Notes: generated by a model not told the origin, from the letters alone. A stretch of DNA of 64,000 nucleotides from Bacillota bacterium (GCA_036721855.1 DAIMKF010000004.1:17834-81833), one strand, 5' to 3'; counted from the stretch's first letter, positions 1 to 64,000 are shown. Numbers and translations are program-made.

Positions 1-2060
1 TTTACTTCCTTTACTTCCGTTACTTCTGGTAGATAAACATCAACCAAAAATGCTCCCAGCTTTTTTGCCCCATCCATAAACTGAGAAATTCTATCGGTCT
101 TAAATACCTTAGAGTCTTCTTGTGGCAGCATATCTATTGTGTTAACCAGATGAATTACATAACCCTCTTTTACTTTATAAAGTGTCCCGATAACATCCTT
201 GTCAGTACCAACAGACAGCTGCTTATGCTCTACAAGGAGCGATAACAATTTTCCACCGTTTTGTCTTAAGCTAGGAAGCACCGAAGCCCAAGCATCTGTT
301 TCTTTTGCTTGGGGCCAGATAGCAGGCTGAAAATCATTGTCTCCGATATCACATGGTAACCAGATAATTTCTCCCTGTTCTATCTTCTCGGATACTCCTA
401 ATATCTCTCCGTTTTCTCCTACTAATATAGGCTTTGAACCTTTTGGGATGATGGATCTATCAGAAGTTATCTGTGCAAATTTATAGGACTCACCCTGATA
501 GTTTATTTGTGCCTCTCCCTTATAGGCTGCTTTTTCTGTTCGAGCTGTCACTCCAAGGGCAGAAACTGCTTCGTTTGTGGTCCGTATTTGAATATCGGGT
601 TTTTTGGTGCCAAACTCACCTATTATTATCAGCTTACCACCACTTTGGACATATTGAGCCAGCTTTTTAAGCTCGTCATCGCCAACCATTATTACAGAGA
701 CTACAACTATGACCTGCTGCTTACACAACTCTTCAATGCTATCATGGCAAAATACCATATCACTTAATAACCCAGAAACATAGGCCGCTTCCATATAGGA
801 CATAAATGGTTTCATATATTTTTGCGGTGCGTTAGGAGAAGTGTAATCTCTGGTCATTTCGGAAAAGTAAAAGGCCAGATCGCTGATTTTTTTAGGATTG
901 TTGTATAAAGTAGAATGTTGTTTTTCAAAGATTCGATATGGTTTATCAGAAAGGATATTAGAATTCATAGTTCCCGTATAAAGCTGACCCCATGAACGTA
1001 CAAGTGCCCAAGCAGCATAGGTACTGTCCTTGGTTGCCGGATAGAAAAGTGCCATAGGCGGAACACCTTTTCGCTTAGCCAAAGCAAAGCGATGCACTGC
1101 TTCAATGGCAAAACAAAGATACGAATACTTGATAATTCCGCAGCATTCCTGGAATATATAATCCCATAACTCACTGGCACTCTCAAAGCCATAGCAGGTA
1201 GTGTCAAAGGGCAAAACTTCGGCGCAATAGGCTGGTCTTAAGGGATGAAAATCCAGCTCTTTATAAAAAGCATCTAATTTTCTATGAAAATCACCACTGC
1301 TTTTCTTTTTAAATCGTTTCCAGGCAATATACACAGGATCATCATAATTTTCATAAAAGGAGGACCAGTTTTCTGGGTCTGGAAGATGATAGCCTGTTTC
1401 TTTATAAAACAATTCGCGGCAGTACTTGCAAGTACAGGCGTTCCCCCCACCAAACCATTGAACATCGTCGTTCATAATACCATCGATGTGAGCTTTTTTG
1501 ATAATTCGCTCTAAGTGTTTAGTATAAGCCTTATAAAAAGACGGATGATTAAAGCAGTGGGCATTCCCATTGTAATGCTTAAAAACCCAGTGAACATCCT
1601 TACCTTCAGTGTGTATATAGGAACTAAGACAGATCTTTCCAGTGCCACCGTCAATTTGACCAAAATCATCCATATGTGAGCCACCTAATATGGGATTAAC
1701 TTGTGATGTTTCCCGGAAGTTTTTAAAACCCTCTCCTAACGAATGCTTTAAAAAAGATTCCCGAGTAGTATCGTCTTCTATCCTGTAGGTTAAATGAGTA
1801 CTATGGTGTTCGATGACTTTGATGCCAAAGGCATGAAAAGCTTTTGTAATTTTAGCGATAGTATCCTCTATCTCGTTCCAATAAGCCCAATAAGAGAATC
1901 TAAAGTGAGTCCCAAAGAGGATGGCAGTTGTATAACCTGCGTCATGGAAGTTTTTGACGGCATTTAGAAAATCTTTTTCTTCCCAATTATAGATAGCATC
2001 ATCATCATACCAAAACCAACCAAAACGTTCTTCCCAGGGAGTAGCAAGAGAATTATTCAT
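1..2060 (-). CDS. GH42/GHL6-like glycoside hydrolase (TIM barrel plus trimerisation-like domain), 3'-partial at the window edge
   Basis: Not in the ORF track. Translated by hand from ATG at 2060 (RBS GAGGAGG upstream): MNNSLATPWEERFGWFWY...HIDGIMNDDVQWFGGGNACTCKYCRELFYKETG...LAQYVQSGGKLIIIGEFG. The frame is open to position 1. The CxCxxC motif and the 'yvxxGGxLi' segment are typical of GH42-like proteins. Confidence 0.7.
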   Translation of the reverse strand, partial: MNNSLATPWEERFGWFWYDDDAIYNWEEKDFLNAVKNFHDAGYTTAILFGTHFRFSYWAYWNEIEDTIAKITKAFHAFGIKVIEHHSTHLTYRIEDDTTRESFLKHSLGEGFKNFRETSQVNPILGGSHMDDFGQIDGGTGKICLSSYIHTEGKDVHWVFKHYNGNAHCFNHPSFYKAYTKHLERIIKKAHIDGIMNDDVQWFGGGNACTCKYCRELFYKETGYHLPDPENWSSFYENYDDPVYIAWKRFKKKSSGDFHRKLDAFYKELDFHPLRPAYCAEVLPFDTTCYGFESASELWDYIFQECCGIIKYSYLCFAIEAVHRFALAKRKGVPPMALFYPATKDSTYAAWALVRSWGQLYTGTMNSNILSDKPYRIFEKQHSTLYNNPKKISDLAFYFSEMTRDYTSPNAPQKYMKPFMSYMEAAYVSGLLSDMVFCHDSIEELCKQQVIVVVSVIMVGDDELKKLAQYVQSGGKLIIIGEFGTKKPDIQIRTTNEAVSALGVTARTEKAAYKGEAQINYQGESYKFAQITSDRSIIPKGSKPILVGENGEILGVSEKIEQGEIIWLPCDIGDNDFQPAIWPQAKETDAWASVLPSLRQNGGKLLSLLVEHKQLSVGTDKDVIGTLYKVKEGYVIHLVNTIDMLPQEDSKVFKTDRISQFMDGAKKLGAFLVDVYLPEVTEVKEV

Positions 2061-2079
2061 AAGTGATCCTCCTCTCGGT

Positions 2080-2656
2080 TATGGTTTTTGATAATAGTGG
2101 TCAGGTCTTTTCTAAAGTTCGGACCACTTTGCATAAGGAGACGACAGTCAAATTGTCATCAGGCTCATCTCCGTGATTAAAGCCTTTCCAAAGGCAATCA
2201 TTGATTTTTACAATCATTCTCGTCTTCTAAACTAATAAAAGAAAAACCATCTGGAAGTTTAATTTTCAAAAATGGTTTATCGTAGCAAAAGATCTTCACA
2301 GGATAAGAGTAGACCTTCCGATAACCATTCTTGGCTAGTAACTCTTTTTTGTCTGCTTCTTTATCGGTGATCCAAACTGTTAGTATCCGTTTGCTTTCTT
2401 TAGCTATAGATAATTCCTTTTCTGCATAGGAGAGCATTTCAGGCAAAAGAAACTTATGGCCTGGTTCTGTTATAAGATAAAGATCAGTATCTTTAAGGAT
2501 ATGTAGTAAATGCAGCTTGACTCCCCACACTCCTAAGTTCCCTATAAACCTGACAGTTTCTAACATCCCATCAATGCTTTCATTGGGAAGCCCTAAAGTT
2601 AGATGTATAACAACTCTGATGTTTTTCTCTTTTAATCTATCTACCGCGTCGATAAC
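2080..2656 (-). pseudogene. Chimeric remnant: TIGR01212/YhcC-type radical SAM fragment fused in frame to a frameshifted GNAT acetyltransferase fragment
   Basis: VIDAVDRLKEKNIRVVIHLTLGLPNESIDGMLETVRFIGNLGVWGVKLHLLHILKDTDLY is preceded by an in-frame TGA. It continues into LITEPGHKFLLPEMLSYAEKEL...KLPDGFSFISLEDENDCK, then after frameshifts INDCLWKGFNHGDEPDDN and DCRLLMQSGPNFRKDLTTIIK. Confidence 0.65.
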
Positions 2657-2819
2657 TCAATGCAACTTTTATCCGGCAAGAGAATCCTTATGTACACGAA
2701 CAAGAACAACATCGAAAGCTTGGAATGCTTTGCTTTCAAAACAAGCAATCTTATCTTTAATTCTCCCGATTTAAGTCTTATCCTCTCTCTTTAACGTTAC
2801 AGCTAATACTTTTATAATT

Positions 2820-3186
2820 AGTTTTACATATCAAAACATCACCATCAGGGTGGACACTGTAAAAATAAATCTGGAGTGGGAAAAAGCTTTGATCACCGCG
2901 ATGTTTGAAGGAAATATAACCACAGAAACACTATGGATGTCTTTACCAATTATTTTTTTACCGCTTCTTAGAAGCTCGCTCAATACTGCTGTACCGAGCC
3001 CTTCCCAACTAAAGGCAGGCTTTACAATAAATCCGGAAATTTAAAACATGCTTTCATCGGTCATGAATAACGCCAAAGCTGCAAAAGGAATTTTTTCTAC
3101 AGATACGACCTTGCACCAAAAGTTTTCACCCTTCTTAGTGTTTTTGTAAGCACACCAGTATTTTATTAATTTATCCCATCTATCAT
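2820..3186 (-). pseudogene. GNAT acetyltransferase remnant, 5'-truncated
   Basis: WDKLIKYW...GENFWCKVVSVEKIPFAALALFMTDESMF*ISGFIVKPAFSWEGLGTAVLSELL...VIFPSNIAVIKAF, with an internal TAA and a frameshifted HPDGDVL tail. Confidence 0.55.
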
Positions 3187-3199
3187 GGCAACCAGTGAA

Positions 3200-3551
3200 C
3201 CACAGTTCTTGCACCAAACCCTTGGTACTTGCAGTTCAAACTCTTTATCCTAGTTAATAACAGAACGCTTATAACTACCATGCTTCATAATAGTTCCTCC
3301 GCAAACACATTTGTACTTGCCTGCAGCAAACTTATGAAGTCATTTTCCTGTTAATTGGTTAACCTTTAACCCAGGTTGGTTTATTATTAACATCTCATCC
3401 CACCTTCGGTGGGATGGCTTTGGAGGGGCTGCGTTCAACTCCTTCTTGCTCGTTTTCTTGCAACTGATTTGGAGCTTGTTGGAGAGTTATGGTCCCTTTT
3501 TACTCCCACTTACGAACTAGTATTTTTGGCCAGATACCGTTCACGCTTACA
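3200..3551 (-). mobile_element. Probable IS remnant: left end plus DUF6431-like zinc-ribbon ORF fragment
   Basis: From ATG 3393: MLIINQ...GK*...KCVCGGTIMKHGSYKRSVIN*DKEFELQVPRVWCKNCG (CxC..HGxYxR..PRxxCxxCG pattern, two stops). A possible TGTAAGCG terminus lies at 3551. A hairpin at 3396-3416 covers the RBS. Confidence 0.4.
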
Positions 3552-3608
3552 ATAATAAATAATAGCTGCTTTTTAAACAGGAAGATCCTTTCACTAACTT
3601 CAATTTAA

Positions 3609-3968
3609 TCATCTTGCTTCCTTTAATTGGCATATTTCGTTCCAATTCTTAGAGGTGATAATCGCTATCGCATTTATATCACCCTTTATACCATTTACTT
3701 CTCCTTCAATCTTGGCTATGGTATAACCTAAATTATCAATCTGAGCTTGATGCACTTCGCTTGCGTAAATTAATGATCTTAATAATCCTCCATGTTCTTT
3801 CTGTTGTTCGGATACAAGGTGTAAGTCTTCTTTTACTACTTGCATTTCATCTTTAACTGTTTGCATATCTTCTTTTGCTACTTGCATTTCTTGTTTAAGC
3901 TCTCTAACATCCTTACTGGTTTCTTGGACTGCTACTAGAACTTTTTCAAGTAACTTCACGCTACTCAC
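3609..3968 (-). CDS. Small coiled-coil hypothetical protein
   Basis: GTG start at 3968 after GAGAGGTG. Heptad repeats EMQVAKE-DMQTVKD-EMQVVKE. Confidence 0.75.
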   Translation of the reverse strand: MSSVKLLEKVLVAVQETSKDVRELKQEMQVAKEDMQTVKDEMQVVKEDLHLVSEQQKEHGGLLRSLIYASEVHQAQIDNLGYTIAKIEGEVNGIKGDINAIAIITSKNWNEICQLKEAR

Positions 3969-4284
3969 GTTTTCACCTCTCTCCAAATCTTTTCATTGTT
4001 GCGAAGATAAACTCAGATGCTGTTTCTAATCTTTGTAATTAGGTATTAGCTTGATTATATCATAATTAAGTGCTAATAAATGCCAATTAGCCGGTTTAAC
4101 ACCCTATTTTTGAGGGTTATATGATAATAACTTGAGCTTATAAACTTTAACGCGTGTTTCTTCATTATACTGATCTTGCTGAGAATAAGGCAAACTTTTA
4201 TATTTGTTTAGTTTAAGTGAAAGAGGCAAGCCATGTGATGCAGGCTATTATCGCATTATACGCTTGAAAGCAAAGAGAGTAAAT

Positions 4285-4336
4285 AAAAAAAGATACCCCT
4301 CAATTCTACCGTAAGGCAAGTACTTAAGAGATATCT
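4285..4336 (-). terminator. Intrinsic terminator-like hairpin with large loop
   Basis: Minus strand AGATATCTCTTAA...TTGAGGGGTATCT followed by a T-tract. Confidence 0.5.
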
Positions 4337-4695
4337 CGATGAAAATCCGATAGCGTCAAGCCACTGTAAGATAGAAATAATCAGAGACAGCAAGCCATTA
4401 CACATTTTAGATGAATTTATAGTATCCGTTAGACAATCCTCTAATTGCTTGCATTGTTAAATAAAACTTGGTATCAAGGATAGATAAGTTACAATAAACC
4501 TCTCCTGAAACCTTCTTAAGCAGCGTTTGTTGAACCTTCACGATGTTTTCTTCAGAGACAATAAAACATTTTAGAGTCCATTTCTGCTTTTAGCAGGAAA
4601 CGTTCTTCTAGATATTGAGTAGTTTTCGTTGAGAGACTTCACTCCTTGAGCTTATTTAGCTCATCTCGAAGGATGGCTGTGAGGTCTCTCTTCTT

Positions 4696-4729
4696 GGTCT
4701 AGTGGGAAGAGGCCTCCTCCCACTAGACC
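4696..4729. other. GC-rich near-perfect inverted repeat
   Basis: GGTCTAGTGGGA-AGAGGCCTCC-TCCCACTAGACC, a 12-bp perfect stem. Confidence 0.7.
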
Positions 4730-4790
4730 CTTTCTTCCATTCTACATCTACATTAAAACATATCTACAGTAACTTTACACTAACCGCCTC

Positions 4791-7385
4791 TTATGGAACA
4801 ATATCTATAGATCCGGTTGATAAAGGCCAGCTTTTATCAACTTCTATAACTTTTCCAGACCATCCATCATATCGCCTATTAGCTTCGATAAAGAAAGGCA
4901 CAGACTCAGCATAGTAATCTCCGAGATCAATAACATTGTTTTTGTTAACATCAACCCATGCAATCAGTCTATATTCGCCTGGTACTTCAAGTGGCACAGA
5001 AAAGTTTCCACCCTTAGGATGAATGGATGTCTCAGCGGCTATATCAATAATGCTACCTTCTCTTACTCCTACAATTATACGGATCTTATCCACTGCGTTT
5101 ACAGCCCAGTAGGCGTTAATTAACCCATATCCATAATGAGGATCAAAGCCTTTACCCTGGATCTCCATACTTGTACGGCGCAATATCTCTCGGACTTCTC
5201 CTTTTGGTATACCCACAGATAACATCAGGCCAATAACACCCGAGACATGTGGTGTAGCCATAGATGTACCGCTTCGAAGAGCATAAGGGTAGGTGACGTC
5301 TGTACTTATCACCCTGTCGTTATTCCCATCGTTATCACTATCGACCCCTGATACTCCTCCCGGAGCTACGACATCCAATTCGTAGCCATAATTTGAATAC
5401 GGTGTAACCATGGGAGTGTTTGGATAATTATAGTCCACAGCTCCTACCGCTATTACTTCAGGAAGAGCTGCCGGATAAATGATTGGAGCACTCTCATTCC
5501 CAGCAGCCGCTACCATTATTACACCACTAGCATAAGCTTGCTTGACCGAATCTATTTCTACCTGGCTTTCTCCACCACCCAAAGATAGATTCAAGATATC
5601 TGCTGGATATGGGTTAAACGGTTTATTAGGTTCATTCAATAGTCCAGCTCCATAAAGAATACCAAGGGCTACATCCCAATGAGTGCCTGACCCTGATTCC
5701 GAAAGGACCTTAACAGGGAGAATTTCCACATCCCACATTACTCCAGCCACACCGGTGCTGTTATTCGTTAAAGCGCCTATAGTCCCGGCAACATGAGTGC
5801 CATGTCCATGATGATCCTGAACATTATAATTATTTTCCGCAAAATTATATCCATAAGTATGATCAAGCTGGACTGATAAATCAGGGTGAGTCATATCTAT
5901 TCCGGTGTCTATTACCGCGATTCTTATCGAACGGTCGCCTGTTGTTATTTCCCACGCTTGAGGTAGGCGAATTTGTCGAAAGTGCCATTGATAAGGAAAC
6001 CAGGAATCATTGGGATATGGTATCGACGCAGAAAAAACAGAAGTATTTGGCTCTGTATAGAGAACTCCTTTAAGCTCAGTAGCGCGGAATATCAAGTCTT
6101 TCCTATTATTACTTAATTTCACAAGATAAGCGTTTAACAACTCAATGGTATCCAAAATCTCGTAACCCGACTCTTCTAATTCTACCCGTTGCTCCTGCAC
6201 GGTCATAGAGGAGTCGAAGACAATGATGAGTTCTTCGGGATCTCTTTCAATTTGAAAAACCACATCACTATCAAAGTCTATCTGGTCCGGTCTTTGACTT
6301 CTTTTAGTCATTAAAGGCATCATGTCTATACTAGAACGTGGGAAGTTATGTTTTATCCCAATTTCACCAGATAAGTACGTTGCGCTGGTAAAGACAGCAG
6401 TCACTGACTTCGGGCGATCAACGATTATCGTTGCTGGATTGCCACTACCCTCTAAATCACCATCCCAATGACTAAAATTCCAGCCTTCAGCCGGGTTAGC
6501 TGTTAATTTAACAGTAGTACCGTGTTCATAGTTATTGCCTCTTACTGTTATTATCTCTTCGTTAACTATACCTTCGCCTTGAACTACGACTTCAAGTGGA
6601 TACTCTTTCTTCACAAAAACTGCTTTAACCGTTTTGGCACTATCTATGACTATATTGGTGGGGTTAATGCTACCTGTTAAAGCTTCTTCCCAATGACTAA
6701 AATTCCAGCCTTCAGCCGGGTTAGCTGTTAATTTAACAGTAGTACCGTGTTCATAGTTATTGCCTCTTACTGTTATTATCTCTTCGTTAACTATACCTTC
6801 GCCTTGAACTACGACTTCAAGTGGATACTCTTTCTTCACAAAAACTGCTTTAACCGTTTTGGCACTATCTATGACTATATTGGTGGGGTTAATGCTACCT
6901 GTTAAAGCTTCTTCCCAATGACTAAAATTCCAGCCTTCAGCTGGATTAGCTGTTAATTTAACTTCTGTGTCGTAGCTGTATGTGTTTCGGGTAGTTATCA
7001 CTTCCTGATTGACAATGCCGTCTCCTAGTATTTGAATTGTTAACGGATATATCTGCTTTTTTCCCTGGAAATTAGCAGTTTTGCTAGCCTTAGAGATTGA
7101 CGCCTGACCAGGTTCAAAAGTCCAACCTTGCTTTATGGGAGTGATTGTAACCGTGCCCTTAAGACCACTTTTACTCCACTTGCCATCTGCACCGGTAGTA
7201 GCTGTGCCAAAACCACTGCTAAATGTTAAGCTAACACCTGCTATTCCCTGGTTGTTGTCAGCTTGAGTGATCTGGCCTGATACGGTATATTTTTTGAAAC
7301 TTTGCAACCAATTACAGCCAGTTTGTAAGATTAAAATGCCGACAAACACAAAACACCACAAAATTCTCAGTTTCCTATTTCTCAT
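4791..7385 (-). CDS. Secreted or lipoprotein S8 subtilisin-like serine peptidase with InlB B-repeat-like domains
   Basis: Catalytic triad IAVIDTGID / HGHGTHVAG / SGTSMATPHV. Signal peptide ends in QTGC. Three repeats of the LTAxP..GWxFxxW..AVF type. ATG 7385 is preferred over GTG 7394 on RBS spacing. Confidence 0.92.
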   Translation of the reverse strand: MRNRKLRILWCFVFVGILILQTGCNWLQSFKKYTVSGQITQADNNQGIAGVSLTFSSGFGTATTGADGKWSKSGLKGTVTITPIKQGWTFEPGQASISKASKTANFQGKKQIYPLTIQILGDGIVNQEVITTRNTYSYDTEVKLTANPAEGWNFSHWEEALTGSINPTNIVIDSAKTVKAVFVKKEYPLEVVVQGEGIVNEEIITVRGNNYEHGTTVKLTANPAEGWNFSHWEEALTGSINPTNIVIDSAKTVKAVFVKKEYPLEVVVQGEGIVNEEIITVRGNNYEHGTTVKLTANPAEGWNFSHWDGDLEGSGNPATIIVDRPKSVTAVFTSATYLSGEIGIKHNFPRSSIDMMPLMTKRSQRPDQIDFDSDVVFQIERDPEELIIVFDSSMTVQEQRVELEESGYEILDTIELLNAYLVKLSNNRKDLIFRATELKGVLYTEPNTSVFSASIPYPNDSWFPYQWHFRQIRLPQAWEITTGDRSIRIAVIDTGIDMTHPDLSVQLDHTYGYNFAENNYNVQDHHGHGTHVAGTIGALTNNSTGVAGVMWDVEILPVKVLSESGSGTHWDVALGILYGAGLLNEPNKPFNPYPADILNLSLGGGESQVEIDSVKQAYASGVIMVAAAGNESAPIIYPAALPEVIAVGAVDYNYPNTPMVTPYSNYGYELDVVAPGGVSGVDSDNDGNNDRVISTDVTYPYALRSGTSMATPHVSGVIGLMLSVGIPKGEVREILRRTSMEIQGKGFDPHYGYGLINAYWAVNAVDKIRIIVGVREGSIIDIAAETSIHPKGGNFSVPLEVPGEYRLIAWVDVNKNNVIDLGDYYAESVPFFIEANRRYDGWSGKVIEVDKSWPLSTGSIDIVP
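6464..6941. repeat. Exact 225-bp tandem duplication (75 aa) inside the S8 gene
   Basis: 6464-6688 and 6689-6913 are identical by visual comparison. A third copy matches for a further 28 nt and then diverges. Confidence 0.9.
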
Positions 7386-7808
7386 TACTCTCACTCCATG
7401 TTATTACTTTCTATAAACTGAAATTTTCTACAACATATTAAAATGATCTGCAAGGCTGTGTTTTATTTCAAAAGTATGCAGGTTATATTGAACGTTTTTC
7501 GTTGTGTTTTATGGCTCATTTATATTCAGTTTAATTATAGGTATTAAAATAATTGATATTTATAATGTTTAAATATTTTATGCCAAGTTAGGGCAGATTA
7601 GTACATTAATCGAGCTAAACATGATCCTACTGCGGTGTTTTACATTGCGAATAAAACTAGTGTTTTAAACCAACATGTTCTGCTTAGTTAGAACTGCTTG
7701 AAATATGAAAGATAATTTAGTGCAACCAACCAACAAATGTTTGTCTTCAAGATATTTGTGAATACCCATTTAAACTTTAGAGAAGAAGTCATCGAAAAAT
7801 CTAGAGCA

Positions 7809-7832
7809 AACCCAGCTTAAAGCAGCTGGGTT
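7809..7832. terminator. Terminator hairpin downstream of GH127
   Basis: AACCCAGCT-TAAAGC-AGCTGGGTT with AT-rich flanks. Confidence 0.5.
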
Positions 7833-8010
7833 AATTTATTTTATAATTGGTTTAGTAAACATTTTCGCTATCATCTATCCCCTTAGCTGCTTTAATTAAA
7901 TAATTCAGAATATCTTTCCTAATCCTCCTTATCTTGTTTGTGCTTAGAAAGAAACCAAACCTATTAATAAAGAATTATATCTTATACTTTAGTGTGTTAC
8001 TCCGTTAGGA

Positions 8011-9933
8011 CTACTTTGTGTTTTTGGTAAGAATTATTGGAAATTGAGCGATACGAAGCTTTGCAGCTCCGTAGGGAATAAGCTTTAGCTCTTCAGGATC
8101 TTCTTTTAACGTCTGAGGTTTAGGAATCTTTCCTGCGGAAAGATTTTCCTCCTGCCAATTTGTTATCTTAGCTCCACTTGCTTTTAAAATTATGGGAGGA
8201 CAGTCGCTGTTAAAAGGTTGCAAGGTAAGCTTCCCATACTCTACCTCAAAATCAGTATCCTCTAAAATCCCCCATTGCCAGCTTCTTTCCGGATAGAGTT
8301 CATAGTCAGCACTAGGGGAAATACCGCTTACTTTTACCCATTTTTCACCCAGTGGTAAAGCGAAGACTAAAGGGCCCCTTTCCACACTCAAGGAATCATT
8401 GGCCCAGCGTTTTAAACCAGGCTTTATCATCCATTCTATTTCAAATTCATCTTTCGGTCTCCAAGTACGAGAAAGACTTAAAAAACCATTTTCGTGCAAA
8501 ACTGCAGTGACTTTTTCTCCGTTTAACTTCAGCACCCAAGAGGCTCCGGAGAGTTTACGAAAATAAAGCTTAAACCACACGGGTTGATTTAGACTAAACT
8601 TAAGCTTTAGCTTATCGTTGAAAGGATAATCGGTATCCAGAGCAATATTCACATTTTCACCCGAAGGTGCCTTAAAACTTACCGTTGACGGTGCATACAA
8701 AGAGAGCACTATTCCGTCCTCAGCTTTAAGCCAGATATTGGCTACAAACTTAGGCCAGCCTTGATGAAAATTTGCTGTGCAGCAACCGTAATTTGGTTCA
8801 AGACCAAATATATTGGCATCAGGCCCGTTATTAGTCCAGTCCCTTTTACCGATATTGGCTGAGATTTGATTAGTCTGCTGATCATACTGATGTGACCAAA
8901 AATCTGGTGCAATTGCCGCAGGGAGCGCATTATAGGCTATCTTCTCCAAATAATCACCGAATTTTGAGACCCCTGTTTGGCAAAGAAGCTGCTCTAGGGA
9001 GTACATTAATTCCACTACCGCACAAAGTTCGGTACCTTGACTAGGATTTAACCCTGCCAGGTGCTCATCACCGGTAAAGAGATAGTTAGCAGTACCATGA
9101 TACTTCATAATAACTTCCAAACCATTTAAAGTAGCTTTAAGATCCTGTGGTGATTTGGTAAGTCTATAAAAATACCAGGGAGCTTTTAGAGCCATGGCAA
9201 CATTTACAACATGGGTATACAAAAAAGTAGTTAAAAATGTTCTGGCTTCAGGGTCGTCCCTGTCCATAAATTCCCAGTCAATTTTTGTAAAATCCAGATA
9301 GTTTCTGGTGTTCTTTTTATAAGGCAGCTCAAGAAAGAATCCACTCCAGTCTAAAGTCTGTTCTCTAATCATCTCTCCCAGTTCTAACAACCACGGCGTA
9401 TGAGTTTTATCATATAACCAGAAAAGGGAAACAAGGTTTTCGCAGCCTCTGGCCTTAGCCCAACGATAGAGTGGCCTAGATTCGATATTATTTAACTGAT
9501 AGTTAAAATAATTTAGTAAAAACTCCTCTACCTTACCACTTTGATCTATATCACTATAAAGGGTTAAAGCCTTTAGCATTACCATTCGTGGCCACCAGTC
9601 CGGGTTTTTTGGGGGTCCAAAAAAACCACTCTTATCCTGGCTCTCTAAACTCCATTGCAAAAACCCTTTAGCATACTCAAAGAGTCTAGTGTTATCTGTT
9701 AAAACCGCCAGAGGAAGGAGTCCGTCAATATAATAAGGGCCTCTCTCCCAACTCTCCCCTGCTCCTCCAAGCCACCCACTTGTTGATCCTACATCTGGAA
9801 AAACCTCACTTAAAAACCCGCTTAAACCAGCAGCTTGCAGATTTAACTGATTTTTCAACCATCCTAAAGGCTTAATGGCATCTAGTGGTAACTGAGAAAA
9901 ACAAGCTCTTGCCTCTTTTAACGAACCATTCAT
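8011..9933 (-). CDS. GH127-family beta-L-arabinofuranosidase-like glycoside hydrolase, cytoplasmic
   Basis: GDEHL, GTELCAVVE and GCCTANFHQGWPKF match the Glu/Cys/Cys-Cys zinc site of GH127. No signal peptide. ATG 9933 follows AGGAGTG. Confidence 0.88.
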   Translation of the reverse strand: MNGSLKEARACFSQLPLDAIKPLGWLKNQLNLQAAGLSGFLSEVFPDVGSTSGWLGGAGESWERGPYYIDGLLPLAVLTDNTRLFEYAKGFLQWSLESQDKSGFFGPPKNPDWWPRMVMLKALTLYSDIDQSGKVEEFLLNYFNYQLNNIESRPLYRWAKARGCENLVSLFWLYDKTHTPWLLELGEMIREQTLDWSGFFLELPYKKNTRNYLDFTKIDWEFMDRDDPEARTFLTTFLYTHVVNVAMALKAPWYFYRLTKSPQDLKATLNGLEVIMKYHGTANYLFTGDEHLAGLNPSQGTELCAVVELMYSLEQLLCQTGVSKFGDYLEKIAYNALPAAIAPDFWSHQYDQQTNQISANIGKRDWTNNGPDANIFGLEPNYGCCTANFHQGWPKFVANIWLKAEDGIVLSLYAPSTVSFKAPSGENVNIALDTDYPFNDKLKLKFSLNQPVWFKLYFRKLSGASWVLKLNGEKVTAVLHENGFLSLSRTWRPKDEFEIEWMIKPGLKRWANDSLSVERGPLVFALPLGEKWVKVSGISPSADYELYPERSWQWGILEDTDFEVEYGKLTLQPFNSDCPPIILKASGAKITNWQEENLSAGKIPKPQTLKEDPEELKLIPYGAAKLRIAQFPIILTKNTK

Positions 9934-10130
9934 AGAGTTCACTCCTAATCTATAACTTATAGTATTTGGATTCAACTACTTTGGCTGACAGCATAAAAAT
10001 AGAATTGAAAGATAATAGTTAGTTCTTTAAATAACTATAGAAAGCTCAAGTGGCCTTAATGTTTAAAAACTATATGACCTTTCGTTCACTTGCTTGCAAA
10101 AGTATTAGTAAAAGGTATGAATCTTAATAA

Positions 10131-11384
10131 TCACTTTAAAATTATTTCTTTAGGAAAAGGGGTCATTCTGGAAATGTGCCACATTTTATCGATATAAGCA
10201 GTTGTATAGGCTTGCTCAATAAGGTGAAAATAATAAGCTCCCTTTTCGGTAAGTTGGTAGGAGGTAGGTTGTTTTTTAACCAGCCCCAGTTTTCTTGCTA
10301 ACCAGAATTCAAAGTCAAATAACTTATTAAGATGAAGACCAAAAAATTGTTCGAATTCTTCCAGGTTTATTTGCATAGAGTAGGCTTGCCAAAATAAATA
10401 GTAGACTGCCCGTTGCCGCAGGTTAAAATTTAAGGTTAGGGAAGTAGGAAGTTGAGCCTCGCTCAAGCGCTGGCAATAGGCAGCTATGGAAAAGGTGTTG
10501 ATCTTAAATTGCTCTTTAAGCAAAGTCGTGGCTGAAACACCAAAGCCTAAGAAGTTATCTCTGGTGATTGAGGAGTATTTTTTCGTGTCGGGCTTGGCAA
10601 ATGTCCAGATCGAAGTCCTTCGGCGGCCTGTTTTTTGGCAGTAAGTCGAGATGGCCTTTAACATTTTTTTCTTATCTTTTTCCGCAAGCGGTTTATATTG
10701 GTTGTCGGCAAAAGTAAAATCTATAAACGGATAGGTAGATATTTGCGTAGCTCCATAGAAAAAAGCAGTCTCAATATCGTCCAGTAAAAGCTCTTCGGTC
10801 TGATTGGGAATAGCAAATATCAAATCCACATCCACCACTTCAAAATCTGCTTCCTTAATTAAGCTAAATATATTTTCAAAGTCTATGGGTTTCCTACCTA
10901 GAGCCGACAAACACTGCGGGTGAAAAGACTGTATCCCTACACTTATCATAGAAACTCCGGCTGCTTTTAACTTTTTTAAGTTATTCTTGGAGATATCTTC
11001 AGGGTGCAGTTCAACCCCGATTCCCTGGGTAATATGAAAGTATTTTTTTAGAGTTTGGATCAGCTCGTTTATATCCTCAATCATTAAGGCCGGTGTTCCT
11101 CCCCCAAAGTAGAGACTAGTCACTTCCTTTGGAGAATGTAATTGTAAACCAACTAGTTTGATCTCTTTAAGCAGGGCCTTTAGATAGTCTTTGGCTAAAT
11201 CCTCTTTATAGATCTCTTTACAATAGGGACAAAAAGAACAAAGCTTACGGCAAAACGGCAGATGAACATAAAGGCCTAACTCCACTTCTTTTTCACAATC
11301 CAGCTCATTGGTATATGAATCTCTAAATTGAAACGGCTTCAAGGATCTTGTTAACCAGATTCTCATTAACGATGTTAATAACAT
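10131..11384 (-). CDS. HemN/HemW-like radical SAM protein
   Basis: GLYVHLPFCRKLCSFCPY (CxxxCxxC), SLYFGGGTP, SVGIQSF, VDLIFAIPNQT. RBS GAGGAGG. Confidence 0.88.
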   Translation of the reverse strand: MLLTSLMRIWLTRSLKPFQFRDSYTNELDCEKEVELGLYVHLPFCRKLCSFCPYCKEIYKEDLAKDYLKALLKEIKLVGLQLHSPKEVTSLYFGGGTPALMIEDINELIQTLKKYFHITQGIGVELHPEDISKNNLKKLKAAGVSMISVGIQSFHPQCLSALGRKPIDFENIFSLIKEADFEVVDVDLIFAIPNQTEELLLDDIETAFFYGATQISTYPFIDFTFADNQYKPLAEKDKKKMLKAISTYCQKTGRRRTSIWTFAKPDTKKYSSITRDNFLGFGVSATTLLKEQFKINTFSIAAYCQRLSEAQLPTSLTLNFNLRQRAVYYLFWQAYSMQINLEEFEQFFGLHLNKLFDFEFWLARKLGLVKKQPTSYQLTEKGAYYFHLIEQAYTTAYIDKMWHISRMTPFPKEIILK

Positions 11385-11714
11385 ATTAGCCTCCTCTAAT
11401 TTAGTAAAGATAATTACCTAGAGAAGTTGTATATTACCTTTATAACAAAAGATAACCAGCCTCAGAATGTTAATTACAGGAGTTTTTTAAGTTTAATAAA
11501 CCCAAATCGTATAATTTAAACATCGACTAGTCTGATTAGATTAATCTGTTATTTCCTTATTAACCTTGCTTTCCCTTTATTGTCTATTTTCGATAGCTTA
11601 TCTTTAACGATTAAAATGAGCCGCTGTCATTTATATTTAGTATAAATCCGTAAACTCTGCGTTTTTTATCGTAGTAAGTAACTTACAATTGCCGACTTAT
11701 ACAGGAAATAAATT

Positions 11715-11752
11715 ACCCCTTTAGTACTATTTTAATAGACTACTAAAGGGGT
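11715..11752. terminator. Terminator hairpin
   Basis: ACCCCTTTAGTA...TACTAAAGGGGT, a 12-bp stem. Confidence 0.6.
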
Positions 11753-11823
11753 GTTTGTATTTTTATCTATCTTTTGACTATCCCTACTAAAGTTTTGGGC
11801 AATAAGGTCAGGTATTATTTTCT

Positions 11824-13068
11824 CTAGTCCAAGAAGTTTTTATTATGAAATCTTGCATGGCCTCAAACATCCTCTCAAAGCTTTCTATACTAGCCGGACT
11901 GTGCGGATTATCGGGAAAAAAGAGGACCTCTGGCAGATTGCCCAGTTATTTATGGCCTTAATATTCTGCGACGGATAGACGGCTTGGTCTTAGCCGGAAT
12001 AGACAATTGAAATCGGCGCTTTGAGTCTGTCAGCAAACTAGAAGGAGACATGACCTTGGCAAGTTCAGTATAAGGAAGTGGAGCCACACATAAATGGGAG
12101 GCTGGTACGACCTCTTTTTGCATCAATTCATCACCTAAATCAGTCCAGTCCCAGAGACCCATTTGTGGCATAGCTACCTTGTATAATTCAGGATGAGTCA
12201 CTGCCTGATAAAAGGAAGAATAACCGCCGTAGGAGTGACCCATTATCCCTATCCTTTTAGGATCGGTAATTCCTATCTTAATAGCCCAGTTGGCTTCATC
12301 CAAGATGTCTTTTTGGGCTAAAAGCTGTCTCTGCTTGCAGAATCAGTATATTCATTGCCAAACCCTAAAGAAAAGCGGAAGTTAACCGATAAAACAGCTA
12401 TGCCGAGGTTAGCTGCTAAAAGGGTTTGGGGGTTAGGGGTCCAGGAAAAACGCAGTGTCGAACCGCCGTGAACATTAATTAGCAGAGGGAGATTTTACGG
12501 CCTCTTACCCAAAGATATGGTCAGATAACCATAGACTGTAGCTCCGTCACTGGCTTTAAAAGAAACCGGATAGCTGTGAGCAATCTGATTTGTGGGGATC
12601 AAAGGCTTAGAAACCTCGCTAACTTGTCCGGTTTTGGTATTATACAGGCTGTAGATGCCAAGATCTCTGTCCTCTAAGTGTTTAAGCAAGAAATAAGTAT
12701 AATCTGAAGTTACCAGCATCGGATATTGAAATTGCCCGGTTTTTAAGTTACCTCGTTCATAATATCGGCTAGTTTGTCATCTAGGACAACTAATCTTAGC
12801 TTGTCATCTACATAGTAAGTTGCCAGTAGCTTTCTGTTTGTGGAATCAAAAAGATCAGGCAACTGCATGCCCATTAAAACTTAGTAAGTTCTACTGCCAC
12901 ATCGGAGTGGGGATTTTGATAGATTACCTTACGGGTTAATGAAATAGGATCGACTTCGTAAAGAGTTACATAGTTATCATAGCAGTTTGCCTGGACCTGT
13001 ATTTTGGACAGTAAGATCAACAAAATAAAACAGCAGATAACCTTTGTTCTTGCAAGGCTGCTTTTCAT
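11824..13068 (-). pseudogene. S9 (prolyl oligopeptidase-family) peptidase, heavily frameshifted
   Basis: Signal-peptide ORF 12874-13068, then YPVSFKASDGATVYGYLT, then GIAVLSVNFR, DPKRIGIMGHSYGGY (nucleophile elbow), and a tail EVLFFPDNPHS...NFLD*. The pieces are spread over several frames with stops. Confidence 0.85.
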
Positions 13069-13382
13069 AAGCTACCCTCTATCTGCGTAAGTTTTCAATA
13101 TTTACAAGAACTTCCTCCACTATAAGAAAATATATTTAAACTATCGCCTTCAGTAATAAGGTAATGGGAATATAAAAAATACAGATTTAACACCCCTTAT
13201 CTCCTTTTAATTAACATTTAAGTACCTCTACGTTTTCGGGCAAAACTGAGTCTTCTTATTAAGCTAGCTAGCAATCTCAAAGATTTTTCTTGCATTACGG
13301 TAGGCAATATATTTTTGCCTTATGTCCTAAGTGACTTTATGTAATAGAGCTAGATATTTAAATAACTATCTCCTCTTAACCC

Positions 13383-15809
13383 TCACTCGCTGCCAGCTCT
13401 TGCTGCTTGACTAACCTTTGATGGGATTAAACGCAAAAATCGGCTTGGAGTGCGAGATTTATACATATCTTCCCTATAATAACTTAAAAACAGCTGCTTT
13501 TTCGCCCTGGTAAGGCCTACATAAAAAACTCTACGCTCCTCAAGTTCCCTTTTCTCAATAATAGCATAATAATTAGGAAACTCTTTTTCTGTCAAACCAG
13601 GCATAAAGACAATCTGAAATTCCAAACCTTTAGCCTGATGAATTGTTATCACGGCCACTCTTTCTTCTATATCAATGCGATCAATGTTTTTTGCCAGAGA
13701 GGCAAACTTTAAAATGGCATCTAAAGCTGTAACCGGATGAAGTTTAGGATCGTCTTTATCAATAAAGGTTTGCATTAACTCATCGAGACTAGCCATTTGC
13801 TGGCAGTTTTTATAGAGTTCAAGTAAGCCACTTTCCTGCAAGATTATTTCTAGAAGGTCATAAGGCCTGGTTTCTTTTAACAGCTTTTTCCATCTGGCTA
13901 TTTGCAAGGCTAAAGGTCTAAAAAGCTTGGCATAGCATCTAACCATTTCTTGTCTTGGTGGTGCTGTTTTTTTGATTAGTGGCCTAAGATATTTTAATAA
14001 ATCAAGGGTGGCTTCGATATCGGCGCTAGCTTTATGTAACGGTTTATGAGGCAGATTTAGTAAAGCAGCTAAATCTTGCAGGCGATAACTTGAGGATTCC
14101 AAAAAACGTTTAGCAATGATAAGAGTATCATAATAAGCTTGATACTTGAAAGAATAACCCTGTCGATAAGACGCAGCCTCAATCATTTTTAAATCGAATT
14201 TCACATTATGACCTACTAAAACGCTGTTTGCACAAAATTGATAAAAATCGCTTAGGACCAGCCTAACATCTTCGCCATTTTGCTTAAGATAATTATCGGA
14301 AAAACCGTGAATATAAAAACTATCACCCACCAGCCTACTTGGCTTAATAAACCTATGAAACTTTTCGACCACACTTCCGTTTAGGATTTTATAAGCCGCC
14401 AGCTCTACTATTTCATCTACTTTAGGATCCAAGCCGGTGGTTTCGCAGTCAAAAACTATAATGGATCCGCTTTCTAAAGCCTTGAGCAAAATAGCATAAG
14501 GGTCATCTAATAATAACGTCGTCACTGAACCAAAATCAGCCAAACGCAGACCGGTTTTTTCTGCATCCTCGATCATATCGATCACAGCATTTGTAATATT
14601 ATACCCGGAACTTCTTAATAGGCGTCTAAAGCTAGGCTGATCCTCTGGGTTTAGAAGAAATCGCAGATAAGAAAGACAATCTTTAACTTCCTTGCGTTGA
14701 AAGAATTGATACTTCTCGGCATCTAGGTGTGGTACACCATTGCTTTCTAAAGCTTTAGAAACAACTGTGGCCCTTTTATTGGAACGAGTTAGTACCCCAA
14801 TTTCGCTATATTTAACCCCTTTTTGATGCAGATGCTTTATTTCTTGAGCGATCCAGGTAGCTTCATTAAACTCGTTAATTAAGCCTTTTATGATAATTGG
14901 CGGGCCAACCTCAACTTTTGATGTTGGTTTTGGTAGAGCATTACGACTATAGGTAGATACTACAGCACAAGCAGCTTCTATTAGTGTTTTGGTTGAACGG
15001 TGATTTTCGTCAAAGTTAATAGTGAGGTGATCCGGAAATTCTTGTGCGTACCGCTGAATCACTTTTTGGGGTGTGGAACCTCGCCATTCATAAATTGTTT
15101 GATCAAAATCCCCGCACAAAACTAAATTATTGCCATGTTTGGCCAATAAGGAGATCACATTGTACTCAGCCAGATGGGTGTCTTGCATTTCATCGACTTG
15201 AATCATTAAATACCGTTACTCAGCTTTAACCATAGGATTGGTTTTAAGAGCCTGGTTAACCACAGCTATTAAATCGGCAAAATCCAATGCACTGTTAGCT
15301 CGCAGTTGATTTTGATATAAATGAAACGCCAGTAAGAAATCTTCAGGTTTAATTGTTCCCAAAGGCAGCATCTCATCGATTTTGTAATTTTGAAACAAGG
15401 TGTTAATCTTATCTTCTGGTAATAATAAAAAGTCTGTCAGTTTAAGGCTAGAAATTAAATCTTTGGCATCATCATCATCAAAGATACCAAAATCTTGCGG
15501 TACCCCTACCCTTTTGGCACTCTGATACAAAACTTGAGCACAAAAGCCATGAAAGGTTTTAATAACCACTTGATGGGCCTTTGTGGGGCAATATTTTTTT
15601 ATGCGTTCTCGCATCTCTTCAGCGGCTCGATTAGTAAAAGTTACACAAAGAATCCTCTCCGGTGGTATACCGTTTTCAATAGCCTTGCTGACCCGAAGGG
15701 CTAAAGAAAACGTTTTACCGGTACCGACACAGGCTTGCAGCAAAATATTTTTGTCCCAATTGTCTATAAACCTCTGTTGTCTTTCTGTCGGCTCAACTAG
15801 GCTAGGCAT
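13383..15809 (-). pseudogene. UvrD/REP-type helicase with an inserted DEDDh 3'-5' exonuclease domain, interrupted by one in-frame TAA
   Basis: ACVGTGKT, VTFTNRAA, DFADL, then GAG TAA CGG TAT at 15216-15218, continuing in frame to IQVDEMQD, GDFDQTIYEWRG, FDCETTGLD, GHNVKFD, HKASAD, TIHQAKGLEF, EERRVFYVGLTRAK. ATG 15809 follows GGAGG. Confidence 0.88.
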
Positions 15810-16307
15810 TGAATAACCTCCATAATTAAAATTGGTAACTGTAAAAGGAATCTCTCCTTGGAAAAGACTTTCCTTTTGTTTCTCCACAACTAACCTCTGG
15901 GAAAATACTTTTTTTGGCAGCTGGGAAATAAATTACTGTTGGGTAGTAATCTGTTTATTAGTGCGAAGCTTAGATACCTCTCTGGTGGTCTATCCCTTAA
16001 GTTTTTAGTAAATTAGTTAGCTAGCTATAATTATTAGTGACTATTCCAACGAAAATACCCCTAACAATCATATACCATCTAAAAACCCTTGCTACTTTGG
16101 CATCTTTTTCATTTATACACCTCCCTCCTAATTTAACTGTTGATATATATAAAATTCCATTCTTATCTAGCTATACCTTTATAATAGCTATACTAAGTAT
16201 TTAGCCAAATAATCGGTCTCTTTGATCTTTATGCTTGATTTTAGCTAAACAAAAAGGAGCGAAAAAAGCTTGCGCGAAAGAAACTAATATAAGGGGTGAG
16301 CTGCTAT

Positions 16308-17342
16308 ATGAACCAAAAGCTATTTCAGTTCAATGCTTCCCAAAGCTTGGCCATTTCTGTGATTAGAGCTATTGCAACCTTAATGATAATCTCTTGTCAT
16401 GTCATGCAAGGTTATAACCACTTCTTAGCCTGGTGGTTTAATGTGGGTGTTCACATCTTTTTGTTTATGTCTGGATTTTTGCTAGCCCACTTAGACTATA
16501 CCAACAAGTTTTTTTATCTCAAAAAAAGACTTAAGAGGATTCTAATCCCTTATTGGCTTTTTCTGCTTTTAGCATTGCCTCTCTTATATTATTATACCGG
16601 CAGTCTAAAGATCAGCTTAAAACAAATTCCTAAGTATCTAATCGGAACTATCGGATTTAATATAAACGTGGCTGGGATAGAACACCTCTGGTTTTTATCT
16701 CTTATTATTTACTGTTATGTTGTGGCAATTTTTTTAAGTTATCTTAGAAATATCTCTTGCAGGTTAAGTGCAGGTGTTTTTTATCTTGGTTTGGGTTTTC
16801 TCTTTTTTATATTACACCGACTGGAAACAGCCACTTGGCTACCCTTTTCATATGCAGCTGGGATAGCCACCTTTGTCTTGGCTTTCTTTATTTCCTCTCG
16901 CTATCAAGGGCAAATCCCTAGAAAACTTGCTATCGGACTGGGGCTTACTACCGCAGTAACTACCCTTATTAGAATCTACTTTGAACACCTCTCCCCCATA
17001 AATAGACTCCCTGTAAGATATGTTCCCTGGTCAAAATTCTTTTTAGGAAGCTTTTTGTTTGTTGTAATGTATTTACTGTTTTCCAAGATTAACTGGGAAG
17101 CCCTCCCCAAAACAGCCACAGCTTTAAGGACTCTTCCTAATTATTCTTATGAAATATACATAACCCACCAAATTTTTATTTTAGGACCGTTTTCTCTGCT
17201 TAACTTGACATATCTAAAAATATTAAACCTCCTAATAATAGCCGTTTTAATCACTGTTAGTGCTGTTTTTTTGAAGTGGTTAAGTGAACTGATTCTTTTG
17301 AAACTCACCCCGCAAAAACAATCGATATCAAAACAAATGTAG
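16308..17342 (+). CDS. Acyltransferase family 3 (OafA/YrhL-like) membrane protein
   Basis: IRAIATLMIISCH, VHIFLFMSGF, KRLKRILIPY, HLWFL, SYEIYITH. Many hydrophobic segments. Confidence 0.85.
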   Translation: MNQKLFQFNASQSLAISVIRAIATLMIISCHVMQGYNHFLAWWFNVGVHIFLFMSGFLLAHLDYTNKFFYLKKRLKRILIPYWLFLLLALPLLYYYTGSLKISLKQIPKYLIGTIGFNINVAGIEHLWFLSLIIYCYVVAIFLSYLRNISCRLSAGVFYLGLGFLFFILHRLETATWLPFSYAAGIATFVLAFFISSRYQGQIPRKLAIGLGLTTAVTTLIRIYFEHLSPINRLPVRYVPWSKFFLGSFLFVVMYLLFSKINWEALPKTATALRTLPNYSYEIYITHQIFILGPFSLLNLTYLKILNLLIIAVLITVSAVFLKWLSELILLKLTPQKQSISKQM

Positions 17343-17439
17343 GCAAAAACTACCTCGTTTTTGCAAAGATTATCCTACGCCTTGTCTACCTCATTTGTTG
17401 ACCAAAAAGTTTCCCACAGCCTTTTTAATAAAAAAACTA

Positions 17440-17468
17440 ACAGGAATAGCCTATTGATAAAGGAATAT
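17440..17468 (+). promoter_or_regulatory. Putative sigma-H-type promoter
   Basis: CAGGA-N17-GAAT about 30 nt upstream of the SBP start, matching the AGGA...GAAT pattern of Bacillus sigma-H promoters. Confidence 0.35.
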
Positions 17469-17498
17469 AAACAATAGCCTTAAAAAGGAGGAGATAGT

Positions 17499-18785
17499 GT
17501 GTGGTGTAAAAAATACTTTTCCAAAGCGTTTTGTATTTTACTCGTCCTAATTCTAGCTACTGGGGTTTTTGCAGAAAAGATTACTGTTTGGGTTTGGTAT
17601 GACGGAACTTTAGGACAAATCCTTAGGCAAATGGTAAAAGAAGACTTTGAAGCCAAAACTGGGATTCAAGTGGAATTTCAGAGTGCACCTGTAGCCGATA
17701 TAACCACTAAGTTGCTACTTGCGGTTATAGGTAATGATGCTCCTGATGTTGTTGAACTTTTTTCCAACCAAATTGTTGAACTAGGTGTGCGTGGAGCTTT
17801 ACAAAAAATCAATAATATGCCTAATTTTAATAAGGTTCTAGAGCAAATGCACCCAGGACTTATGAGGCAACTAACCTATAAGAATTCTGTTTTTGCTCTA
17901 CCCGGTGAGGTTAATTGGACTTGGTCATACTATCGCACCGATATTCTTAAAGAAATTGGCGCGGAATTTCCCAAAACTTGGGATGAACTAAAAAATTTGT
18001 CCGTTAAATTAAAAGCTAGAAATATGGATATCTATTATGACTACCAGGGTGACGAAGCTGCACGTACAACAACAAGATTCCTGCCGTTTGTTTTTCAAAG
18101 AGGTACCGATATCTATACAACAGACGGTACCGCTTCCAATTTAGATCATCCTCTGATTATTGAAGCGTTTAAAGAATTCATCTCTTTATTTAAAGATTAT
18201 AAATTTCCTTTAGAAGATCCCGGGTACCAGACCTTTACCGATGGCTCTACCCCTATTCAAATCTATCAAAACTGGTATTACTCAAGGTTCTATGTCGCAC
18301 CTCAGATCGAAGGCAACTGGGATATCGCTCAGATGCCAGGTCACAAGAAAAAAGATGGTTCAATTGATCATACTAATACAGGCAAGATGCTTACCTGGGC
18401 CATTACCTCTAGTTCTAAAAAGAAAGAGGCGGCTTGGAAGTTTTTAGAGTGGGTGGTTTCCCCACAGTTTATAGGTAAATTTTCTAAGCTCGCCTTAGAA
18501 ACCCCATCGAAATGGCATCTCTTTTTTTCAACCAGAGATTCTATTGATAAATCTGTTTTTCCTGTAGAACAACTGGATGTGGCTCGAAAAGCTTTAGCTG
18601 CTTGTAAGATGCAAAGGGCAGTTGTAGGAGGCTATGTTGCCGATCGCTATATTGACTTTGCTTTTTCCAGTGTTCTTTTTCAAAATGCCCGTCCTGAAGA
18701 TGCACTTATAAAAGCTGCAAAGGATTCCACACAAGAGATTCAAAGAAAGTTAAAAGAATTCAGCAAATATATTGCCAAGTTATAA
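17499..18785 (+). CDS. Carbohydrate ABC transporter extracellular solute-binding protein (orphan)
   Basis: Signal peptide, KITVW...FEAKTGIQVE...APDV, SKKKEAAWKFLEW. RBS AGGAGGAG. Confidence 0.85.
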   Translation: MWCKKYFSKAFCILLVLILATGVFAEKITVWVWYDGTLGQILRQMVKEDFEAKTGIQVEFQSAPVADITTKLLLAVIGNDAPDVVELFSNQIVELGVRGALQKINNMPNFNKVLEQMHPGLMRQLTYKNSVFALPGEVNWTWSYYRTDILKEIGAEFPKTWDELKNLSVKLKARNMDIYYDYQGDEAARTTTRFLPFVFQRGTDIYTTDGTASNLDHPLIIEAFKEFISLFKDYKFPLEDPGYQTFTDGSTPIQIYQNWYYSRFYVAPQIEGNWDIAQMPGHKKKDGSIDHTNTGKMLTWAITSSSKKKEAAWKFLEWVVSPQFIGKFSKLALETPSKWHLFFSTRDSIDKSVFPVEQLDVARKALAACKMQRAVVGGYVADRYIDFAFSSVLFQNARPEDALIKAAKDSTQEIQRKLKEFSKYIAKL

Positions 18786-18901
18786 GGGGAAAAATGCTAG
18801 AAGATTAATGTTAGTTGCATCATTTTTTCCTAATTTGACGCCACCATCTTCTTAGGCTTTGATCTCCAAGCGTGCGCTAAGTAGAAAAATTTATGGCCAA
18901 T

Positions 18902-18943
18902 ATTTAAGGAAGCCTTTGGTTTATACCGCCGGCTTCCTTAAAT
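18902..18943. terminator. Terminator between convergent genes
   Basis: ATTTAAGGAAGCC...GGCTTCCTTAAAT. Confidence 0.6.
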
Positions 18944-18971
18944 TTGTGAGGTTATTAAGTTTGTTTTGATT

Positions 18972-21900
18972 TTATTTTTTAGTCATAATGGCTAGACGTT
19001 TTATGGCAACCGGTCCCGGAACAGCATTTATCATCATCGTTATTTCTAGAGGCTGGGTCAGATCAAAACGATATTTCTTAAAGGCTTCGGTAATATCAAA
19101 GACACCATTAAATCTACCTGGACCACCATCAGATTCTATATTGCCCAAACCCTCAATAACATAGTTGAGACGGAAATTGATTGTTCTGTTTTTCTGTTTT
19201 ACAACCGGATATAAAACCCAGGAGCTGGAAGCATCGATATCTAGGTAGAGATAGACTTTACCATCTACCGGAGTAATTGTAACAGGGCTGGTATTGTATT
19301 TCATCTGTGGCCAACCGTTTGGAGCATCAGAGGTCTTTTCTATTCTTAGCCCACTTTCTGTTTTTGTAGCCAAAAGATAAGAACCTGTAGCGTTAAGCTT
19401 TACCGGACCATTGGAGTTAACCCAGTTATCCAGATCCAGATGGTATTCATATAAAACCTGCAAATCATCGGGATCGAGTGTTTTCTCCCCTTTGGTTTGT
19501 AAAGCGGTTTTAGCCACAAAGAGATCGTAATACACCTTGGCCGTTTGGTCCTCGCTCGGATTAGAAAAAGCCAAAATTGCCTCGGCTGCTCTTAGACTGC
19601 TCTCAAAATTGACAAAAGAATCCTTAAGGTAGTCTGCTCTGTCCAAGGCTTTAGCTTTAGCTACTAAAACCTTAAGATTATAAAGATCGGCCGGAGTTAA
19701 CAGAGTTTCAGGATTTTTGGGCTTAGCCAGATTAAATTGCAGGGGGACTGTATATACACTGCCGCTAGAGGTGGAAATAGCTGCCACCAAGGCCTCAGCG
19801 CTACCGGTATACCGGCTTTGATAGGTCTTACCTCCTTCAAGTACTATAGTTTCTATCTCGCCGCCTAATTCTACTGCCGCAAAAGCATAAGTGGTTAGCT
19901 GGCGTTTTGGGGGTTGGAAGTCTACGGTTATTTCAAACTCATCCCGCAGGCCAAAGGGGTTTTTACCTCCTGTCACAGGAGAAAAGGTCTTAGTCTTAAC
20001 CAGATTGCCTGAAAAAGTCATGGAGCGGAGATAGCCTTCTCCGTTGCAATCCGGGACACTTCCCTGGTAGTGCCTATTGCCGTTATAATAAGAATTAGGC
20101 ATCAGCTGAATAAACTGATAGTCGGAAAGTATTTCATAAATGACACGACTGCCAATTTTCTTTTCTAACTTAATACTGCCATGGTTGTGACCACATAAAA
20201 CCAGTTTAACATTTTCATTGGGAAGAACAATTTCGTTGTAGATCTCTTTAGCCCGCGAGTTGGTATCATAGCCGCCGGTGGTAGCTGAAAGATACTGATG
20301 GGTACAGATGATAGCGTTGCGATGGCTGTACCGCTGCAGTATCTGATTGGCCCAGGCAATTGTCTCGGGTGTTCCTTCCACGCCGTAGCCTAAATATATA
20401 ACAACGAGATCGTGATTGCCGATGGTCACCAAATCATAATGACAAGCATTGTTATTTAAACTGCCTCCATAATAAGGTTGGGTGCGGTAGCGATCGGCAC
20501 CGAAGTATTGAGAGAAAAGGCTGTAATCCATCGAAGGGTAGTTGCCGGTATCATGGTTTCCTGTCACCACACCGCTTGGTACACCCACACCTTCGGCATA
20601 ATTAATAGCCTTATCGGCTATCTCCCACTGATTTTTGGCCAGTGGACTGCTAGGAGCATCATCTACCAAATCCCCGGTATTGATAAGATAGCCTATATTC
20701 CCTTTTAAATACTCCTCGGCTGCATATTGGTACATCTGATCATAGAATCTATTTAGATCAGAAAACTTGGTGTAATGCTGGGGATCTGTAATCCACAAGA
20801 GGATATCGCTTCCATTAGTGAGATAATCTGTAACGGCCATAACCTGGAGCCTGCCCTCTTTGGCGTAACTGTCAAGATCTACCTCCGCCAAAAGATTAAC
20901 CTGGCCCCTACCTGTAGCCAGGGTATCCCAGGCTAAGGTTTTTTGATTGAACGCTTTTAAGGCCAGGCGTTCTCCTTCTATGGTTTCACCTTGGTAAGAC
21001 AACTTAATACTTGAGGCCTTAACACCGTTTACATCAACATAGAAGGCATGATAAGGCATAGCTGAAACCGCTTTGGTTGTTACACCTAAAACAGGATTTG
21101 GAATAGAAGAAGCCTGTTTTGATTGGGTTTTTAACCCATCAAAAGTACCATAGTAAGAGGTATACTCAAGCGGATTAGCTTCATAGAAAGCTACTTGGCA
21201 CCTTCTATGGCTATCAGCCAACAAGGAGAAACTCCCGTCGTCAGTGGTTGAAATTCGGTAGTCGGGTATTGCATTTTCCACGATATTAAAATAAAGACTT
21301 TGATAGATGGTATTGCCAGCCTTGTCACTGGCTTCAAAAATCAAACTATGCACACCGGGTTTAAGGTCTGTCAATTTAGTCTTTAGATTGGGAGTCTTGC
21401 CAATCTCTTGACCTTCTAAACGGGTAAGATGGGTTTTAAGACCGGTAACTTCATCACTAAAGGTTACTTCTAAGATAAAACCGTTTTCAATGTTTTGCTG
21501 ATTTATAATATTGGCAGTAACAACCGGCAAGGAATTATCAATGATTAGTTCTTTTCTAAAGACACAACTCTCGCCCACAAAAACTTCGACCATTTGCGGA
21601 CCATTTTTATAGGCTTTGGTGTCTAATTCAAAGATCGCTTCAGAATCTGGTTTTTCATAATTTAAGAGAAACTCTACTTTATAGGGAATATCAAAACGGC
21701 CTTTATCTACCGAATTGATAATCGTTTTATCGGTGGTATTGCCAGCCCAGGTATCATAACTTCCCCAGCCATCACCAACCCAGAACTTCTCATCATCTTT
21801 GAAAGGATATGGCTCATATCGCCGGATTACTTTCTCAGTTGAGCCCACGGCTTTAGCTTTATATGAGACAAACCCATCCGGAATAACCACCCGGCCATTT

Positions 21901-22451
21901 GGTAGCACAAAGCGTACATTACTAAGCAGAAAGTCATCTTTGGTTTTTCCTTGATTGCCAGCTCCCTGACCGTGAGGTTTTTTTTCATCATAGGGACCAT
22001 CGCCAAAAAAGCCGCCAATAATAACCGCAACAACGTTTTCACCGTTTTTGAATTTACTGGCTCTGATACCAACACCTATAGAACCGTCGCTTGGAAACCG
22101 ACCGAGAAGTTTATTATTTATACTAATCTTATTGGCAGCATTGGATGTGCTATCAGTTTTAATATCCCGGCCTTCAACACCATCGCCACCTTGATATAAA
22201 AAACGGATTTCAGGTTTACAATCTTCCAAAGGATGAAGTGTCTTTCCATCTACCCTGAGAGTAAAGCTATCTCCTTCCTTACCACCTACATAAACTTGGG
22301 TAGTACCTGTAATATAGGTACACTCTTGTAAACTACAGGTATAATCGTCGGCTATAAACGAACTAGCTTCAGCGTGTGTAAAAATCATACCAATTAAAAT
22401 TAGGAATAAAAAAACCGGCACTGATATCGGCCATTTCTCCGACAAACTCAT
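18972..22451 (-). CDS. Large secreted calcineurin-like metallophosphoesterase (YvnB-like) with FIVAR/GA-like and beta-sandwich accessory domains
   Basis: WITDPQHY, INTGDLVD, VTGNHD, ICTHQY and LCGHNH metallophosphoesterase motifs. Signal peptide. LKVLVAKAKAL...Y..DSF..F..ALRAAEAIL is a FIVAR-like repeat. Confidence 0.8.
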   Translation of the reverse strand: MSLSEKWPISVPVFLFLILIGMIFTHAEASSFIADDYTCSLQECTYITGTTQVYVGGKEGDSFTLRVDGKTLHPLEDCKPEIRFLYQGGDGVEGRDIKTDSTSNAANKISINNKLLGRFPSDGSIGVGIRASKFKNGENVVAVIIGGFFGDGPYDEKKPHGQGAGNQGKTKDDFLLSNVRFVLPNGRVVIPDGFVSYKAKAVGSTEKVIRRYEPYPFKDDEKFWVGDGWGSYDTWAGNTTDKTIINSVDKGRFDIPYKVEFLLNYEKPDSEAIFELDTKAYKNGPQMVEVFVGESCVFRKELIIDNSLPVVTANIINQQNIENGFILEVTFSDEVTGLKTHLTRLEGQEIGKTPNLKTKLTDLKPGVHSLIFEASDKAGNTIYQSLYFNIVENAIPDYRISTTDDGSFSLLADSHRRCQVAFYEANPLEYTSYYGTFDGLKTQSKQASSIPNPVLGVTTKAVSAMPYHAFYVDVNGVKASSIKLSYQGETIEGERLALKAFNQKTLAWDTLATGRGQVNLLAEVDLDSYAKEGRLQVMAVTDYLTNGSDILLWITDPQHYTKFSDLNRFYDQMYQYAAEEYLKGNIGYLINTGDLVDDAPSSPLAKNQWEIADKAINYAEGVGVPSGVVTGNHDTGNYPSMDYSLFSQYFGADRYRTQPYYGGSLNNNACHYDLVTIGNHDLVVIYLGYGVEGTPETIAWANQILQRYSHRNAIICTHQYLSATTGGYDTNSRAKEIYNEIVLPNENVKLVLCGHNHGSIKLEKKIGSRVIYEILSDYQFIQLMPNSYYNGNRHYQGSVPDCNGEGYLRSMTFSGNLVKTKTFSPVTGGKNPFGLRDEFEITVDFQPPKRQLTTYAFAAVELGGEIETIVLEGGKTYQSRYTGSAEALVAAISTSSGSVYTVPLQFNLAKPKNPETLLTPADLYNLKVLVAKAKALDRADYLKDSFVNFESSLRAAEAILAFSNPSEDQTAKVYYDLFVAKTALQTKGEKTLDPDDLQVLYEYHLDLDNWVNSNGPVKLNATGSYLLATKTESGLRIEKTSDAPNGWPQMKYNTSPVTITPVDGKVYLYLDIDASSSWVLYPVVKQKNRTINFRLNYVIEGLGNIESDGGPGRFNGVFDITEAFKKYRFDLTQPLEITMMINAVPGPVAIKRLAIMTKK

Positions 22452-22760
22452 TTAATCTCAAACCCCCCGTTTACTAGTTAACTTTTTCAAAACTTGCTCT
22501 GAAAGTCTTTTTTATACAGATCCTTTCTCTCTATGTTGTTTCGGTAATCCTAATTTGATTTCCTAGCTGATTTCCAGTTGATAAATTTATATTTAATCTC
22601 AATTCAGTTTTCATTTATGCCAATCAAAAAAGGTTCTCTTAACCGTTACCCTTTTTCCTCTAGTCCAATTAATTATAAACAGAAAGTAGGTATCCTAATG
22701 AAGATACCTCTTTACTCAAGTAAATAATATTTATCCCTGGATGGGGTAGCTTTATACCCG

Positions 22761-22888
22761 TTACAATAGCGGTAAAGATTCGCCGGCTTCAACCTTTCCT
22801 CCCGGAATAGACCAATACCTGCTTTCATGGATTTTCTGTTTCCCAAGCAATATCTTGTTATCCATGTTTGAATTCCGGTTACTCTGAT
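22761..22888 (-). pseudogene. NUDIX hydrolase N-terminal remnant
   Basis: IRVTGI, then after a frameshift DNKILLGKQKIHESRYWSIPGGKVEAGESL, truncated within the Nudix box. Confidence 0.6.
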
Positions 22889-22947
22889 AACAAAAATATA
22901 ATTATGGTAACATTTCTAATTTCATTTGCAATAGTGGCTTTTGCGAT

Positions 22948-24921
22948 CTAATTTGGCTTCTTATAGTGATTGTTATGCGGTAAGTGTTTAGGCAAAGGTC
23001 TTTTTAACTCGTAAAATAATATCTCATAAAAATTATCATATTTACTGTCTATTGTCCCGCGATACTTGGCTTCATCCCGAAACATTATAGTTATTATTTT
23101 AGCTATAACAGCCTCTGGATTAAGAAATTGCAAACCTATTTCATTACTTTTTTTCCAGGTAACCTTGGTGGCTAAATTACCCAAATCCTCTGATTTAACT
23201 TTAATTACCTCACCTATTTGCGGAGAGACCGGTTTTGCAAAGCCAACTCTAAGGCCACCTTCTGAAATATCAAGAATTCTACCTTCCTGGCAACATCCAA
23301 TTTCTGTTTCACAACAAATTTCAGCACCTAGATCAGTAGCGAAGCGTTCCTTGTGTCTAATTCTTGGTCGTTCAATTGTAACCAGTACGGCTACAATTAA
23401 ACCTAGGCTGTTGTAGATAATCCAAAAGAGGTTTATGGTATATAAATCATATCGTATTTGATCAGTCCTAAACATATGGTTTAGAATAAAGCCTGCCGCT
23501 ATTAGATTCGTAAGAAGTACAATAATATGTGGGTGAGCTAATTTAACATTAAGTCCTCCTTTATCTTCTTCTCTGGTTTTTGGTGTTACAACAAACTTAG
23601 TATCCGGGAGGAACAATTCTTTAATAACTGCCCAGGAAGCAAAAGGTGCTAAAACCGTATCATAGATATGAGCCCAAGCCATAGTGCGATCACTTTTAAA
23701 AAGACTTCTAAACTGAATTACAGAAGCTAAATAACCCGGCAAGAAAAAAGCCACTAGTTTTAAAGGTTCTACGTTTAAAACACTTACTCCTAAAAAGGTA
23801 ACCAGCGAAGGGGTTAAAATAAAAACCATTTTTCTTAAACCATAAAACCAATAGACGATGCTGTCGGTATATAAAAGTTTTTGCATAAAACTTAAGCCTG
23901 GCAGCCTCCATATCCGCCAGTTTTTGGCAATTTGAATACCACCGCGGGCCCAACGATCTCTTTGTTTTACCAAATCACTAAACTTATCGGGAGATAAGCC
24001 CAAGGCTAAAGTGTCTTTAATAAAAACCGATTTGTAACCTTTGTTTTGTAAAAGCATCCCGGTTAACATATCTTCGGTAATACTTCCATAGGGAACTCCA
24101 CCAATCTCCAAAAGAGCAGACCTTCTAAATATGGCATTTGTACCCACATGCATAACGGCGTTATATCTGGCTTTACCGGCTTGTATTTTGCGCATAAAGA
24201 AATCCTGCTCATTGGGGATGAAGTTTTCCATATAAAGATTATACTGGAAAGGATCAGCGTTATAAAAAACTTGCGGGGTTTGGACAAAGCCAACTTTGGG
24301 ATCTGTAAATTGAGGTAAAATCCTTTTTAAGATTCTAGGATGTGGAACCATATCCGCATCTAAAAGCAGAATAAATTCCCCTTTTGTTTGAGTTAAGGCG
24401 TTATTTATATTCCCGGCTTTGGCATGTTTGTTATCAGTTCTGGTAATATAACCTATACCTAATTGGTCTGCCAGTTCTTTAACCTTTTGGCGTCTCCCGT
24501 CATCACAAAGAAAAATATTTACTTTTTCCTTCGGATAATCGATATTTAAACAACCTATAGCTGTCAGTTTGAGCAATTCCTCCGGTTCATTGTAAGTAGA
24601 GATCAAAATATCAACCGTTGGAAGCTCTAAAAACGAATCCAGGGATGCCGGTGGTTCTTTGTAATCTTCCCAAAACAATACCTTAAATATTAAAGACTGT
24701 ATATGCCCAATGGCTTCGGCCATAAATAACAAAAAGGCGAAGAAAAAATTTATCACTGAATCGGTAGGAAGCGTAAAAAATGCTCGCCAGAATAAATAGA
24801 CAATGCTATAGACGGAGGAAAGAACTATAAATGCTTTTCGTCCTTTTTTAGATCTTTTTGCTAACAGACTGCTTACAATTAGTATACAAATAGAGAAAAG
24901 ACCTAAATAAATATAGTTCAT
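22948..24921 (-). CDS. bcsA: Cellulose synthase catalytic subunit-like GT2 with C-terminal PilZ domain
   Basis: DDG, HAKAGNIN, DAD, QTPQ, TED and QRDRW motifs. PilZ motifs RHKER and DISEGG. N- and C-terminal TM helices. Confidence 0.85.
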   Translation of the reverse strand: MNYIYLGLFSICILIVSSLLAKRSKKGRKAFIVLSSVYSIVYLFWRAFFTLPTDSVINFFFAFLLFMAEAIGHIQSLIFKVLFWEDYKEPPASLDSFLELPTVDILISTYNEPEELLKLTAIGCLNIDYPKEKVNIFLCDDGRRQKVKELADQLGIGYITRTDNKHAKAGNINNALTQTKGEFILLLDADMVPHPRILKRILPQFTDPKVGFVQTPQVFYNADPFQYNLYMENFIPNEQDFFMRKIQAGKARYNAVMHVGTNAIFRRSALLEIGGVPYGSITEDMLTGMLLQNKGYKSVFIKDTLALGLSPDKFSDLVKQRDRWARGGIQIAKNWRIWRLPGLSFMQKLLYTDSIVYWFYGLRKMVFILTPSLVTFLGVSVLNVEPLKLVAFFLPGYLASVIQFRSLFKSDRTMAWAHIYDTVLAPFASWAVIKELFLPDTKFVVTPKTREEDKGGLNVKLAHPHIIVLLTNLIAAGFILNHMFRTDQIRYDLYTINLFWIIYNSLGLIVAVLVTIERPRIRHKERFATDLGAEICCETEIGCCQEGRILDISEGGLRVGFAKPVSPQIGEVIKVKSEDLGNLATKVTWKKSNEIGLQFLNPEAVIAKIITIMFRDEAKYRGTIDSKYDNFYEILFYELKRPLPKHLPHNNHYKKPN

Positions 24922-25000
24922 ATGAGTATCATCTCCTTTTTATACAGTAGCCTAAAAGAAGTTGCTTTAACCTCAATTACCTAAGATGCAGTCAAAGATA

Positions 25001-26125
25001 TTATTTAGCCATAATTGCAGTTGAAAGAAGATAAATCCTATCCAGGGGGTATTTGTTAGTGGCAGTTCGATATTTATCCGCACCAGATTCGAACATTATA
25101 TAAAGCTCATCTTTGGCTAAAACAATTCCCTCTGCCAGAGGTGGCAGGGTGATTTTCTTTGGCTTTTTATTTAACTCTAAAAACCAAAGGGGTACCTTTT
25201 TACCGTTAAGATTAACCGCTAAATCTTCTTTATCTTTAAGGATGTTATTAAAACCATAAAGATAACTGTTATTAGCACGACCATAGGACTGACTTAAAAA
25301 GATCGCATCCTCTGAAAAAGCCAACCCCTGTATTTTATTTATATGGGCTAAAATACCCTCCGGATGGCCATCTGCCGGGAAATTATCATTTTCCAGACGA
25401 TAACCTACCGTCCAAGCTAAATATTCATTGCCAGAGCTGCTCTTTATATGGTGAGATTCTTTATGGGGATATTTCAAGTAATCAGCATGACTTTTTTCCA
25501 AAGTAAACTCACCCACCCAAAGATAGCCTTCGTGGTAGCTGATAAACGACGCCCTAGTCTCTACATCGTGAATAGATTCGGCAATTAATTTGGAGTTATA
25601 AGCTTGACCAACAACCTCATCCAAGTCAAACCTATAGACTTTAGCATCAGAAGCAATCCATAGGTGTCTTTTGCTTACAGTTACTCCACCGGCATGTCCG
25701 GTATAGATTGTTTTACTATCTAGATATAAGTTAAAAGCTTTAATGAGTTTTCCTGAATTATTATCTATTACAAATAAAACTGTGGGCGTATCTTTTTGAT
25801 TCGCATAGATGGTGCCTATAAGCCAATTCTTTTCCGGCAGATAGGTAAGTCCCTGAGGTATATAATTTTGACTTAAAGCCGGAATAACCGGTCCCGCCGT
25901 AACGCAGTTGAAAAATAAGCTATATTCAAAAGGTATAGGCTTGTTTTTGCTACCTACAGTCTCAAGCTGATTTAAATTAAGTAAAATATCTTTTGGGAAT
26001 TCTTGCATTTTGCTACCCTCAATTTCATCAAGTTCTTTGTTGAATGTAGTTTCGGAAAAACTAATCGGGGCTAAAACAACTGCAGCCAAGAAAACTAATA
26101 GTACGGTTTTTAGAGTTAATTTCAT
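25001..26125 (-). CDS. Secreted beta-propeller-like hypothetical protein
   Basis: Signal peptide from ATG 26125 (MKLTLKTVLLVFLAAVVLAP). Repeated blade-like motifs IPQGLTY, GHAGGVT, IQGLAF, LAEGIV. Confidence 0.65.
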   Translation of the reverse strand: MKLTLKTVLLVFLAAVVLAPISFSETTFNKELDEIEGSKMQEFPKDILLNLNQLETVGSKNKPIPFEYSLFFNCVTAGPVIPALSQNYIPQGLTYLPEKNWLIGTIYANQKDTPTVLFVIDNNSGKLIKAFNLYLDSKTIYTGHAGGVTVSKRHLWIASDAKVYRFDLDEVVGQAYNSKLIAESIHDVETRASFISYHEGYLWVGEFTLEKSHADYLKYPHKESHHIKSSSGNEYLAWTVGYRLENDNFPADGHPEGILAHINKIQGLAFSEDAIFLSQSYGRANNSYLYGFNNILKDKEDLAVNLNGKKVPLWFLELNKKPKKITLPPLAEGIVLAKDELYIMFESGADKYRTATNKYPLDRIYLLSTAIMAK

Positions 26126-26169
26126 TAATAAGACCTTCCTTAGTAAACACTCAATTGGCTTTGAAAAAG

Positions 26170-26754
26170 TTAATAGTATTTCCAGAAGTCTAGATAACAT
26201 TGATAAGTCAATCTATCAAAGCAGACCAAATAAACTTTTTGTAAAATATCATCAGGATAAAAAAACAGCCTATTTGCTATGGTTCTAAAAGCGATCGCAG
26301 TTGCCTCTTTAAGAGGATAACCATAAGCACCCGTGCTAATAGCCGGAAAGGCTAGGGTTTTGATTTTATTTTCAACTGCGATTTTAATCGAATTAGCATA
26401 ACATGCCTCAAGTAACTCAGCTTCGTTGTTTTGGCCACCCTGCCAAATAGGCCCGACGGTATGAATAACATATTTGGCTGGCAAAAGATAACCTTTGGTT
26501 ATTTTAGCTTGCCCTGTTTTACAACCAACAAGAGTTTGACATTCTCTGAGCAATTCTTCCCCAGCGGCTTTATGTATAGCTCCATCAACCCCGCCTCCGC
26601 CAAGAAGGCTAGGGTTGGCAGCATTAACAATGGCCTCCACTTTCATCTTGGTAAGATCACCTTTTACAACTTGAATCCGGGTTTTTTCTCGCTTATTAAA
26701 TGGCAGTACATTCACCCCCGTTTTTAAATCATTTTCGCTGTAAATCACCCCCAT
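26170..26754 (-). CDS. Macro domain protein (O-acetyl-ADP-ribose deacetylase-like)
   Basis: GDLTKMKVEAIVNAANPSLLGGGGVDGAIHKAAG, VIHTVGP, AFPAISTGAYGYP. The exact start is uncertain. Confidence 0.92.
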   Translation of the reverse strand: MGVIYSENDLKTGVNVLPFNKREKTRIQVVKGDLTKMKVEAIVNAANPSLLGGGGVDGAIHKAAGEELLRECQTLVGCKTGQAKITKGYLLPAKYVIHTVGPIWQGGQNNEAELLEACYANSIKIAVENKIKTLAFPAISTGAYGYPLKEATAIAFRTIANRLFFYPDDILQKVYLVCFDRLTYQCYLDFWKYY

Positions 26755-26826
26755 CTAACTAGCATTTTAAAACCCAAAATTTTAAGGATTTTATCTATTT
26801 TAGTCGAATAGGTGTAATAGGAATAT

Positions 26827-27321
26827 TTGTTTAGCTTGAAAAAAAGAAGCTTTTTAGAAAGGTTGTGTTGTTCTAATGTCCAAAGAAGTGTTAAACCATT
26901 CACTTCTGCACTTTACCCTTCGCTTTGCAATAATACACACACTCACCTATTTGTTTTTTGGAATAGTGATATGCTCCTAAGTAACTACTTCGATATTTTT
27001 GTAAGCGATCCTGTTCTAAGTACAGTCATGAAACTGGCTGATGCACTTTCTGTTAGACTTGCACCCCTAGTGCAAATTTTTAGAGGCGCTTTGCTTGCCC
27101 TGGCCATCTACCCCTTTAGATCAGTTATCTTTACCTCCAAGTATGGTTGGTTGAAGTTGTTTTGGCTGCTTTATGTTCTTACAAGTATTGGCGCTGTTAT
27201 TACATATACCACCTTTAGTTATAATCCCTTAATTGGTGTGCCGGAAATAACTTTACAAATGTTGGCTTTTTCCTGGCTCTTTGCTCGTCCTAAAATCACT
27301 TCTTTTTCAGCAAAAGCTTAA
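26827..27321 (+). CDS. Hypothetical membrane protein, probably truncated or degenerate
   Basis: LAPLVQIFRGALLALAIYPFRSVIF..KYGWLKLFWL resembles a conserved membrane family. The N-terminus is poor and there is no clear RBS. Confidence 0.4.
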   Translation: MFSLKKRSFLERLCCSNVQRSVKPFTSALYPSLCNNTHTHLFVFWNSDMLLSNYFDIFVSDPVLSTVMKLADALSVRLAPLVQIFRGALLALAIYPFRSVIFTSKYGWLKLFWLLYVLTSIGAVITYTTFSYNPLIGVPEITLQMLAFSWLFARPKITSFSAKA

Positions 27322-27477
27322 GTGTCTAGGTTCATCTACGATCTCAGAACATATTTATTTTGCAAAACAGAGCTTGAACAAAAGTATTATTAAGGCATGG
27401 GAGTATTAAGTTTAAAAAACATTATGTATTTGATTGGCACAATTGCATCGCTTTATATTTAAAGGAGTGAATTAGAC

Positions 27478-27636
27478 ATGGATATATTACTTATTCGACG
27501 CGAAGAGTCTTATCATAGTGCTTTTGATAACTATAATCCCGAGAAATGCTACCCTAACCCAGAGCTAACAGACAATGGCAAAAGATAAGCAACGCAGCTT
27601 GCACAAAAGCTTGCAGAAAAAGGTATTTTAACCTAA
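27478..27636 (+). pseudogene. Histidine phosphatase (PGAM-family) N-terminal remnant
   Basis: AAGGAG RBS, then MDILLIRREESY...PELTDNGKR*ATQLAQKL. The RHGES motif has decayed to RREES and there is an internal TAA. Confidence 0.6.
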
Positions 27637-27968
27637 GTTATCTTACCCTTTACTGTAAATCTAGAACATCGTCTCGTTTAAACTCCTTTTATGCTTTAAA
27701 CTATGTTTGCAGCTTTTTATATGCTTTAAGCAGTGTTACGACTTCTCACAGCTTTATTTTTTCGTTAAACTTTTATTAGGAGAATCTATTCATACTCATT
27801 TTCTCTTCTATTTTATCTTTTTTTCTAAGTATATAATTCTAGCAGAAGACAGTAATTAATAGGAACTTAGTGAAACAATAACTTATTGATTGACCGGCAA
27901 TTTATCTACAAACACGAAGAATTAAATAAGCTTTGAGTTTTTTGTTTGTAGAATTAAGGAGTGATAAT

Positions 27969-29270
27969 ATGCGTTTTTTTAAAAGTACCTTGGTTTTAAT
28001 ACTGCTACTTTTTATCTTTACTGTAGCTATTTATGCTGCTGATAAAATATCAGTTTGGTTAACTGGACATCCCAATGAAGAAATGGCCATTATCAAAGCT
28101 TTAACCGAGAGTGAGTTTACTTCCCAAACCGGAATTGCCGTTGAATACAATAACCTTTCCTGGGGCGATTTTGAAAATCGCTTTTTAATGGCAGCCGCCT
28201 CGGGCGAAGCTCCTGATGTAGGTGCCTCGGGAGCCTTGTTCTTACCGGATTTAGGCGTAAGAGGAGCCATGATCGATCTTACCAACATGCCTGATTTTAA
28301 AGGAGTCTATGCCAGAACCTATCCCGGTTTTTACCTTTCTTTACAATACAAAGGCTTAACTTTCGGTATTCCCTATACTGCTTCAGTATCGACTTTGTAT
28401 CAAAGAGATGATATCTTAAGAAACTTAGGTATTCAATCTCTTAGCAGTTGGGATGAACTTAAGCAGGTATTGCCAAAACTCCAGGCCAATAACACCAACT
28501 TTTCTTTGCAATGGTTTTTATCTGAAACTCTCTATGCCGATATTTATATGTTCATGTGGCAAAGAGGTGCCGATGACTACAATGCCGACTTGACCAAATC
28601 GGGTTATGACACACCCGAATTCATTGCGGCGTTTAAAGAATATACCGACCTTTATACCAAATATAAAATCCCCAAAGAGATCCCTGTTTTTCAGGCTTTT
28701 GTTAACGGAGATTTAGCCATGGTAATTCAGTATCCGGAATTTTACCAAAACCTAACCTATAGCGCTCCCCAAATTGCCGGCAAATGGAGTATGACTCGAG
28801 TCCTTGGTACAAAAGTAGGTGGACAAGTAAATAACATCAGCGGTGCCGGGGGTTGTGCACTTGGTATCTTTACTTCCTCTAAGAAGAAAAATCAAAGCTG
28901 GGAATTTATCAAATGGCTAACAGCTGAAGAAACTCAACTCGCTATTGCCAATAAAATTATGACTCAAATTAAGGGAGCCTTATTTCTACCTTCAAATAAT
29001 GGTTCTGTTAATAAAATCCCTCTTCCTAAAGATGCTCTCGAGACATTTTCCTTGGCTTTGAGTACCGGTACTGGTTTTAGATATGGACTGGTTGCTCCCA
29101 GACACCGACGCCGCTATCTACAGATGGCTGCCCAGAAAGTTGTTTTGCATGGAGTCGACCCGGAAGAAGCCATCCGTGAGGCAGCTGCTGAGCATAACGT
29201 GGAGATTAAAAGAAAACAGGTTGAGTATGATCGCTATATTAAAAAGCTGTTAGAACAACAGAAAAAATAA
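27969..29270 (+). CDS. Carbohydrate ABC transporter extracellular solute-binding protein (orphan)
   Basis: Signal peptide, KISVW...FTSQTGIAVE...GEAPDV, SKKKNQSWEFIKW. Paralogous to 17499-18785. Confidence 0.85.
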   Translation: MRFFKSTLVLILLLFIFTVAIYAADKISVWLTGHPNEEMAIIKALTESEFTSQTGIAVEYNNLSWGDFENRFLMAAASGEAPDVGASGALFLPDLGVRGAMIDLTNMPDFKGVYARTYPGFYLSLQYKGLTFGIPYTASVSTLYQRDDILRNLGIQSLSSWDELKQVLPKLQANNTNFSLQWFLSETLYADIYMFMWQRGADDYNADLTKSGYDTPEFIAAFKEYTDLYTKYKIPKEIPVFQAFVNGDLAMVIQYPEFYQNLTYSAPQIAGKWSMTRVLGTKVGGQVNNISGAGGCALGIFTSSKKKNQSWEFIKWLTAEETQLAIANKIMTQIKGALFLPSNNGSVNKIPLPKDALETFSLALSTGTGFRYGLVAPRHRRRYLQMAAQKVVLHGVDPEEAIREAAAEHNVEIKRKQVEYDRYIKKLLEQQKK

Positions 29271-29309
29271 GGGCGTTCTTGCTTTCTTAGCCCATCTTGG
29301 TTTAATAAT

Positions 29310-29342
29310 AAAAAGCTGGAGACAAAAGGTTTCCAGCTTTTT
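29310..29342. terminator. Bidirectional terminator
   Basis: AAAAAGCTGGA...TCCAGCTTTTT between convergent genes. Confidence 0.75.
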
Positions 29343-29377
29343 ATTACATATAAATTTGAATACGCCACAGTTTCTAA

Positions 29378-30775
29378 CTATATTATCTTAAAAGACTGGC
29401 TTTTTTTAACATCAATTGCAGGTAAGTTGCCCTTTGAGTTGTAAGATGTGGCTATTAAGTTCTTTATAAGGATATCTTTCCCTAATCTTAGCTTGACAGC
29501 ACTAAATGATTGGCTAAAAGCCGGATTGTACTCCCAGTTAATAACTACTTCATTAATTTCTATATTTTTTACATAGCGCAGATAAAGGTTACAGGGTGCA
29601 AAATGGTGCTGGCCATAGTTGGGGATGGGATCTGGAATATCCAGCTCATAGAGCTTTTTTTTAGGCTTAATTAGAAAGTTTAGCTGTTTTAGGGTCACAT
29701 CACTAATCCAGTCATCTTTAGTGCCTATAAGTGTAGCCACTCCGTTGGCTCTTACTCTACAGTCTCTGATTGTAACCTTACTGATTGAGCCGCGATCTGT
29801 CATCAGAAAAAACGGAGTTCCTTCCTGCTCTAAGGAAATTTCTAAATTTTCACAGACTATATCTTCGATCTGTCCGTATTGGGCAGTCACATTGACTACA
29901 CCGGCCGCGTTTAGCACTTTACAATGGTAAATTTTCACATCACTAACTTTATAAAAGCTGCCATCGTCTTTGATAAAACTGTCTAAGCCTGTATATATTC
30001 TTAGCACATTAACCGCCGAATTAAAGGTGCAATTACGAATAACAGTGCCTTTAGAAAACCCGGAATCATTCCCGTCTACTGCCAAGGAATCATCACCGGT
30101 TTGAAAATAACAGTCTTCGACTAAGACATTTAAACAGGAACTGAAGTGGTAACCATCCGTATTGGGACCATAGAAATTATTTTCAACCCGACAAGCTTGA
30201 AAATGTACATTTCGGCAAGAAAGTAGCCAGGCTGAATAAGCCGGTGAATCCCGAATAATTAATGACTTTACGTTGACATTTTGGCAGTTTTTTAGTAGCA
30301 GGGTCATGGGACGAAAAGGCTTGGCATAGTACCTAGGTGGAGTTGAACACCACAATTCGCCAATCTCTTGCATCGGTGTCCAAAAAGCCTCACCACATCC
30401 TATAATAACACCACCTTCTATTCCTATATCACAGCTATCTTGGGCATAGATCATGGCATAACCTAAATCCGGTGTGTTTATGGAAAGATCATTTTGCTTT
30501 AGATGGAGGGGATAGAATTGAGCCGCCTCAACAGGAGATATTAAAAAGCAATCTGAAGCAAGACGCAATGTTACCCGGCTTTTAATTTCAATTGAACTTG
30601 TCAGATATTTACCGGAGGGAATAAAAACATTACCTCCACCAAGGTTATGACATCTATCGATTGCCATTTGAATATAAGTTCTGGTTTTAGTAAGATCATT
30701 TCTTTCGTTAAGCGGAATTGAAACAGTTAATTCATTTTTCATAGTTTTCATCCCTTTTTTACCTTTAAAAAGCAT
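29378..30775 (-). CDS. GH28-like (polygalacturonase-family) glycoside hydrolase, cytoplasmic
   Basis: IQMAIDRC...GGGNVFIPSGKYL, IIRDSPAY, PNTDG, TGDDSLAV. No signal peptide. Confidence 0.8.
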   Translation of the reverse strand: MLFKGKKGMKTMKNELTVSIPLNERNDLTKTRTYIQMAIDRCHNLGGGNVFIPSGKYLTSSIEIKSRVTLRLASDCFLISPVEAAQFYPLHLKQNDLSINTPDLGYAMIYAQDSCDIGIEGGVIIGCGEAFWTPMQEIGELWCSTPPRYYAKPFRPMTLLLKNCQNVNVKSLIIRDSPAYSAWLLSCRNVHFQACRVENNFYGPNTDGYHFSSCLNVLVEDCYFQTGDDSLAVDGNDSGFSKGTVIRNCTFNSAVNVLRIYTGLDSFIKDDGSFYKVSDVKIYHCKVLNAAGVVNVTAQYGQIEDIVCENLEISLEQEGTPFFLMTDRGSISKVTIRDCRVRANGVATLIGTKDDWISDVTLKQLNFLIKPKKKLYELDIPDPIPNYGQHHFAPCNLYLRYVKNIEINEVVINWEYNPAFSQSFSAVKLRLGKDILIKNLIATSYNSKGNLPAIDVKKSQSFKII

Positions 30776-30933
30776 TATGGCTGTTAGGGTGTACTCTTGT
30801 TTTTAGATATTCAAAACTTTCCAAAGGATTATAATATTTATTGGAACCCCCTTTATTGTAAGTTGTCATCTTGCTCTCGTACAGTAAGAACTGTGTTGAA
30901 AAGTTATTGAATCCTGCAAAGTATAGCGACAAA

Positions 30934-30981
30934 AAAAGACTGGAGTACCTTCCATAAAATTAAAAGATACTCCAGTCTTTT
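30934..30981. terminator. Terminator hairpin
   Basis: AAAAGACTGGAGTA...TACTCCAGTCTTTT. Confidence 0.65.
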
Positions 30982-30989
30982 AACCATAT

Positions 30990-31400
30990 CTAATCAAGTT
31001 GCTTGATAATAACATTCTCAATTTTAGTATTATCATCACTTGTACTTGTTGAGCGAAGCCAGATAAAACCTGCCTCTTTGAAGGGACCTACACCAACTTC
31101 ATCTTCAATAACAAGGTTATCAGCTTTAGTAAGCTTAACCTGAACTGTTTCACCTTGAACAGTAACCTTAAAATGTACACGATCACCCCAAGCCATAGGT
31201 GTATTAATTGTTGCGTAGCTATTATAATCAGGTGCCCAGTTGCCATTTTCCCAGCGTCGCATACGAATATCTATGGCTGTTATTAGATCAATTCCCGGAC
31301 CATAGTAATAAGGAGCACCTTCACAAGTACTGCGAAGAATAATCATAGTACGACCGTTTTTAGAATGTCTTAACCTAAATGGATAAACTGCTACACAAAC
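30990..31400 (-). pseudogene. C-terminal fragment of a beta-sandwich (ConA/DUF1080-like) protein
   Basis: Strand-rich sequence (VHFKVTVQGETVQVKL...GFIWLR...TKIENVIIK). The frame is open only to a TAA at 31401-31403 and there is no RBS. Confidence 0.4.
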
Positions 31401-31617
31401 TTATATTCACTCTGCTAATTCACTCCAAGAATTAGTTGCTCTGGAGAAAGCCTTTTTTCTCATAGGTGCTATTTAAATGTTAAAATATCATTAAGAACTA
31501 AATTTTTGAAAAAAACCTGGTGCCTCTATAAATAATAACAGCAACAATATTGTCTTCTTGTGAGTGATGACTATCTCTTGACTGACTCTTCAATAAATCT
31601 TTAAGGAGCTTATTGAT

Positions 31618-32457
31618 ATGCCATATATTAAAGGTGGTCAACTGACTGATCTTGCTTTGCCTACCATACCTCTGCCTCACGATGTCTGTGAAATTAAAAT
31701 GTCTTTTGACTATAATCAAGGACCTATCCGCCATCAACTTTGGGCCCTGGATCTTATGCTTAAAGGTGATGCCTATGTAGAAGTTAATGGACAAAATATT
31801 CTAAGACAAAAAGACAGTGTCCATCTCTATGCCCCCGGCACTGTATATGTTGAAAAACCTGCTTTTTCACCGGTTACAAGTGGTCGCTTTGTAGTCTTTG
31901 GCCCTGCCAAAATACCCAAACTAGAAGCAGTAATGGCTGGTAAACCTTTTTTAGCTTTTCAAGATCCGGCCGGATTGATAGCCGGTCTCCTGGAAAAAAT
32001 GGTGGCTCTTGTTAATTATTCTGAGAGTAAAGCCAACTTTGCGCTTTGTGGTTTATTAATGGCGCTTATAGATTACCTTTATTTTGCCAAAGATACTAAA
32101 ACAGGTAAGATAATAGTTCCCTTTACATCACTATCCGAAAGCCCCTTTGTGGAACAGGTAAACTTAGAACTCCAAAGCAACTTAGAAAAACGGCTGACTC
32201 TTAAAGATATTGCCGCTAAACTTCATATCAGCACCTCGACTCTTGCTCATCGCTATAAAGAAGAGGCCGGTATATCTCCCTACCAGGCTCGAACAATGTA
32301 TCGCCTAAAGATGGCCAAACAGTTATTAAAATATGAAGATTTAACCTTAGAAGTAATTGCCGCCAAGGTTGGTTTTTCAAGTGCCTCCCACCTGTCACTG
32401 GCTTTTAAGAGGCATTTTGGTATCTCACCTTCTTTGCAGCGAAATATTATGAAATAA
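31618..32457 (+). CDS. AraC-family transcriptional regulator
   Basis: C-terminal LKDIAAKLHISTSTLAHRYKEEAGISP...AKQLL...LEVIAAKVGFSSASHLSLAFKRHFGISP. Confidence 0.9.
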   Translation: MPYIKGGQLTDLALPTIPLPHDVCEIKMSFDYNQGPIRHQLWALDLMLKGDAYVEVNGQNILRQKDSVHLYAPGTVYVEKPAFSPVTSGRFVVFGPAKIPKLEAVMAGKPFLAFQDPAGLIAGLLEKMVALVNYSESKANFALCGLLMALIDYLYFAKDTKTGKIIVPFTSLSESPFVEQVNLELQSNLEKRLTLKDIAAKLHISTSTLAHRYKEEAGISPYQARTMYRLKMAKQLLKYEDLTLEVIAAKVGFSSASHLSLAFKRHFGISPSLQRNIMK

Positions 32458-32634
32458 TTTTTTTATATGCCTATCTAAGATTGTTGTTTTTAAACTAATT
32501 TCTACCTCAAAGTTGTAAACTGTGGAACAACCCTTCAATTCCTATAAAAAAGGTTGTAGCCGAGGTAAATAAGGCTAAGCCTAGGGAAGAAACTAAACAG
32601 AAACCTTAAGGTAGGATTGAATAGGAGATTAAAA

Positions 32635-33570
32635 ATGATACAAAGAACTCTTTGGACTAACAAATATTTTGTAGTATTAATGGCTGTTGTGGCCTGTATT
32701 CTTTGGGGAAGTGCATTCCCTGTTTTAAAAGTAACCTATGCCCAGCTTGAACTTAGACCGGATGATATTTCCAGTCGTTTAATACTGGCCGGAGGTCGAT
32801 TTTTCCTGGCTGCCCTTCTCTTGTTCGTACTTTTAACAATAGTTTTCAAGCAACCGCTATCCGTAGAAAAACACTCTGTCCGTCCTTTGTTTTTTTTGGG
32901 ACTGACTCAAACCGGTTTACAATACTTTTTCTTTTATAATGGTTTAGCTTATACCGCCGGTATAAAAGGTGCCGTATTAAATTCCATCGGTAACTTTTTT
33001 GTTGTCTTAATAGCACATTTTTTGTATAAAAACGAGCGTCTTAATATGGGTAAAGTAATTGGTCTGATTACAGGCTTTGCCGGGATAATAATAATCAACT
33101 GGCAACCTTATACCAATGGTTTTAACTGGAATCTTTCTTTCCGCGGAGAAGGGTTTTTAGTCTTAGCTGGATTAACCAGTGCTTTGGGCACCTTCCAAGC
33201 TAAGGAGTTAACAGGTAATCTACATCCGGTTATAGTAAATGCCTACCAATTATTGTTTGGTTCTTTGCTTCTTCTTACCGCGGGTCTTCCTGGAGTAAAT
33301 AAAAATCATTTAACTCTAACTCCATTGTTTTGGATATTGTTTATCTATTCAGCTGTCTTGTCAGCCACAGCGTTTTCCATTTGGTATACCCTACTTAAAT
33401 ATAATAAAGCCAGTGAAGTAACCCTGATCAGGTTTGTCATTCCGGTTTCGGGAGCAATTCTTTCAGCCGCTTTTTTACCTAATGAACATTTAAGTTTTTC
33501 CGTACTTCTAGCTTTAATTTTAGTTGCTTTTGGTATCGGTGCTGTAAACTACTTTCGCAAAAATACTTAA
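32635..33570 (+). CDS. DMT/EamA-family transporter
   Basis: LWGSAFPVLK, GGRFFLA, GLTQTGLQY. About 10 TM segments. Confidence 0.88.
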   Translation: MIQRTLWTNKYFVVLMAVVACILWGSAFPVLKVTYAQLELRPDDISSRLILAGGRFFLAALLLFVLLTIVFKQPLSVEKHSVRPLFFLGLTQTGLQYFFFYNGLAYTAGIKGAVLNSIGNFFVVLIAHFLYKNERLNMGKVIGLITGFAGIIIINWQPYTNGFNWNLSFRGEGFLVLAGLTSALGTFQAKELTGNLHPVIVNAYQLLFGSLLLLTAGLPGVNKNHLTLTPLFWILFIYSAVLSATAFSIWYTLLKYNKASEVTLIRFVIPVSGAILSAAFLPNEHLSFSVLLALILVAFGIGAVNYFRKNT

Positions 33571-33593
33571 GAGCTTATGCTATAGTTAAAATT

Positions 33594-33627
33594 AAACCGC
33601 TGCATCTAACAAGTGTAGCGGTTTTTT
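33594..33627 (+). terminator. Intrinsic terminator
   Basis: AAACCGCTGCA...TGTAGCGGTTTTTT. Confidence 0.75.
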
Positions 33628-33748
33628 AGCCCATTAAAAGCTTGCTTTTCATTGCTTTTTTACTCTGACCATCAAGTCACTTCACTCTATTTCACCCTCT
33701 GGCATACAAAGAATAATCTAATATCAGAGCAAATAAAGGAGTGATGTT

Positions 33749-34399
33749 ATGGATCTAGATTCAAGTGTCTATTGCCTAAAATGCAGTAGTGAATCTGCCT
33801 CTGGTCTAATTAACCCAAAAACTTATCAGTGGTGCCCGGTATTTGGTCAGCCTAAACCTGCAATATATAAACCAGCTCTCCAATACATTGTTTCAATCCC
33901 TATCAACTTAGCCAAATCCCTGGAAGGCAAGTATTATGTCGGTTATGCTGATAATTTAGTTTTTGGTCAGGGAAAAAGTGCTTGGGCAAGATTATATAAT
34001 CCGCTTAATTCCGGTATTAATTTACATGTAACAGTCTGGACTGTCAGCGATGTTTCAGAAACTACTTTTCGGGCCCAAATCTGGTTTAATACCAATCCTC
34101 CGGGAACATCGCTGGAATCCGATTTAGTTACCCCCTCTAACCTCGCTTTTTATCCCCCACCTCATCCCAAGGTAAAATTAGAATATGCTATCAATGTCTC
34201 AGGAGAGCCTCTGGGTGGGATAAAGGCTTTTGTGCGCCGAGGACAACCTGAAACCACCCTGGTAGATGACGAACAAGGCAAATTTATCTTTCCTCCGGGA
34301 GGTTCATTTCTCATTTTCCTATCCAATCCGGAAACACCGGATTTAATAAGTAGCGGTAGAATTGCCTATGGCTGGTGGGAAGAGCCTGTTTGTAATTAA
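33749..34399 (+). CDS. DUF6143-like hypothetical protein
   Basis: VSIPINLAKSLEGKYYVG...AWARLYNPLNSGINLHV...FIFPPGGSFL recognised as DUF6143-like. RBS AAGGAG. Confidence 0.65.
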   Translation: MDLDSSVYCLKCSSESASGLINPKTYQWCPVFGQPKPAIYKPALQYIVSIPINLAKSLEGKYYVGYADNLVFGQGKSAWARLYNPLNSGINLHVTVWTVSDVSETTFRAQIWFNTNPPGTSLESDLVTPSNLAFYPPPHPKVKLEYAINVSGEPLGGIKAFVRRGQPETTLVDDEQGKFIFPPGGSFLIFLSNPETPDLISSGRIAYGWWEEPVCN

Positions 34400-34436
34400 A
34401 AGGGTAAATCTCCTCCAAATTGAAGCTAACTGTATC

Positions 34437-34471
34437 AAAAATGCAGGCTACATTTTAGTAGCCTGCATTTT
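34437..34471. terminator. Bidirectional terminator ending the hyd operon
   Basis: AAAATGCAGGCTAC-ATTTTA-GTAGCCTGCATTTT. Confidence 0.8.
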
Positions 34472-34498
34472 ATTCTTTTGTTAAAAGCTAGTGTTTTT

Positions 34499-36223
34499 TT
34501 ACTTTCTTGGTGTGTAGTGGGTATGCAAAAGCTGGTGCGAACGTTCTGATAGAGGTTTTTGGAGAAATTCCTCATAAAGAGCGATTACAGCGGGATTTTT
34601 GTGGGATAGACGTAGCTCCATATCTCGATCAGCAGTATAAAGGGCACTGCCTCTTTCAGCGCGAGTAGTCATCAGAGAACCAATCGGCTGTCCTCCACCA
34701 CCCACACATCCACCCGGGCAACACATAACCTCCACAAATTGCCAAGGTGCCTTGCCTGATTTAATCTGCTCTAGTACCTTTTTTGCATTGGTAAGGCCAT
34801 GGGCCACTGCCACCATAACTTCGTTACCACTGAGATTTACTGTAGCCTCTTTAACTCCTTCCAAACCTCTAACCTCATGAAACTCAAGTTCGTCTAAAGC
34901 TAACTCCTTTCCGGTTACCACTTCATAAACGGTGCGCAAAGCTGCTTCCATCACACCTCCTGTAGCGCCAAAGATTGCTCCGGCACCTGTGGATGTGCCT
35001 AGCGGAGAATCAAAATCTTCTTCGGGTAAGCTCTCAAAATTTATCCCCGTCTCTTTAAGCATACGGCCTAATTCGCGTGTTGTAAGAACAACATCCACAT
35101 CTCTAAAGCCACTCGATTGCATCTCAGGTCTTTGGGCTTCAAATTTTTTGGCTGTACAAGGCATAATGGATACGACAAAAATATTGGCCGGATCTAGATT
35201 AGCTTTTTTTGCGTAGTAGGTTTTAGCCAAAGCTCCAAACATCTGTTGGGGTGACTTACAAGAAGAAATATGTTCCAGAAGCTCCGGATAAAAATGCTCA
35301 ATATATTTTATCCATCCCGGGCTGCATGAGGTAATTAGAGGAAGTGTTTTACCACCCATTAATCTTTGCAACAGCTCGTGGCCTTCCTCCATGATAGTAA
35401 GATCAGCCGTAAAATCAGTGTCAAAGACCCGATCAAAACCCAGCCTTCTTAGGGCTGCAACCATCTTACCCGTAACAATTAAACCTGGTTTAAGACCTAG
35501 TTCCTCACCAAGAGAGACTCTGATGGCAGGAGCAGTCTGAACCACAACATGTTTTGCCGGATCAGAGAGAGCTTTCCAGACTAAAAAGGTATCATCTCGC
35601 TCAGTAATAGCCCCGGTAGGACAAGCCAAAATACATTGACCACATAAGGCACAGACCACATCCGAAAGGCCCAATTCAAAAGCAGGCATTACAACCGTAT
35701 CAAACGAGCGGTTTATCATAGAAAGTGCCTCTACTCCTTGAACCTTCTCACAGACCTCTATACAGCGTCTGCAGTTAATGCACTTATTGGGATCACGTAC
35801 GATAGCAGGTGAAGACTCGTCTAAAGGTAAATTGCGGATAATTCGCTCAAACCGGATCTTTCTTATACCCAGATCAGAAGCTAGTTGCTGCAACTCACAT
35901 TGGAGGTTGCGGGCACAAGCCAGACAATCATCAGGGTGATGAGCTAAAAGCAGCTCAACAGCCATTTTACGTGCTTTTCTTACAAGGGGTGAGTTGGTAG
36001 ATACCACCATATTGGGTGCAACCGGGTACGAACAGGCCGGTTGCAGAGTCCGCATACCTACAATTTCCACCACGCAGACTCTACATACCGCAGGAGAACC
36101 TAAATCCTCATGCCAACATAAGGTAGGTATATTTATCCCGATACTGCGGGCTGCTTCAAGAATAGTGGTTCCAGGTGCAACCTTTACTAGTTGATCATCT
36201 ATAGTTAAGGTAATATCCGACAT
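34499..36223 (-). CDS. hydA: [FeFe]-hydrogenase catalytic subunit (group A3-type, M3 architecture)
   Basis: H-cluster motifs ITSCSPGW, MPCTAKKFE and EVMCCPGGCVGGGGQP. N-terminal 2Fe-2S, a His-ligated 4Fe-4S, and 2x4Fe-4S motifs. Confidence 0.95.
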   Translation of the reverse strand: MSDITLTIDDQLVKVAPGTTILEAARSIGINIPTLCWHEDLGSPAVCRVCVVEIVGMRTLQPACSYPVAPNMVVSTNSPLVRKARKMAVELLLAHHPDDCLACARNLQCELQQLASDLGIRKIRFERIIRNLPLDESSPAIVRDPNKCINCRRCIEVCEKVQGVEALSMINRSFDTVVMPAFELGLSDVVCALCGQCILACPTGAITERDDTFLVWKALSDPAKHVVVQTAPAIRVSLGEELGLKPGLIVTGKMVAALRRLGFDRVFDTDFTADLTIMEEGHELLQRLMGGKTLPLITSCSPGWIKYIEHFYPELLEHISSCKSPQQMFGALAKTYYAKKANLDPANIFVVSIMPCTAKKFEAQRPEMQSSGFRDVDVVLTTRELGRMLKETGINFESLPEEDFDSPLGTSTGAGAIFGATGGVMEAALRTVYEVVTGKELALDELEFHEVRGLEGVKEATVNLSGNEVMVAVAHGLTNAKKVLEQIKSGKAPWQFVEVMCCPGGCVGGGGQPIGSLMTTRAERGSALYTADRDMELRLSHKNPAVIALYEEFLQKPLSERSHQLLHTHYTPRK

Positions 36224-36237
36224 TTTTCAACCTCCTT

Positions 36238-37899
36238 TCAACTAACAATGTCGCTTTTTGTGCTAGCTACCTGGGTATTAACACCGTTTTGGCATTTCCC
36301 AACTAGACAAGCTTCATGCAAATGCATCTGAATTTCGTCTCTAAAATGCTCCATTATGGTAAAAAGAGGAACTGCCACCGATTGACCAAGAGCACATAAT
36401 GATGAACTTTGCATTACTTGGGCCAATTCCAGCGCTAAATCCAAATCTGCTTTAGTGGCCTTAAACTGACGTAGTTTATTAAAAATCTGTAGTACCCGGG
36501 TAGTACCTTCGCGACAGGGAGTGCACTGTCCGCAGGACTCATGGGCAAAAAAGTTCAGCATTGAACAGGCAATATCTACTATACAATGACTATCATCGAT
36601 AACCAGAAGCGCTCCTGATCCTAAAGCAGAACCAACCGATTGCAGGCTTTCGTAATCCATTGGTAGATCAAGATGAGCATCAGTCAGACAACCACCGGCT
36701 GTTCCTCCTGTTTGAGCCAGTTTAAATAACCTACCGTTAGGAATTCCCCCACCCACCCCATAGATTACTTTCCGTAAAGTAATGCCCATAGGAACTTCAA
36801 TCAAACCCTTGTTGTTAATATTGCCTGTTAGGGTAAAGACTTTGGTCCCCGGTGAACTAGTCGTTCCTATACTTCTATACCAAGCTGCACCATGCCTGAT
36901 AATAGCTGGGATATTGGCTATAGTCTCCACATTTACCACCACTGTAGGTTTCCCCCATAAGCCGGAAGTGCTAGGATAGGGTGGTTTTTGGCGTGCCTCT
37001 CCCCTTTTACCTTCCATCGAGGCAATAAGTGCGGTTTCTTCTCCACAAACATAGGAGCCGGCACCTTTTTTAACTTCAATATCAAATTCAAAATCCGTTC
37101 CGAACAGTTTTTTGCCCAGAATCCCTGAAGAACGTGCTTGGTTTATGGCCTTTTCCATTCGTTCAATAGAAAGATAGTATTCACCACGAATGTAAACATA
37201 ACCACAGGTAGCACCAACTGCGTAGCCTAAAATAATCATGCCCTCAATGATCTTATGGGGATCACCTTCTAGAATCAGTCTATCCTTAAAAGTACCCGGT
37301 TCACCCTCATCAGCATTACAGATGATATACTTTTGATCTGATTGCGTTTTTTGTGTCATGGCCAGTTTTTTACCGGTAGGGAAAGCTGCACCTCCACGTC
37401 CCCTAAGACCTGAGTCTTTAACAATTTCAATAACTTCTTCCGGAGAGTAACTAGTAAAAGCTGTTTCGGCAGCTTCGTAGCCATTGTGCTTAATATATTC
37501 TTCAATACTGTCTGGATTAATTAAGCCAGCATTTTCAAGCACAACACGTTTTTGAATTTGAAAATAATCCGGGCGTTTACTGTAATCAGCCGAGACCGAG
37601 GGCATCTCTCCTGTATATTGGAATCTTTTTACGGGGAAGCCTTTAATTAGATGTTCGCTGACAATTTCACGAGCTTTTTCTATGGTAACTTGGCTATATA
37701 CTATTCCTTCCGGATAAACCACAACAATCGGTCCCTGATCACATGGACCCAAACACCCTGTTTCGACAACACGTATCTCACGATCAAGCCCAGCTTTTTT
37801 AACCAGCTGTTCGATCTCTTTAAGTATGGCGTAGCACCCATGGGCCACACAAGGGGAGCCACCACATACCAGAACGTGTGAACGATAATAAAACCCCAT
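36238..37899 (-). CDS. hydB: NADH/FMN-binding hydrogenase beta subunit (NuoF-like), lacking the C-terminal 2x[4Fe-4S] domain
   Basis: GLRGRGGAAFPTG, NADEGEPGTFKDR, GAGSYVCGEE, ESCGQCTPCREG. The protein ends shortly after ACLVGKC. Confidence 0.92.
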   Translation of the reverse strand: MGFYYRSHVLVCGGSPCVAHGCYAILKEIEQLVKKAGLDREIRVVETGCLGPCDQGPIVVVYPEGIVYSQVTIEKAREIVSEHLIKGFPVKRFQYTGEMPSVSADYSKRPDYFQIQKRVVLENAGLINPDSIEEYIKHNGYEAAETAFTSYSPEEVIEIVKDSGLRGRGGAAFPTGKKLAMTQKTQSDQKYIICNADEGEPGTFKDRLILEGDPHKIIEGMIILGYAVGATCGYVYIRGEYYLSIERMEKAINQARSSGILGKKLFGTDFEFDIEVKKGAGSYVCGEETALIASMEGKRGEARQKPPYPSTSGLWGKPTVVVNVETIANIPAIIRHGAAWYRSIGTTSSPGTKVFTLTGNINNKGLIEVPMGITLRKVIYGVGGGIPNGRLFKLAQTGGTAGGCLTDAHLDLPMDYESLQSVGSALGSGALLVIDDSHCIVDIACSMLNFFAHESCGQCTPCREGTTRVLQIFNKLRQFKATKADLDLALELAQVMQSSSLCALGQSVAVPLFTIMEHFRDEIQMHLHEACLVGKCQNGVNTQVASTKSDIVS

Positions 37900-37919
37900 A
37901 GTAATCCCCTCCTTGAGGC

Positions 37920-38411
37920 CTATTTATAACGTTCTAAGATCTTGTTGAGATCTTCTGGAACTAAATTTCCATAGACCTCATCATCGATCATCATGGCTGG
38001 TGCAACCCCGCACACACCAAGACACGAACTTACTTCAACCGTAAAACGTCCGTCTTTTGTCGTGCCACCTATCTCGACGCCAAGGATATTACAAAGCGAG
38101 TCGATTATTTCCGTTTTGCCCATAACATGGCAAGGAGTCGACTCGCAGATTCTGATGATATGACGTCCCCTAGGTGTTGTTGAGAACATTGAATAGAATT
38201 TAGCTACTCCGTATACACGACTCTCTGGTATTTCTAGAACACGTGCTACTACACTTAATGCTTCACGAGGAAGGTAGTTTTTTAAGTCCTGCACTTCGTG
38301 AAGGGCTAGAACAATATCTTCTGGTTTACCACAATATTTAGTTGCAATTTCCTCTACCTGAGTTAGAAAATCAGCATCAGGTTGCAAGGTTATTTCAGAT
38401 TTTTCTGCCAT
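37920..38411 (-). CDS. hydC: Hydrogenase gamma subunit (NuoE-like, 2Fe-2S)
   Basis: VYGVAKFYSMFS, ICESTPCHVMG, SSCLGVCGVAP. Confidence 0.92.
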   Translation of the reverse strand: MAEKSEITLQPDADFLTQVEEIATKYCGKPEDIVLALHEVQDLKNYLPREALSVVARVLEIPESRVYGVAKFYSMFSTTPRGRHIIRICESTPCHVMGKTEIIDSLCNILGVEIGGTTKDGRFTVEVSSCLGVCGVAPAMMIDDEVYGNLVPEDLNKILERYK

Positions 38412-38462
38412 ATAGTGGACCTCCTTTCCTACCTAGAGTATATTTTGCTAGGTATTACTATT

Positions 38463-38480
38463 TTGTGATATTTTTAACAA
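38463..38480. promoter_or_regulatory. Putative Rex operator
   Basis: TTGTGATATTTTTAACAA, an 18-bp match to TTGT(G/T)AA-N4-TT(A/C)ACAA with one mismatch, 8 nt downstream of the -10 box. Confidence 0.7.
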
Positions 38481-38488
38481 TCCTTTCC

Positions 38489-38517
38489 AAAATAACTGGC
38501 CGTTAGGTAAATGTCAA
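38489..38517 (-). promoter_or_regulatory. Sigma-A promoter for hydCBA
   Basis: TTGACA-17 nt-TATTTT on the minus strand. Confidence 0.65.
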
Positions 38518-38524
38518 TCTGCTA

Positions 38525-38881
38525 CTAAGAGATGACAAGATTACCCACGACCTTGCCATTTACTACGTGGCTGGCAATAATCTGACGTGCTCTTTCCGGT
38601 GTTACATGGCCATAAATTACTTTTGGTTCACCTTGTCTTACTACTTCAATAATCGGTTCTAACTCACACATGCCAATACAACCTGTTTGTGTAACTACTA
38701 CATTACTGAGATTGCGGGCTTTGATCTCATCGTCAATTGCCTTAAGTGTTTCCCGGGCTCCTGCTCCTATACTGCATGTTCCCATACGGATAACAATGCC
38801 AACCTTGTCTTTTTCTTCTTTAGAATCTGTACTAGGCGATGAACACTCCTTAAACTTTTTAAGATTATCGAACAACTTCAT
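38525..38881 (-). CDS. Thioredoxin-like [2Fe-2S] ferredoxin (HndB/HydD-like subunit)
   Basis: IRMGTCSIGAGAR, QTGCIGMCELEP, IYGHVTPERARQIIASHV. ATG 38881 follows AAGGGGG. Confidence 0.85.
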   Translation of the reverse strand: MKLFDNLKKFKECSSPSTDSKEEKDKVGIVIRMGTCSIGAGARETLKAIDDEIKARNLSNVVVTQTGCIGMCELEPIIEVVRQGEPKVIYGHVTPERARQIIASHVVNGKVVGNLVIS

Positions 38882-39619
38882 ATTTAAGCAACCCCCCTTA
38901 AGAAATATTAACTTTCTACTATACATTAGAAAGATTACATAACTAAAAGCAGTATCTTCTAGTAATATTTTTCGTTAAGGATAATCTTTAGCTTAAATAT
39001 CTGACATATTTAGTCTGCTTAATCTGTTTTTTGCCTTTTTATATGTATAACAGTATTCGCATCAATAGAATAGTAGCCACTTAACTACTTTCAGTCATTT
39101 GCGCCTTTATTTAAATCTATGTTTTGGCCGACAATAACCTTTCTTTAATTATATCTTATATATGCCTTTAAGGAAAATATTCCTTCTTTTTAGGACAAAA
39201 TTAATTTATTAGCAGTTATCCCGGAGTTTAGTTGCGTTTTTGTTCCCTCGCCTTAACCCACACCTCAGCAATGAAATATCTTCTATTAGACTTTACCTAT
39301 CCTCCAGCTTTTTCTCGAGTTATTACTTATTACCTTATGCTTGATTCATAAGATACTTTCATCATATGAGTTATAAATCACCCATAAAGACCAGATTTAC
39401 GGGAATTTGTTTCCGGCTAAGATTTTTGAATTAAATAAATGCGGAAGCCAAGTTTTTCCTCCCCCCTAGGAGTTTTGGGTTTTTTAAAGTTATAGTTTAT
39501 AACCTAAATTTTTAATATGGGTATATCCTGACTATAAAGAAGCCCCAAAAAAACCTTATGTTTTTTGAGCCATGGTTAACAGTAAGTTATTTAATTTCAG
39601 AGGTATTTAATTTCAGGGG

Positions 39620-39647
39620 TTGACAAGTGCTACGTATAGGTTATTAT
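39620..39647 (+). promoter_or_regulatory. Putative sigma-A promoter for the hemolysin III-family gene
   Basis: TTGACA-16 nt-TATTAT. The spacer contains TACGTA. Confidence 0.5.
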
Positions 39648-39829
39648 TATATTGTGACCAACGCATACGTATCCGTTGTGTCTCATATTGTTTTCTTTTC
39701 TCATGTCTATGCTATAATTTTCAATCTTTTCGGATACAAAATATATCTACGTATACGTTACATTTTTACGCCTACTTATTTGTTTAGGCTGTTTATCTTA
39801 GTTGCTTGTTAAAAAAGGGGGGCTTTTAC

Positions 39830-40474
39830 ATGGTTAGCAATTTCAGAGATCCCGGCAGTGGCTTAAGCCATTTAATGGGTGCTATTCTGGCAATTATTGG
39901 TTTAGTTGTAATGCTTATCACTGTGATTCCTGAAGGTAATATTTGGCAGATAATCTCCTTTAGTGTCTTTGGTGTCAGCCTTATTCTCCTTTATACAACC
40001 AGTGCCATTTACCATATTAGTAACGGTTCGAAGGAAATAATTGCCCGGCTTAGAAGACTCGATCACAGCATGATCTTTGTTCTAATCGCCGGTACTTACA
40101 CCCCGATTTGCCTAACTCTTTTAAGGGGTAAAATAGGTTATCTTTTGCTTACTTTAATCTGGGCCTTAGCTTTAGTCGGTATTGTTTTGCAAACTATACT
40201 TATCAGGGTGCCTCGTTTTGTCTATACATTAATCTATATTGTCATGGGATGGCTGGTTGTTTTAGCCTTTTCTCCTCTTGTGGAAGCTTCCTCGCTAAAA
40301 GCTATCCGCTGGTTAATCTTAGGTGGTGTATTCTATAGTCTAGGTGCTTTGATCTATGCTCGCAAAAAGCCAAACTTTATTAAGGACTGGCTTGGTTTTC
40401 ATGAGATCTTTCATATCTTTGTGATTCTTGGCAGTTTAAGCCACTTTATATTTATTTTCAAATACTGTCGTTAA
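39830..40474 (+). CDS. Hemolysin III / PAQR-family membrane protein
   Basis: SHLMGAIL, SAIYH, RRLDHSMIFVLIAGTYTP, GFHEIFHIFV. Confidence 0.92.
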   Translation: MVSNFRDPGSGLSHLMGAILAIIGLVVMLITVIPEGNIWQIISFSVFGVSLILLYTTSAIYHISNGSKEIIARLRRLDHSMIFVLIAGTYTPICLTLLRGKIGYLLLTLIWALALVGIVLQTILIRVPRFVYTLIYIVMGWLVVLAFSPLVEASSLKAIRWLILGGVFYSLGALIYARKKPNFIKDWLGFHEIFHIFVILGSLSHFIFIFKYCR

Positions 40475-40475
40475 A

Positions 40476-40512
40476 ATAACACCTTCCTTGATTAAATAAG
40501 GGAGGTGTTATT
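40476..40512 (+). terminator. Intrinsic terminator
   Basis: AATAACACCTTCCTT...AAGGGAGGTGTTATT. Confidence 0.7.
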
Positions 40513-40888
40513 AAACCCAGAATAATAGATTAAAAATCAGTATTATAAGATCCCGCTTGATAAAATCCAGCCTAGTTTGGGACATCAGTTTATAATGTTA
40601 ATAGCTTTAAGACATGCCATGTTTCTTTTATTGTTAGAGCAATTTTCTACCCGAGAACGCTAGAAAGTTAAGTTGATACTGTTTTTTTCTCTGACAGCTT
40701 TGCGGTGATACATTGGTCTAATTCCAAGGGGAACAACCTTGAGAATTCAATACTTGCCAATAATTTTAGTACTGTTCTAGACTAAACATTAAAAAGATAG
40801 CCTTATCCTTGCTAAGATTAGGTGTTATTTTACAGGCTTATGGGTTAAATAAATCCAATGGTTCTTTAGATTACCAGACCCCAAAAAG

Positions 40889-41443
40889 TTATCTTTTTTT
40901 AGCTTTTTGGGGTTTATTTAAAAGTTCTTTTAGATTGCCTTTAAAAATGACCTTGCCATCTAAGTTAAGCAAGTTTTGGGGGCTAACTAGATTTCTGGAG
41001 ATATTAAAATCAGCTATACCACTTTCATGCAAAATGTAATAGACAAATTCTGAACATAAGAATCTGTTCTGATAACAAACCTCCCGTTTTAAGAAACTGT
41101 TTATTAAGCCCTTGTAGCTATACTTGAAGCTGCTGCTGTTTTTAATAAATTCGTTTAACAGCTCCAAAGCCGTCTCATACTGCTTTTTAGTAACTTCAAG
41201 TTCAATTATAAGACCAGGTAATACCTTATGATATTTGTAAACACCCTCATTGAGCCTTTCTCTTCTAAACCTGCCAAGAAAGGGATTATAGGTTCTTTTT
41301 CGGCCGAAACTATACATTGTATCCAAATTCTTATCCAGTGCGAGTACAGCATGAGTATAGGTATCTTTACGCACTAACTGAATAAGTTTAGAAATGGCGG
41401 TGTTGGTTCTTGTAAGTACTACATAAAGAAAGTATTTTTCCAT
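40889..41443 (-). CDS. Hypothetical protein, permuted papain-like (YaeF/YiiX-type) fold suspected
   Basis: N-terminal YTHAVLA His motif and C-terminal FLCSEFV Cys motif. Confidence 0.6.
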   Translation of the reverse strand: MEKYFLYVVLTRTNTAISKLIQLVRKDTYTHAVLALDKNLDTMYSFGRKRTYNPFLGRFRRERLNEGVYKYHKVLPGLIIELEVTKKQYETALELLNEFIKNSSSFKYSYKGLINSFLKREVCYQNRFLCSEFVYYILHESGIADFNISRNLVSPQNLLNLDGKVIFKGNLKELLNKPQKAKKR

Positions 41444-41492
41444 AGATCTATCCTTTCTAAAAAAAAAACATCTCTTAGTGTAATTTAGGGAT

Positions 41493-42350
41493 TTAATTGC
41501 GACTTAACTTATAAACTGCTAAAACAAAGAAAAGGATTCCCGAACCGACCAGTATTATAATGCTTGTGCCCGGTGATATTATCTTGCCACCAAATAGAAA
41601 GTTTACACCAAAAACAAGCTTAATTACCTCGCTAACCTCAATGGGTAGGTTAAGTAGTTTAAATGGTTTTTGCATCATTATCTGTCGATAAAGTGAGCCG
41701 GCATGACTAGGCGGAAAGACCCTGATTACCGTTTGCACAGCCTGGGGTAAATTACCTACAGGTACATATATACCGGTCAAAAAGCCTATTAATGTACCAA
41801 TGACTGTACTGGCTGCGGCAAAGGCGTTACCAGAGGTAAAAAAAGATACTAAAAACAACATCATTGTAGTTGAAGAAAATACACTCAACATCATAACACC
41901 AATCAGTCTTAGGGTAAGTGTCAGTCCAAGCCATTGTCCGCCATAACCTACGATATAGACCTCAGCGAGCAATAGAGCAACCAGACTCATAATCATGCCA
42001 ACAATCCACGAACTAATAAAATACCCTCCTAGGATTTGGCTGCGTTTAACCGGAGCAGCCTGAAAATCCCTGGAGATCATTCTTGCTTTGTCGTTAACCA
42101 TTATCCCAAAAGCACCTAATGTTGTCGTTGTAGCAGTTACAGCTAGAGTCCCGGCCATAATCCAGCTATCCATTAAAAAACGTGCGTGTGCTCCGGCAAT
42201 ATTCTTTACACTTTCAACTACTATCTCACCTAAAAATAAAGCATATAAACCTATGATAACAAACAAAGCCAGGAGCGAAAAAAAGACTGCGGCACGATCA
42301 CGAAAAAACAGGTATAGGTTTCGTTTGGCAAGCTCTAGGGTGATTCTCAT
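41493..42350 (-). CDS. ABC-2 type transporter permease
   Basis: RNLYLFFRDRAAVFFS, DFQAAPVKRSQILGGY, IGTLIGFLTGIYVP. Overlaps the ATPase stop codon. Confidence 0.88.
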   Translation of the reverse strand: MRITLELAKRNLYLFFRDRAAVFFSLLALFVIIGLYALFLGEIVVESVKNIAGAHARFLMDSWIMAGTLAVTATTTTLGAFGIMVNDKARMISRDFQAAPVKRSQILGGYFISSWIVGMIMSLVALLLAEVYIVGYGGQWLGLTLTLRLIGVMMLSVFSSTTMMLFLVSFFTSGNAFAAASTVIGTLIGFLTGIYVPVGNLPQAVQTVIRVFPPSHAGSLYRQIMMQKPFKLLNLPIEVSEVIKLVFGVNFLFGGKIISPGTSIIILVGSGILFFVLAVYKLSRN

Positions 42351-43273
42351 TTGGCCACATCCTCTCGCATGTCTTTCCCGGTTATATTGACAAAAACATC
42401 ATCCATGGTTCCGGTTATTACTTGAAAACCGATTAAATGATCACGAACAAGATCTAGGATTGGCAATGCTTGGATGGTATTTTGAATGTTAATAATAAGT
42501 TGTCCGCCAGCTTTTTGATATCTAAGGCTATAACCATCTAATAAACTCTCTAATTGCTGGGCATTGTTTGGTATTAATAAAAGTTTATCACCGCCGAATT
42601 TTTCCTTCAATAGAGCCGGAGTTCCTGTTGCCACAATTTTTCCGTTGTCAATTATAGCTATATTATCGGCATTTGCAGCTTCTTCCATATAATGGGTAGT
42701 TAAAAATACCGTCATTTGAGTCTGTTTTTGGAGTGTAAAGATGGTCTGCCAGACGTTTTTGCGGGTTTGCGGATCAAGTCCTGTTGTCGGTTCATCTAAA
42801 AATATTATCTGGGGTGTGTTAACTAAAGCTCTGGCAATATCTGTACGTCTCTTTTGACCGCCTGAGAGTTTCCCATAAGGTCTTTTTAGAAAGCTCTCTA
42901 CCCCTGTGGCTCTAGCTGCAAATGCAAGAGCTTTATTTCTTTTTTTACCATATAGTCCATAAAAGGAAGCTCTGAGAGATAGATTTTCTTCGACTGTCAA
43001 CAGATCATCTAAAACGCTATATTGAAACACAACACCTATATTTTTGCGGATCTCATTATCGTCTTTACCTAATTCATAGCCCGCTACTACTACCTTGCCA
43101 CTGTCTGGTTTTAATAAGGTACAAATAGTTTCAATGGTAGTAGACTTACCGGCACCATTGGGGCCTAAAAAGGCAAATAATTCGCCTTTTTTAACTGTAA
43201 AATCAATCCCGTTTACTGCTTTAACAGAACCATAACTTTTATGCAAATTACTGATCTCAATTATTTTTTCCAT
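42347..43273 (-). CDS. ABC transporter ATP-binding protein
   Basis: GPNGAGKST, LSGGQKRR, IFLDEPTTGLD, TTHYMEEA. Confidence 0.92.
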   Translation of the reverse strand: MEKIIEISNLHKSYGSVKAVNGIDFTVKKGELFAFLGPNGAGKSTTIETICTLLKPDSGKVVVAGYELGKDDNEIRKNIGVVFQYSVLDDLLTVEENLSLRASFYGLYGKKRNKALAFAARATGVESFLKRPYGKLSGGQKRRTDIARALVNTPQIIFLDEPTTGLDPQTRKNVWQTIFTLQKQTQMTVFLTTHYMEEAANADNIAIIDNGKIVATGTPALLKEKFGGDKLLLIPNNAQQLESLLDGYSLRYQKAGGQLIINIQNTIQALPILDLVRDHLIGFQVITGTMDDVFVNITGKDMREDVAK

Positions 43274-43314
43274 CTTAACCTCCATCTAAGTGCTAAAGGG
43301 AATTTCGCTATCTC

Positions 43315-43493
43315 TTATTTATTACTAAGGATTTTATTATCACAAGGGAAACTAGAGCATAGAGCACATTTTGACCGCAAATACGTGGTTGGCAAGCTGG
43401 ATCGGCACCTCCTTTTTTACACCCTAATCAGGAGATTTTGTACTCCGGATAGTGCTTGCAATAAAAGCCACAATAGGTAAGGGCCTCTGTAAT
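43315..43493 (-). pseudogene. DUF3795-like Cys-rich protein remnant
   Basis: TYCGFYCKHYPEYKIS*LGCKKGGADPACQPRICG, then after a frameshift CALCSSFPC. Confidence 0.55.
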
Positions 43494-43944
43494 CTCCCTC
43501 TCCTTAAACAATATTCTTTATTTCAAAACAAAGCCAAATTAGTACTTTGGGTTTTATTATTGCAAATTGATTTAAGATTGTTAGCATCGCATTTCTTGCT
43601 TTACCTGGGCCAAGATTATCCCTACTCGAATCACTTTTTCTGCTGCAGGTGTTTCTCTTTTAAGTTTCACCTGTTTGTCAAGCCGAGTATTATTTAACCC
43701 GTATTTTACAAGATTTTCATACCTAAGAATACTTTTTCGCTACAGTGTTATTATTCTTTTAAGGTTTTTCACCTCTATTTTCTCTTTATCTTAGATAGCA
43801 ATTAATGCAACCAAGAAGCTTGAAACTTTTGCTTGCCAAATTATCTCTATAAAAATAAAGGTTTCCCAAGTAAATTAGGTGAATAAATCTCTAACCCAAA
43901 TATTGATAATTTCCTTTTTATACACTATAAAGAGGTGTTTTTAA

Positions 43945-45063
43945 TTGAAAAAAAAGCGTGGTCTCGATACTGCTTGCCAAAAGAAACCGAGCCAAGGATT
44001 ATTTATGATTTTAGTCATAATCCTAGGGGTATTATTGGGCTTTTTTTCGAGTCACTTTTTCGAAATTAATTATGATCACTTGCTTATTTTCCTGCTTGTA
44101 GTCTATCTAACCTTTTTTGTGCAAATAATTATACATGAATTAGGCCACTTTGTGGTCGGGAAAATCCTTGGCTACCGGTTTATCTTTTTACGTCTTGGTC
44201 CGGTGGCCATTGAAATCAAAAACAACAAACTAAGGCTTGTAATAAAGAGAAATAAAGGCTATGGCGGGGCCTGTGGCATGCTTCCGCCCAACGAAGGTAT
44301 CCCTCTAAAACGGCAACTCTGGTTTTACGCAGGGGGAAGCATCTTTAATATTCTGACTCTAATCCCCCTTTTTGGCATCATCTTTAGTCACTCTTCTGGA
44401 CTTGTTTTCACTATTAGTATCACGGCAATATTATGTACAACAATCATAGTACTTTTGAATCTTTGGCCTGTCTCTAGTGGCAACCACCCTAATGATGGTA
44501 GAATAATTTTCGGGATTCTGGCCAATTCACCTTTAGCAGCCGATTTAGTTCAAGAAACCAATCTTTCAGCAGCTCTGGCAAGCGGGAAGCGTCCCTCTGA
44601 ACTTATGATTGAACCTCTTGATGAAAAGAGATTAACTATCATTGATTCCGCCATAACCCTAACTCTACTTAATATCCATTATTTTAAAGCTCTAGATACA
44701 GATAATTTTCAATCTCTAGCCCGATATATATACGTTTTTGAAAATAACTTAGCGAACAGTCTCAGCTTCGTTGCTGTACCCATGAACTATGAGTTAATCT
44801 ACTATTACTCGGCCATTGATCATAATAAAGAGCAGGCAGAAAAATATTACACCAGGATTGATACTCATCTTGTTGCCGATAGGGATATTAACGGCCGTCG
44901 AGTTTTAGCAGCTTATGAATTCTATATCAATGACAACCCTAAAAAAGCCAGGCAATATTGCCTCGAAGGTCTGGCTTCTTTTAATAATTTTCCCCTAAAA
45001 GGTCAAGCTATAATGGAAAAAGCGTTGCTAACTAAATTAATATCCGAGATAGATAATAGTTAA
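43945..45063 (+). CDS. M50-family (site-2 protease-like) metallopeptidase
   Basis: IHELGH, AGGSIFN, NLWP....NDG. N-terminal TM helices. Confidence 0.8.
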   Translation: MKKKRGLDTACQKKPSQGLFMILVIILGVLLGFFSSHFFEINYDHLLIFLLVVYLTFFVQIIIHELGHFVVGKILGYRFIFLRLGPVAIEIKNNKLRLVIKRNKGYGGACGMLPPNEGIPLKRQLWFYAGGSIFNILTLIPLFGIIFSHSSGLVFTISITAILCTTIIVLLNLWPVSSGNHPNDGRIIFGILANSPLAADLVQETNLSAALASGKRPSELMIEPLDEKRLTIIDSAITLTLLNIHYFKALDTDNFQSLARYIYVFENNLANSLSFVAVPMNYELIYYYSAIDHNKEQAEKYYTRIDTHLVADRDINGRRVLAAYEFYINDNPKKARQYCLEGLASFNNFPLKGQAIMEKALLTKLISEIDNS

Positions 45064-45211
45064 CTCTCCTTAACCGGTAAAAAAATCAAAAATCATACCT
45101 TACAGTCCTCGAAAACGCCTGAGTGGTTAATGAACCGTTCAGGCGTTTTGCGATAATAAAGAGTTGTTTCTATTTTAAATATTCTCTTTACTTGATAGCT
45201 GTCTTAGATAT

Positions 45212-47350
45212 TTAACTTACTTCAGCAATCTTGCTCGTTTTGCGCTGAGCCATGACCAATCTGTAATATATCCCCTTTTTCTGCAAAAGCTCCATATGGG
45301 TTCCTACTTCTGCTATTTTACCTTGATCCAGAACAATAAGGCGATCAGCGCTTCTGAGGGTCGATAACCGGTGAGCAATAGCTATGGTGGTACGGCCTTG
45401 GACAATTCGGTTTAGGCTATCTTGGATAATGGATTCGGTCTCAACATCCAGCGAGCTGGTCGCCTCGTCTAGTATCAGTATGGAAGGGTTTTTAATAATA
45501 GCTCTGGCTATAGCCAGCCTCTGCCTTTCACCACCGGATATGGAGTAGCCATTCTCTCCGATTATTGTATTATACCCATCGGCAGTTTGCATAATGAAAT
45601 CATGGGCGTTAGCAGCTTTTGCCGCTGCAATCACCTCAACAGCTGTAGCCCCAGGTTTTCCATAAGCAATATTTTCATAAAACGATCCGGCAAAAAGGAA
45701 TGTATCCTGAAAGACCACACCTATCTTTTCATGGAGATATTCAGGAGACATATCTTTGAGATCTACTCCATTGATGCTGATTTTGCCCTGAGTTGGATCA
45801 TAAAGACGCATGATTAGGTTGATTATTGTTGATTTTCCCGCTCCTGAGCGCCCAACTATACCAATCATCTCACCTGATTGGATATCCAAATCTATACCCT
45901 TAAGCACAGGTTCATAGGACTTATAGCCAAAGGAAACACCTTCGAAAGACACCTTTCCCAATAAAGGCACGTTTTTAGGATTCGATATAGAAATGATATC
46001 AGGTTCTTCATCCAGTATTTCAAATATCTTGACCATGCTGGTCATGGCATCTGCCAGCCAGCGGGGGAAAGAGACCAGCCAGCGAAGTGGTGCGTAAACA
46101 TAGGTAATGTACATGGTAAACTGGACAAGAACGCCAAGACTTAAAGTGTTATTCAAGATTTTTTGCCCGCCATAATACAGTACCAGAAATTCGCCAATTC
46201 CCGTAAAGAATAACATTAACGGAAAAAGACGAGCCCAAATAGCTTCATTGTCCGATGATACTTGAGCCAGCTCACGGGTGGCTTTTGAGAACTTTTGAAT
46301 TTCCAACTCTTCTTTTCCAAAGGACTTGACGGTACGGATTCCTTTGATTATATCATGGAGAATGGACTGACATTTGGAGTTTTTTCTCCATTGCCGTTCA
46401 TAACGGATATGAATGAATCTCCAAAAACGCGACAAAACAATGCATACCACAGGCACGGGAATAAATACTAGGAGAGTAAGCTCTAAGTTGGTAAAAAGCA
46501 GGATAACCAAGACGACCACAAATATTATCATCTGCTCGACAGCCCAACGGCCGCCATCGGAAATAAAGTTCCGCACATTGCCGGTATCCTCCATCACACG
46601 CCGGATCAAATCCCCTGGTGTACGTTTGGATAGCGAACTCATAGACAGCTTTTGAATCTTCTCGTAAGCCAGATTTCTCAAATGGTTAGCATACTGGATA
46701 CTGGCCTCATTGAATACCCTTGAGCTGAAGATAAAAATCAACTCTCCAAGGGCTCTTGCCAGAAACATCGCCCCTGCTAGCAGGAAAACCTGGGCAGAGG
46801 TTCCTTTCATTGGGCGCAGATATTCATCTATAAGCAGCCGGCTAAAAAGCGGTACAAGAAGGTATATTATTGACGATGTAGCTAAAAACAACTCTGCAGG
46901 CAAAATCTTACCAGCAAAGGGCCTGAGTAAATCCAAAGCCCGTTTTAAAACACTTATCTTGTTATAGCAAAACAAACAGACCGACATTCCCTCAATAAGG
47001 GGACGGCCACATTTTTCGCACACGGGTTGTTCTTTTTCTTCAGGGGTGACATATTGCTTTGTTTGGATATAAAAATTGATCACTTTGCAGAATTCGCCTG
47101 CTGCCTTCATAGCCGAGAATGTAAAGCGACAGAGAAGTATTTCACTCTCATTATTCATTTTTGCAAAAAGAAGACCGCAACCCACCCCTCCTATTACCGA
47201 CATCTCGGTAATATCGCCTGCAGACAATGTCAAAAGTATTTTATCGCCGATAAAGGAGATGATCTGTCCGGTTTGGTCAAAGCTAACTATGCCTTTTGCT
47301 GGCTGCATAGCCAGGTCAAGATCATAGTGGAATTCATGTTTGTGCGACAT
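45212..47350 (-). CDS. ABC exporter (TMD-NBD) with N-terminal extension and zinc ribbon
   Basis: CEKCGRPLIEGMSVCLFC before the TMD. GRSGAGKST, ISGGERQR, ILDEATSSLD, IAHR. Confidence 0.92.
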   Translation of the reverse strand: MSHKHEFHYDLDLAMQPAKGIVSFDQTGQIISFIGDKILLTLSAGDITEMSVIGGVGCGLLFAKMNNESEILLCRFTFSAMKAAGEFCKVINFYIQTKQYVTPEEKEQPVCEKCGRPLIEGMSVCLFCYNKISVLKRALDLLRPFAGKILPAELFLATSSIIYLLVPLFSRLLIDEYLRPMKGTSAQVFLLAGAMFLARALGELIFIFSSRVFNEASIQYANHLRNLAYEKIQKLSMSSLSKRTPGDLIRRVMEDTGNVRNFISDGGRWAVEQMIIFVVVLVILLFTNLELTLLVFIPVPVVCIVLSRFWRFIHIRYERQWRKNSKCQSILHDIIKGIRTVKSFGKEELEIQKFSKATRELAQVSSDNEAIWARLFPLMLFFTGIGEFLVLYYGGQKILNNTLSLGVLVQFTMYITYVYAPLRWLVSFPRWLADAMTSMVKIFEILDEEPDIISISNPKNVPLLGKVSFEGVSFGYKSYEPVLKGIDLDIQSGEMIGIVGRSGAGKSTIINLIMRLYDPTQGKISINGVDLKDMSPEYLHEKIGVVFQDTFLFAGSFYENIAYGKPGATAVEVIAAAKAANAHDFIMQTADGYNTIIGENGYSISGGERQRLAIARAIIKNPSILILDEATSSLDVETESIIQDSLNRIVQGRTTIAIAHRLSTLRSADRLIVLDQGKIAEVGTHMELLQKKGIYYRLVMAQRKTSKIAEVS

Positions 47351-47377
47351 GGAGTCACTTCCTTCTGAATAGTCTGC

Positions 47378-47923
47378 CTAAAAAAGGTATGGTTCGAGCC
47401 TCTTGAAACTCTTTTTATCAAGCCTGCTCAAGGATTGAATGATATAACGGTTTCCGTCCACATCAGTTATTATAAGCCTATCATCGTCCAGCATCCTGAT
47501 GTTTTTATTAACGTCTTTCAAAGCACAGTTTTTCTTATATTTGGAATCATCACGGCCAATTATAAGCTCCATGTATACATAACCTAGTTTGTCTTTCACC
47601 GATTTTACTTCATATACAGTGGGACTGTAATAGCGTTTTTCAAGTTCAGTTAATACGATACTATACTGCTTCTCATTGAGATCGGAAAGAGAACGGATCA
47701 TCCCGATTTCTTTGTTATCCTTATCTGCCACCGAAATATACTCCGTAGGATTCCCAATAGGGAAGGCTCGCCTTAATGTTATCCGGTTATAATCTTGATC
47801 TGCGTATTTTAAACCTGTAAATCCACCCGATGTCATATAGAATTCAGCATTTTCAAGATCAATCATGCCAATATCTATTGCATAAGCCCATGAAAGCGCT
47901 TCTTTCTGTATGGCTTTTTCCAT
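47378..47923 (-). CDS. DUF1854-family protein
   Basis: LRRAFPIGNPTEYISV...EIGMIRSL...ELEKRYYSP...ITDVDGNRYII..LSRLDKKSFKRLE. Confidence 0.8.
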   Translation of the reverse strand: MEKAIQKEALSWAYAIDIGMIDLENAEFYMTSGGFTGLKYADQDYNRITLRRAFPIGNPTEYISVADKDNKEIGMIRSLSDLNEKQYSIVLTELEKRYYSPTVYEVKSVKDKLGYVYMELIIGRDDSKYKKNCALKDVNKNIRMLDDDRLIITDVDGNRYIIQSLSRLDKKSFKRLEPYLF

Positions 47924-47970
47924 GGAAATTCCTCCTAAATTATCCTGCATAGTATAGATACTCTAATATA

Positions 47971-50232
47971 TCAGGCATCCATGTTTATAACCTTAAGCCC
48001 CTCTAGCTGTATGGTATAAAGCTTGTGATATTCGCCTTTTTTTTGCATCAGTTCTTTATGGGTACCGCTTTCTACCACCTTGCCATTGCTGATAACAGCC
48101 AGACTGTCTGCATCGCGCAGTGTAGAAAGCCTATGAGCGATGGCTATGGTTGTTCGGTCTCTTTGTAGATCAGAAAGAGCTTTTTGGATGCTTGCTTCGG
48201 TCTCAGTATCCATAGCTGCAGTGGCTTCATCCAATATTAAAATATCAGGATTCTGCAAAATCGTACGTGCTATAGACAAACGCTGTTTCTCTCCGCCTGA
48301 CAGATCCTGTCCTCCCGCTCCTACTTTAGTCTCGTAGGCATCCGGAAGAGCCATTATGAATTCATGGGCTGAAGCTGCCTTGGCTGCTTTTATGACATCC
48401 TCAATACTTGCCTTTGGCCTTGCATAGCGAATATTATCGGCGATTGTGCCGATAAAAAGGTAAATATCCTGTGATACAATTCCTATGCTTTGCCGCAGCT
48501 GAGTCAAAGATAGCTGCTTTACATTGACACCATCAATAGTGATAGAACCTTCATCAACGTCATAAAGCCGTGCAATTAAGTTTGCCATCGTGGATTTACC
48601 TGCGCCGGTCTTACCGACGATGCCTAGCATCTGCCCAGCTTTTACAGACAAATCTAGTCCTTTCAAGACAGGTGTTGCAGGATCATATTCAAACTTCACA
48701 CCCTTTAGTTCAATGTTACCCCGGATTCGATCAAGTATGACAGGCTCCTCAGGTTCAGTAATATCAGGTTTGGCATCAATAATTTCAAAGACCCTCTGAG
48801 CTGAATCTACACAGCGTGCCCACCAGTTTGAAACCCAGGACATGAACTCAAGGGGCCCATATAGCATAGAGAGATAGGCGATAAAGGTAAGCAGAGTACC
48901 CAGGGTGATTTCGCCTTCGAGAACCATCTTTCCGCCTATGCCGGTTATGATTACCTGACCTAAAAACATAAACAGATAGATAAGCGGAAAAGCCGTAGCA
49001 CTGGTGTTCATGGCCTGTATATCCACAACAGCTTGCTTGGCACCCACCTCGGCAAAACGCTTTGCTTCAGCATCTTCTCTGGCAAAAGCCTTGATAACGC
49101 GCTGACCGTTCACAGAGTCACTGAGCATGGAATTGAGCTGGGAATTGTATACCCAATTCTTATGGTGGAAGTGGCGGAAAACACTCCATAGAATCCTGAA
49201 AAAGATGATTGCTATCGGTAGTACCAGAAGACATATTAAAGCAAGTTTGATATTAAGCGCACACATCAGGATTATTACACCTGTAAAGGTAAAAACATTG
49301 ACAATTACATATGGCAGGCCGTCAACAAAAAACCAATAGATATTGTTGGCATCCTGATTGATCCGGTTCATTAAGCTTCCAGTGCGTTTAGATGTATAAA
49401 ACCCTACAGATAACCGCTGCATAGCTTCAAAGATTTTAAGCTTCAAATCCTGCACAATCCAGGGAACAGTTTTAGCCAGAACATAAGAATAGAAGATATT
49501 CAGGGCCACACCGATGGCTCTGACGATAAAGATCAGACATACAGCCTGCAAAATAGCGCCGTAGTAGCTACCACCCTCTATAAGTACTTCATCGAAAAAA
49601 AACTTGGTGCCAATTAGGGGTGATATCATAGAGAACACTGATCCTGCAAGCATAGCAAGGAATATAACAGCCACCTTGCTCCGATAATGGACAAAAAAGC
49701 CCATCAGCCGCCGGGTAATCGAGACTTTATCCATACATTTCGGGCATAGCTTACGTTCAGGTTCCGGGTATCTTGTGCCACATTTGGGGCAAAAGAGTTC
49801 CTCATCAATGAGAATATCACCAAGAGGCTTTTTACCTTCACGAATATTTTGGATTACTTTTATGAGCCGCTCAATATCGGACAAAAATCCGATTGAGAAA
49901 ACTAGCAATATACTTGTTTTGTCTTCTTTTCCGCTGCAAAGACGCGCTGTGGACAACAGACGTTCACATGTCAGTTCACCTAGCTCTGGCAGAGGATAAA
50001 TCTCAAGTTCCTTAGCTTCGTACACAGCAACTATCCTGCGGGCACCGGTAGTTTTGACCACCTTTTCCTCTCCGAAGAGAATGTACATGTTTTCACTACT
50101 GACAGCCATATAAACATCGGAATACCAATCTTTATCAGCTGAATCAGTATGAGTTGCGTAAATTAATTCGGAGGTATCAATACCTTCTGCAGCAAAAGCG
50201 GAGAGCATATACTCCGGCATGTGTGTTTCCAT
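47971..50232 (-). CDS. ABC exporter (TMD-NBD) with N-terminal extension and zinc ribbon
   Basis: CPKCGTRYPEPERKLCPKC before the TMD. GKTGAGKST, LSGGEKQR, ILDEATAAMD, IAHR. Confidence 0.92.
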   Translation of the reverse strand: METHMPEYMLSAFAAEGIDTSELIYATHTDSADKDWYSDVYMAVSSENMYILFGEEKVVKTTGARRIVAVYEAKELEIYPLPELGELTCERLLSTARLCSGKEDKTSILLVFSIGFLSDIERLIKVIQNIREGKKPLGDILIDEELFCPKCGTRYPEPERKLCPKCMDKVSITRRLMGFFVHYRSKVAVIFLAMLAGSVFSMISPLIGTKFFFDEVLIEGGSYYGAILQAVCLIFIVRAIGVALNIFYSYVLAKTVPWIVQDLKLKIFEAMQRLSVGFYTSKRTGSLMNRINQDANNIYWFFVDGLPYVIVNVFTFTGVIILMCALNIKLALICLLVLPIAIIFFRILWSVFRHFHHKNWVYNSQLNSMLSDSVNGQRVIKAFAREDAEAKRFAEVGAKQAVVDIQAMNTSATAFPLIYLFMFLGQVIITGIGGKMVLEGEITLGTLLTFIAYLSMLYGPLEFMSWVSNWWARCVDSAQRVFEIIDAKPDITEPEEPVILDRIRGNIELKGVKFEYDPATPVLKGLDLSVKAGQMLGIVGKTGAGKSTMANLIARLYDVDEGSITIDGVNVKQLSLTQLRQSIGIVSQDIYLFIGTIADNIRYARPKASIEDVIKAAKAASAHEFIMALPDAYETKVGAGGQDLSGGEKQRLSIARTILQNPDILILDEATAAMDTETEASIQKALSDLQRDRTTIAIAHRLSTLRDADSLAVISNGKVVESGTHKELMQKKGEYHKLYTIQLEGLKVINMDA

Positions 50233-50908
50233 TTATATTTCCTCCCCAAATCGAATACCAAAACAGTACTACGGAAACATCCTCACAAAATAATAGGTAT
50301 CGGATGTCGCTAAAATCTACACCAAGAAAGAACCTACAAGAGTTTTATATTAAAACATTTTTGTAGCTTCAGCAAAAATGACATTATCTATCGCTCATGT
50401 TCGCTTTTTATCAGCTACTACCTCCTACGCCCAGATAATTATTTATGATAAAACAATTCACATGTTTTCTCAACATATATAAATAATTTCCTTCCGTATC
50501 TATTTAAGCATTTAGCAGCAGAAATAAAAAGGTAAGACTTATTTCATACCCAATTTTTCTAAACTTTCGCTTTAACACACTTACCTGTTGCTTAAATTTT
50601 TTCTCCTCTTGTTTTATCCGGAGTACCTTACCACTGTATGAGTAAACTTAAGAGTTAATCCCTGTTTTTAGGTCTGTATATTTTTGTTACCTAAAAAACA
50701 ACGGTTATGAATCTCTGTTACTTCTCATTTATGGTTGCTCCAAATCATTTTGAGTTCGCCATGCTTAACACACTACACTTATCCTTGGCTAACACTACTA
50801 TTTTTATATTTTTTAGACCATAATTGTTGCTGACTAAATTACTGTCAAAACAGAAAAAAGGTTACCCCTCACTAATTAATGTAATTATTATTAGACTATA
50901 GCTAATAT

Positions 50909-50942
50909 AAAAAAGTCTGGTATTAAACCTACCAGACTTTTT
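50909..50942. terminator. Terminator ending the met operon/DUF4153 transcript
   Basis: AAAAAAGTCTGGTA...TACCAGACTTTTT. Confidence 0.75.
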
Positions 50943-50989
50943 AATTCTAAATACTGTGGTTTCAAGTTTTTAATAGCTTAGAATAGTCT

Positions 50990-52735
50990 TTATTTAAGCT
51001 TGACCAAAAGGTAAAATTCCTCAGCGGTAAAATTGATCTCTTTTTGAGAATCTGTGTAGCCGTTTAATTTGGTAAAGAGTATTTTTACCTTCACCCTGTC
51101 ATTTTCATCAATAATCTCCATCTCTTTATTTTCAAGAGTTTGAGAAGTTAAAGAGCTTTTGTGATTTTCATAAATATGATTTAGGTATTCCCAGAAGCTT
51201 TTTTGGTAAACTAGCTCACCCTGATATTCTATTTTTAGTTCCTTCTTTTCAGGATCATATTCAGCTTTAATCTGGTCATCTGCTAGGATCTTTGGCTTAT
51301 TAAAAGTGTAAAAATCAAAGAGATAATCATAGTCTTTAATCCCCAAGGGACCAGTCGGGTTTTGGGCAACATATAAAAAGTATTGTTTACCATCTATTCC
51401 GCCATATCTTTGATATTCAAAGCCAAAAAACTCCGGCATCTGAGCCACCCCAAAATCCTCAGGCAAATACTTAAGATCCTTTAGGGTATGATTGGACTGG
51501 AAGTATTTTATTATTTCGTTGATCTCCTTTTTATCCGCGTCGGAAATTTCTGTTTTGGGTGTTTTAAGCTTTTGATCGCTAAGCATATCGTATCTGGTTA
51601 CGATGTTGTAAAACCTATTGGTTTGGCTCTTAATAGAGATTGCATACGAACTAAGGGGACCACAAACTGAGACAAGGGCAAGTATAGCTAAAGATAAAGG
51701 TAAACTGATATTATTTCTCCTGCGAGAAAAGTTCCAATAAAGCATCGTCCCTAAGACCCAAAGACCGAGAATGAGTACATAGTATCTGTTTTCAGTAATC
51801 CCATAAGCTTCTATTCTTTTGCCCAAAGAGAAAAACATCATAACTAAAAGTGGTAACATCACTTTTGTAAACCAGAAAATAAAGGTTTTAACCCATTTGT
51901 TGTCAGATTCTAAAGGTGTTATTAAAAAGATGGTAATGGTGCTTATCACCGCATACCACAGCACAAGATGGCCCACAAGACCTACCGGCCATTGCAAGGT
52001 GATGATGATTTTGGCAAAATAGATATAAAGAATTAAGGTATAGATAGCCAAAAGAGGCATGATGATATAAAGCAGCAACACTTTTAAGACTTCGGGAAAG
52101 TCTTTTCGGTCTAGATCAGAAGACGGAACTCCTCCTAAAAAATGTACCGGTGCAAACACGCCTAATATTGTAATCCAGATATAGAGGTAGAGATTGGGAT
52201 AGATCGCTACACCTAAAAGTCCGTTTAAGGTAAGCAAAATAGCATAAAGGCCCATTTGGAGTACTCCGGCAAAAACTAAGGTGATGATAAATCGGGTAAT
52301 TAAACGAGTAATGTATATTTCAAAATTGACTCTTTGAAAACAATATGGCGCGGCTAAAGCAAGAAGGTAAAATGCCAGTGTAACCCCAAGATATCTCGTT
52401 ATTGAAACCATCTCAAAGTCTGGCAACCAAAAGAGATAATAAAGCACCAGAAATGCTCCACCGAGGATATAGCTGCTAACTTTAGCCACCAGAGATCGTT
52501 TTTCTAAGCGTTCAAAAACAAATTTAAACAGTAGAGAAATTGGGATACCCAGTGCTGTAGCCATACCTAGGCGTATATATACTTCACTAAGATTACCCGT
52601 TTTTATTTTGGCAGCCTCTATGGCCATAATTACCATAACTGTAGTTAACGTAGATAAAGATATGGTAACCGGAAAGCATTTTACACTATTATATAGTGAC
52701 TGTAGCATACTTTTTAAAGATTTTAACAACCTCAT
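50990..52735 (-). CDS. DUF4153-like multi-pass membrane protein
   Basis: LKVLLLYIIMPLLAIYTLILYIY, RIEAYGITENRY, GPLSSYAISIKSQ. Confidence 0.75.
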   Translation of the reverse strand: MRLLKSLKSMLQSLYNSVKCFPVTISLSTLTTVMVIMAIEAAKIKTGNLSEVYIRLGMATALGIPISLLFKFVFERLEKRSLVAKVSSYILGGAFLVLYYLFWLPDFEMVSITRYLGVTLAFYLLALAAPYCFQRVNFEIYITRLITRFIITLVFAGVLQMGLYAILLTLNGLLGVAIYPNLYLYIWITILGVFAPVHFLGGVPSSDLDRKDFPEVLKVLLLYIIMPLLAIYTLILYIYFAKIIITLQWPVGLVGHLVLWYAVISTITIFLITPLESDNKWVKTFIFWFTKVMLPLLVMMFFSLGKRIEAYGITENRYYVLILGLWVLGTMLYWNFSRRRNNISLPLSLAILALVSVCGPLSSYAISIKSQTNRFYNIVTRYDMLSDQKLKTPKTEISDADKKEINEIIKYFQSNHTLKDLKYLPEDFGVAQMPEFFGFEYQRYGGIDGKQYFLYVAQNPTGPLGIKDYDYLFDFYTFNKPKILADDQIKAEYDPEKKELKIEYQGELVYQKSFWEYLNHIYENHKSSLTSQTLENKEMEIIDENDRVKVKILFTKLNGYTDSQKEINFTAEEFYLLVKLK

Positions 52736-52963
52736 TTTAAACCCTCCCCCCTCTTTTTATTTCACTTAAGATAAAAACATTCCTTTGGGTTTTGTAAGAA
52801 GGCAAAGATTGTAAAAATACCACGGGTGGGCAAACGCTTTTTTTAATATCCACCCAAAGACTAAAACCAACCCTTTCTCCCTTTTAATATTATAAAAAAA
52901 GATAACCGTTAACCTACTCAAGAAGAGTACCCAATCTAAAAGACTTAGTGTTTTTTTCATTTT

Positions 52964-55336
52964 TTAGTTTTTCTTAAAAAACTCCCTGGCGATCTTGACT
53001 GCTTCTCTGGCATCCCTTCCGTAATAATCAGCCCCGATTAGGTCCGCGTATTCTTTATTAAGAACGGCTCCGCCTACCATAACTTTGCAATTTAAGCCCT
53101 CTTTCTTGATAGCGGCAATGGTTTTTTCCATATTCTTTACTGTTGTAGTCATTAAGGCACTTAAACCTAAAAGCGGGATCCTTTCTTCTTTAACTGTTTT
53201 TAAGATAACTTGTTGAGAAACATCCCTACCTAGATCGATAACTTTAAAACCATAGTTTTCCAGTAAGAGTTTGACCATATTCTTCCCGATATCGTGAATA
53301 TCACCTTCAACAGTTGCCAAGACAATCTTTCCTTTGTTTAGATCAAGGCTTTTTTCTTTGTCTTTTAAACTATGGGTTTTAATAACCTCAAAAGCTACTT
53401 TTGTGGTTTCAGCTGCCTGGATCAGGTGAGGTAGGTAAAGCTCCCCTTTTTCATATTTTAGACCAACTTCATCTAAAGCCGGTATTATATATTGGTCAAT
53501 TACCTCCAGGGGGGTTAACTTTTTAAGCAGTTTTTGGGTTACCGCAGGTGCGGCAGCTTTTAATCCACACCCAATAACTTTTTTAAGATCTTCTTCTATT
53601 ATTTGGGCTTTCGGGTCTTGTTTTTTTACATTGCTATATCTAGTCAGAAAGTTTGTGGCTGTAACATCAAAGGCCAATAAAAGGTTACATGCATCAAAGG
53701 TTTTTATCATCTCTGCATCTAGTGGATCAATTATGGCTGCGTTAAGACCCGCACCTAAGGCCAAAGCTAAAAAGGTCTTGTTAAGCAAAGTTCTATTTGG
53801 TAGCCCAAAAGAAACGTTACTGATTCCAAGGACAGTTTTTACACCTAGCTCTTTTTTGATTAATCTTATGGCTTTAAGTGTTTCTAGAATCTGGTTTTGT
53901 TCTGTTGAGGCTGTAAGCACCAAACAGTCTATAATTAAATCTTCTTTGTCTATACCATATTGAGCGGCTTTTTTTACTATCCTCTTAGCAATCTCAAGTC
54001 TTTTTTCAGCTGTAGGAGGGATACCTTTTTCATCTAGGGTTAAACATACCGCGCACGCACCATATTTTTTAACCAGGGGAAACAGCTCTGCCATTACTTC
54101 TTCTTTCCCGTTGACAGAGTTAATAAGTGGTTTGCCGTTATAAACTCTTACCGCAGCTTCAAGGACATCTCTATTCATACTATCAATTGACAGAGGAAGA
54201 TCGATTATGCCTTGCAGCTGTTTAATAACCTCTAACATGGTCGTAACTTCATCGATTTCAGGTAGGCCAACATTTACATCAAGCAGATCGACCCCAGCTT
54301 CCTTTTGCCTGATAGCTTCTTGTAAAAGCGCAGTATAATCTTTCTGTTTTAGCGCTTCTTGAAGGTATCTTTTGCCTGTAGGATTTAGCCTCTCGCCGAT
54401 AACTGCCGGTTTTTCACCGATAATAACTGTTTTTGTGGCTGAACTAACCGCCGTTAGTTTTTGTATTTGGCGTTTTAACGGCTTAACTGTTTTTAATTCG
54501 TTTTTTAGAGTTTGAATATACTTAGGATTAGTTCCGCAACATCCTCCGATAAACGACACACCTTTTTGGACCATTAGCTTGGCGAAACTCGCAAATTCCT
54601 CTGGTCCTATCTCAAAGACAGTCTCTCCCTGGCTCTCTTTAGGCAGTCCCGCATTAGGTCTTGCGATTACAGGCACTTTTGCATATTTAACTATCTCTTC
54701 CAGCAGAGGTAGCGTTTCTTTGGGGCCTAAAGAGCAATTGATACCTAGGGCTTTAACCCCTAACCCTGAAATGGTATTAACCATAGTAAGAGGATCAGTC
54801 CCCATTAGAGTTTTTCCGTCGGCTTGAAAAGTCATGGTGGCAAATACCGGGAGATTACTGTTTTCGGTAGCTGCCAGAACGGCCACCTTAAGTTCATAAA
54901 GATCGGTCATGGTCTCAATTAAAATTAAATCTGCCCCGGCTTCAGTTCCCAAGATTACCTGCTCTTTAAATAAAAGATAGGCCTCATTAAAAGATAGCGT
55001 CCCATAGGGCTGTATGAACTGGCCGAGAGGACCGATATCTAAAGCCACCAGTATATCTTTGGCGGCTTGACGGGCTATTTTTACACCTAAAGGTACAATT
55101 TCTTTGACACTCAAACCATATTGGCTGAGTTTAAGAGAATTCGCACCAAAAGTGTTGGTGGTAATGATATCTGCCCCAGCTTGAATATACTCGCCATGGA
55201 TTTGGGCGATTAGTTCTTGGCTTGAAATATTGTAACTTTCCGGCGGTTGCCCGGTTTTAAGGCCATAACTTTGCAGTAAAGTGCCCATTGCTCCATCAAA
55301 AAGCAGAATGTTCTCATAATCGATTTTCCTTTTCAC
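52964..55336 (-). CDS. metH: Cobalamin-dependent methionine synthase (Hcy-binding, pterin-binding, cap and B12 domains; no activation domain)
   Basis: FDGAMGT, GINCS, IGGCCGT, IGERLNPTG, EGDIHDIGKN. The GTG start overlaps the upstream stop (GTGA). Confidence 0.92.
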   Translation of the reverse strand: MKRKIDYENILLFDGAMGTLLQSYGLKTGQPPESYNISSQELIAQIHGEYIQAGADIITTNTFGANSLKLSQYGLSVKEIVPLGVKIARQAAKDILVALDIGPLGQFIQPYGTLSFNEAYLLFKEQVILGTEAGADLILIETMTDLYELKVAVLAATENSNLPVFATMTFQADGKTLMGTDPLTMVNTISGLGVKALGINCSLGPKETLPLLEEIVKYAKVPVIARPNAGLPKESQGETVFEIGPEEFASFAKLMVQKGVSFIGGCCGTNPKYIQTLKNELKTVKPLKRQIQKLTAVSSATKTVIIGEKPAVIGERLNPTGKRYLQEALKQKDYTALLQEAIRQKEAGVDLLDVNVGLPEIDEVTTMLEVIKQLQGIIDLPLSIDSMNRDVLEAAVRVYNGKPLINSVNGKEEVMAELFPLVKKYGACAVCLTLDEKGIPPTAEKRLEIAKRIVKKAAQYGIDKEDLIIDCLVLTASTEQNQILETLKAIRLIKKELGVKTVLGISNVSFGLPNRTLLNKTFLALALGAGLNAAIIDPLDAEMIKTFDACNLLLAFDVTATNFLTRYSNVKKQDPKAQIIEEDLKKVIGCGLKAAAPAVTQKLLKKLTPLEVIDQYIIPALDEVGLKYEKGELYLPHLIQAAETTKVAFEVIKTHSLKDKEKSLDLNKGKIVLATVEGDIHDIGKNMVKLLLENYGFKVIDLGRDVSQQVILKTVKEERIPLLGLSALMTTTVKNMEKTIAAIKKEGLNCKVMVGGAVLNKEYADLIGADYYGRDAREAVKIAREFFKKN

Positions 55337-55995
55337 TCTTGTGGCTCCCTTCTCAACCGACAATTAACCATCTTACAGTCTGAGCATCTTTTATTGGTTG
55401 GAGCATTAACTGACGGAGTTTTAGTTAGACCTATTATGGCTGTGATTGATTTTCTGGGGATCATAAGAGAGCTTTTTGTAACCGTAAGGCCTATTTTACT
55501 GTAAGCGTTTAAAAGATTAAGCAGCTGCTGTTGCGCTTCCAAAGGGAAATCACCATAACCGGGGCTATACCTTTTAGTAAGAAAAAACCCATTTTCAGAG
55601 GCGAAAACGCCAATAAGATCGCAAACCTCATCACCATATGCTTCAATGGCTGTTGAGGCCGTGGCATCCATTACCATTGCTTTTAAGAGATCTGACTGTG
55701 CATAATAGTCAATTTTTTTATCAACTTCACTGCCGAGGGTAACCGCCATTACCGCACAATAAGAAGAGTCTCGGAGGTGATTTTGAAGATCGCGACTTTT
55801 AAAAGACAAGAAGCTTTCCTGTAGTTTGATCTGATCAGCTTCGCTTTCTATCCTGTAAATTTCATAAACATTTTTTGGACGGACAAGGTTAAATATTTCA
55901 CTGCTGCATGCTTCGATTAAATTTCTAATATCTGCTTCTATTTTTAATCCCCGATAACCTAAATAACGCAAAACTTCGTTCTGATTAATCTTCAT
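55333..55995 (-). CDS. Stand-alone B12-dependent methionine synthase activation domain
   Basis: AVTLGSEVD, MDATASTAIE, RYSPGYGDFPL, MIPRKSITAIIG. Confidence 0.88.
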   Translation of the reverse strand: MKINQNEVLRYLGYRGLKIEADIRNLIEACSSEIFNLVRPKNVYEIYRIESEADQIKLQESFLSFKSRDLQNHLRDSSYCAVMAVTLGSEVDKKIDYYAQSDLLKAMVMDATASTAIEAYGDEVCDLIGVFASENGFFLTKRYSPGYGDFPLEAQQQLLNLLNAYSKIGLTVTKSSLMIPRKSITAIIGLTKTPSVNAPTNKRCSDCKMVNCRLRREPQE

Positions 55996-56872
55996 GGATA
56001 AAACTTCCTCTAATATTTTTAATGTTGGCATATACTTTTGCGGCAACTTTAGGGCTATTCATAGTATAGAGGTGAATGCCGTCTACACCGCTGGCTAATA
56101 GATCAACTATCTGCTCGGAGGCATATATTATACCTGCTTCTTTTAATGCTTCAGGTTTATTTTCATAAACCGAAAGAAGCCTTTTTAATTTCGGTGGGAG
56201 GCTAGCACCACAAAGCTCTGTAATTAGTTCAATCTGCTTTTTATTTACCACCGGCATAATTCCAGCTGATACCGGGCAGTCGATTCCTAGGGCCGCTAAT
56301 TTTTCCTGGAAGTTATAAAATAAGTTATTATCAAAAAACATCTGGGTAATTAGAAAATCAACACCACAGTTAACTTTTTCTTTTAAGTATTGCAGATCGT
56401 CTTCTAGACTTATACAGTCAATATGACCTTCCGGGTAACAAGCAGCTGCTAGGTAAAATCCCTCTAAAGATTTAATATGGGTGATTAAATCTTTGGCATA
56501 TTCATAATCTGCCTTAACTTGAATCATCCTATCGAAATCTTGAGGTGTATCGCCTCTTAAGGCCAGAATATTTTTTATATTCTTAGAACGCAGTTCGGCT
56601 AATAAAGCCTCGATTTCGTCTCTGGTACTACCTATACAAGATAAATGAGCTAGTGTTTCAATTCCATACCTGTTTTTAATGATATCGGCTATCTCAACAG
56701 TTAGTTCCCTGCTGCTGCCGCCTGCTCCGTAAGTTACACTGATAAAATCAGGACAAAGATCAATTACGGCTTCAATTATAGCCAGTACACTTTTTAAGGA
56801 CATATTCCCCTTTGGTGGAAATATCTCTAAGGACATCACCGGTCTTTTACCGAACATCTTTTTAATCTCCAT
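55985..56872 (-). CDS. metF: 5,10-methylenetetrahydrofolate reductase
   Basis: SLEIFPPK, ISVTYGAGGS, LAHLSC, LALRGD, ACYPEGH, ITQMFFD, IHLYTMN. Confidence 0.93.
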   Translation of the reverse strand: MEIKKMFGKRPVMSLEIFPPKGNMSLKSVLAIIEAVIDLCPDFISVTYGAGGSSRELTVEIADIIKNRYGIETLAHLSCIGSTRDEIEALLAELRSKNIKNILALRGDTPQDFDRMIQVKADYEYAKDLITHIKSLEGFYLAAACYPEGHIDCISLEDDLQYLKEKVNCGVDFLITQMFFDNNLFYNFQEKLAALGIDCPVSAGIMPVVNKKQIELITELCGASLPPKLKRLLSVYENKPEALKEAGIIYASEQIVDLLASGVDGIHLYTMNSPKVAAKVYANIKNIRGSFIHED

Positions 56873-56888
56873 CAGAAAATTTCTCCTT

Positions 56889-57613
56889 TTAGAAATGAAC
56901 TAGATTAATTTCTCCAAAGGCTCCGATTTTATCTTTGATAATTATAACTGCTCCTAAAACACCGGTTATGGTTTGGGCGAATTCGAGGCCTTTTTCTATA
57001 TCCCGGCCATCTTTAACCAAATTGCAGACAGCTGTTGCCATGGCATCTGCTAAAACCACATCAAAAGACACTATTACTGCGGCATCGGCTTGGCCAAAGC
57101 TTAGGGAGTTACACCTACCGTACCACTAGAGGTGGCTATCCCGACAGGGCGGTTTTTCCCTGGAATTAAAAGAGCGATTTTATTAGAAAGCGGTGAGTCA
57201 CCTGCATAGATTAAGACTCTCCTGTCGTTCTTATTTTTCATATAAATATCGCCGCCATTTTCAATAATAACTTCCTCACTTAAACTGGTAAGCGCTTGGC
57301 CCACATATAAAGCAAGAGCTCCTGCTACCGAAGCCATAGGCCCAACTCCTGCTTTTTTTGCTGCCAGACACATATGCCGAATAATCATAGGTGCGTTTTC
57401 ATGTGGTTTGATTGGAGTTAAGCTGACTAAAAATTCCTTGTCTGTCTTGAGGTAATCTTTTATCTCTTGCCGGTATTTTAATAGTTGTCTTCTGGCTTCT
57501 TTGGATAGATCGGATTTGGCCAATATCTGTAAATCTGATTCTCCTTCAGTCACATTAAACTGCCATAGATCCGCTGCTTGCATCTTTTGGCGGTATAATC
57601 TATTTTGAAACAT
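56889..57613 (-). pseudogene. UPF0280 (ApbE-like, MA1715-type) protein, frameshifted
   Basis: VGPMASVAGA, IENGGDI, ATSSGTVG, then a shift near 57110 (GTA GGT GT AAC TCC) into NSLSFGQADAAVIV...LADAMATAVCN. Confidence 0.85.
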
Positions 57614-57633
57614 TTTTACCTCCAAATACTAAA

Positions 57634-57858
57634 TCAACTGGATTTACTTATTACTACTTCAGTTCTACTCAGGGAGTTACATACCTTTATAACTCTTAAC
57701 GGACAAGCTCTTAGACATAAACCACAGCCAGTGCATTTGTTTTTATCGAATACCAGACTCCAAAAGACTGTTTCCATAAACAAAGCCTGTGATTTACAAA
57801 CTGCTGTGCATGCACCACAGTCAACACAATTTTTTCTTTCAATTTGAATTTCACTCAT
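57634..57858 (-). CDS. 2x[4Fe-4S] ferredoxin (MA1822-like, without NIL domain)
   Basis: CVDCGACTAVC and CTGCGLCLRACP. The start overlaps the upstream stop. Confidence 0.8.
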   Translation of the reverse strand: MSEIQIERKNCVDCGACTAVCKSQALFMETVFWSLVFDKNKCTGCGLCLRACPLRVIKVCNSLSRTEVVISKSS

Positions 57859-59020
57859 TGCTTAACCCCTCTTTGAGTAGATTTAAACTATTAACTTCAG
57901 CAAAAGCTGTGATCGGCTCTTGTAAAGTTAGTTTTCCTTTTTCAACCCACTTCTTTAACTCCAGCGCAATCTCTCTGGCTTTTTTAAGACTTGATAAAGG
58001 TGCTGTTTTGATTGTTTTACCTTGTAGTGTTACTTGCCCGCTCCTTAATTGGGTATAACTTACTCTACCTAAGCTGGGTTTTTTGCAGCTTTGAACACTA
58101 AAATCCAGGACATCGGTATAGATATCCTTATTTTCAACAATTAGATTTTGAAGCATCTCTTCGTCAAGTACTGGAATGGGTATACCTATGCCCACAAACA
58201 TGGAAGTGCCGTATTTTTCAAAGACGGCTGGTTTGATGTACCTCTCTTGCATCTGTTTCAAATCCCCAATTACAGCCAGAGAAGCAGCCGCCGAAAGAGG
58301 AACCCCGTTTTGGGAGCGTATTTTACCTGTAGTAAATTGTGTTCCTTGCCAAGCGATATAGCCGATGGCACCGGCTAAAAATATTCTCGTCCCGACTCCA
58401 AGTGTCCGAAGATACGGATCGTTAAGCAAAGGGCTTAATTGTCCTGAAGTTGAGTAGTTAATATTAGCCATGTTGGGCTCTAAAACACCCATATAGGTAT
58501 AGAGGGTTCTCGTTAAGGTGTTGGTCGCTGCGGGGTAATTTTGATAACAGTTTCTGGGATTAAATAAATAAGCTTCGTTTATGGTATCTTTGGTTATATA
58601 AGCAGCTATTTTTTTTCGAGGATAACAATCAGTCCCAGAAGAAGCAGCTTCTAAATATACCTTTTTACCGGCTATAAGATCACAGATAACATGGGCTCCG
58701 CCATATTCAATACCTTGATCTTTGGAAGGTTCTGTAGCACCGATATAGGCATCTACGGCCGCAAGTCCGGCATAAGCCTTGACCTTGTTTAGAGATATTT
58801 TTGTCATTCTAATCGGCGGCTCAGAGTGACCAAAGTTTAAAAAGGCTCCCGAAGAACACATCGGTCCAAATGTAGCTGTGGTAACTACATCAACATACTT
58901 AGCTGTTTCTTTTAGACCTTTTTCCTTGTAAATATCAATTATTTCCTCAGCTGTAGCAACTACCACTTCGCCATTTTTTATCTTTTGGTTTATCTCAGCA
59001 AAGGTTTTTCTTACCGACAT
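57851..59020 (-). CDS. Homocysteine biosynthesis protein (DUF39, L-aspartate semialdehyde sulfurtransferase, MA1821-like)
   Basis: RKTFAEINQKIK, VDVVTTATFGPMCSSGAFLNFGH, GTDCYPR, LFNPRNCYQNY, SPLLNDP. ATG 59020 follows AAGGGGG. Confidence 0.9.
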   Translation of the reverse strand: MSVRKTFAEINQKIKNGEVVVATAEEIIDIYKEKGLKETAKYVDVVTTATFGPMCSSGAFLNFGHSEPPIRMTKISLNKVKAYAGLAAVDAYIGATEPSKDQGIEYGGAHVICDLIAGKKVYLEAASSGTDCYPRKKIAAYITKDTINEAYLFNPRNCYQNYPAATNTLTRTLYTYMGVLEPNMANINYSTSGQLSPLLNDPYLRTLGVGTRIFLAGAIGYIAWQGTQFTTGKIRSQNGVPLSAAASLAVIGDLKQMQERYIKPAVFEKYGTSMFVGIGIPIPVLDEEMLQNLIVENKDIYTDVLDFSVQSCKKPSLGRVSYTQLRSGQVTLQGKTIKTAPLSSLKKAREIALELKKWVEKGKLTLQEPITAFAEVNSLNLLKEGLSNE

Positions 59021-59042
59021 CAAAACTACCCCCTTATTTTTA

Positions 59043-59084
59043 AAATAGAAAAGCTGCTTTTCCGATAAGAAAAGCAGCTTTTTC
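59043..59084 (-). terminator. Riboswitch expression-platform terminator
   Basis: GAAAAAGCTGCTTTTC-TTATC-GGAAAAGCAGCTTTTC plus TATTTT. The 5' arm and loop (CTTATC) can pair with the aptamer's GATAAG to form the antiterminator. Confidence 0.85.
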
Positions 59085-59109
59085 ATTTTAACTAAAAAAA
59101 TGGCTGTTT

Positions 59110-59220
59110 GTCTTATCTTTCAGAATGATAAATCATCCTGCAGGAATTAACACCGCTGCATTTATAATGCCGGTTGTCGAGCTTCATAGGGCCAGTCCCT
59201 CAGCTACTCTTGATAAGAAA
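59110..59220 (-). ncRNA. SAM-I (S-box) riboswitch aptamer
   Basis: TTCTTATCAAGAGTAGCTGAGGGACTGGCCCTATGAAGCTCGACAACC...CGGTGTTAATTCCTGCAG...CTGAAAGATAAGA, canonical. Confidence 0.96.
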
Positions 59221-59238
59221 CGTTATTTAATTTTTTTT

Positions 59239-59267
59239 ATTTTATGTGATTAGAAGACTCTTGTCAA
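59239..59267 (-). promoter_or_regulatory. Sigma-A promoter of the met operon
   Basis: TTGACA-17 nt-TAAAAT. Confidence 0.8.
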
Positions 59268-59516
59268 CTGTTTTTTTGCTGCACCACAATTATAAGTGGC
59301 TAAAAGTATTACCTTACTTAGTTTTGCCAATATCATGTTTTAATCCTGGAAGATAATCACCGTGTTGTTTTACCCAACCTAAAAAGGCTCAACTTTACAG
59401 TTAGACCCTTTAAAAAATTATTCAAACCCACCAGATTAACTCGCAGCCCTTTTTGATGAGAAACTCTAAGTTAAATAAATCTTTGGCGTTTAACATCTGT
59501 AAGGTTCTTAGAAAGT

Positions 59517-59951
59517 TCAAAAAAAGCTAAGCGAAACAGAATCTCCTTTGGAACTCGCAACTTTAACCATTGCAAATGGTCCACTAAAACGCAGTCTAAG
59601 AAAGGCTTTGTTTAATTGCCAAGCGTTATGCAGAGTTAAATTTTCAGCTTTCACACCCCACTTTGCAAGTTTAAACTTTTCCCTTCTATCTGTAACTTTA
59701 TTTGGGACATCTTCTTTAATGACTAAAGCTTTTTTTGACTCATTAACCTTATTTTCTTCTAAATTGGAATTGGATGTTTCTCTTCTTGGACTTAAGCTAG
59801 CCGTAATATGGGCAAATACAGCCACTAAGAATGCAATATGAAAAGCTACACCGATTAGTAAAAGCGGCACAGGAATAAAGATACCTCTTTTCATATCAGT
59901 TGCTTTAACTGCAATTATAAGGAAAAAGTTAGGTCTTATCATCTCTTTCAC
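59517..59951 (-). CDS. Hypothetical membrane-anchored protein, third gene of the DUF2089 operon
   Basis: Hydrophobic IFIPVPLLLIG segment. C-terminal LRFSGPFAMVKV. Confidence 0.6.
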   Translation of the reverse strand: MKEMIRPNFFLIIAVKATDMKRGIFIPVPLLLIGVAFHIAFLVAVFAHITASLSPRRETSNSNLEENKVNESKKALVIKEDVPNKVTDRREKFKLAKWGVKAENLTLHNAWQLNKAFLRLRFSGPFAMVKVASSKGDSVSLSFF

Positions 59952-59965
59952 CTCTTGGGGTTTGT

Positions 59966-60331
59966 CTATTCTAAGTAGATTGACACCTTGGCCCCATTTT
60001 TTTCCTGAATATCTACCAACTTTCCATCTGCTCCTTCTTCAATAGCTTTTATTATTTCATTAAGATCAATGTTTTGATTTTCAAGCTGAGTTTTAGCTTC
60101 CTTGGGAATAAAGGAGAGTCCCAATTTAACCAGGGAAATAGGTAGGTTGATTTTAACTTGATCTTCACCATCCATAACTTCAATACGTAGGAATCTTTTT
60201 GAGTTGCTCGTTTTCACAACAGGCAATTGCTCCGCATCTGCCATTTCGGCAAATAGTTTTTCAGCCTCTTCAATACTTATTTTCTTCTCTTTCACCATTT
60301 GCAAAACTTTTATTCTTTCTTCAGAATTCAT
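59966..60331 (-). CDS. SHOCT-like / YvlB-like N-terminal domain protein
   Basis: MNSEERIKVLQMVKEKKISIEEAEKL, then FLRIEV...VKINLPISL...KLVDI. Confidence 0.75.
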   Translation of the reverse strand: MNSEERIKVLQMVKEKKISIEEAEKLFAEMADAEQLPVVKTSNSKRFLRIEVMDGEDQVKINLPISLVKLGLSFIPKEAKTQLENQNIDLNEIIKAIEEGADGKLVDIQEKNGAKVSIYLE

Positions 60332-60714
60332 TGTGATCCTCCTTTTAGTTGTTCTAAAGCTTCAGGTAAATCTATCTCGCCCTTGTCTAATTTTTCCAAT
60401 ACCTCAAGCCGATTGACTATTTTGGGTTCTTCTATCACCTCATATCCTAAAGCTCTGATAACTCTATCCAATCTGCTTTTTACTGTGGGGTAGGAAATAT
60501 TCAATTCCTTTTCCACATCCTTAATACTACCCCGGCATTTAATAAAGACCTCGATGAATTCGCGATTTTCCTGATCCAGCTTACAAAAACTACATACTGA
60601 AAAGTTGCCACTAATCTCTGTCTTACAAGCACTGCATTTTAATCTTGTTACTTCTAACTCTCCTGCACAGACAGGGCAGGTTCCTAACATTTTCTTTCTC
60701 ACTGTCTTCACCAA
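60328..60714 (-). CDS. DUF2089-family zinc-ribbon/HTH protein
   Basis: CPVC...CSAC, FIEVFIKCRGSIKDVEKELNISYPTVKSRLD, and a C-terminal SHOCT-like EVLEKLDKGEI. Confidence 0.85.
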   Translation of the reverse strand: MVKTVRKKMLGTCPVCAGELEVTRLKCSACKTEISGNFSVCSFCKLDQENREFIEVFIKCRGSIKDVEKELNISYPTVKSRLDRVIRALGYEVIEEPKIVNRLEVLEKLDKGEIDLPEALEQLKGGSQ

Positions 60715-60802
60715 CTCATTTCGCGACTATCGTCTGCGATTTTATTTTTAAAAACCAGGTAAGTTAAGCTTAGCTACAATACTTTAATCGCTTCTCTCTT
60801 TT

Positions 60803-60892
60803 TATTAATATTATAGATCCAGATATTAATATTGTCAATGTCTATATTAATAATTTAACTTAGCCGCTTGATATTTAGCTCTGTTATTAATA
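60803..60892. repeat. Four copies of the palindrome TATTAATA (putative operator array)
   Basis: Copies start at 60803, 60824, 60845 and 60885 (spacings 21, 21, 40). Confidence 0.7.
60810..60838 (-). promoter_or_regulatory. Perfect-consensus sigma-A promoter of the DUF2089 operon
   Basis: TTGACA-17 nt-TATAAT. Confidence 0.85.
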
Positions 60893-61218
60893 AAGAACTT
60901 AATTTTATTTTTCAATTTGCAAGGTGATTGTTCTTTATACTCACAACTACTGCACTAATTTTTTTATTATTAAAGGTTTATTTATAAATACGGAGAATAA
61001 ATTAAATGTTGTTTTTGCTCGGCACTATTGCAACTCGTTTTAATCGTCGGTAAACATTAACCCAAGCAAAAAACCTAAAGCGTATAAGAAGGTATCTGTA
61101 TCACGGATCCAATTCTTTAATTCCCCCACCTTGTTTATCATTAATTCAAGTTAAATACATGCTCACTTGGAGGTGTAGATTAAGTTTCTCCTCAATTAAA
61201 CAATCTGGAGGGTTATTT

Positions 61219-63534
61219 ATGATTAAGAAGAACTGGCTGATTTTGACAATGGTTGTAATTGTTCTACTCACTGGTTGTATACTAAGTAAAACGTGGCTTA
61301 CCGTATCTATAGAGGGAGAAGGTATGGTAACCAAGACTCCTGACGATAATGGCAAAGGCTATAAAAAAGGAGCCTCGGTAAAATTAGAAGCAACCCCTAA
61401 GGACGAGTGGTGTTTTGTAAACTGGAGTGGTGATGTTACTGGGCAGAGCAGAACTGTTACGGTAAAGATGGCTAAAAATCTTAACATCAAGGCTTTATTT
61501 CAACCAATCACCAAACCGGAGGGTTTAACTGTCAATGTTAAGCTTCAAACCGTGGAAATAACCTGGTCTGAAGGTGATACCTCCATTGCCGGTTATAATA
61601 TAGCTCGTAGCTTAACTACCGATGTTAATTCTTTAGAGGTATTAAATACTGCTCTGCTTACAACAACTAGCTATAGCGATTTACCTCTTGAGGATGCTAC
61701 CTATTGGTATTATTGGCTTAATGCCGTAGATCAAAATAACAATACCAGTGCTTGGATTGGACCTGTAGAAGCCAAGAAAAAATATCCTCTCACTATAGTT
61801 ATTAACGGTAATGGTACAGTAATAAAAACACCCGATGATTATAATTTAGGCTATGAATATGACACTAGAGTAACTTTACAGGCTTTAGCTAATAACGGCT
61901 TTCAATTTGACTGTTATACGGGTGATGCCTCCGGTAATGAATCTGAAGCTGTGGTAGTCATGTCGGCAGCTAAAAATGTTACTGCTAGTTTTAAAACTGC
62001 AGGGCCTCTTTTAGTTCCCCAAAAATATGCAACTATTCAAGCGGCTATAGATGCCGTTAAAGAAGGAGAGACTATTATAGTTTCGCAAGGAACCTATACA
62101 GAGAATTTAGATTTTAAAGGTAAAGGCGGTTTTACCTTAACCACTACCAATCCAAGTGATAACGAAACCAGGAAAAATACCATCATAGATGGCAATTTTA
62201 CCGGACCTTGTATTAAGGCTTTGGGCTGTAGTAAAAATGTAGTAATAAGTGGCTTTACGCTAACAAATGGTACCGGAGTAATTACCAACCAAGAAGCTTT
62301 TGGCGGTGCACTTTATATTGCCGGCAGCCAAATAACGTTAACTCAAAATGATATTGGAAACAATACTGCTTCTGCTGAGCAGTATGCTTATGGCGGCGCA
62401 CTCTATGCTGAGCATTCTACAGTGGTGTTAAAAGATAACACTATCAGAAACAACACTGCTTCTGCATTTTATTGTAATGCTTTCGGAGGAGCCATTTATA
62501 TTGCCAATGTTGATCTAACTCTTAAAAACAATCAGCTAAATGATAATACTACTGACTCTGCTCGCTCCCAGACCTATGGCGGTCTACTCTATGCTAATAG
62601 CTGTAACCTATCCATTAATGGGAATGTAATCAGTAGTAATAAAGCTTTTGGAAATGATAGTTGGGGTGGATGCTTCACTATTTATCACAGTGAGGATGTT
62701 CTTTTGGAGCAAAACATCATTTATCTAAATCAAGCCGGAAACGGCGGCGTAATCTATTCGGAGCATTGCAACCTGACACTTATCAAAAATACGATCCGAG
62801 AAAATCTAGCCTCCCTTGAAATACCACGAAGTGTTGCTTACGGCGGTGCCATTTCTGCTAATGGAGGTAGCCTTACTCTGCTTGAAAACACCCTTGAAAC
62901 TAATGTTGTAGAAACTTATTTTAATGTTGGTGCTTCAGCTTCAGGGGGAGCAATCAGTTTAATTAATGTTAATTTTACCGCTGAAAAAAATATCATTCTT
63001 GGCAATAAAGTGCATGCTGCAACCGATGAGTATTATATAGCCCGTAACTTTGGAGGAGCTTTGTGTGCAGATTCATGTACTCTTTCATTAAAGGAAAACA
63101 TTATTAATAATAATGAAGGTTATGCTAATTTTGATACCTATGGTGGAGCCATCTACCTTTTAAATTCCATTCTTGAGATGGAATTTGACCATCTTGCTTA
63201 TAATAAAGCATCCGTCTCAGGGGGAGCAATCTATAGCACTGGATGCCAAGTTACTATGAATTCCGGTACTCTCATCGGTAATACTGCCATTTGGGGCGGG
63301 GGTCTTTTCTTAGCCGAAACCAGTATTCTGATCTTTGAAAATAACACTGTTCAAAATAATGTTGCCAGTGCCGGCCAACAAAATGTAGGTAATCCTCCTT
63401 GTGGTGGTGGTTTATATATCCAAAAAGACTCTTTTGTTAAAAACATATTAGGGGATATTCTTACCAGCGAGCAAGTCCTAAATGCCAATAACTTCATAAC
63501 TAACACCCCAGATGATCTTTATTTTGATAAGTAA
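61219..63534 (+). CDS. Lipoprotein with InlB B-repeat-like and FN3-like domains and a right-handed beta-helix of GGA(I/L)Y repeats
   Basis: Lipobox LTGC. YATIQAAID beta-helix cap. About ten GGAL/GGAI...N.A repeats. Confidence 0.8.
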   Translation: MIKKNWLILTMVVIVLLTGCILSKTWLTVSIEGEGMVTKTPDDNGKGYKKGASVKLEATPKDEWCFVNWSGDVTGQSRTVTVKMAKNLNIKALFQPITKPEGLTVNVKLQTVEITWSEGDTSIAGYNIARSLTTDVNSLEVLNTALLTTTSYSDLPLEDATYWYYWLNAVDQNNNTSAWIGPVEAKKKYPLTIVINGNGTVIKTPDDYNLGYEYDTRVTLQALANNGFQFDCYTGDASGNESEAVVVMSAAKNVTASFKTAGPLLVPQKYATIQAAIDAVKEGETIIVSQGTYTENLDFKGKGGFTLTTTNPSDNETRKNTIIDGNFTGPCIKALGCSKNVVISGFTLTNGTGVITNQEAFGGALYIAGSQITLTQNDIGNNTASAEQYAYGGALYAEHSTVVLKDNTIRNNTASAFYCNAFGGAIYIANVDLTLKNNQLNDNTTDSARSQTYGGLLYANSCNLSINGNVISSNKAFGNDSWGGCFTIYHSEDVLLEQNIIYLNQAGNGGVIYSEHCNLTLIKNTIRENLASLEIPRSVAYGGAISANGGSLTLLENTLETNVVETYFNVGASASGGAISLINVNFTAEKNIILGNKVHAATDEYYIARNFGGALCADSCTLSLKENIINNNEGYANFDTYGGAIYLLNSILEMEFDHLAYNKASVSGGAIYSTGCQVTMNSGTLIGNTAIWGGGLFLAETSILIFENNTVQNNVASAGQQNVGNPPCGGGLYIQKDSFVKNILGDILTSEQVLNANNFITNTPDDLYFDK

Positions 63535-63557
63535 ACTCTTTTAGATACCAGAGAAAT

Positions 63558-63595
63558 AAGAGGTGCCTGAAAATAATTCAGGCACCTCTTTTATT
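63558..63595 (+). terminator. Intrinsic terminator
   Basis: AAGAGGTGCCTGAA-AATAA-TTCAGGCACCTCTT-TTATT. Confidence 0.85.
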
Positions 63596-63943
63596 CCCTA
63601 AAATCGGTTAGACCATCCCTTATAAACATCCCCTGTAGCCGGTAAGTTTCAGGCCATCTCTAAATATTCATATTGGCTTTTTTTACCTACACTAAGATAA
63701 ATCAACTGCTGCCAGCCAGTTGGCGGTTAAAGCTCCTTTTTTTTCTAGGTTTTAAGTCTATACAAAGAGCCTCAAGAGGGTTTTTAAGCAGCTTTTGTTT
63801 TCAATTTGTACAACCTTTTTAGCAGGAGCTGTATAGAAACTTAGGTATGATCATAACAGTGTTCCAAGTAGTTAAATTAACACTATATTGAGAGTCTTTT
63901 TTAGTTTAATGCAGGAAGAAGGGATAATGTGGAGTTTCATGCC

Positions 63944-64000
63944 ATGAATAAGAAGCAGGTTTTAACATATCTAGCCGTAGATGTTATGGCTGGATTAAGT
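63944..64000 (+). CDS. Possible 5' end of a gene running off the window
   Basis: GGAG upstream of ATG. MNKKQVLTYLAVDVMAGLS is open to the window end and looks like a signal or TM start. Confidence 0.3.
   Translation, partial: MNKKQVLTYLAVDVMAGLS

Follow-up and report, generated by a model that had tools for sequence, protein, structure and literature searches.

A conserved [FeFe]-hydrogenase family of mostly uncultured Bacillota combines a NuoF-like, predicted non-bifurcating pocket with a hybrid HydB architecture

What allows HydABC-type enzymes to bifurcate electrons is debated; the proposed determinants include sequence motifs, a minimal B1-FMN-C1 "flavobicluster," the B3/B4 domain and the B5 cluster. 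For non-bifurcating enzymes, the published criteria are T/S at TmHydB position 232, K/S/A at position 234, Y at the FMN site and no GGPSG, based on two purified non-bifurcating hydrogenases with complex I, formate dehydrogenase and Nyctotherus ovalis as comparators (Losey 2020; PMC7311640). These enzymes form NuoE/NuoF/HydA-type complexes without a C-terminal 2x[4Fe-4S] domain, and the predicted non-bifurcating NuoF-only beta subunits sampled from the Losey alignment (~402 to 434 aa; 407 aa in Syntrophothermus) have neither an N-terminal domain nor a Cys3His site. Among four-gene clusters, a single beta subunit predicted to be non-bifurcating has been published, that of Candidatus Cloacimonas acidaminovorans (YP_001741249, 520 aa; "tetrameric" in Losey 2020 Table S2). 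The bifurcating HydABC and HndABCD complexes (A. woodii, T. kivui, T. maritima and S. fructosivorans Hnd) have an N-terminal four-Cys domain in HydB, a site at which Zn bound by three Cys and one His has been described (PMC9499530), a HydC and an HndB/HydD-like gene. Deletion of the HydB C terminus left T. kivui HydABC with low bifurcation activity (PMC10021017), and according to a 2026 preprint, HoxEFUYH bifurcates although it lacks this domain, with HoxF keeping AFM, the single Phe and GGPSG.

We analyzed a 64,000-nucleotide stretch of a Bacillota bacterium assembly (GCA_036721855.1, DAIMKF010000004.1:17834-81833; here, the window), in which a sequence-only reading had placed a four-subunit [FeFe]-hydrogenase at positions 34499 to 38881. 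All of the sequence features listed in that reading were found at their coordinates, and ORF listing and translation gave an intact minus-strand operon (HndB-like, HydC/NuoE, HydB/NuoF and HydA) with co-directional genes and intergenic spacers of 14 to 113 nt (Table 1). The HndB-like gene has an alternative upstream ATG at 38926, but the start at 38881 is favored because homologues begin with MKSL.., gene callers choose it and it is preceded by a G-rich ribosome-binding site. At the other end, between the HydA stop and a convergent DUF6143 gene, the hairpin is likely a bidirectional terminator. The metabolic context within the window consists only of carbohydrate-active enzymes and sugar-binding proteins, with no other redox metabolism genes in the 64 kb.

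Table 1. Features of the hydrogenase locus (positions counted from the first nucleotide of the window)
Feature	Position	Strand	Remark
HndB/HydD/BfuD-like small subunit, 118 aa	38525..38881	-	weak Pfam 2Fe-2S_thioredx match
HydC, NuoE-like gamma subunit, 163 aa	37920..38411	-	Pfam 2Fe-2S_thioredx, 172 bits; NCBIfam NuoE above cut-off
HydB, NuoF-like beta subunit, 553 aa	36238..37899	-	Pfam, PDB alignments, AlphaFold, Foldseek
HydB N-terminal thioredoxin-like domain, aa 1-95, C12/C17/C49/C53	37615..37899	-	predicted [2Fe-2S] "B5" site
HydB NADH-site motif NADEGEPGTFK, aa 195-205 (T203, K205)	37285..37317	-	NuoF-like, non-bifurcating state
HydB FMN-site motif GAGSYVCGEE, aa 279-288 (Y283)	37036..37065	-	Tyr replaces Phe of bifurcating enzymes
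HydB SLBB-region motif QTGGTAGG, aa 396-403	36691..36714	-	GGTAG replaces GGPSG
HydB HLHEACLVGKC, aa 526-536 (His526-x4-Cys531-x4-Cys536)	36292..36324	-	putative Zn2+ "hinge" (B2) site
HydB C-terminal tail, 17 residues and stop	36238..36291	-	where bifurcating HydB runs on into the dicluster domain
HydA, catalytic [FeFe]-hydrogenase subunit, 574 aa, M3 type	34499..36223	-	Pfam, NCBIfam NF040763
Hairpin, 14-bp stem, A and T runs on the flanks	34438..34471	.	separates HydA from the convergent DUF6143 gene

The catalytic subunit scored 904 bits against NF040763 ("group A6"; cut-off, 765) and matched the Pfam domains Fe_hyd_lg_C, Fe_hyd_SSU, Fer2_4 and NADH-G_4Fe-4S_3. Its H-cluster motifs (TSCSP, MPCTAK and EVMCCPGGC) are intact, it has predicted sites for an N-terminal [2Fe-2S], a His-ligated [4Fe-4S] and 2x[4Fe-4S], and the best PDB matches were the HydA1 proteins of T. 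kivui and A. woodii. HydC has the [2Fe-2S] ligand pattern C89-x4-C94...C130-x3-C134 (cluster C1) and matched best A. mobile HydC (7t2r_C). With a catalytic HydA encoded in one operon with a NuoF-like FMN/NADH subunit and a NuoE-like [2Fe-2S] subunit, the locus belongs to the multimeric NuoE/NuoF-linked group A type (HydABC/Hnd; A3 in HydDB, "A6" in NCBIfam).

HydB is composed of an N-terminal thioredoxin-like domain, an FMN/NADH core, an SLBB domain and a [4Fe-4S] four-helix bundle (Pfam 2Fe-2S_thioredx at aa 7 to 82, Complex1_51K, SLBB and NADH_4Fe-4S), and its AlphaFold model (pLDDT 82) matched best HydB, NfnB and StnB chains in Foldseek. Translation confirmed the three motifs named in the sequence-only reading. 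The NADH-site motif resembles NADEMEPGTYK of E. coli NuoF rather than GDPGAFM of bifurcating enzymes, and the Tyr of the FMN site is also found in E. coli NuoF (GAGRYICGEE). Retention of the N-terminal domain and of a Cys/His/Cys/Cys site was likewise borne out, with a C-x4-C...C-x3-C pattern identical to that of A. woodii HydB and with Cys439 (nt 36583 to 36585) as the fourth ligand of the putative hinge site, which aligns with the site of A. woodii, T. maritima-type and Melioribacter HydB. Downstream from HLHEACLVGKC, only QNGVNTQVASTKSDIVS and a stop codon follow; this tail has exactly 17 residues, in line with the earlier estimate of about 17 aa, and the last residues (aa 539 to 553) are predicted to be disordered (pLDDT <50).

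The C-terminal 2x[4Fe-4S] domain is absent from HydB, as had been proposed: a Pfam search gave no Fer4 domain, no CxxCxxCxxxC motif was found in HydB and its relatives, and Fer4 was missing from all of the best 120 homologue clusters (57 to 95% identity, 451 to 557 aa). Misassembly of this end, named earlier as one of the results that would overturn the reading, is contradicted by Logan contigs. The exact HydB protein was present on 12 of them, and in the four displayed, which come from four separate sequencing runs, the gene ends alike. The 14-nt spacer between the HydB stop and the HydA start, AAGGAGGTTGAAAA, contains a canonical AAGGAGG that serves as the HydA ribosome-binding site and leaves no room for a lost domain. 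Given in addition the 120 homologue clusters with the same architecture and conserved ligands, and the synteny kept in 8/8 complete loci, we regard it as effectively refuted that misassembly, a frameshift or pseudogene decay of a bifurcating enzyme shortened HydB; nothing was found in favor of such an origin.

The sequence-only reading had regarded the combination as unusual. Judging from the homologous sequences, the hybrid architecture is instead a conserved family trait in uncultured bacteria, shared by those 120 clusters, and the order HndB-like/HydC/HydB/HydA is the same in every complete related locus. In the family set (121 sequences), the four N-terminal Cys were kept in 118 to 121 members and the Cys3His residues in at least 115, while the T203 and K205 states and the FMN-site Tyr were invariant (121/121 each); GGPSG is absent throughout, the SLBB motif being GGT[S/A]G, and the C-terminal tails measure 0 to 22 aa. 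In a deeper set of 150 cluster representatives, none of the 35 with the TKY state had a C-terminal dicluster or GGPSG, and the dicluster was found in 27 of the 52 with the AMF state. A bootstrapped neighbor-joining tree of the NuoF core (rooted with E. coli NuoF, without S. wolfei and S. aciditrophicus; neighbor joining only, not maximum likelihood) recovered the family as monophyletic in 93 of 100 replicates. AMF sequences were missing from the sister group in 78/100, and Syntrophothermus Slip_0124 belonged to that group in 52/100; in 22/100 the sister was the large AMF clade, which counts against a non-bifurcating enzyme.

Compared with the described systems, HydB has all four Losey motif states (T203, K205, Y283 and GGTAG instead of GGPSG), in agreement with the earlier use of the E/T/K and Y variants as marks of NADH-only enzymes. 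Its core is ~53% identical to the Slip_0124 beta subunit, predicted to be non-bifurcating (Losey 2020), which is also its usual neighbor in the tree. However, the NuoF-only type has no counterpart to the four-Cys thioredoxin-like domain and Zn-site ligands of HydB or to the fourth gene of this locus; HydC is separate here, unlike in S. aciditrophicus, where HydB is a HydC-HydB fusion. The Cloacimonas protein is similar in its T/K/Y state, GGAAG, N-terminal extension and lack of a C-terminal dicluster, but it has lost the N-terminal Cys (SSPF) and ends before the His/Cys/Cys residues, all of which HydB keeps. Over its full length, HydB aligned best with A. mobile and A. woodii HydB, and the ligand residues expected in Bfu/HydABC enzymes for B1 [4Fe-4S], C1 [2Fe-2S], B5 and the Cys3His (B2/Zn) site are all present in HydB and HydC and conserved in the family; HydB differs from the bifurcating group in lacking B3/B4 and in having TFK, Tyr and GGTAG in place of AFM, a single Phe and GGPSG. 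Bifurcating loci have the order HydC, HndB, HydB, HydA, in contrast to the order found here, and neither an HndC-type beta subunit with C-terminal diclusters nor the Hnd order A(NuoE)-B-C-D was found.

Along these lines, the best-supported prediction, in agreement with the sequence-only reading, is that the complex is probably an NAD(H)-only, ferredoxin-independent, reversible hydrogenase, with the Losey motifs present and the dicluster domain absent. The genes, domains, ligand patterns, motifs, family conservation and synteny are observed, whereas the cofactors bound, the number of copies of each subunit, the choice between NAD and NADP, the independence from ferredoxin and the physiological direction are inferred. 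A group-A3-like, multimeric cytoplasmic [FeFe]-hydrogenase would exchange electrons directly and in both directions between NAD(H) and H+/H2, with neither ferredoxin nor bifurcation involved. NADH would pass a hydride to the FMN of HydB, from which single electrons would travel through the NuoF-type [4Fe-4S] (B1) and the HydA Fe-S chain to the H-cluster. The FMN/NADH pocket is in the ancestral NuoF state (E/T/K, Y, GGTAG), and the ferredoxin-docking 2x[4Fe-4S] domain (B3/B4) is missing. The [2Fe-2S] clusters C1 of HydC and B5 of HydB would be kept as side clusters, tuning nucleotide affinity or buffering the flavin rather than feeding ferredoxin; the Cys3His site probably binds a structural Zn, and the fourth subunit, the HndB-like protein, probably has a structural role without redox activity. 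The earlier treatment of cluster loss as a mark of NADH-only enzymes holds as regards the absence itself but is not decisive alone, given the Hox preprint. The motifs are the better discriminator, since HoxEFUYH, the sole reported bifurcating enzyme without B3/B4, keeps AFM/F/GGPSG.

That same report keeps bifurcation alive as a rival. The complex could be a Hox-like confurcating or bifurcating hydrogenase in which the low-potential branch would end at the surface-exposed C1 of HydC and B5 of HydB; a soluble ferredoxin or flavodoxin would dock there directly, making the dicluster dispensable. HydB and HydC share the architecture of HoxEF in the cyanobacterial bidirectional [NiFe]-hydrogenase (an N-terminal [2Fe-2S] domain, no C-terminal dicluster and a separate NuoE-like subunit), in which, by the preprint, ferredoxin can be served without a tethered dicluster domain; B1-FMN-C1, proposed as the smallest unit able to bifurcate in Bfu enzymes, is fully present, and the B5 ligands and the Zn site are strongly conserved. 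However, HoxF has AFM, the single Phe and GGPSG and pairs with a [NiFe] module, while HydB has NuoF-type motifs and an [FeFe] HydA, the phylogeny leans toward a non-bifurcating grade and the Hox result is a preprint, so that we consider this reading unlikely. Another possibility is that the same complex serves other partners, either as an NADP(H)-specific enzyme, as in T. kivui HydABC, or with a redox-active HndB-like subunit feeding a further acceptor. Hnd has long been annotated as NADP-reducing, several sources name homologues "NADP-reducing hydrogenase HndC," and S. ovata StnB, with the same three-Cys N-terminal pattern as the small subunit, has been modeled with [2Fe-2S]. On the other hand, nucleotide preference cannot be read from HydB motifs, the two best-resolved three-Cys homologues contain Zn and HndB is regarded as cofactor-less, which makes this option improbable.

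Elsewhere, B5 ligands and a Zn hinge mark a bifurcating HydB, and their near-absolute conservation in this family argues for a role that an NADH-only wire would not obviously need. Rather unlikely is that the family represents a natural "half-way" bifurcating module, either a survivor of a pre-bifurcation stage, with the N-terminal [2Fe-2S] and Zn hinge already acquired but the ferredoxin domain and AFM pocket still to come, or a minimal confurcating enzyme serving ferredoxin at B5/C1, as in Hox, despite its NuoF-like pocket. If true, either version would show which parts of HydBC bifurcation requires and which are enough for it. A family that keeps the B1, C1 and B5 ligands and the Zn site, without B3/B4 and with a NuoF-type pocket, would allow the effect of the pocket residues to be told apart from that of the set of clusters.

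The fourth gene had been described as an extra, adjacent HndB-like ferredoxin gene. The adjacent HndB-like gene is there, but the "ferredoxin" label is probably wrong. The protein has a thioredoxin-like fold with three conserved Cys (GTC...GCxGxC), and its best PDB matches were the N-terminal domains of NfnB from T. sibiricus (9n5u_B, E 5.5e-20) and C. saccharolyticus (9bov_B), where the homologous three-Cys domain holds Zn and not [2Fe-2S]. The motif is kept in 8 small proteins of the family loci and in 40 neighbors of bifurcating-type HydB, with which the protein aligns. By sequence it is an ordinary HndB/HydD/BfuD homologue, of the kind also found beside bifurcating HydB genes, and by analogy probably a Zn-binding or cofactor-less structural subunit; Hnd workers regard HndB as probably cofactor-less.

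If the enzyme is indeed NADH-only, as we favor, its mostly uncultured Bacillota hosts would be sensitive to H2 pressure or would use it for H2 uptake. With E0' of -320 mV versus -414 mV, NADH can yield net H2 only when the H2 pressure is low (tens of Pa), and at higher pressures the NADH/H2 couple runs as H2 uptake to NADH. The syntrophic lifestyle proposed earlier is an over-reach: the enzyme type does not imply it, since non-bifurcating enzymes occur in many non-syntrophs, and Losey 2020 (PMC7311640) warns against this step. Tools that take every HydABC-like cluster as bifurcating would mispredict the energetics of the host organisms. In current genome annotations and metabolic models, these genes carry the names "NuoF" or "NADP-reducing hydrogenase HndC."

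The locus encodes a well-conserved variant, known from sequence data, of the multimeric [FeFe]-hydrogenases that are linked to NADH, and it makes a natural test case, of moderate interest, for what enables bifurcation. The observations of the sequence-only reading were confirmed, and its interpretation was supported in part. The four genes (34499-38881) all read in one direction on the minus strand. For the HndB-like gene, the start at 38881 was favored over an ATG at 38926 because of a G-rich ribosome-binding site upstream, the MKSL.. starts of homologues and the choice of the gene callers. HydC has the cysteine pattern C89-x4-C94...C130-x3-C134, and HydA combines the Fer2_4, NADH-G_4Fe-4S_3, dicluster, Fe_hyd_lg_C and Fe_hyd_SSU domains (Pfam/NCBIfam) with the H-cluster motifs TSCSP, MPCTAK and EVMCCPGGC. 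HydA scored 904 bits against NF040763, [FeFe] hydrogenase group A6 (NCBIfam; cut-off, 765). The fuller name of this profile, "NADH-dependent [FeFe] hydrogenase, group A6," was rejected as evidence for an NADH-only enzyme, since it does not tell the two modes apart.

Coordinates of the hydrogenase operon and other features in the window
Feature	Position	Strand	Note
HndB-like protein	38881-38525	minus	118 aa; ORF listing
HndB-like/HydC spacer	38412-38524		113 nt
Promoter-like TTGACA-17-TATTTT	38517-38489		within the spacer
HydC	38411-37920	minus	163 aa, full-length NuoE-type 2Fe-2S_thioredx protein; ORF listing
HydB	37899-36238	minus	553 aa; ORF listing
HydA	36223-34499	minus	574 aa; ORF listing
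Strong hairpin	34438-34471		between operon and convergent DUF6143 gene
DUF6143 protein gene	33749-34399	plus	convergent with HydA
Carbohydrate-related genes	8011-9975, 17499-18785, 22948-24921, 27933-29270, 29378-30775		GH127 beta-L-arabinofuranosidase-like, GH28 pectinase-like, two sugar-type solute-binding proteins, PilZ-containing cellulose-synthase-like glycosyltransferase
SAM riboswitch RF00162	59110-59219	minus	90 bits
Homocysteine-biosynthesis (HcyBio) gene	57851-59086		downstream of riboswitch
MetH-like B12-dependent methionine synthase	52964-55363
UvrD-like helicase ORF	13383-15206	minus
Upstream neighbor of UvrD-like ORF	15216-15887	minus	223 aa

HydB carries NADEGEPGTFK (residues 195 to 205), GAGSYVCGEE (279 to 288), QTGGTAGG (396 to 403) and HLHEACLVGKC (526 to 536), all at the expected residues, with the stop exactly 17 residues after the last of them, where about 17 had been noted. 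In an alignment with solved bifurcating enzymes, the kind of comparison that had been suggested, the contrast was seen at the matching sites, where these enzymes have GDPGAFM, GAGAFVCGEE and GGPSGG and the chain runs on into the dicluster domain. Profile searches (Pfam, NCBIfam) placed 2Fe-2S_thioredx (residues 7 to 82), Complex1_51K, SLBB and NADH_4Fe-4S domains in HydB and found no Fer4 (ferredoxin-type dicluster) domain, so that the reported lack of a C-terminal 2x[4Fe-4S] domain holds. We consider the short end genuine because only 14 nt (AAGGAGGTTGAAAA), with a canonical ribosome-binding site, separate the HydB stop from the HydA start; the exact 553-aa protein occurs on 12 Logan contigs, and the gene ends agree on the four of these that were displayed, each from a separate sequencing run; the best 120 homologue clusters (57 to 95% identity, 451 to 557 aa) have the same Pfam set, likewise without Fer4; and an AlphaFold model (pLDDT 82 for the model) shows residues 539 to 553 as predicted disorder. 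A misassembled C terminus, which would have undone the reading, was therefore not borne out, and misassembly or a pseudogene was rejected on the evidence of the contigs, family conservation, synteny and the ribosome-binding-site spacer. A 2.4-kb "long match" in three related loci (L004, L005 and L008) was rejected as a HydB insertion; it is the HndB-like gene matching the paralogous N-terminal domain of HydB.

Conservation was counted across 121 aligned members of the family, taken from 90%-identity clusters; the 50%-identity library gave no separate representative, and there the family appears merged into a cluster led by a bifurcating-type protein of ~597 aa. The N-terminal cysteines 12, 17, 49 and 53 are present in 118 to 121 of the 121 sequences and Cys439, His526, Cys531 and Cys536 in at least 115, which bears out the claim that HydB keeps its N-terminal domain and the Cys/His/Cys/Cys site. 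T203, K205 and Y283 (the TKY state) are invariant (121/121), the SLBB motif reads GGT[S/A]G, the tail beyond the last cysteine spans 0 to 22 residues, and none of the 121 sequences contains a CxxCxxCxxxC motif. The HndB-like gene, HydC, HydB and HydA follow in this order in all eight complete loci of the family. The architecture, which the sequence-only reading had taken as unusual here, is thus a family trait and not peculiar to this genome. The nearest relatives in the genome collection are uncultured Bacillota MAGs, with HydB identity of at most 76% over the full length, and ten loci with this HydB type were found in GTDB species genomes, nine in uncultured Bacillota/Clostridia MAGs and one in an Actinomycetota MAG.

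Gene order among the related loci L001-L080 contrasts systematically between TKY loci without Fer4, four-gene bifurcating loci and Bacteroidales loci. Where bifurcating-type loci (Ala/Met/Phe [AMF] state, two Fer4 motifs, HydB of ~596 aa) have an HndB-like gene, it sits between HydC and HydB, with HydA last, and the Bacteroidales order is HndB-like, HydB, HydA, HydC. A further TKY HydB without Fer4 occurs in a Caldisericales MAG (L024, CAZVYK010000002.1, 6612-14394), where HydC, an HndB-like gene, a 551-aa HydB (AMF, no Fer4, Hox-like), a second HydC, the 545-aa TKY HydB and a 908-aa HydA follow one another, two unlike flavoprotein modules in tandem ahead of one hydrogenase. In a set of 150 sequences, each representing a 50%-identity cluster, TKY never occurs with the C-terminal dicluster (0/35) or with GGPSG (0/35), and AMF and the dicluster occur together in 27 of 52. 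Most TKY representatives with the four N-terminal cysteines have an extension of 157 to 284 aa, as would fit a HydC-HydB fusion like that of S. aciditrophicus; an extension as short as that of the window's HydB was seen in a single further deep cluster (P0265, 552 aa).

Four positions distinguish the two kinds of beta subunit in Losey et al. 2020 (PMC7311640): non-bifurcating ones have T/S at TmHydB position 232, K/S/A at 234 and Tyr at the FMN site and lack GGPSG, where bifurcating ones have A/E, M, Phe and GGPSG. HydB is in the non-bifurcating state at all four, in agreement with the meaning already given to its E/T/K and Tyr motifs. E. coli NuoF (NADEMEPGTYK, GAGRYICGEE) has the same four states, which therefore represent the ancestral complex-I state. 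In the Losey tables (PMC7311640), the "trimeric" beta subunits predicted to be non-bifurcating number 24 and span 402 to 434 aa, with the NuoF core only; there is a single "tetrameric" entry, Cloacimonas YP_001741249 (520 aa). In the sequences drawn from the Losey alignment, the latter is extended at the N terminus, yet its Cys ligands are lost and it ends before His/Cys/Cys, whereas the window's HydB keeps them all, which sets it apart as a more complete variant. Schut et al. 2022, in their Bfu survey, admitted only BfuB proteins with a 4Fe-4S ferredoxin-type InterPro domain, so this family could not have been sampled, and a Hydrogenedentota study describes a sub-type without B3, B4 and B5, and none keeping B5. 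Our literature search found no paper on the combination of B5 and Zn-site ligands with TKY and without B3/B4.

The NuoF core (residues 125 to 530) shares 54% identity with the bifurcating Melioribacter and A. woodii HydB; among the Losey sequences sampled, identity is 52 to 53% with Syntrophothermus Slip_0124 and the Cloacimonas protein and 43 to 46% with the other predicted non-bifurcating proteins. The HydB of S. wolfei and S. aciditrophicus were represented by stand-ins from the Losey alignment (Syntrophothermus, Dehalococcoides, Halothermothrix, Marinitoga, Spirochaeta and Cloacimonas). In a neighbor-joining tree built from 166 sequences, with E. coli NuoF as the root and 100 bootstraps, the family was monophyletic in 93 replicates, its sister held no AMF-type sequences in 78 and included Syntrophothermus in 52, and the large AMF clade was sister in 22. 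This pattern would place the family, with moderate support, in a non-bifurcating grade that lies close to where the bifurcating radiation has its base.

Ferredoxin docking has been assigned to the B3/B4 domain, and a T. kivui deletion from the Zn-linker (P565-G630) leaves low bifurcation activity (PMC10021017). The minimal bifurcation site according to Li and colleagues is B1-FMN-C1, and a June 2026 preprint describes bifurcation and confurcation by Synechocystis HoxEFUYH without a tethered dicluster domain. A similar ferredoxin-coupled mode is the main rival for the window complex, although we consider it unlikely, as HoxF in that preprint keeps AFM, Phe and GGPSG, whereas HydB has TFK, Tyr and GGTAG. 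Taken together, pocket motifs discriminate better than domain loss, and HydB has the non-bifurcating pocket. We therefore regard it as probable, and likelier than the rival, that the complex works as a direct and reversible NAD(H):H2 oxidoreductase. A simple NADH-only wire leaves one feature unexplained: the B5 ligands and the Zn site are strictly conserved, though nothing is left to hinge. When reduced, the N-terminal [2Fe-2S] cluster (B5 in the naming of the Adams group, B2 in that of Katsyv) increases NAD(P)+ affinity ~15-fold; removal of the cluster lowers bifurcation about tenfold, and the Cys3His site binds Zn in a hinge role. In a direct NAD(H):H2 enzyme, these sites might serve redox-dependent control of nucleotide affinity or flavin protection.

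The HndB-like protein, described earlier as an extra ferredoxin, has three conserved cysteines (GTC...GCxGxC) common to the family and 40 bifurcating-type neighbors. Among solved structures, it is matched best by the N-terminal domains of NfnB from T. sibiricus (9n5u_B, E 5.5e-20) and then C. saccharolyticus (9bov_B, E 1.2e-15), where the three-Cys site holds Zn and not [2Fe-2S]; in S. ovata StnB, with the same pattern, a cluster was modelled at lower local resolution. As workers on Hnd also consider HndB probably cofactor-less, we regard the protein as an ordinary HndB/HydD/BfuD-type subunit, probably redox-inert, not clearly a ferredoxin and no unusual addition. The spacer between its gene and HydC is unusually long and contains a promoter-like element, so this subunit may be partly expressed apart from HydCBA. 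The DUF6143 neighbor is also present on independent contigs with the identical operon.

The carbohydrate-related genes of the window, which also encodes an AraC regulator, make a carbohydrate-using Bacillota-like organism plausible and are consistent with a plant-polysaccharide-using anaerobe. The suggested sugar fermenter stands to that extent; nothing in the 64-kb window bears on ferredoxin metabolism or other hydrogenases. The operon is not evidence for the syntrophy that had been proposed, since predicted non-bifurcating enzymes occur in many non-syntrophic fermenters, often beside bifurcating ones (Losey et al. 2020; PMC7311640). The enzyme may evolve H2 at low H2 pressure or take up H2 to form NADH. 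Two MAGs with the same four-gene operon, UBA5389 and GCA_012839115.1, have formate-tetrahydrofolate ligase upstream, and UBA5389 has RnfC/RnfD-like genes directly downstream. The window lacks this context (L003, 3057-4775 and 9991-12326; L087, 420-2192), which hints that C1 metabolism is H2-linked in these relatives.

Elsewhere in the window, a SAM riboswitch lies upstream of the HcyBio gene, and a MetH-like methionine synthase is encoded. In the UvrD-like helicase ORF, an RNase_T exonuclease domain interrupts the C-terminal half, and of the N-terminal helicase domain just the end remains; the upstream neighbor of this ORF may supply the missing N-terminal portion, in which case the UvrD-like gene would be split or frameshifted.

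Follow-up and report, generated by a model that had tools for sequence, protein, structure and literature searches.

The closest described relatives of the locus reported here come from Betaproteobacteria, in two of which cofitness has been reported between genes encoding a DUF1854 protein, an ABC protein and cyanophycin synthetase (cphA/cphA'; Price et al., bioRxiv 10.1101/072470). On a megaplasmid of Ralstonia (Ralstonia wenshanensis p56D2), two adjacent cphA genes are divergent from the ABC gene, with the DUF1854 gene directly downstream of it (KOL96_03340, KOL96_03345). Two NCBIfam equivalog families cover these proteins, the cyanophycin metabolism-associated ABC transporter (NF052233) and DUF1854 protein (NF052234), with curated cut-offs of 880 and 150 bits, respectively.

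Other known exporters share individual elements of this organization. The heterodimeric type IV exporters BmrCD, LmrCD, TM287/288 and EfrCD of Firmicutes and Thermotoga are encoded, like the locus described below, by two adjacent paralogous half-transporter genes combining a 6-TM exporter fold with a nucleotide-binding domain (NBD). They have one degenerate ATP site and are not known to carry an N-terminal PH-like domain, zinc ribbon or accessory subunit. An extra cytosolic domain, which could serve to recruit a peptide or polymeric cargo, is also carried by HlyB (C39-like), PCAT1 (C39 peptidase) and Wzt (C-terminal carbohydrate-binding domain), though the analogy is functional only and these domains are papain-like or jelly-roll rather than PH-like.

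In a 64,000-nt stretch of Bacillota DNA (the window), a trio of two ABC half-transporters (ABC1 and ABC2) and a DUF1854 protein resembles the Ralstonia pair over its full length. The Ralstonia ABC protein has the same succession of N-domain, CxxC...CxxC ribbon, transmembrane domain (TMD) and canonical NBD, with 33-36% identity over about 650-720 aa. Its alignment to ABC2 starts at residue 37 (residue 7 of ABC2) and sets CPTC...CPQC against CEKC...CLFC. The two-halved Ralstonia DUF1854 protein is about 26% identical to that of the window, and overall the identity to proteobacterial relatives is 25-36%. The association with cphA in Proteobacteria, noted in a sequence-only reading of the window, is borne out. 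Two differences separate the systems: the betaproteobacterial system has a single ABC gene (presumably forming a homodimer) and adjoins two cyanophycin synthetase genes, whereas in the window two ancient paralogues flank DUF1854 and there is no linked cphA.

Gene organization and base composition

Based on ORF calling in the window, the three genes are co-oriented on the minus strand in the order ABC1-DUF1854-ABC2 (Table 1) and, bounded by a 5' gap of about 750 bp and a terminator hairpin, look like one operon. The longest DUF1854 ORF (47378-47950, minus strand) leaves a gap of 20 nt; the true start is placed at the ATG at 47923, which has GGAGG 7 nt ahead of it and gives the length of 181 aa found in most homologues. 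With this start, 47 nt and 27 nt separate each stop codon from the ATG that follows. The hairpin, which a pattern scan passed over because its loop is 16 nt long, is likely a bidirectional terminator marking the end of the operon. In the upstream region, promoter-like hexamers detected by pattern scan (50473-50445 and 50848-50820) were no more frequent than expected by chance, no regulatory RNA was recognizable across the 757 bp (no Rfam match; fold z-score of 0.25 for 50233-50440), and no credible small ORF was found ahead of ABC1.

Table 1. Coordinates of the trio and its domains in the window
Feature	Position	Strand	Description
ABC1	47971..50232	-	ORF, 753 aa; half-transporter with PH-like N-domain, C4 zinc ribbon, 6-TM type IV exporter TMD and canonical NBD
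ABC1 N-terminal cytosolic domain (about aa 1-143)	49804..50232	-	Predicted PH-like via homology to the ABC2 N-domain
ABC1 zinc ribbon (predicted), C148/C151/C163/C166 (CPKC...CPKC)	49723..49797	-	Cys conservation; weak Pfam DZR and Zn_ribbon matches
ABC1 TMD	48850..49668	-	Pfam PF00664, E 1.5e-41
ABC1 NBD	48001..48666	-	Catalytic motifs complete: K546, Q588, S645-G-G, D668-E669, H700
DUF1854 protein	47378..47923	-	181 aa, cytosolic; two beta-rich halves; proposed accessory subunit; RBS and start codon
ABC2	45212..47350	-	ORF, 712 aa; half-transporter with the architecture of ABC1; ABC1 paralogue
ABC2 N-terminal PH-like domain (aa 1-100)	47051..47350	-	Seven strands and C-terminal helix (AF2 model, Foldseek)
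ABC2 zinc ribbon (predicted), C111/C114/C125/C128 (CEKC...CLFC)	46958..47029	-	Cys invariance; helix from second knuckle leads to TM1
ABC2 TMD	46085..46891	-	Pfam PF00664, E 1.5e-39
ABC2 NBD	45245..45904	-	Catalytic motifs complete: K506, Q548, S605-G-G, D628-E629, H660
Hairpin AAAACGCCTGA / TCAGGCGTTTT	45112..45149		Between ABC2 and a convergent M50-like gene; read straight from the sequence
Upstream intergenic region, 757 bp	50233..50989	-	Presumed promoter and 5' UTR

With a GC content of 0.43-0.44, the ABC genes lie above the mean of 0.39 for genes, and in GC3 they rank above all others of the 41 ORFs, at 0.42 and 0.44 (mean, 0.343; s.d., 0.035). The impression that the whole block is GC-richer than its flanks holds for these two genes but not for DUF1854 (0.375), and hydrogenase genes in the window equal the ABC genes in total GC. 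The closest relative, locus L007, is collinear through both flanks at 91% nucleotide identity, so that insertion cannot have been recent and any transfer must be old. The suggestion of horizontal acquisition made from the sequence alone is weakly favored by the raised GC3, and the event would be old at most.

Domain architecture of the three proteins

Both ABC proteins have the organization of a B-family (type IV fold) half-transporter, with a 6-TM PF00664 domain followed by an NBD in one polypeptide (in ABC1, ABC_membrane at residues 189-461 and ABC_tran at 523-672; PF00005, E of 2e-33 in ABC1 and 6e-36 in ABC2). The Walker A lysine, Q-loop glutamine, signature SGG, Walker B aspartate-glutamate and H-loop histidine are intact in both, in line with the Walker A/B, signature and H-loop motifs noted in the sequence-only reading, and are essentially invariant across 53 ABC1 and 48 ABC2 orthologues, with a single G-to-A exception. 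An asymmetric heterodimeric exporter of the BmrCD or TM287/288 type was rejected, as both ATP sites are canonical in all orthologues of the trio. ABC1 and ABC2 are ancient paralogues, with 37% identity from the zinc ribbon onward.

The N-terminal domains, previously described as uncharacterized, have no match to a Pfam family, and neither matches a characterized family with a known substrate, but a fold can be recognized. The AF2 model of the ABC2 N-domain (pLDDT of 86.5; >90 over residues 10-100) has strands at residues 4-11, 17-25, 29-34, 37-43, 47-54, 59-65 and 70-76 and a helix at 78-97. Among the best 50 Foldseek matches in the PDB nearly all are PH, PTB or FERM-F3 domains, with probabilities of 0.96-1.0, TM-scores to target of up to 0.58 and E values of 3e-3 to 3e-2, none reaching 1e-3. 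Based on the consistency of these matches, the modelled domain belongs to the PH-like superfold, a membership at the level of fold for which homology is not proven. Matches such as the SSRP1 N-terminal domain (5umr), the CCM2 PTB domain (4wj7) and the Rtt106 tandem PH domain (3tvv) share the seven-stranded beta sandwich and C-terminal helix cap but no sequence similarity (7-20% identity) and, unlike the ABC proteins of the window, occur in eukaryotic signalling or chaperone contexts. Comparison of the profiles of the ABC1 and ABC2 N-domains (hhalign probability of 95.6%, E of 1e-8, 95 columns) identifies the two as homologous to each other, and the ABC1 domain, conserved in 53 orthologues, is predicted to be PH-like on that account.

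A profile search with the N-domain against 1.84 billion representatives recovered only 146 clusters, with the match always near the N-terminus, a few zinc-ribbon-only matches aside, and the full-length matches are ABC proteins of this exporter family. No Peptidase_C39 match was present at either N-terminus in Pfam up to an E of 10, no C39 domain, precursor peptide or T1SS partner gene was found in the window, and neither the PH-like domain nor DUF1854 has a recognizable enzymatic signature. An exporter of the PCAT or HlyB type was rejected based on the lack of a C39 match and the PH-like fold of the N-domain.

Four-cysteine motifs are present in both proteins directly ahead of the TMD, which begins at residue 189 in ABC1 and 154 in ABC2, confirming the N-terminal extensions and ribbons noted from the sequence. 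The ribbon cysteines are kept at ≥90% in the alignments of the 53 ABC1 and 48 ABC2 orthologues, are invariant for ABC2 in its alignments A2 and A3, and the CxxC...CxxC pattern is found in all 25 full-length distant matches. Pfam DZR and Zn_ribbon matches fall below threshold, and in the ABC2 model a helix (residues 126-141) begins at the second CxxC. The sites look like a structural C4 zinc ribbon, predicted to connect the globular domain and the elbow helix. The PH-like domain of ABC2 possesses three further nearly invariant cysteines, C58 (GVGCG), C74 (CRF) and C88 (EFCK), all of which are absent from ABC1, with C88 also lost in distant clades.

DUF1854 is a clear member of its Pfam family (PF08909; 114.4 bits against a gathering threshold of 26.8, E of 4e-33, profile positions 1-128 of 130). 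Its AF2 model (pLDDT of 83) consists of two halves, each with six strands and a helix; no structural neighbor of the model was significant (best E of 0.02) and no homology to PH-like domains was detectable. Compared to the betaproteobacterial proteins, the clostridial DUF1854 carries an extra conserved N-terminal segment, AIDIGxLD. A natural fusion occurs in Clostridium sp. Marseille-P299 (WP_066712443.1), in which a PH-like domain, zinc ribbon, TMD, NBD and DUF1854 follow one another; DUF1854 stands behind the NBD in this ABC1-DUF1854 fusion, and the order therefore places it physically at the NBD end of ABC1.

Conservation in Clostridia

The trio is conserved in gut and digester Clostridia, and the order ABC1-DUF1854-ABC2 on a single strand occurs in about 50 of 57 species-representative loci, with DUF1854 identity down to 34%. 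In the related loci the gene upstream of DUF1854 is always nearer ABC1 and the downstream gene always nearer ABC2. The linkage persists even in loci with unrelated genes inserted, including at least five unrelated GNAT acetyltransferase genes within the trio in four termite-gut-type loci. No further neighbor is conserved across clades, which supports, at the level of gene order, the earlier view of the trio as a self-contained module. Searches for cphA by tblastn with both Ralstonia CphA proteins were empty in the window, where the sequence-only reading had also seen none, and in 63 related loci (1.09 Mb total). In the Clostridia the trio likewise had no linked biosynthetic gene, drug-pump-type regulator or metal- or redox-related gene. 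PADLOC defence-system models returned only generic partial NBD matches (mad3, mad8) and none for DUF1854.

Possible role of the trio and its cargo

With moderate confidence, we favor a reading in which the trio is one dedicated ABC export machine, a heterodimer with DUF1854 on a cytosolic platform that exports polar cargo. ABC1 and ABC2 would pair as a B-family exporter with two competent ATP sites. The zinc ribbon may anchor each PH-like domain on the elbow helix that precedes TM1, and both domains would for this reason lie at the cytoplasmic face, beside the NBDs and the site of substrate entry. DUF1854, as a soluble third subunit, may dock on this platform and, together with the PH-like domains, recruit or gate a polar cargo made in the cytoplasm, which ATP hydrolysis at both sites would drive outward. 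The direction of transport is assumed, as some exporter-fold ABC proteins are importers. Judged from the homologous, cphA-linked betaproteobacterial system, whose proteins are 25-36% identical, the cargo is probably peptidic or an amino-acid-derived polymer; this is an extrapolation from the relatives, given that in Clostridia the trio is linked neither to cphA nor to another biosynthetic gene.

A narrower version, in which the trio is the clostridial counterpart of a true exporter of cyanophycin (or of a cyanophycin-like polyamide or beta-Asp-Arg) with cphA elsewhere in the genome, appears unlikely. Many Clostridia encode cphA, the cofitness with cphA and the full-length architecture shared with the Ralstonia pair point this way, and NF052233 and NF052234 are the top NCBIfam families for all three proteins. 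The scores, however, are far under the equivalog cut-offs (541.5 bits for ABC1, 503.3 for ABC2 and 71.4 for DUF1854), the tblastn searches for cphA were empty, the identity to the proteobacterial proteins is low, and duplication of the ABC gene in Clostridia suggests an altered specificity. The next NCBIfam matches of the ABC proteins, MsbA and related models (400-436 bits), would fit a general multidrug or lipid exporter (BmrCD, LmrCD, YheIH or an MsbA-like flippase) with merely regulatory PH-like domains and DUF1854. In Firmicutes, half-transporters encoded as neighboring paralogues often export drugs, lipid binding is frequent among PH-like folds and the GNAT insertions could be a sign of a detoxification setting. 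In heterodimers of the drug type one ATP site is usually degenerate; here both are canonical in all orthologues and no regulator of the drug-pump type is linked. The dedicated accessory protein and the special N-domains, which are strictly inherited together, argue for a specific cargo, as does the tie of the relatives to a polymer synthetase, and we consider a general exporter improbable.

Metal or redox gating with the CxxC...CxxC sites as sensor, as proposed from the sequence alone, could draw on the four conserved cysteines per subunit and the additional cysteines of ABC2, but is very improbable. A structural ribbon is consistent with the cysteine spacing and position, the weak matches to DZR and Zn_ribbon and the helix-capping second knuckle, the additional cysteines are missing in ABC1 and partly lost in distant clades, no metal- or redox-related gene accompanies the trio, and nothing points to gating. 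There is similarly little reason to expect that the trio, like the exporter-fold proteins IrtAB, YbtPQ and Rv1819c, imports a compound, which its cytosolic domains would then accept or process. The heterodimer IrtAB has two canonical sites, with an N-terminal cytosolic domain present in one of its subunits, and the trio has no linked biosynthetic partner; against this, neither the PH-like domain nor DUF1854 has an enzymatic signature, and the genetic tie of the relatives to a cytoplasmic polymer synthetase suggests outward transport.

The dedicated export machine that we favor belongs with relatives that have been characterized genetically, not biochemically, and the PH-like N-domain is a hallmark common to the trio and these proteobacterial proteins. 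New here are the PH-like fold of the N-domains, the synteny of the trio in Clostridia, the ABC1-DUF1854 fusion and the architecture shared with the cphA-adjacent pair of Ralstonia. We regard the trio as a heterodimeric variant of a known, biochemically uncharacterized exporter family and a distant relative of the betaproteobacterial cphA-linked pump.

Gene organization and genomic surroundings

The trio comprises two paralogous ABC half-transporter genes, ABC1 and ABC2, on either side of a DUF1854 gene, and the domain calls of the sequence-only reading were borne out by Pfam, with ABC_membrane and ABC_tran in both half-transporters and DUF1854 (E 4e-33) in the protein between them. The longest DUF1854 ORF begins at 47950, and the later start adopted in the table was chosen because GGAGG lies 7 nt ahead of the ATG at 47923 and homologues are mostly 181 aa in length. 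With this start the intergenic gaps are 47 and 27 nt, and ABC1, DUF1854 and ABC2 each have their own Shine-Dalgarno sequence. The co-oriented ORFs, the small gaps, a hairpin on the 3' side and 757 bp of non-coding DNA 5' of ABC1 together point to what is a predicted three-gene operon. Within the 757 bp, a search for a leader RNA or riboswitch gave zero Rfam matches, the fold was not unusual (z = 0.25), no credible small ORF or precursor peptide was detected, and promoter-like sites did not exceed chance frequency.

Coordinates of the trio, its parts and other features of the window
Feature	Position	Strand	Remarks
ABC1	47971-50232	-	ORF, 753 aa
DUF1854 gene	47378-47923	-	start by GGAGG and homologue length
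AIDIGxLD segment of DUF1854	47860-47900		residues ~9-21
ABC2	45212-47350	-	ORF, 712 aa
Extra Cys of ABC2 PH-like domain	47085-47179		C58 (GVGCG), C74 (CRF), C88 (EFCK)
Hairpin	45112-45149		11-bp perfect; between ABC2 (3' side) and convergent M50-like gene
M50-like gene	43945-45063	+	weak Peptidase_M50-like membrane protein, convergent to ABC2
MetH-like and MTHFR genes	52964-56872		near SAM riboswitch
Homocysteine-biosynthesis (HcyBio) gene	57851-59086		
SAM riboswitch (RF00162)	59110-59219	-	90 bits; 5' of HcyBio gene
UvrD-like helicase	13383-15887	-	two adjacent ORFs, 15216-15887 and 13383-15206
Metallophosphoesterase-domain protein	18972-22451		1159 aa; adjoins BcsA-like gene
BcsA-like protein	22948-24921	-	family-2 glycosyltransferase, C-terminal PilZ domain
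HydABC-type [FeFe] hydrogenase cluster	34499-38926	-	large, Nuo51-like and thioredoxin-like 2Fe-2S subunits

The impression that the block is richer in GC than its flanks holds for the ABC genes (0.43-0.44 vs 0.387 for the window) but not for DUF1854 (0.375; GC3 0.382). At third codon positions the ABC genes (0.423 and 0.440) are the top two of 41 ORFs (mean 0.343, sd 0.035); the hydrogenase genes match them in total GC but owe this to codon positions 1 and 2 and not to GC3. Horizontal acquisition, which had been raised as a possibility, does not stand as a recent event: the trio and both flanks are collinear between the window and its closest relative (locus L007), with 91% nucleotide identity, and any such acquisition is therefore not recent. 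The M50-like gene adjoins the trio only in this relative and is absent from that position in other clades.

Elsewhere in the window, the UvrD-like helicase is split, with an RNase_T exonuclease domain inside the larger piece, and could represent a frameshift, a pseudogene or a truly split gene. The BcsA-like protein with its PilZ domain is a likely c-di-GMP-controlled exopolysaccharide synthase.

Predicted zinc ribbons, PH-like domains and the DUF1854 protein

The four-Cys motifs are placed as the sequence-only reading described (C148/C151/C163/C166 in ABC1; C111/C114/C125/C128 in ABC2) and precede the transmembrane domain by 20-25 residues. All four cysteines are conserved in alignments of ABC1 (n = 53) and ABC2 (n = 48) orthologues, are invariant in two ABC2 alignments (A2 and A3), and a CxxC...CxxC is present in 25/25 full-length distant relatives. 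Likewise, both nucleotide-binding domains (NBDs) retain the Walker A Lys, Q-loop Gln, SGG signature, Walker B Asp-Glu and H-loop His, as had been noted, and these motifs are essentially invariant across all ABC1 and ABC2 orthologues.

The N-domains ahead of the ribbons matched no Pfam family, and the sequence matches of the N-domain profile among all PDB chains were confined to zinc fingers hit by chance, none of them significant. For ABC2 residues 1-142, AlphaFold2 with 42 homologues gave a model (mean pLDDT 86.5; >90 over residues 10-100) with seven strands followed by a long helix (78-97), and in Foldseek searches of the PDB almost all of the top 50 matches were PH-superfold domains, including SSRP1-N, CCM2 PTB, ORP11, AKT, Sin1, GRK2 PH, JAK2 FERM-F3 and the Rtt106 tandem PH (probability 0.96-1.00; TM-score to target up to 0.58). 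With E-values of only 3e-3 to 3e-2, the modelled domain is assigned to the PH superfold at the level of fold and not of proven homology. The longer N-terminus of ABC1 is homologous to that of ABC2 (hhalign 95.6%, E 1e-8), and BLAST detects similarity between the two proteins only from the ribbon onward (37% identity). In the model, a helix spanning residues 126-141 begins at the second CxxC knuckle and heads toward TM1, an arrangement that looks like a structural zinc ribbon by which the PH-like domain would be tied to the elbow helix. The ABC2 domain carries three extra cysteines (see table) that are nearly invariant in close orthologues and have no equivalents in ABC1; C58 and C74 are retained in distant clades as well.

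A protein search with the 142-aa N-terminus recovered only 8 fragments, and a profile of the N-domain plus ribbon found only 146 matches among 1.84 billion representative proteins, always near the N-terminus save for a few to the zinc ribbon only. The full-length matches are ABC proteins of 708-816 aa whose top family is NF052233, below its cut-off. One 750-aa representative protein (P0282) has S4 and pseudouridine-synthase domains instead of an NBD, together with the PH-like N-domain and ABC_membrane, and is most probably a chimera that arose in assembly or gene calling.

For DUF1854, the AlphaFold2 model (pLDDT 83, pTM 0.59) consists of two beta-rich halves (26-97 and 102-179), each with six strands and a terminal helix. 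Neither the sequence searched against all PDB chains nor the whole model searched with Foldseek against the PDB gave a significant match (best Foldseek E 0.02, to LolA, with a TM-score of ~0.19). For homology of the halves to the ABC N-domains hhalign gave no signal, and an internal duplication was set aside as insufficiently supported, half 1 aligning to half 2 with only E 0.004 over 30 columns. A natural fusion (WP_066712443.1, 972 aa, from Clostridium sp. Marseille-P299) carries DUF1854 behind the NBD of an ABC1-type protein, Rosetta-stone evidence that DUF1854 probably associates physically with the transporter at its cytosolic end. Ahead of the halves lies a candidate docking motif, the conserved segment AIDIGxLD, which is modelled with low pLDDT (39-63), is missing from the DUF1854 protein of Ralstonia and in the fusion aligns with the linker that follows the NBD.

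Distribution in Clostridia and relation to the cphA-linked system

Scanning GTDB species representatives with the DUF1854 alignment yielded 57 loci, all of them from Clostridia MAGs (Oscillospiraceae, Acutalibacteraceae, Defluviitaleaceae, Saccharofermentanales and others), whose DUF1854 proteins are 94% to 34% identical to that of the window; six more loci were added by exact-protein look-up. The synteny on which the sequence-only reading depended is kept, with ABC1-type, DUF1854 and ABC2-type genes in this order on one strand in ~50 loci; in the others a contig end cuts the trio or genes are inserted with the trio still linked. The 5' gene always scores closer to ABC1 and the 3' gene always to ABC2, which argues that the duplication predates the sampled Clostridia lineages. 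All-against-all clustering of flanking ORFs revealed no further family common to different clades. Purine-biosynthesis, YdjC and MntP genes recur beside the trio in Acutalibacteraceae, which is ordinary synteny, and PADLOC returned only generic NBD matches for the trio.

Small genes interrupt the still-linked trio in four termite-gut-type MAG loci (L021:9209-9982; L026:9720-10235; L033:7898-8371 and 11144-12271; L062:333-803 and 1640-2062). In these loci at least five GNAT acetyltransferase genes, none related to another, lie between DUF1854 and either ABC1 or ABC2, and L033 also carries a flavin reductase and a PemK-like ORF. The GNAT inserts may be a hint that the cargo is an acetylated amine, or may be mere hitch-hikers.

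The top NCBIfam matches of the trio are two "cyanophycin metabolism-associated" families, with every score far under the equivalog cut-off (NF052233: 541 bits for ABC1 and 503 for ABC2, cut-off 880; NF052234: 71 bits for DUF1854, cut-off 150). DUF1854, an ABC transporter and cphA/cphA' are reported to be cofit in Acidovorax and Cupriavidus (Price et al., bioRxiv 10.1101/072470). On a Ralstonia wenshanensis megaplasmid, two cphA genes are divergent from an ABC gene (768 aa) followed by DUF1854 (156 aa). This ABC protein has the same N-domain as the window proteins and a CPTC...CPQC ribbon, is alignable from ABC2 residue 7 (33% identity over 720 aa) and is 36% identical to ABC1, and its DUF1854 aligns with that of the window across both halves. 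The Betaproteobacteria form has a single ABC gene, whereas the Clostridia form, with two, would be heterodimeric. As previously remarked, neither cphA nor a C39 domain was found in the window, and tblastn with both Ralstonia CphA proteins gave no match in the window and 63 Clostridial loci (1.09 Mb in total).

Candidate function and significance

How the system assembles, in which direction it transports and what it carries are inferred, in contrast to the observed architecture, paralogy, synteny, fusion and homology. In the best-supported reading, ABC1 and ABC2 would pair as a dedicated type IV ABC exporter, heterodimeric and with both ATP sites active, structural zinc ribbons would hold the two PH-like domains close to the membrane, DUF1854 would be a third, cytosolic subunit, and these extra domains may recruit or gate a specific cytoplasmic cargo.

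Other explanations are less probable and lack specific support. One would be an exporter truly tied to cyanophycin, its cphA lying elsewhere in the genome, with the kinship to the Ralstonia proteins speaking for it and the sub-cut-off equivalog scores against it. The metal or redox gating proposed from sequence would draw on the cysteines, those of the ribbons being predicted as structural; a drug or lipid pump would make regulatory appendages of the PH-like domains and DUF1854, and an exporter-fold importer would reverse the direction of transport. A more specific version of the exporter reading, in which a loading chamber on the cytosolic side would be built from the PH-like domains and DUF1854, and the two-site ABC motor would thread out through it an amino-acid polymer or oligomer made without ribosomes (cyanophycin-like or another polyamide), we regard as improbable. 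If true, it would constitute a previously unrecognised secretion route for amino-acid polymers, shared by many Clostridia of guts and digesters and, in its single-ABC form, by Betaproteobacteria.

The DUF1854/ABC family was already known from annotation and genetics, through automatic names and cofitness with cphA/cphA' in two Betaproteobacteria, and a literature search (DUF1854/PF08909, zinc-ribbon ABC exporters, cphA-linked transporters) found only Price et al. What appears to be new is the PH-like assignment of the N-domain, the combination of PH-like domain, zinc ribbon and DUF1854 as a family-wide module, and a widespread, predicted heterodimeric form in Clostridia without cphA linkage. 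Within the literature searched, bacterial ABC exporters with a PH-like domain at the N-terminus appear undescribed and would be of interest to structural biologists working on transporters. The family gains a defined anatomy of PH-like domain, zinc ribbon, exporter core and a two-halved, fusion-supported DUF1854, and its predicted heterodimeric form without cphA linkage extends to 57 or more species of Clostridia, among them Acutalibacteraceae and Oscillospiraceae of the human gut, making testable both the cargo of the pump and whether the "cyanophycin-associated" label transfers beyond Proteobacteria.
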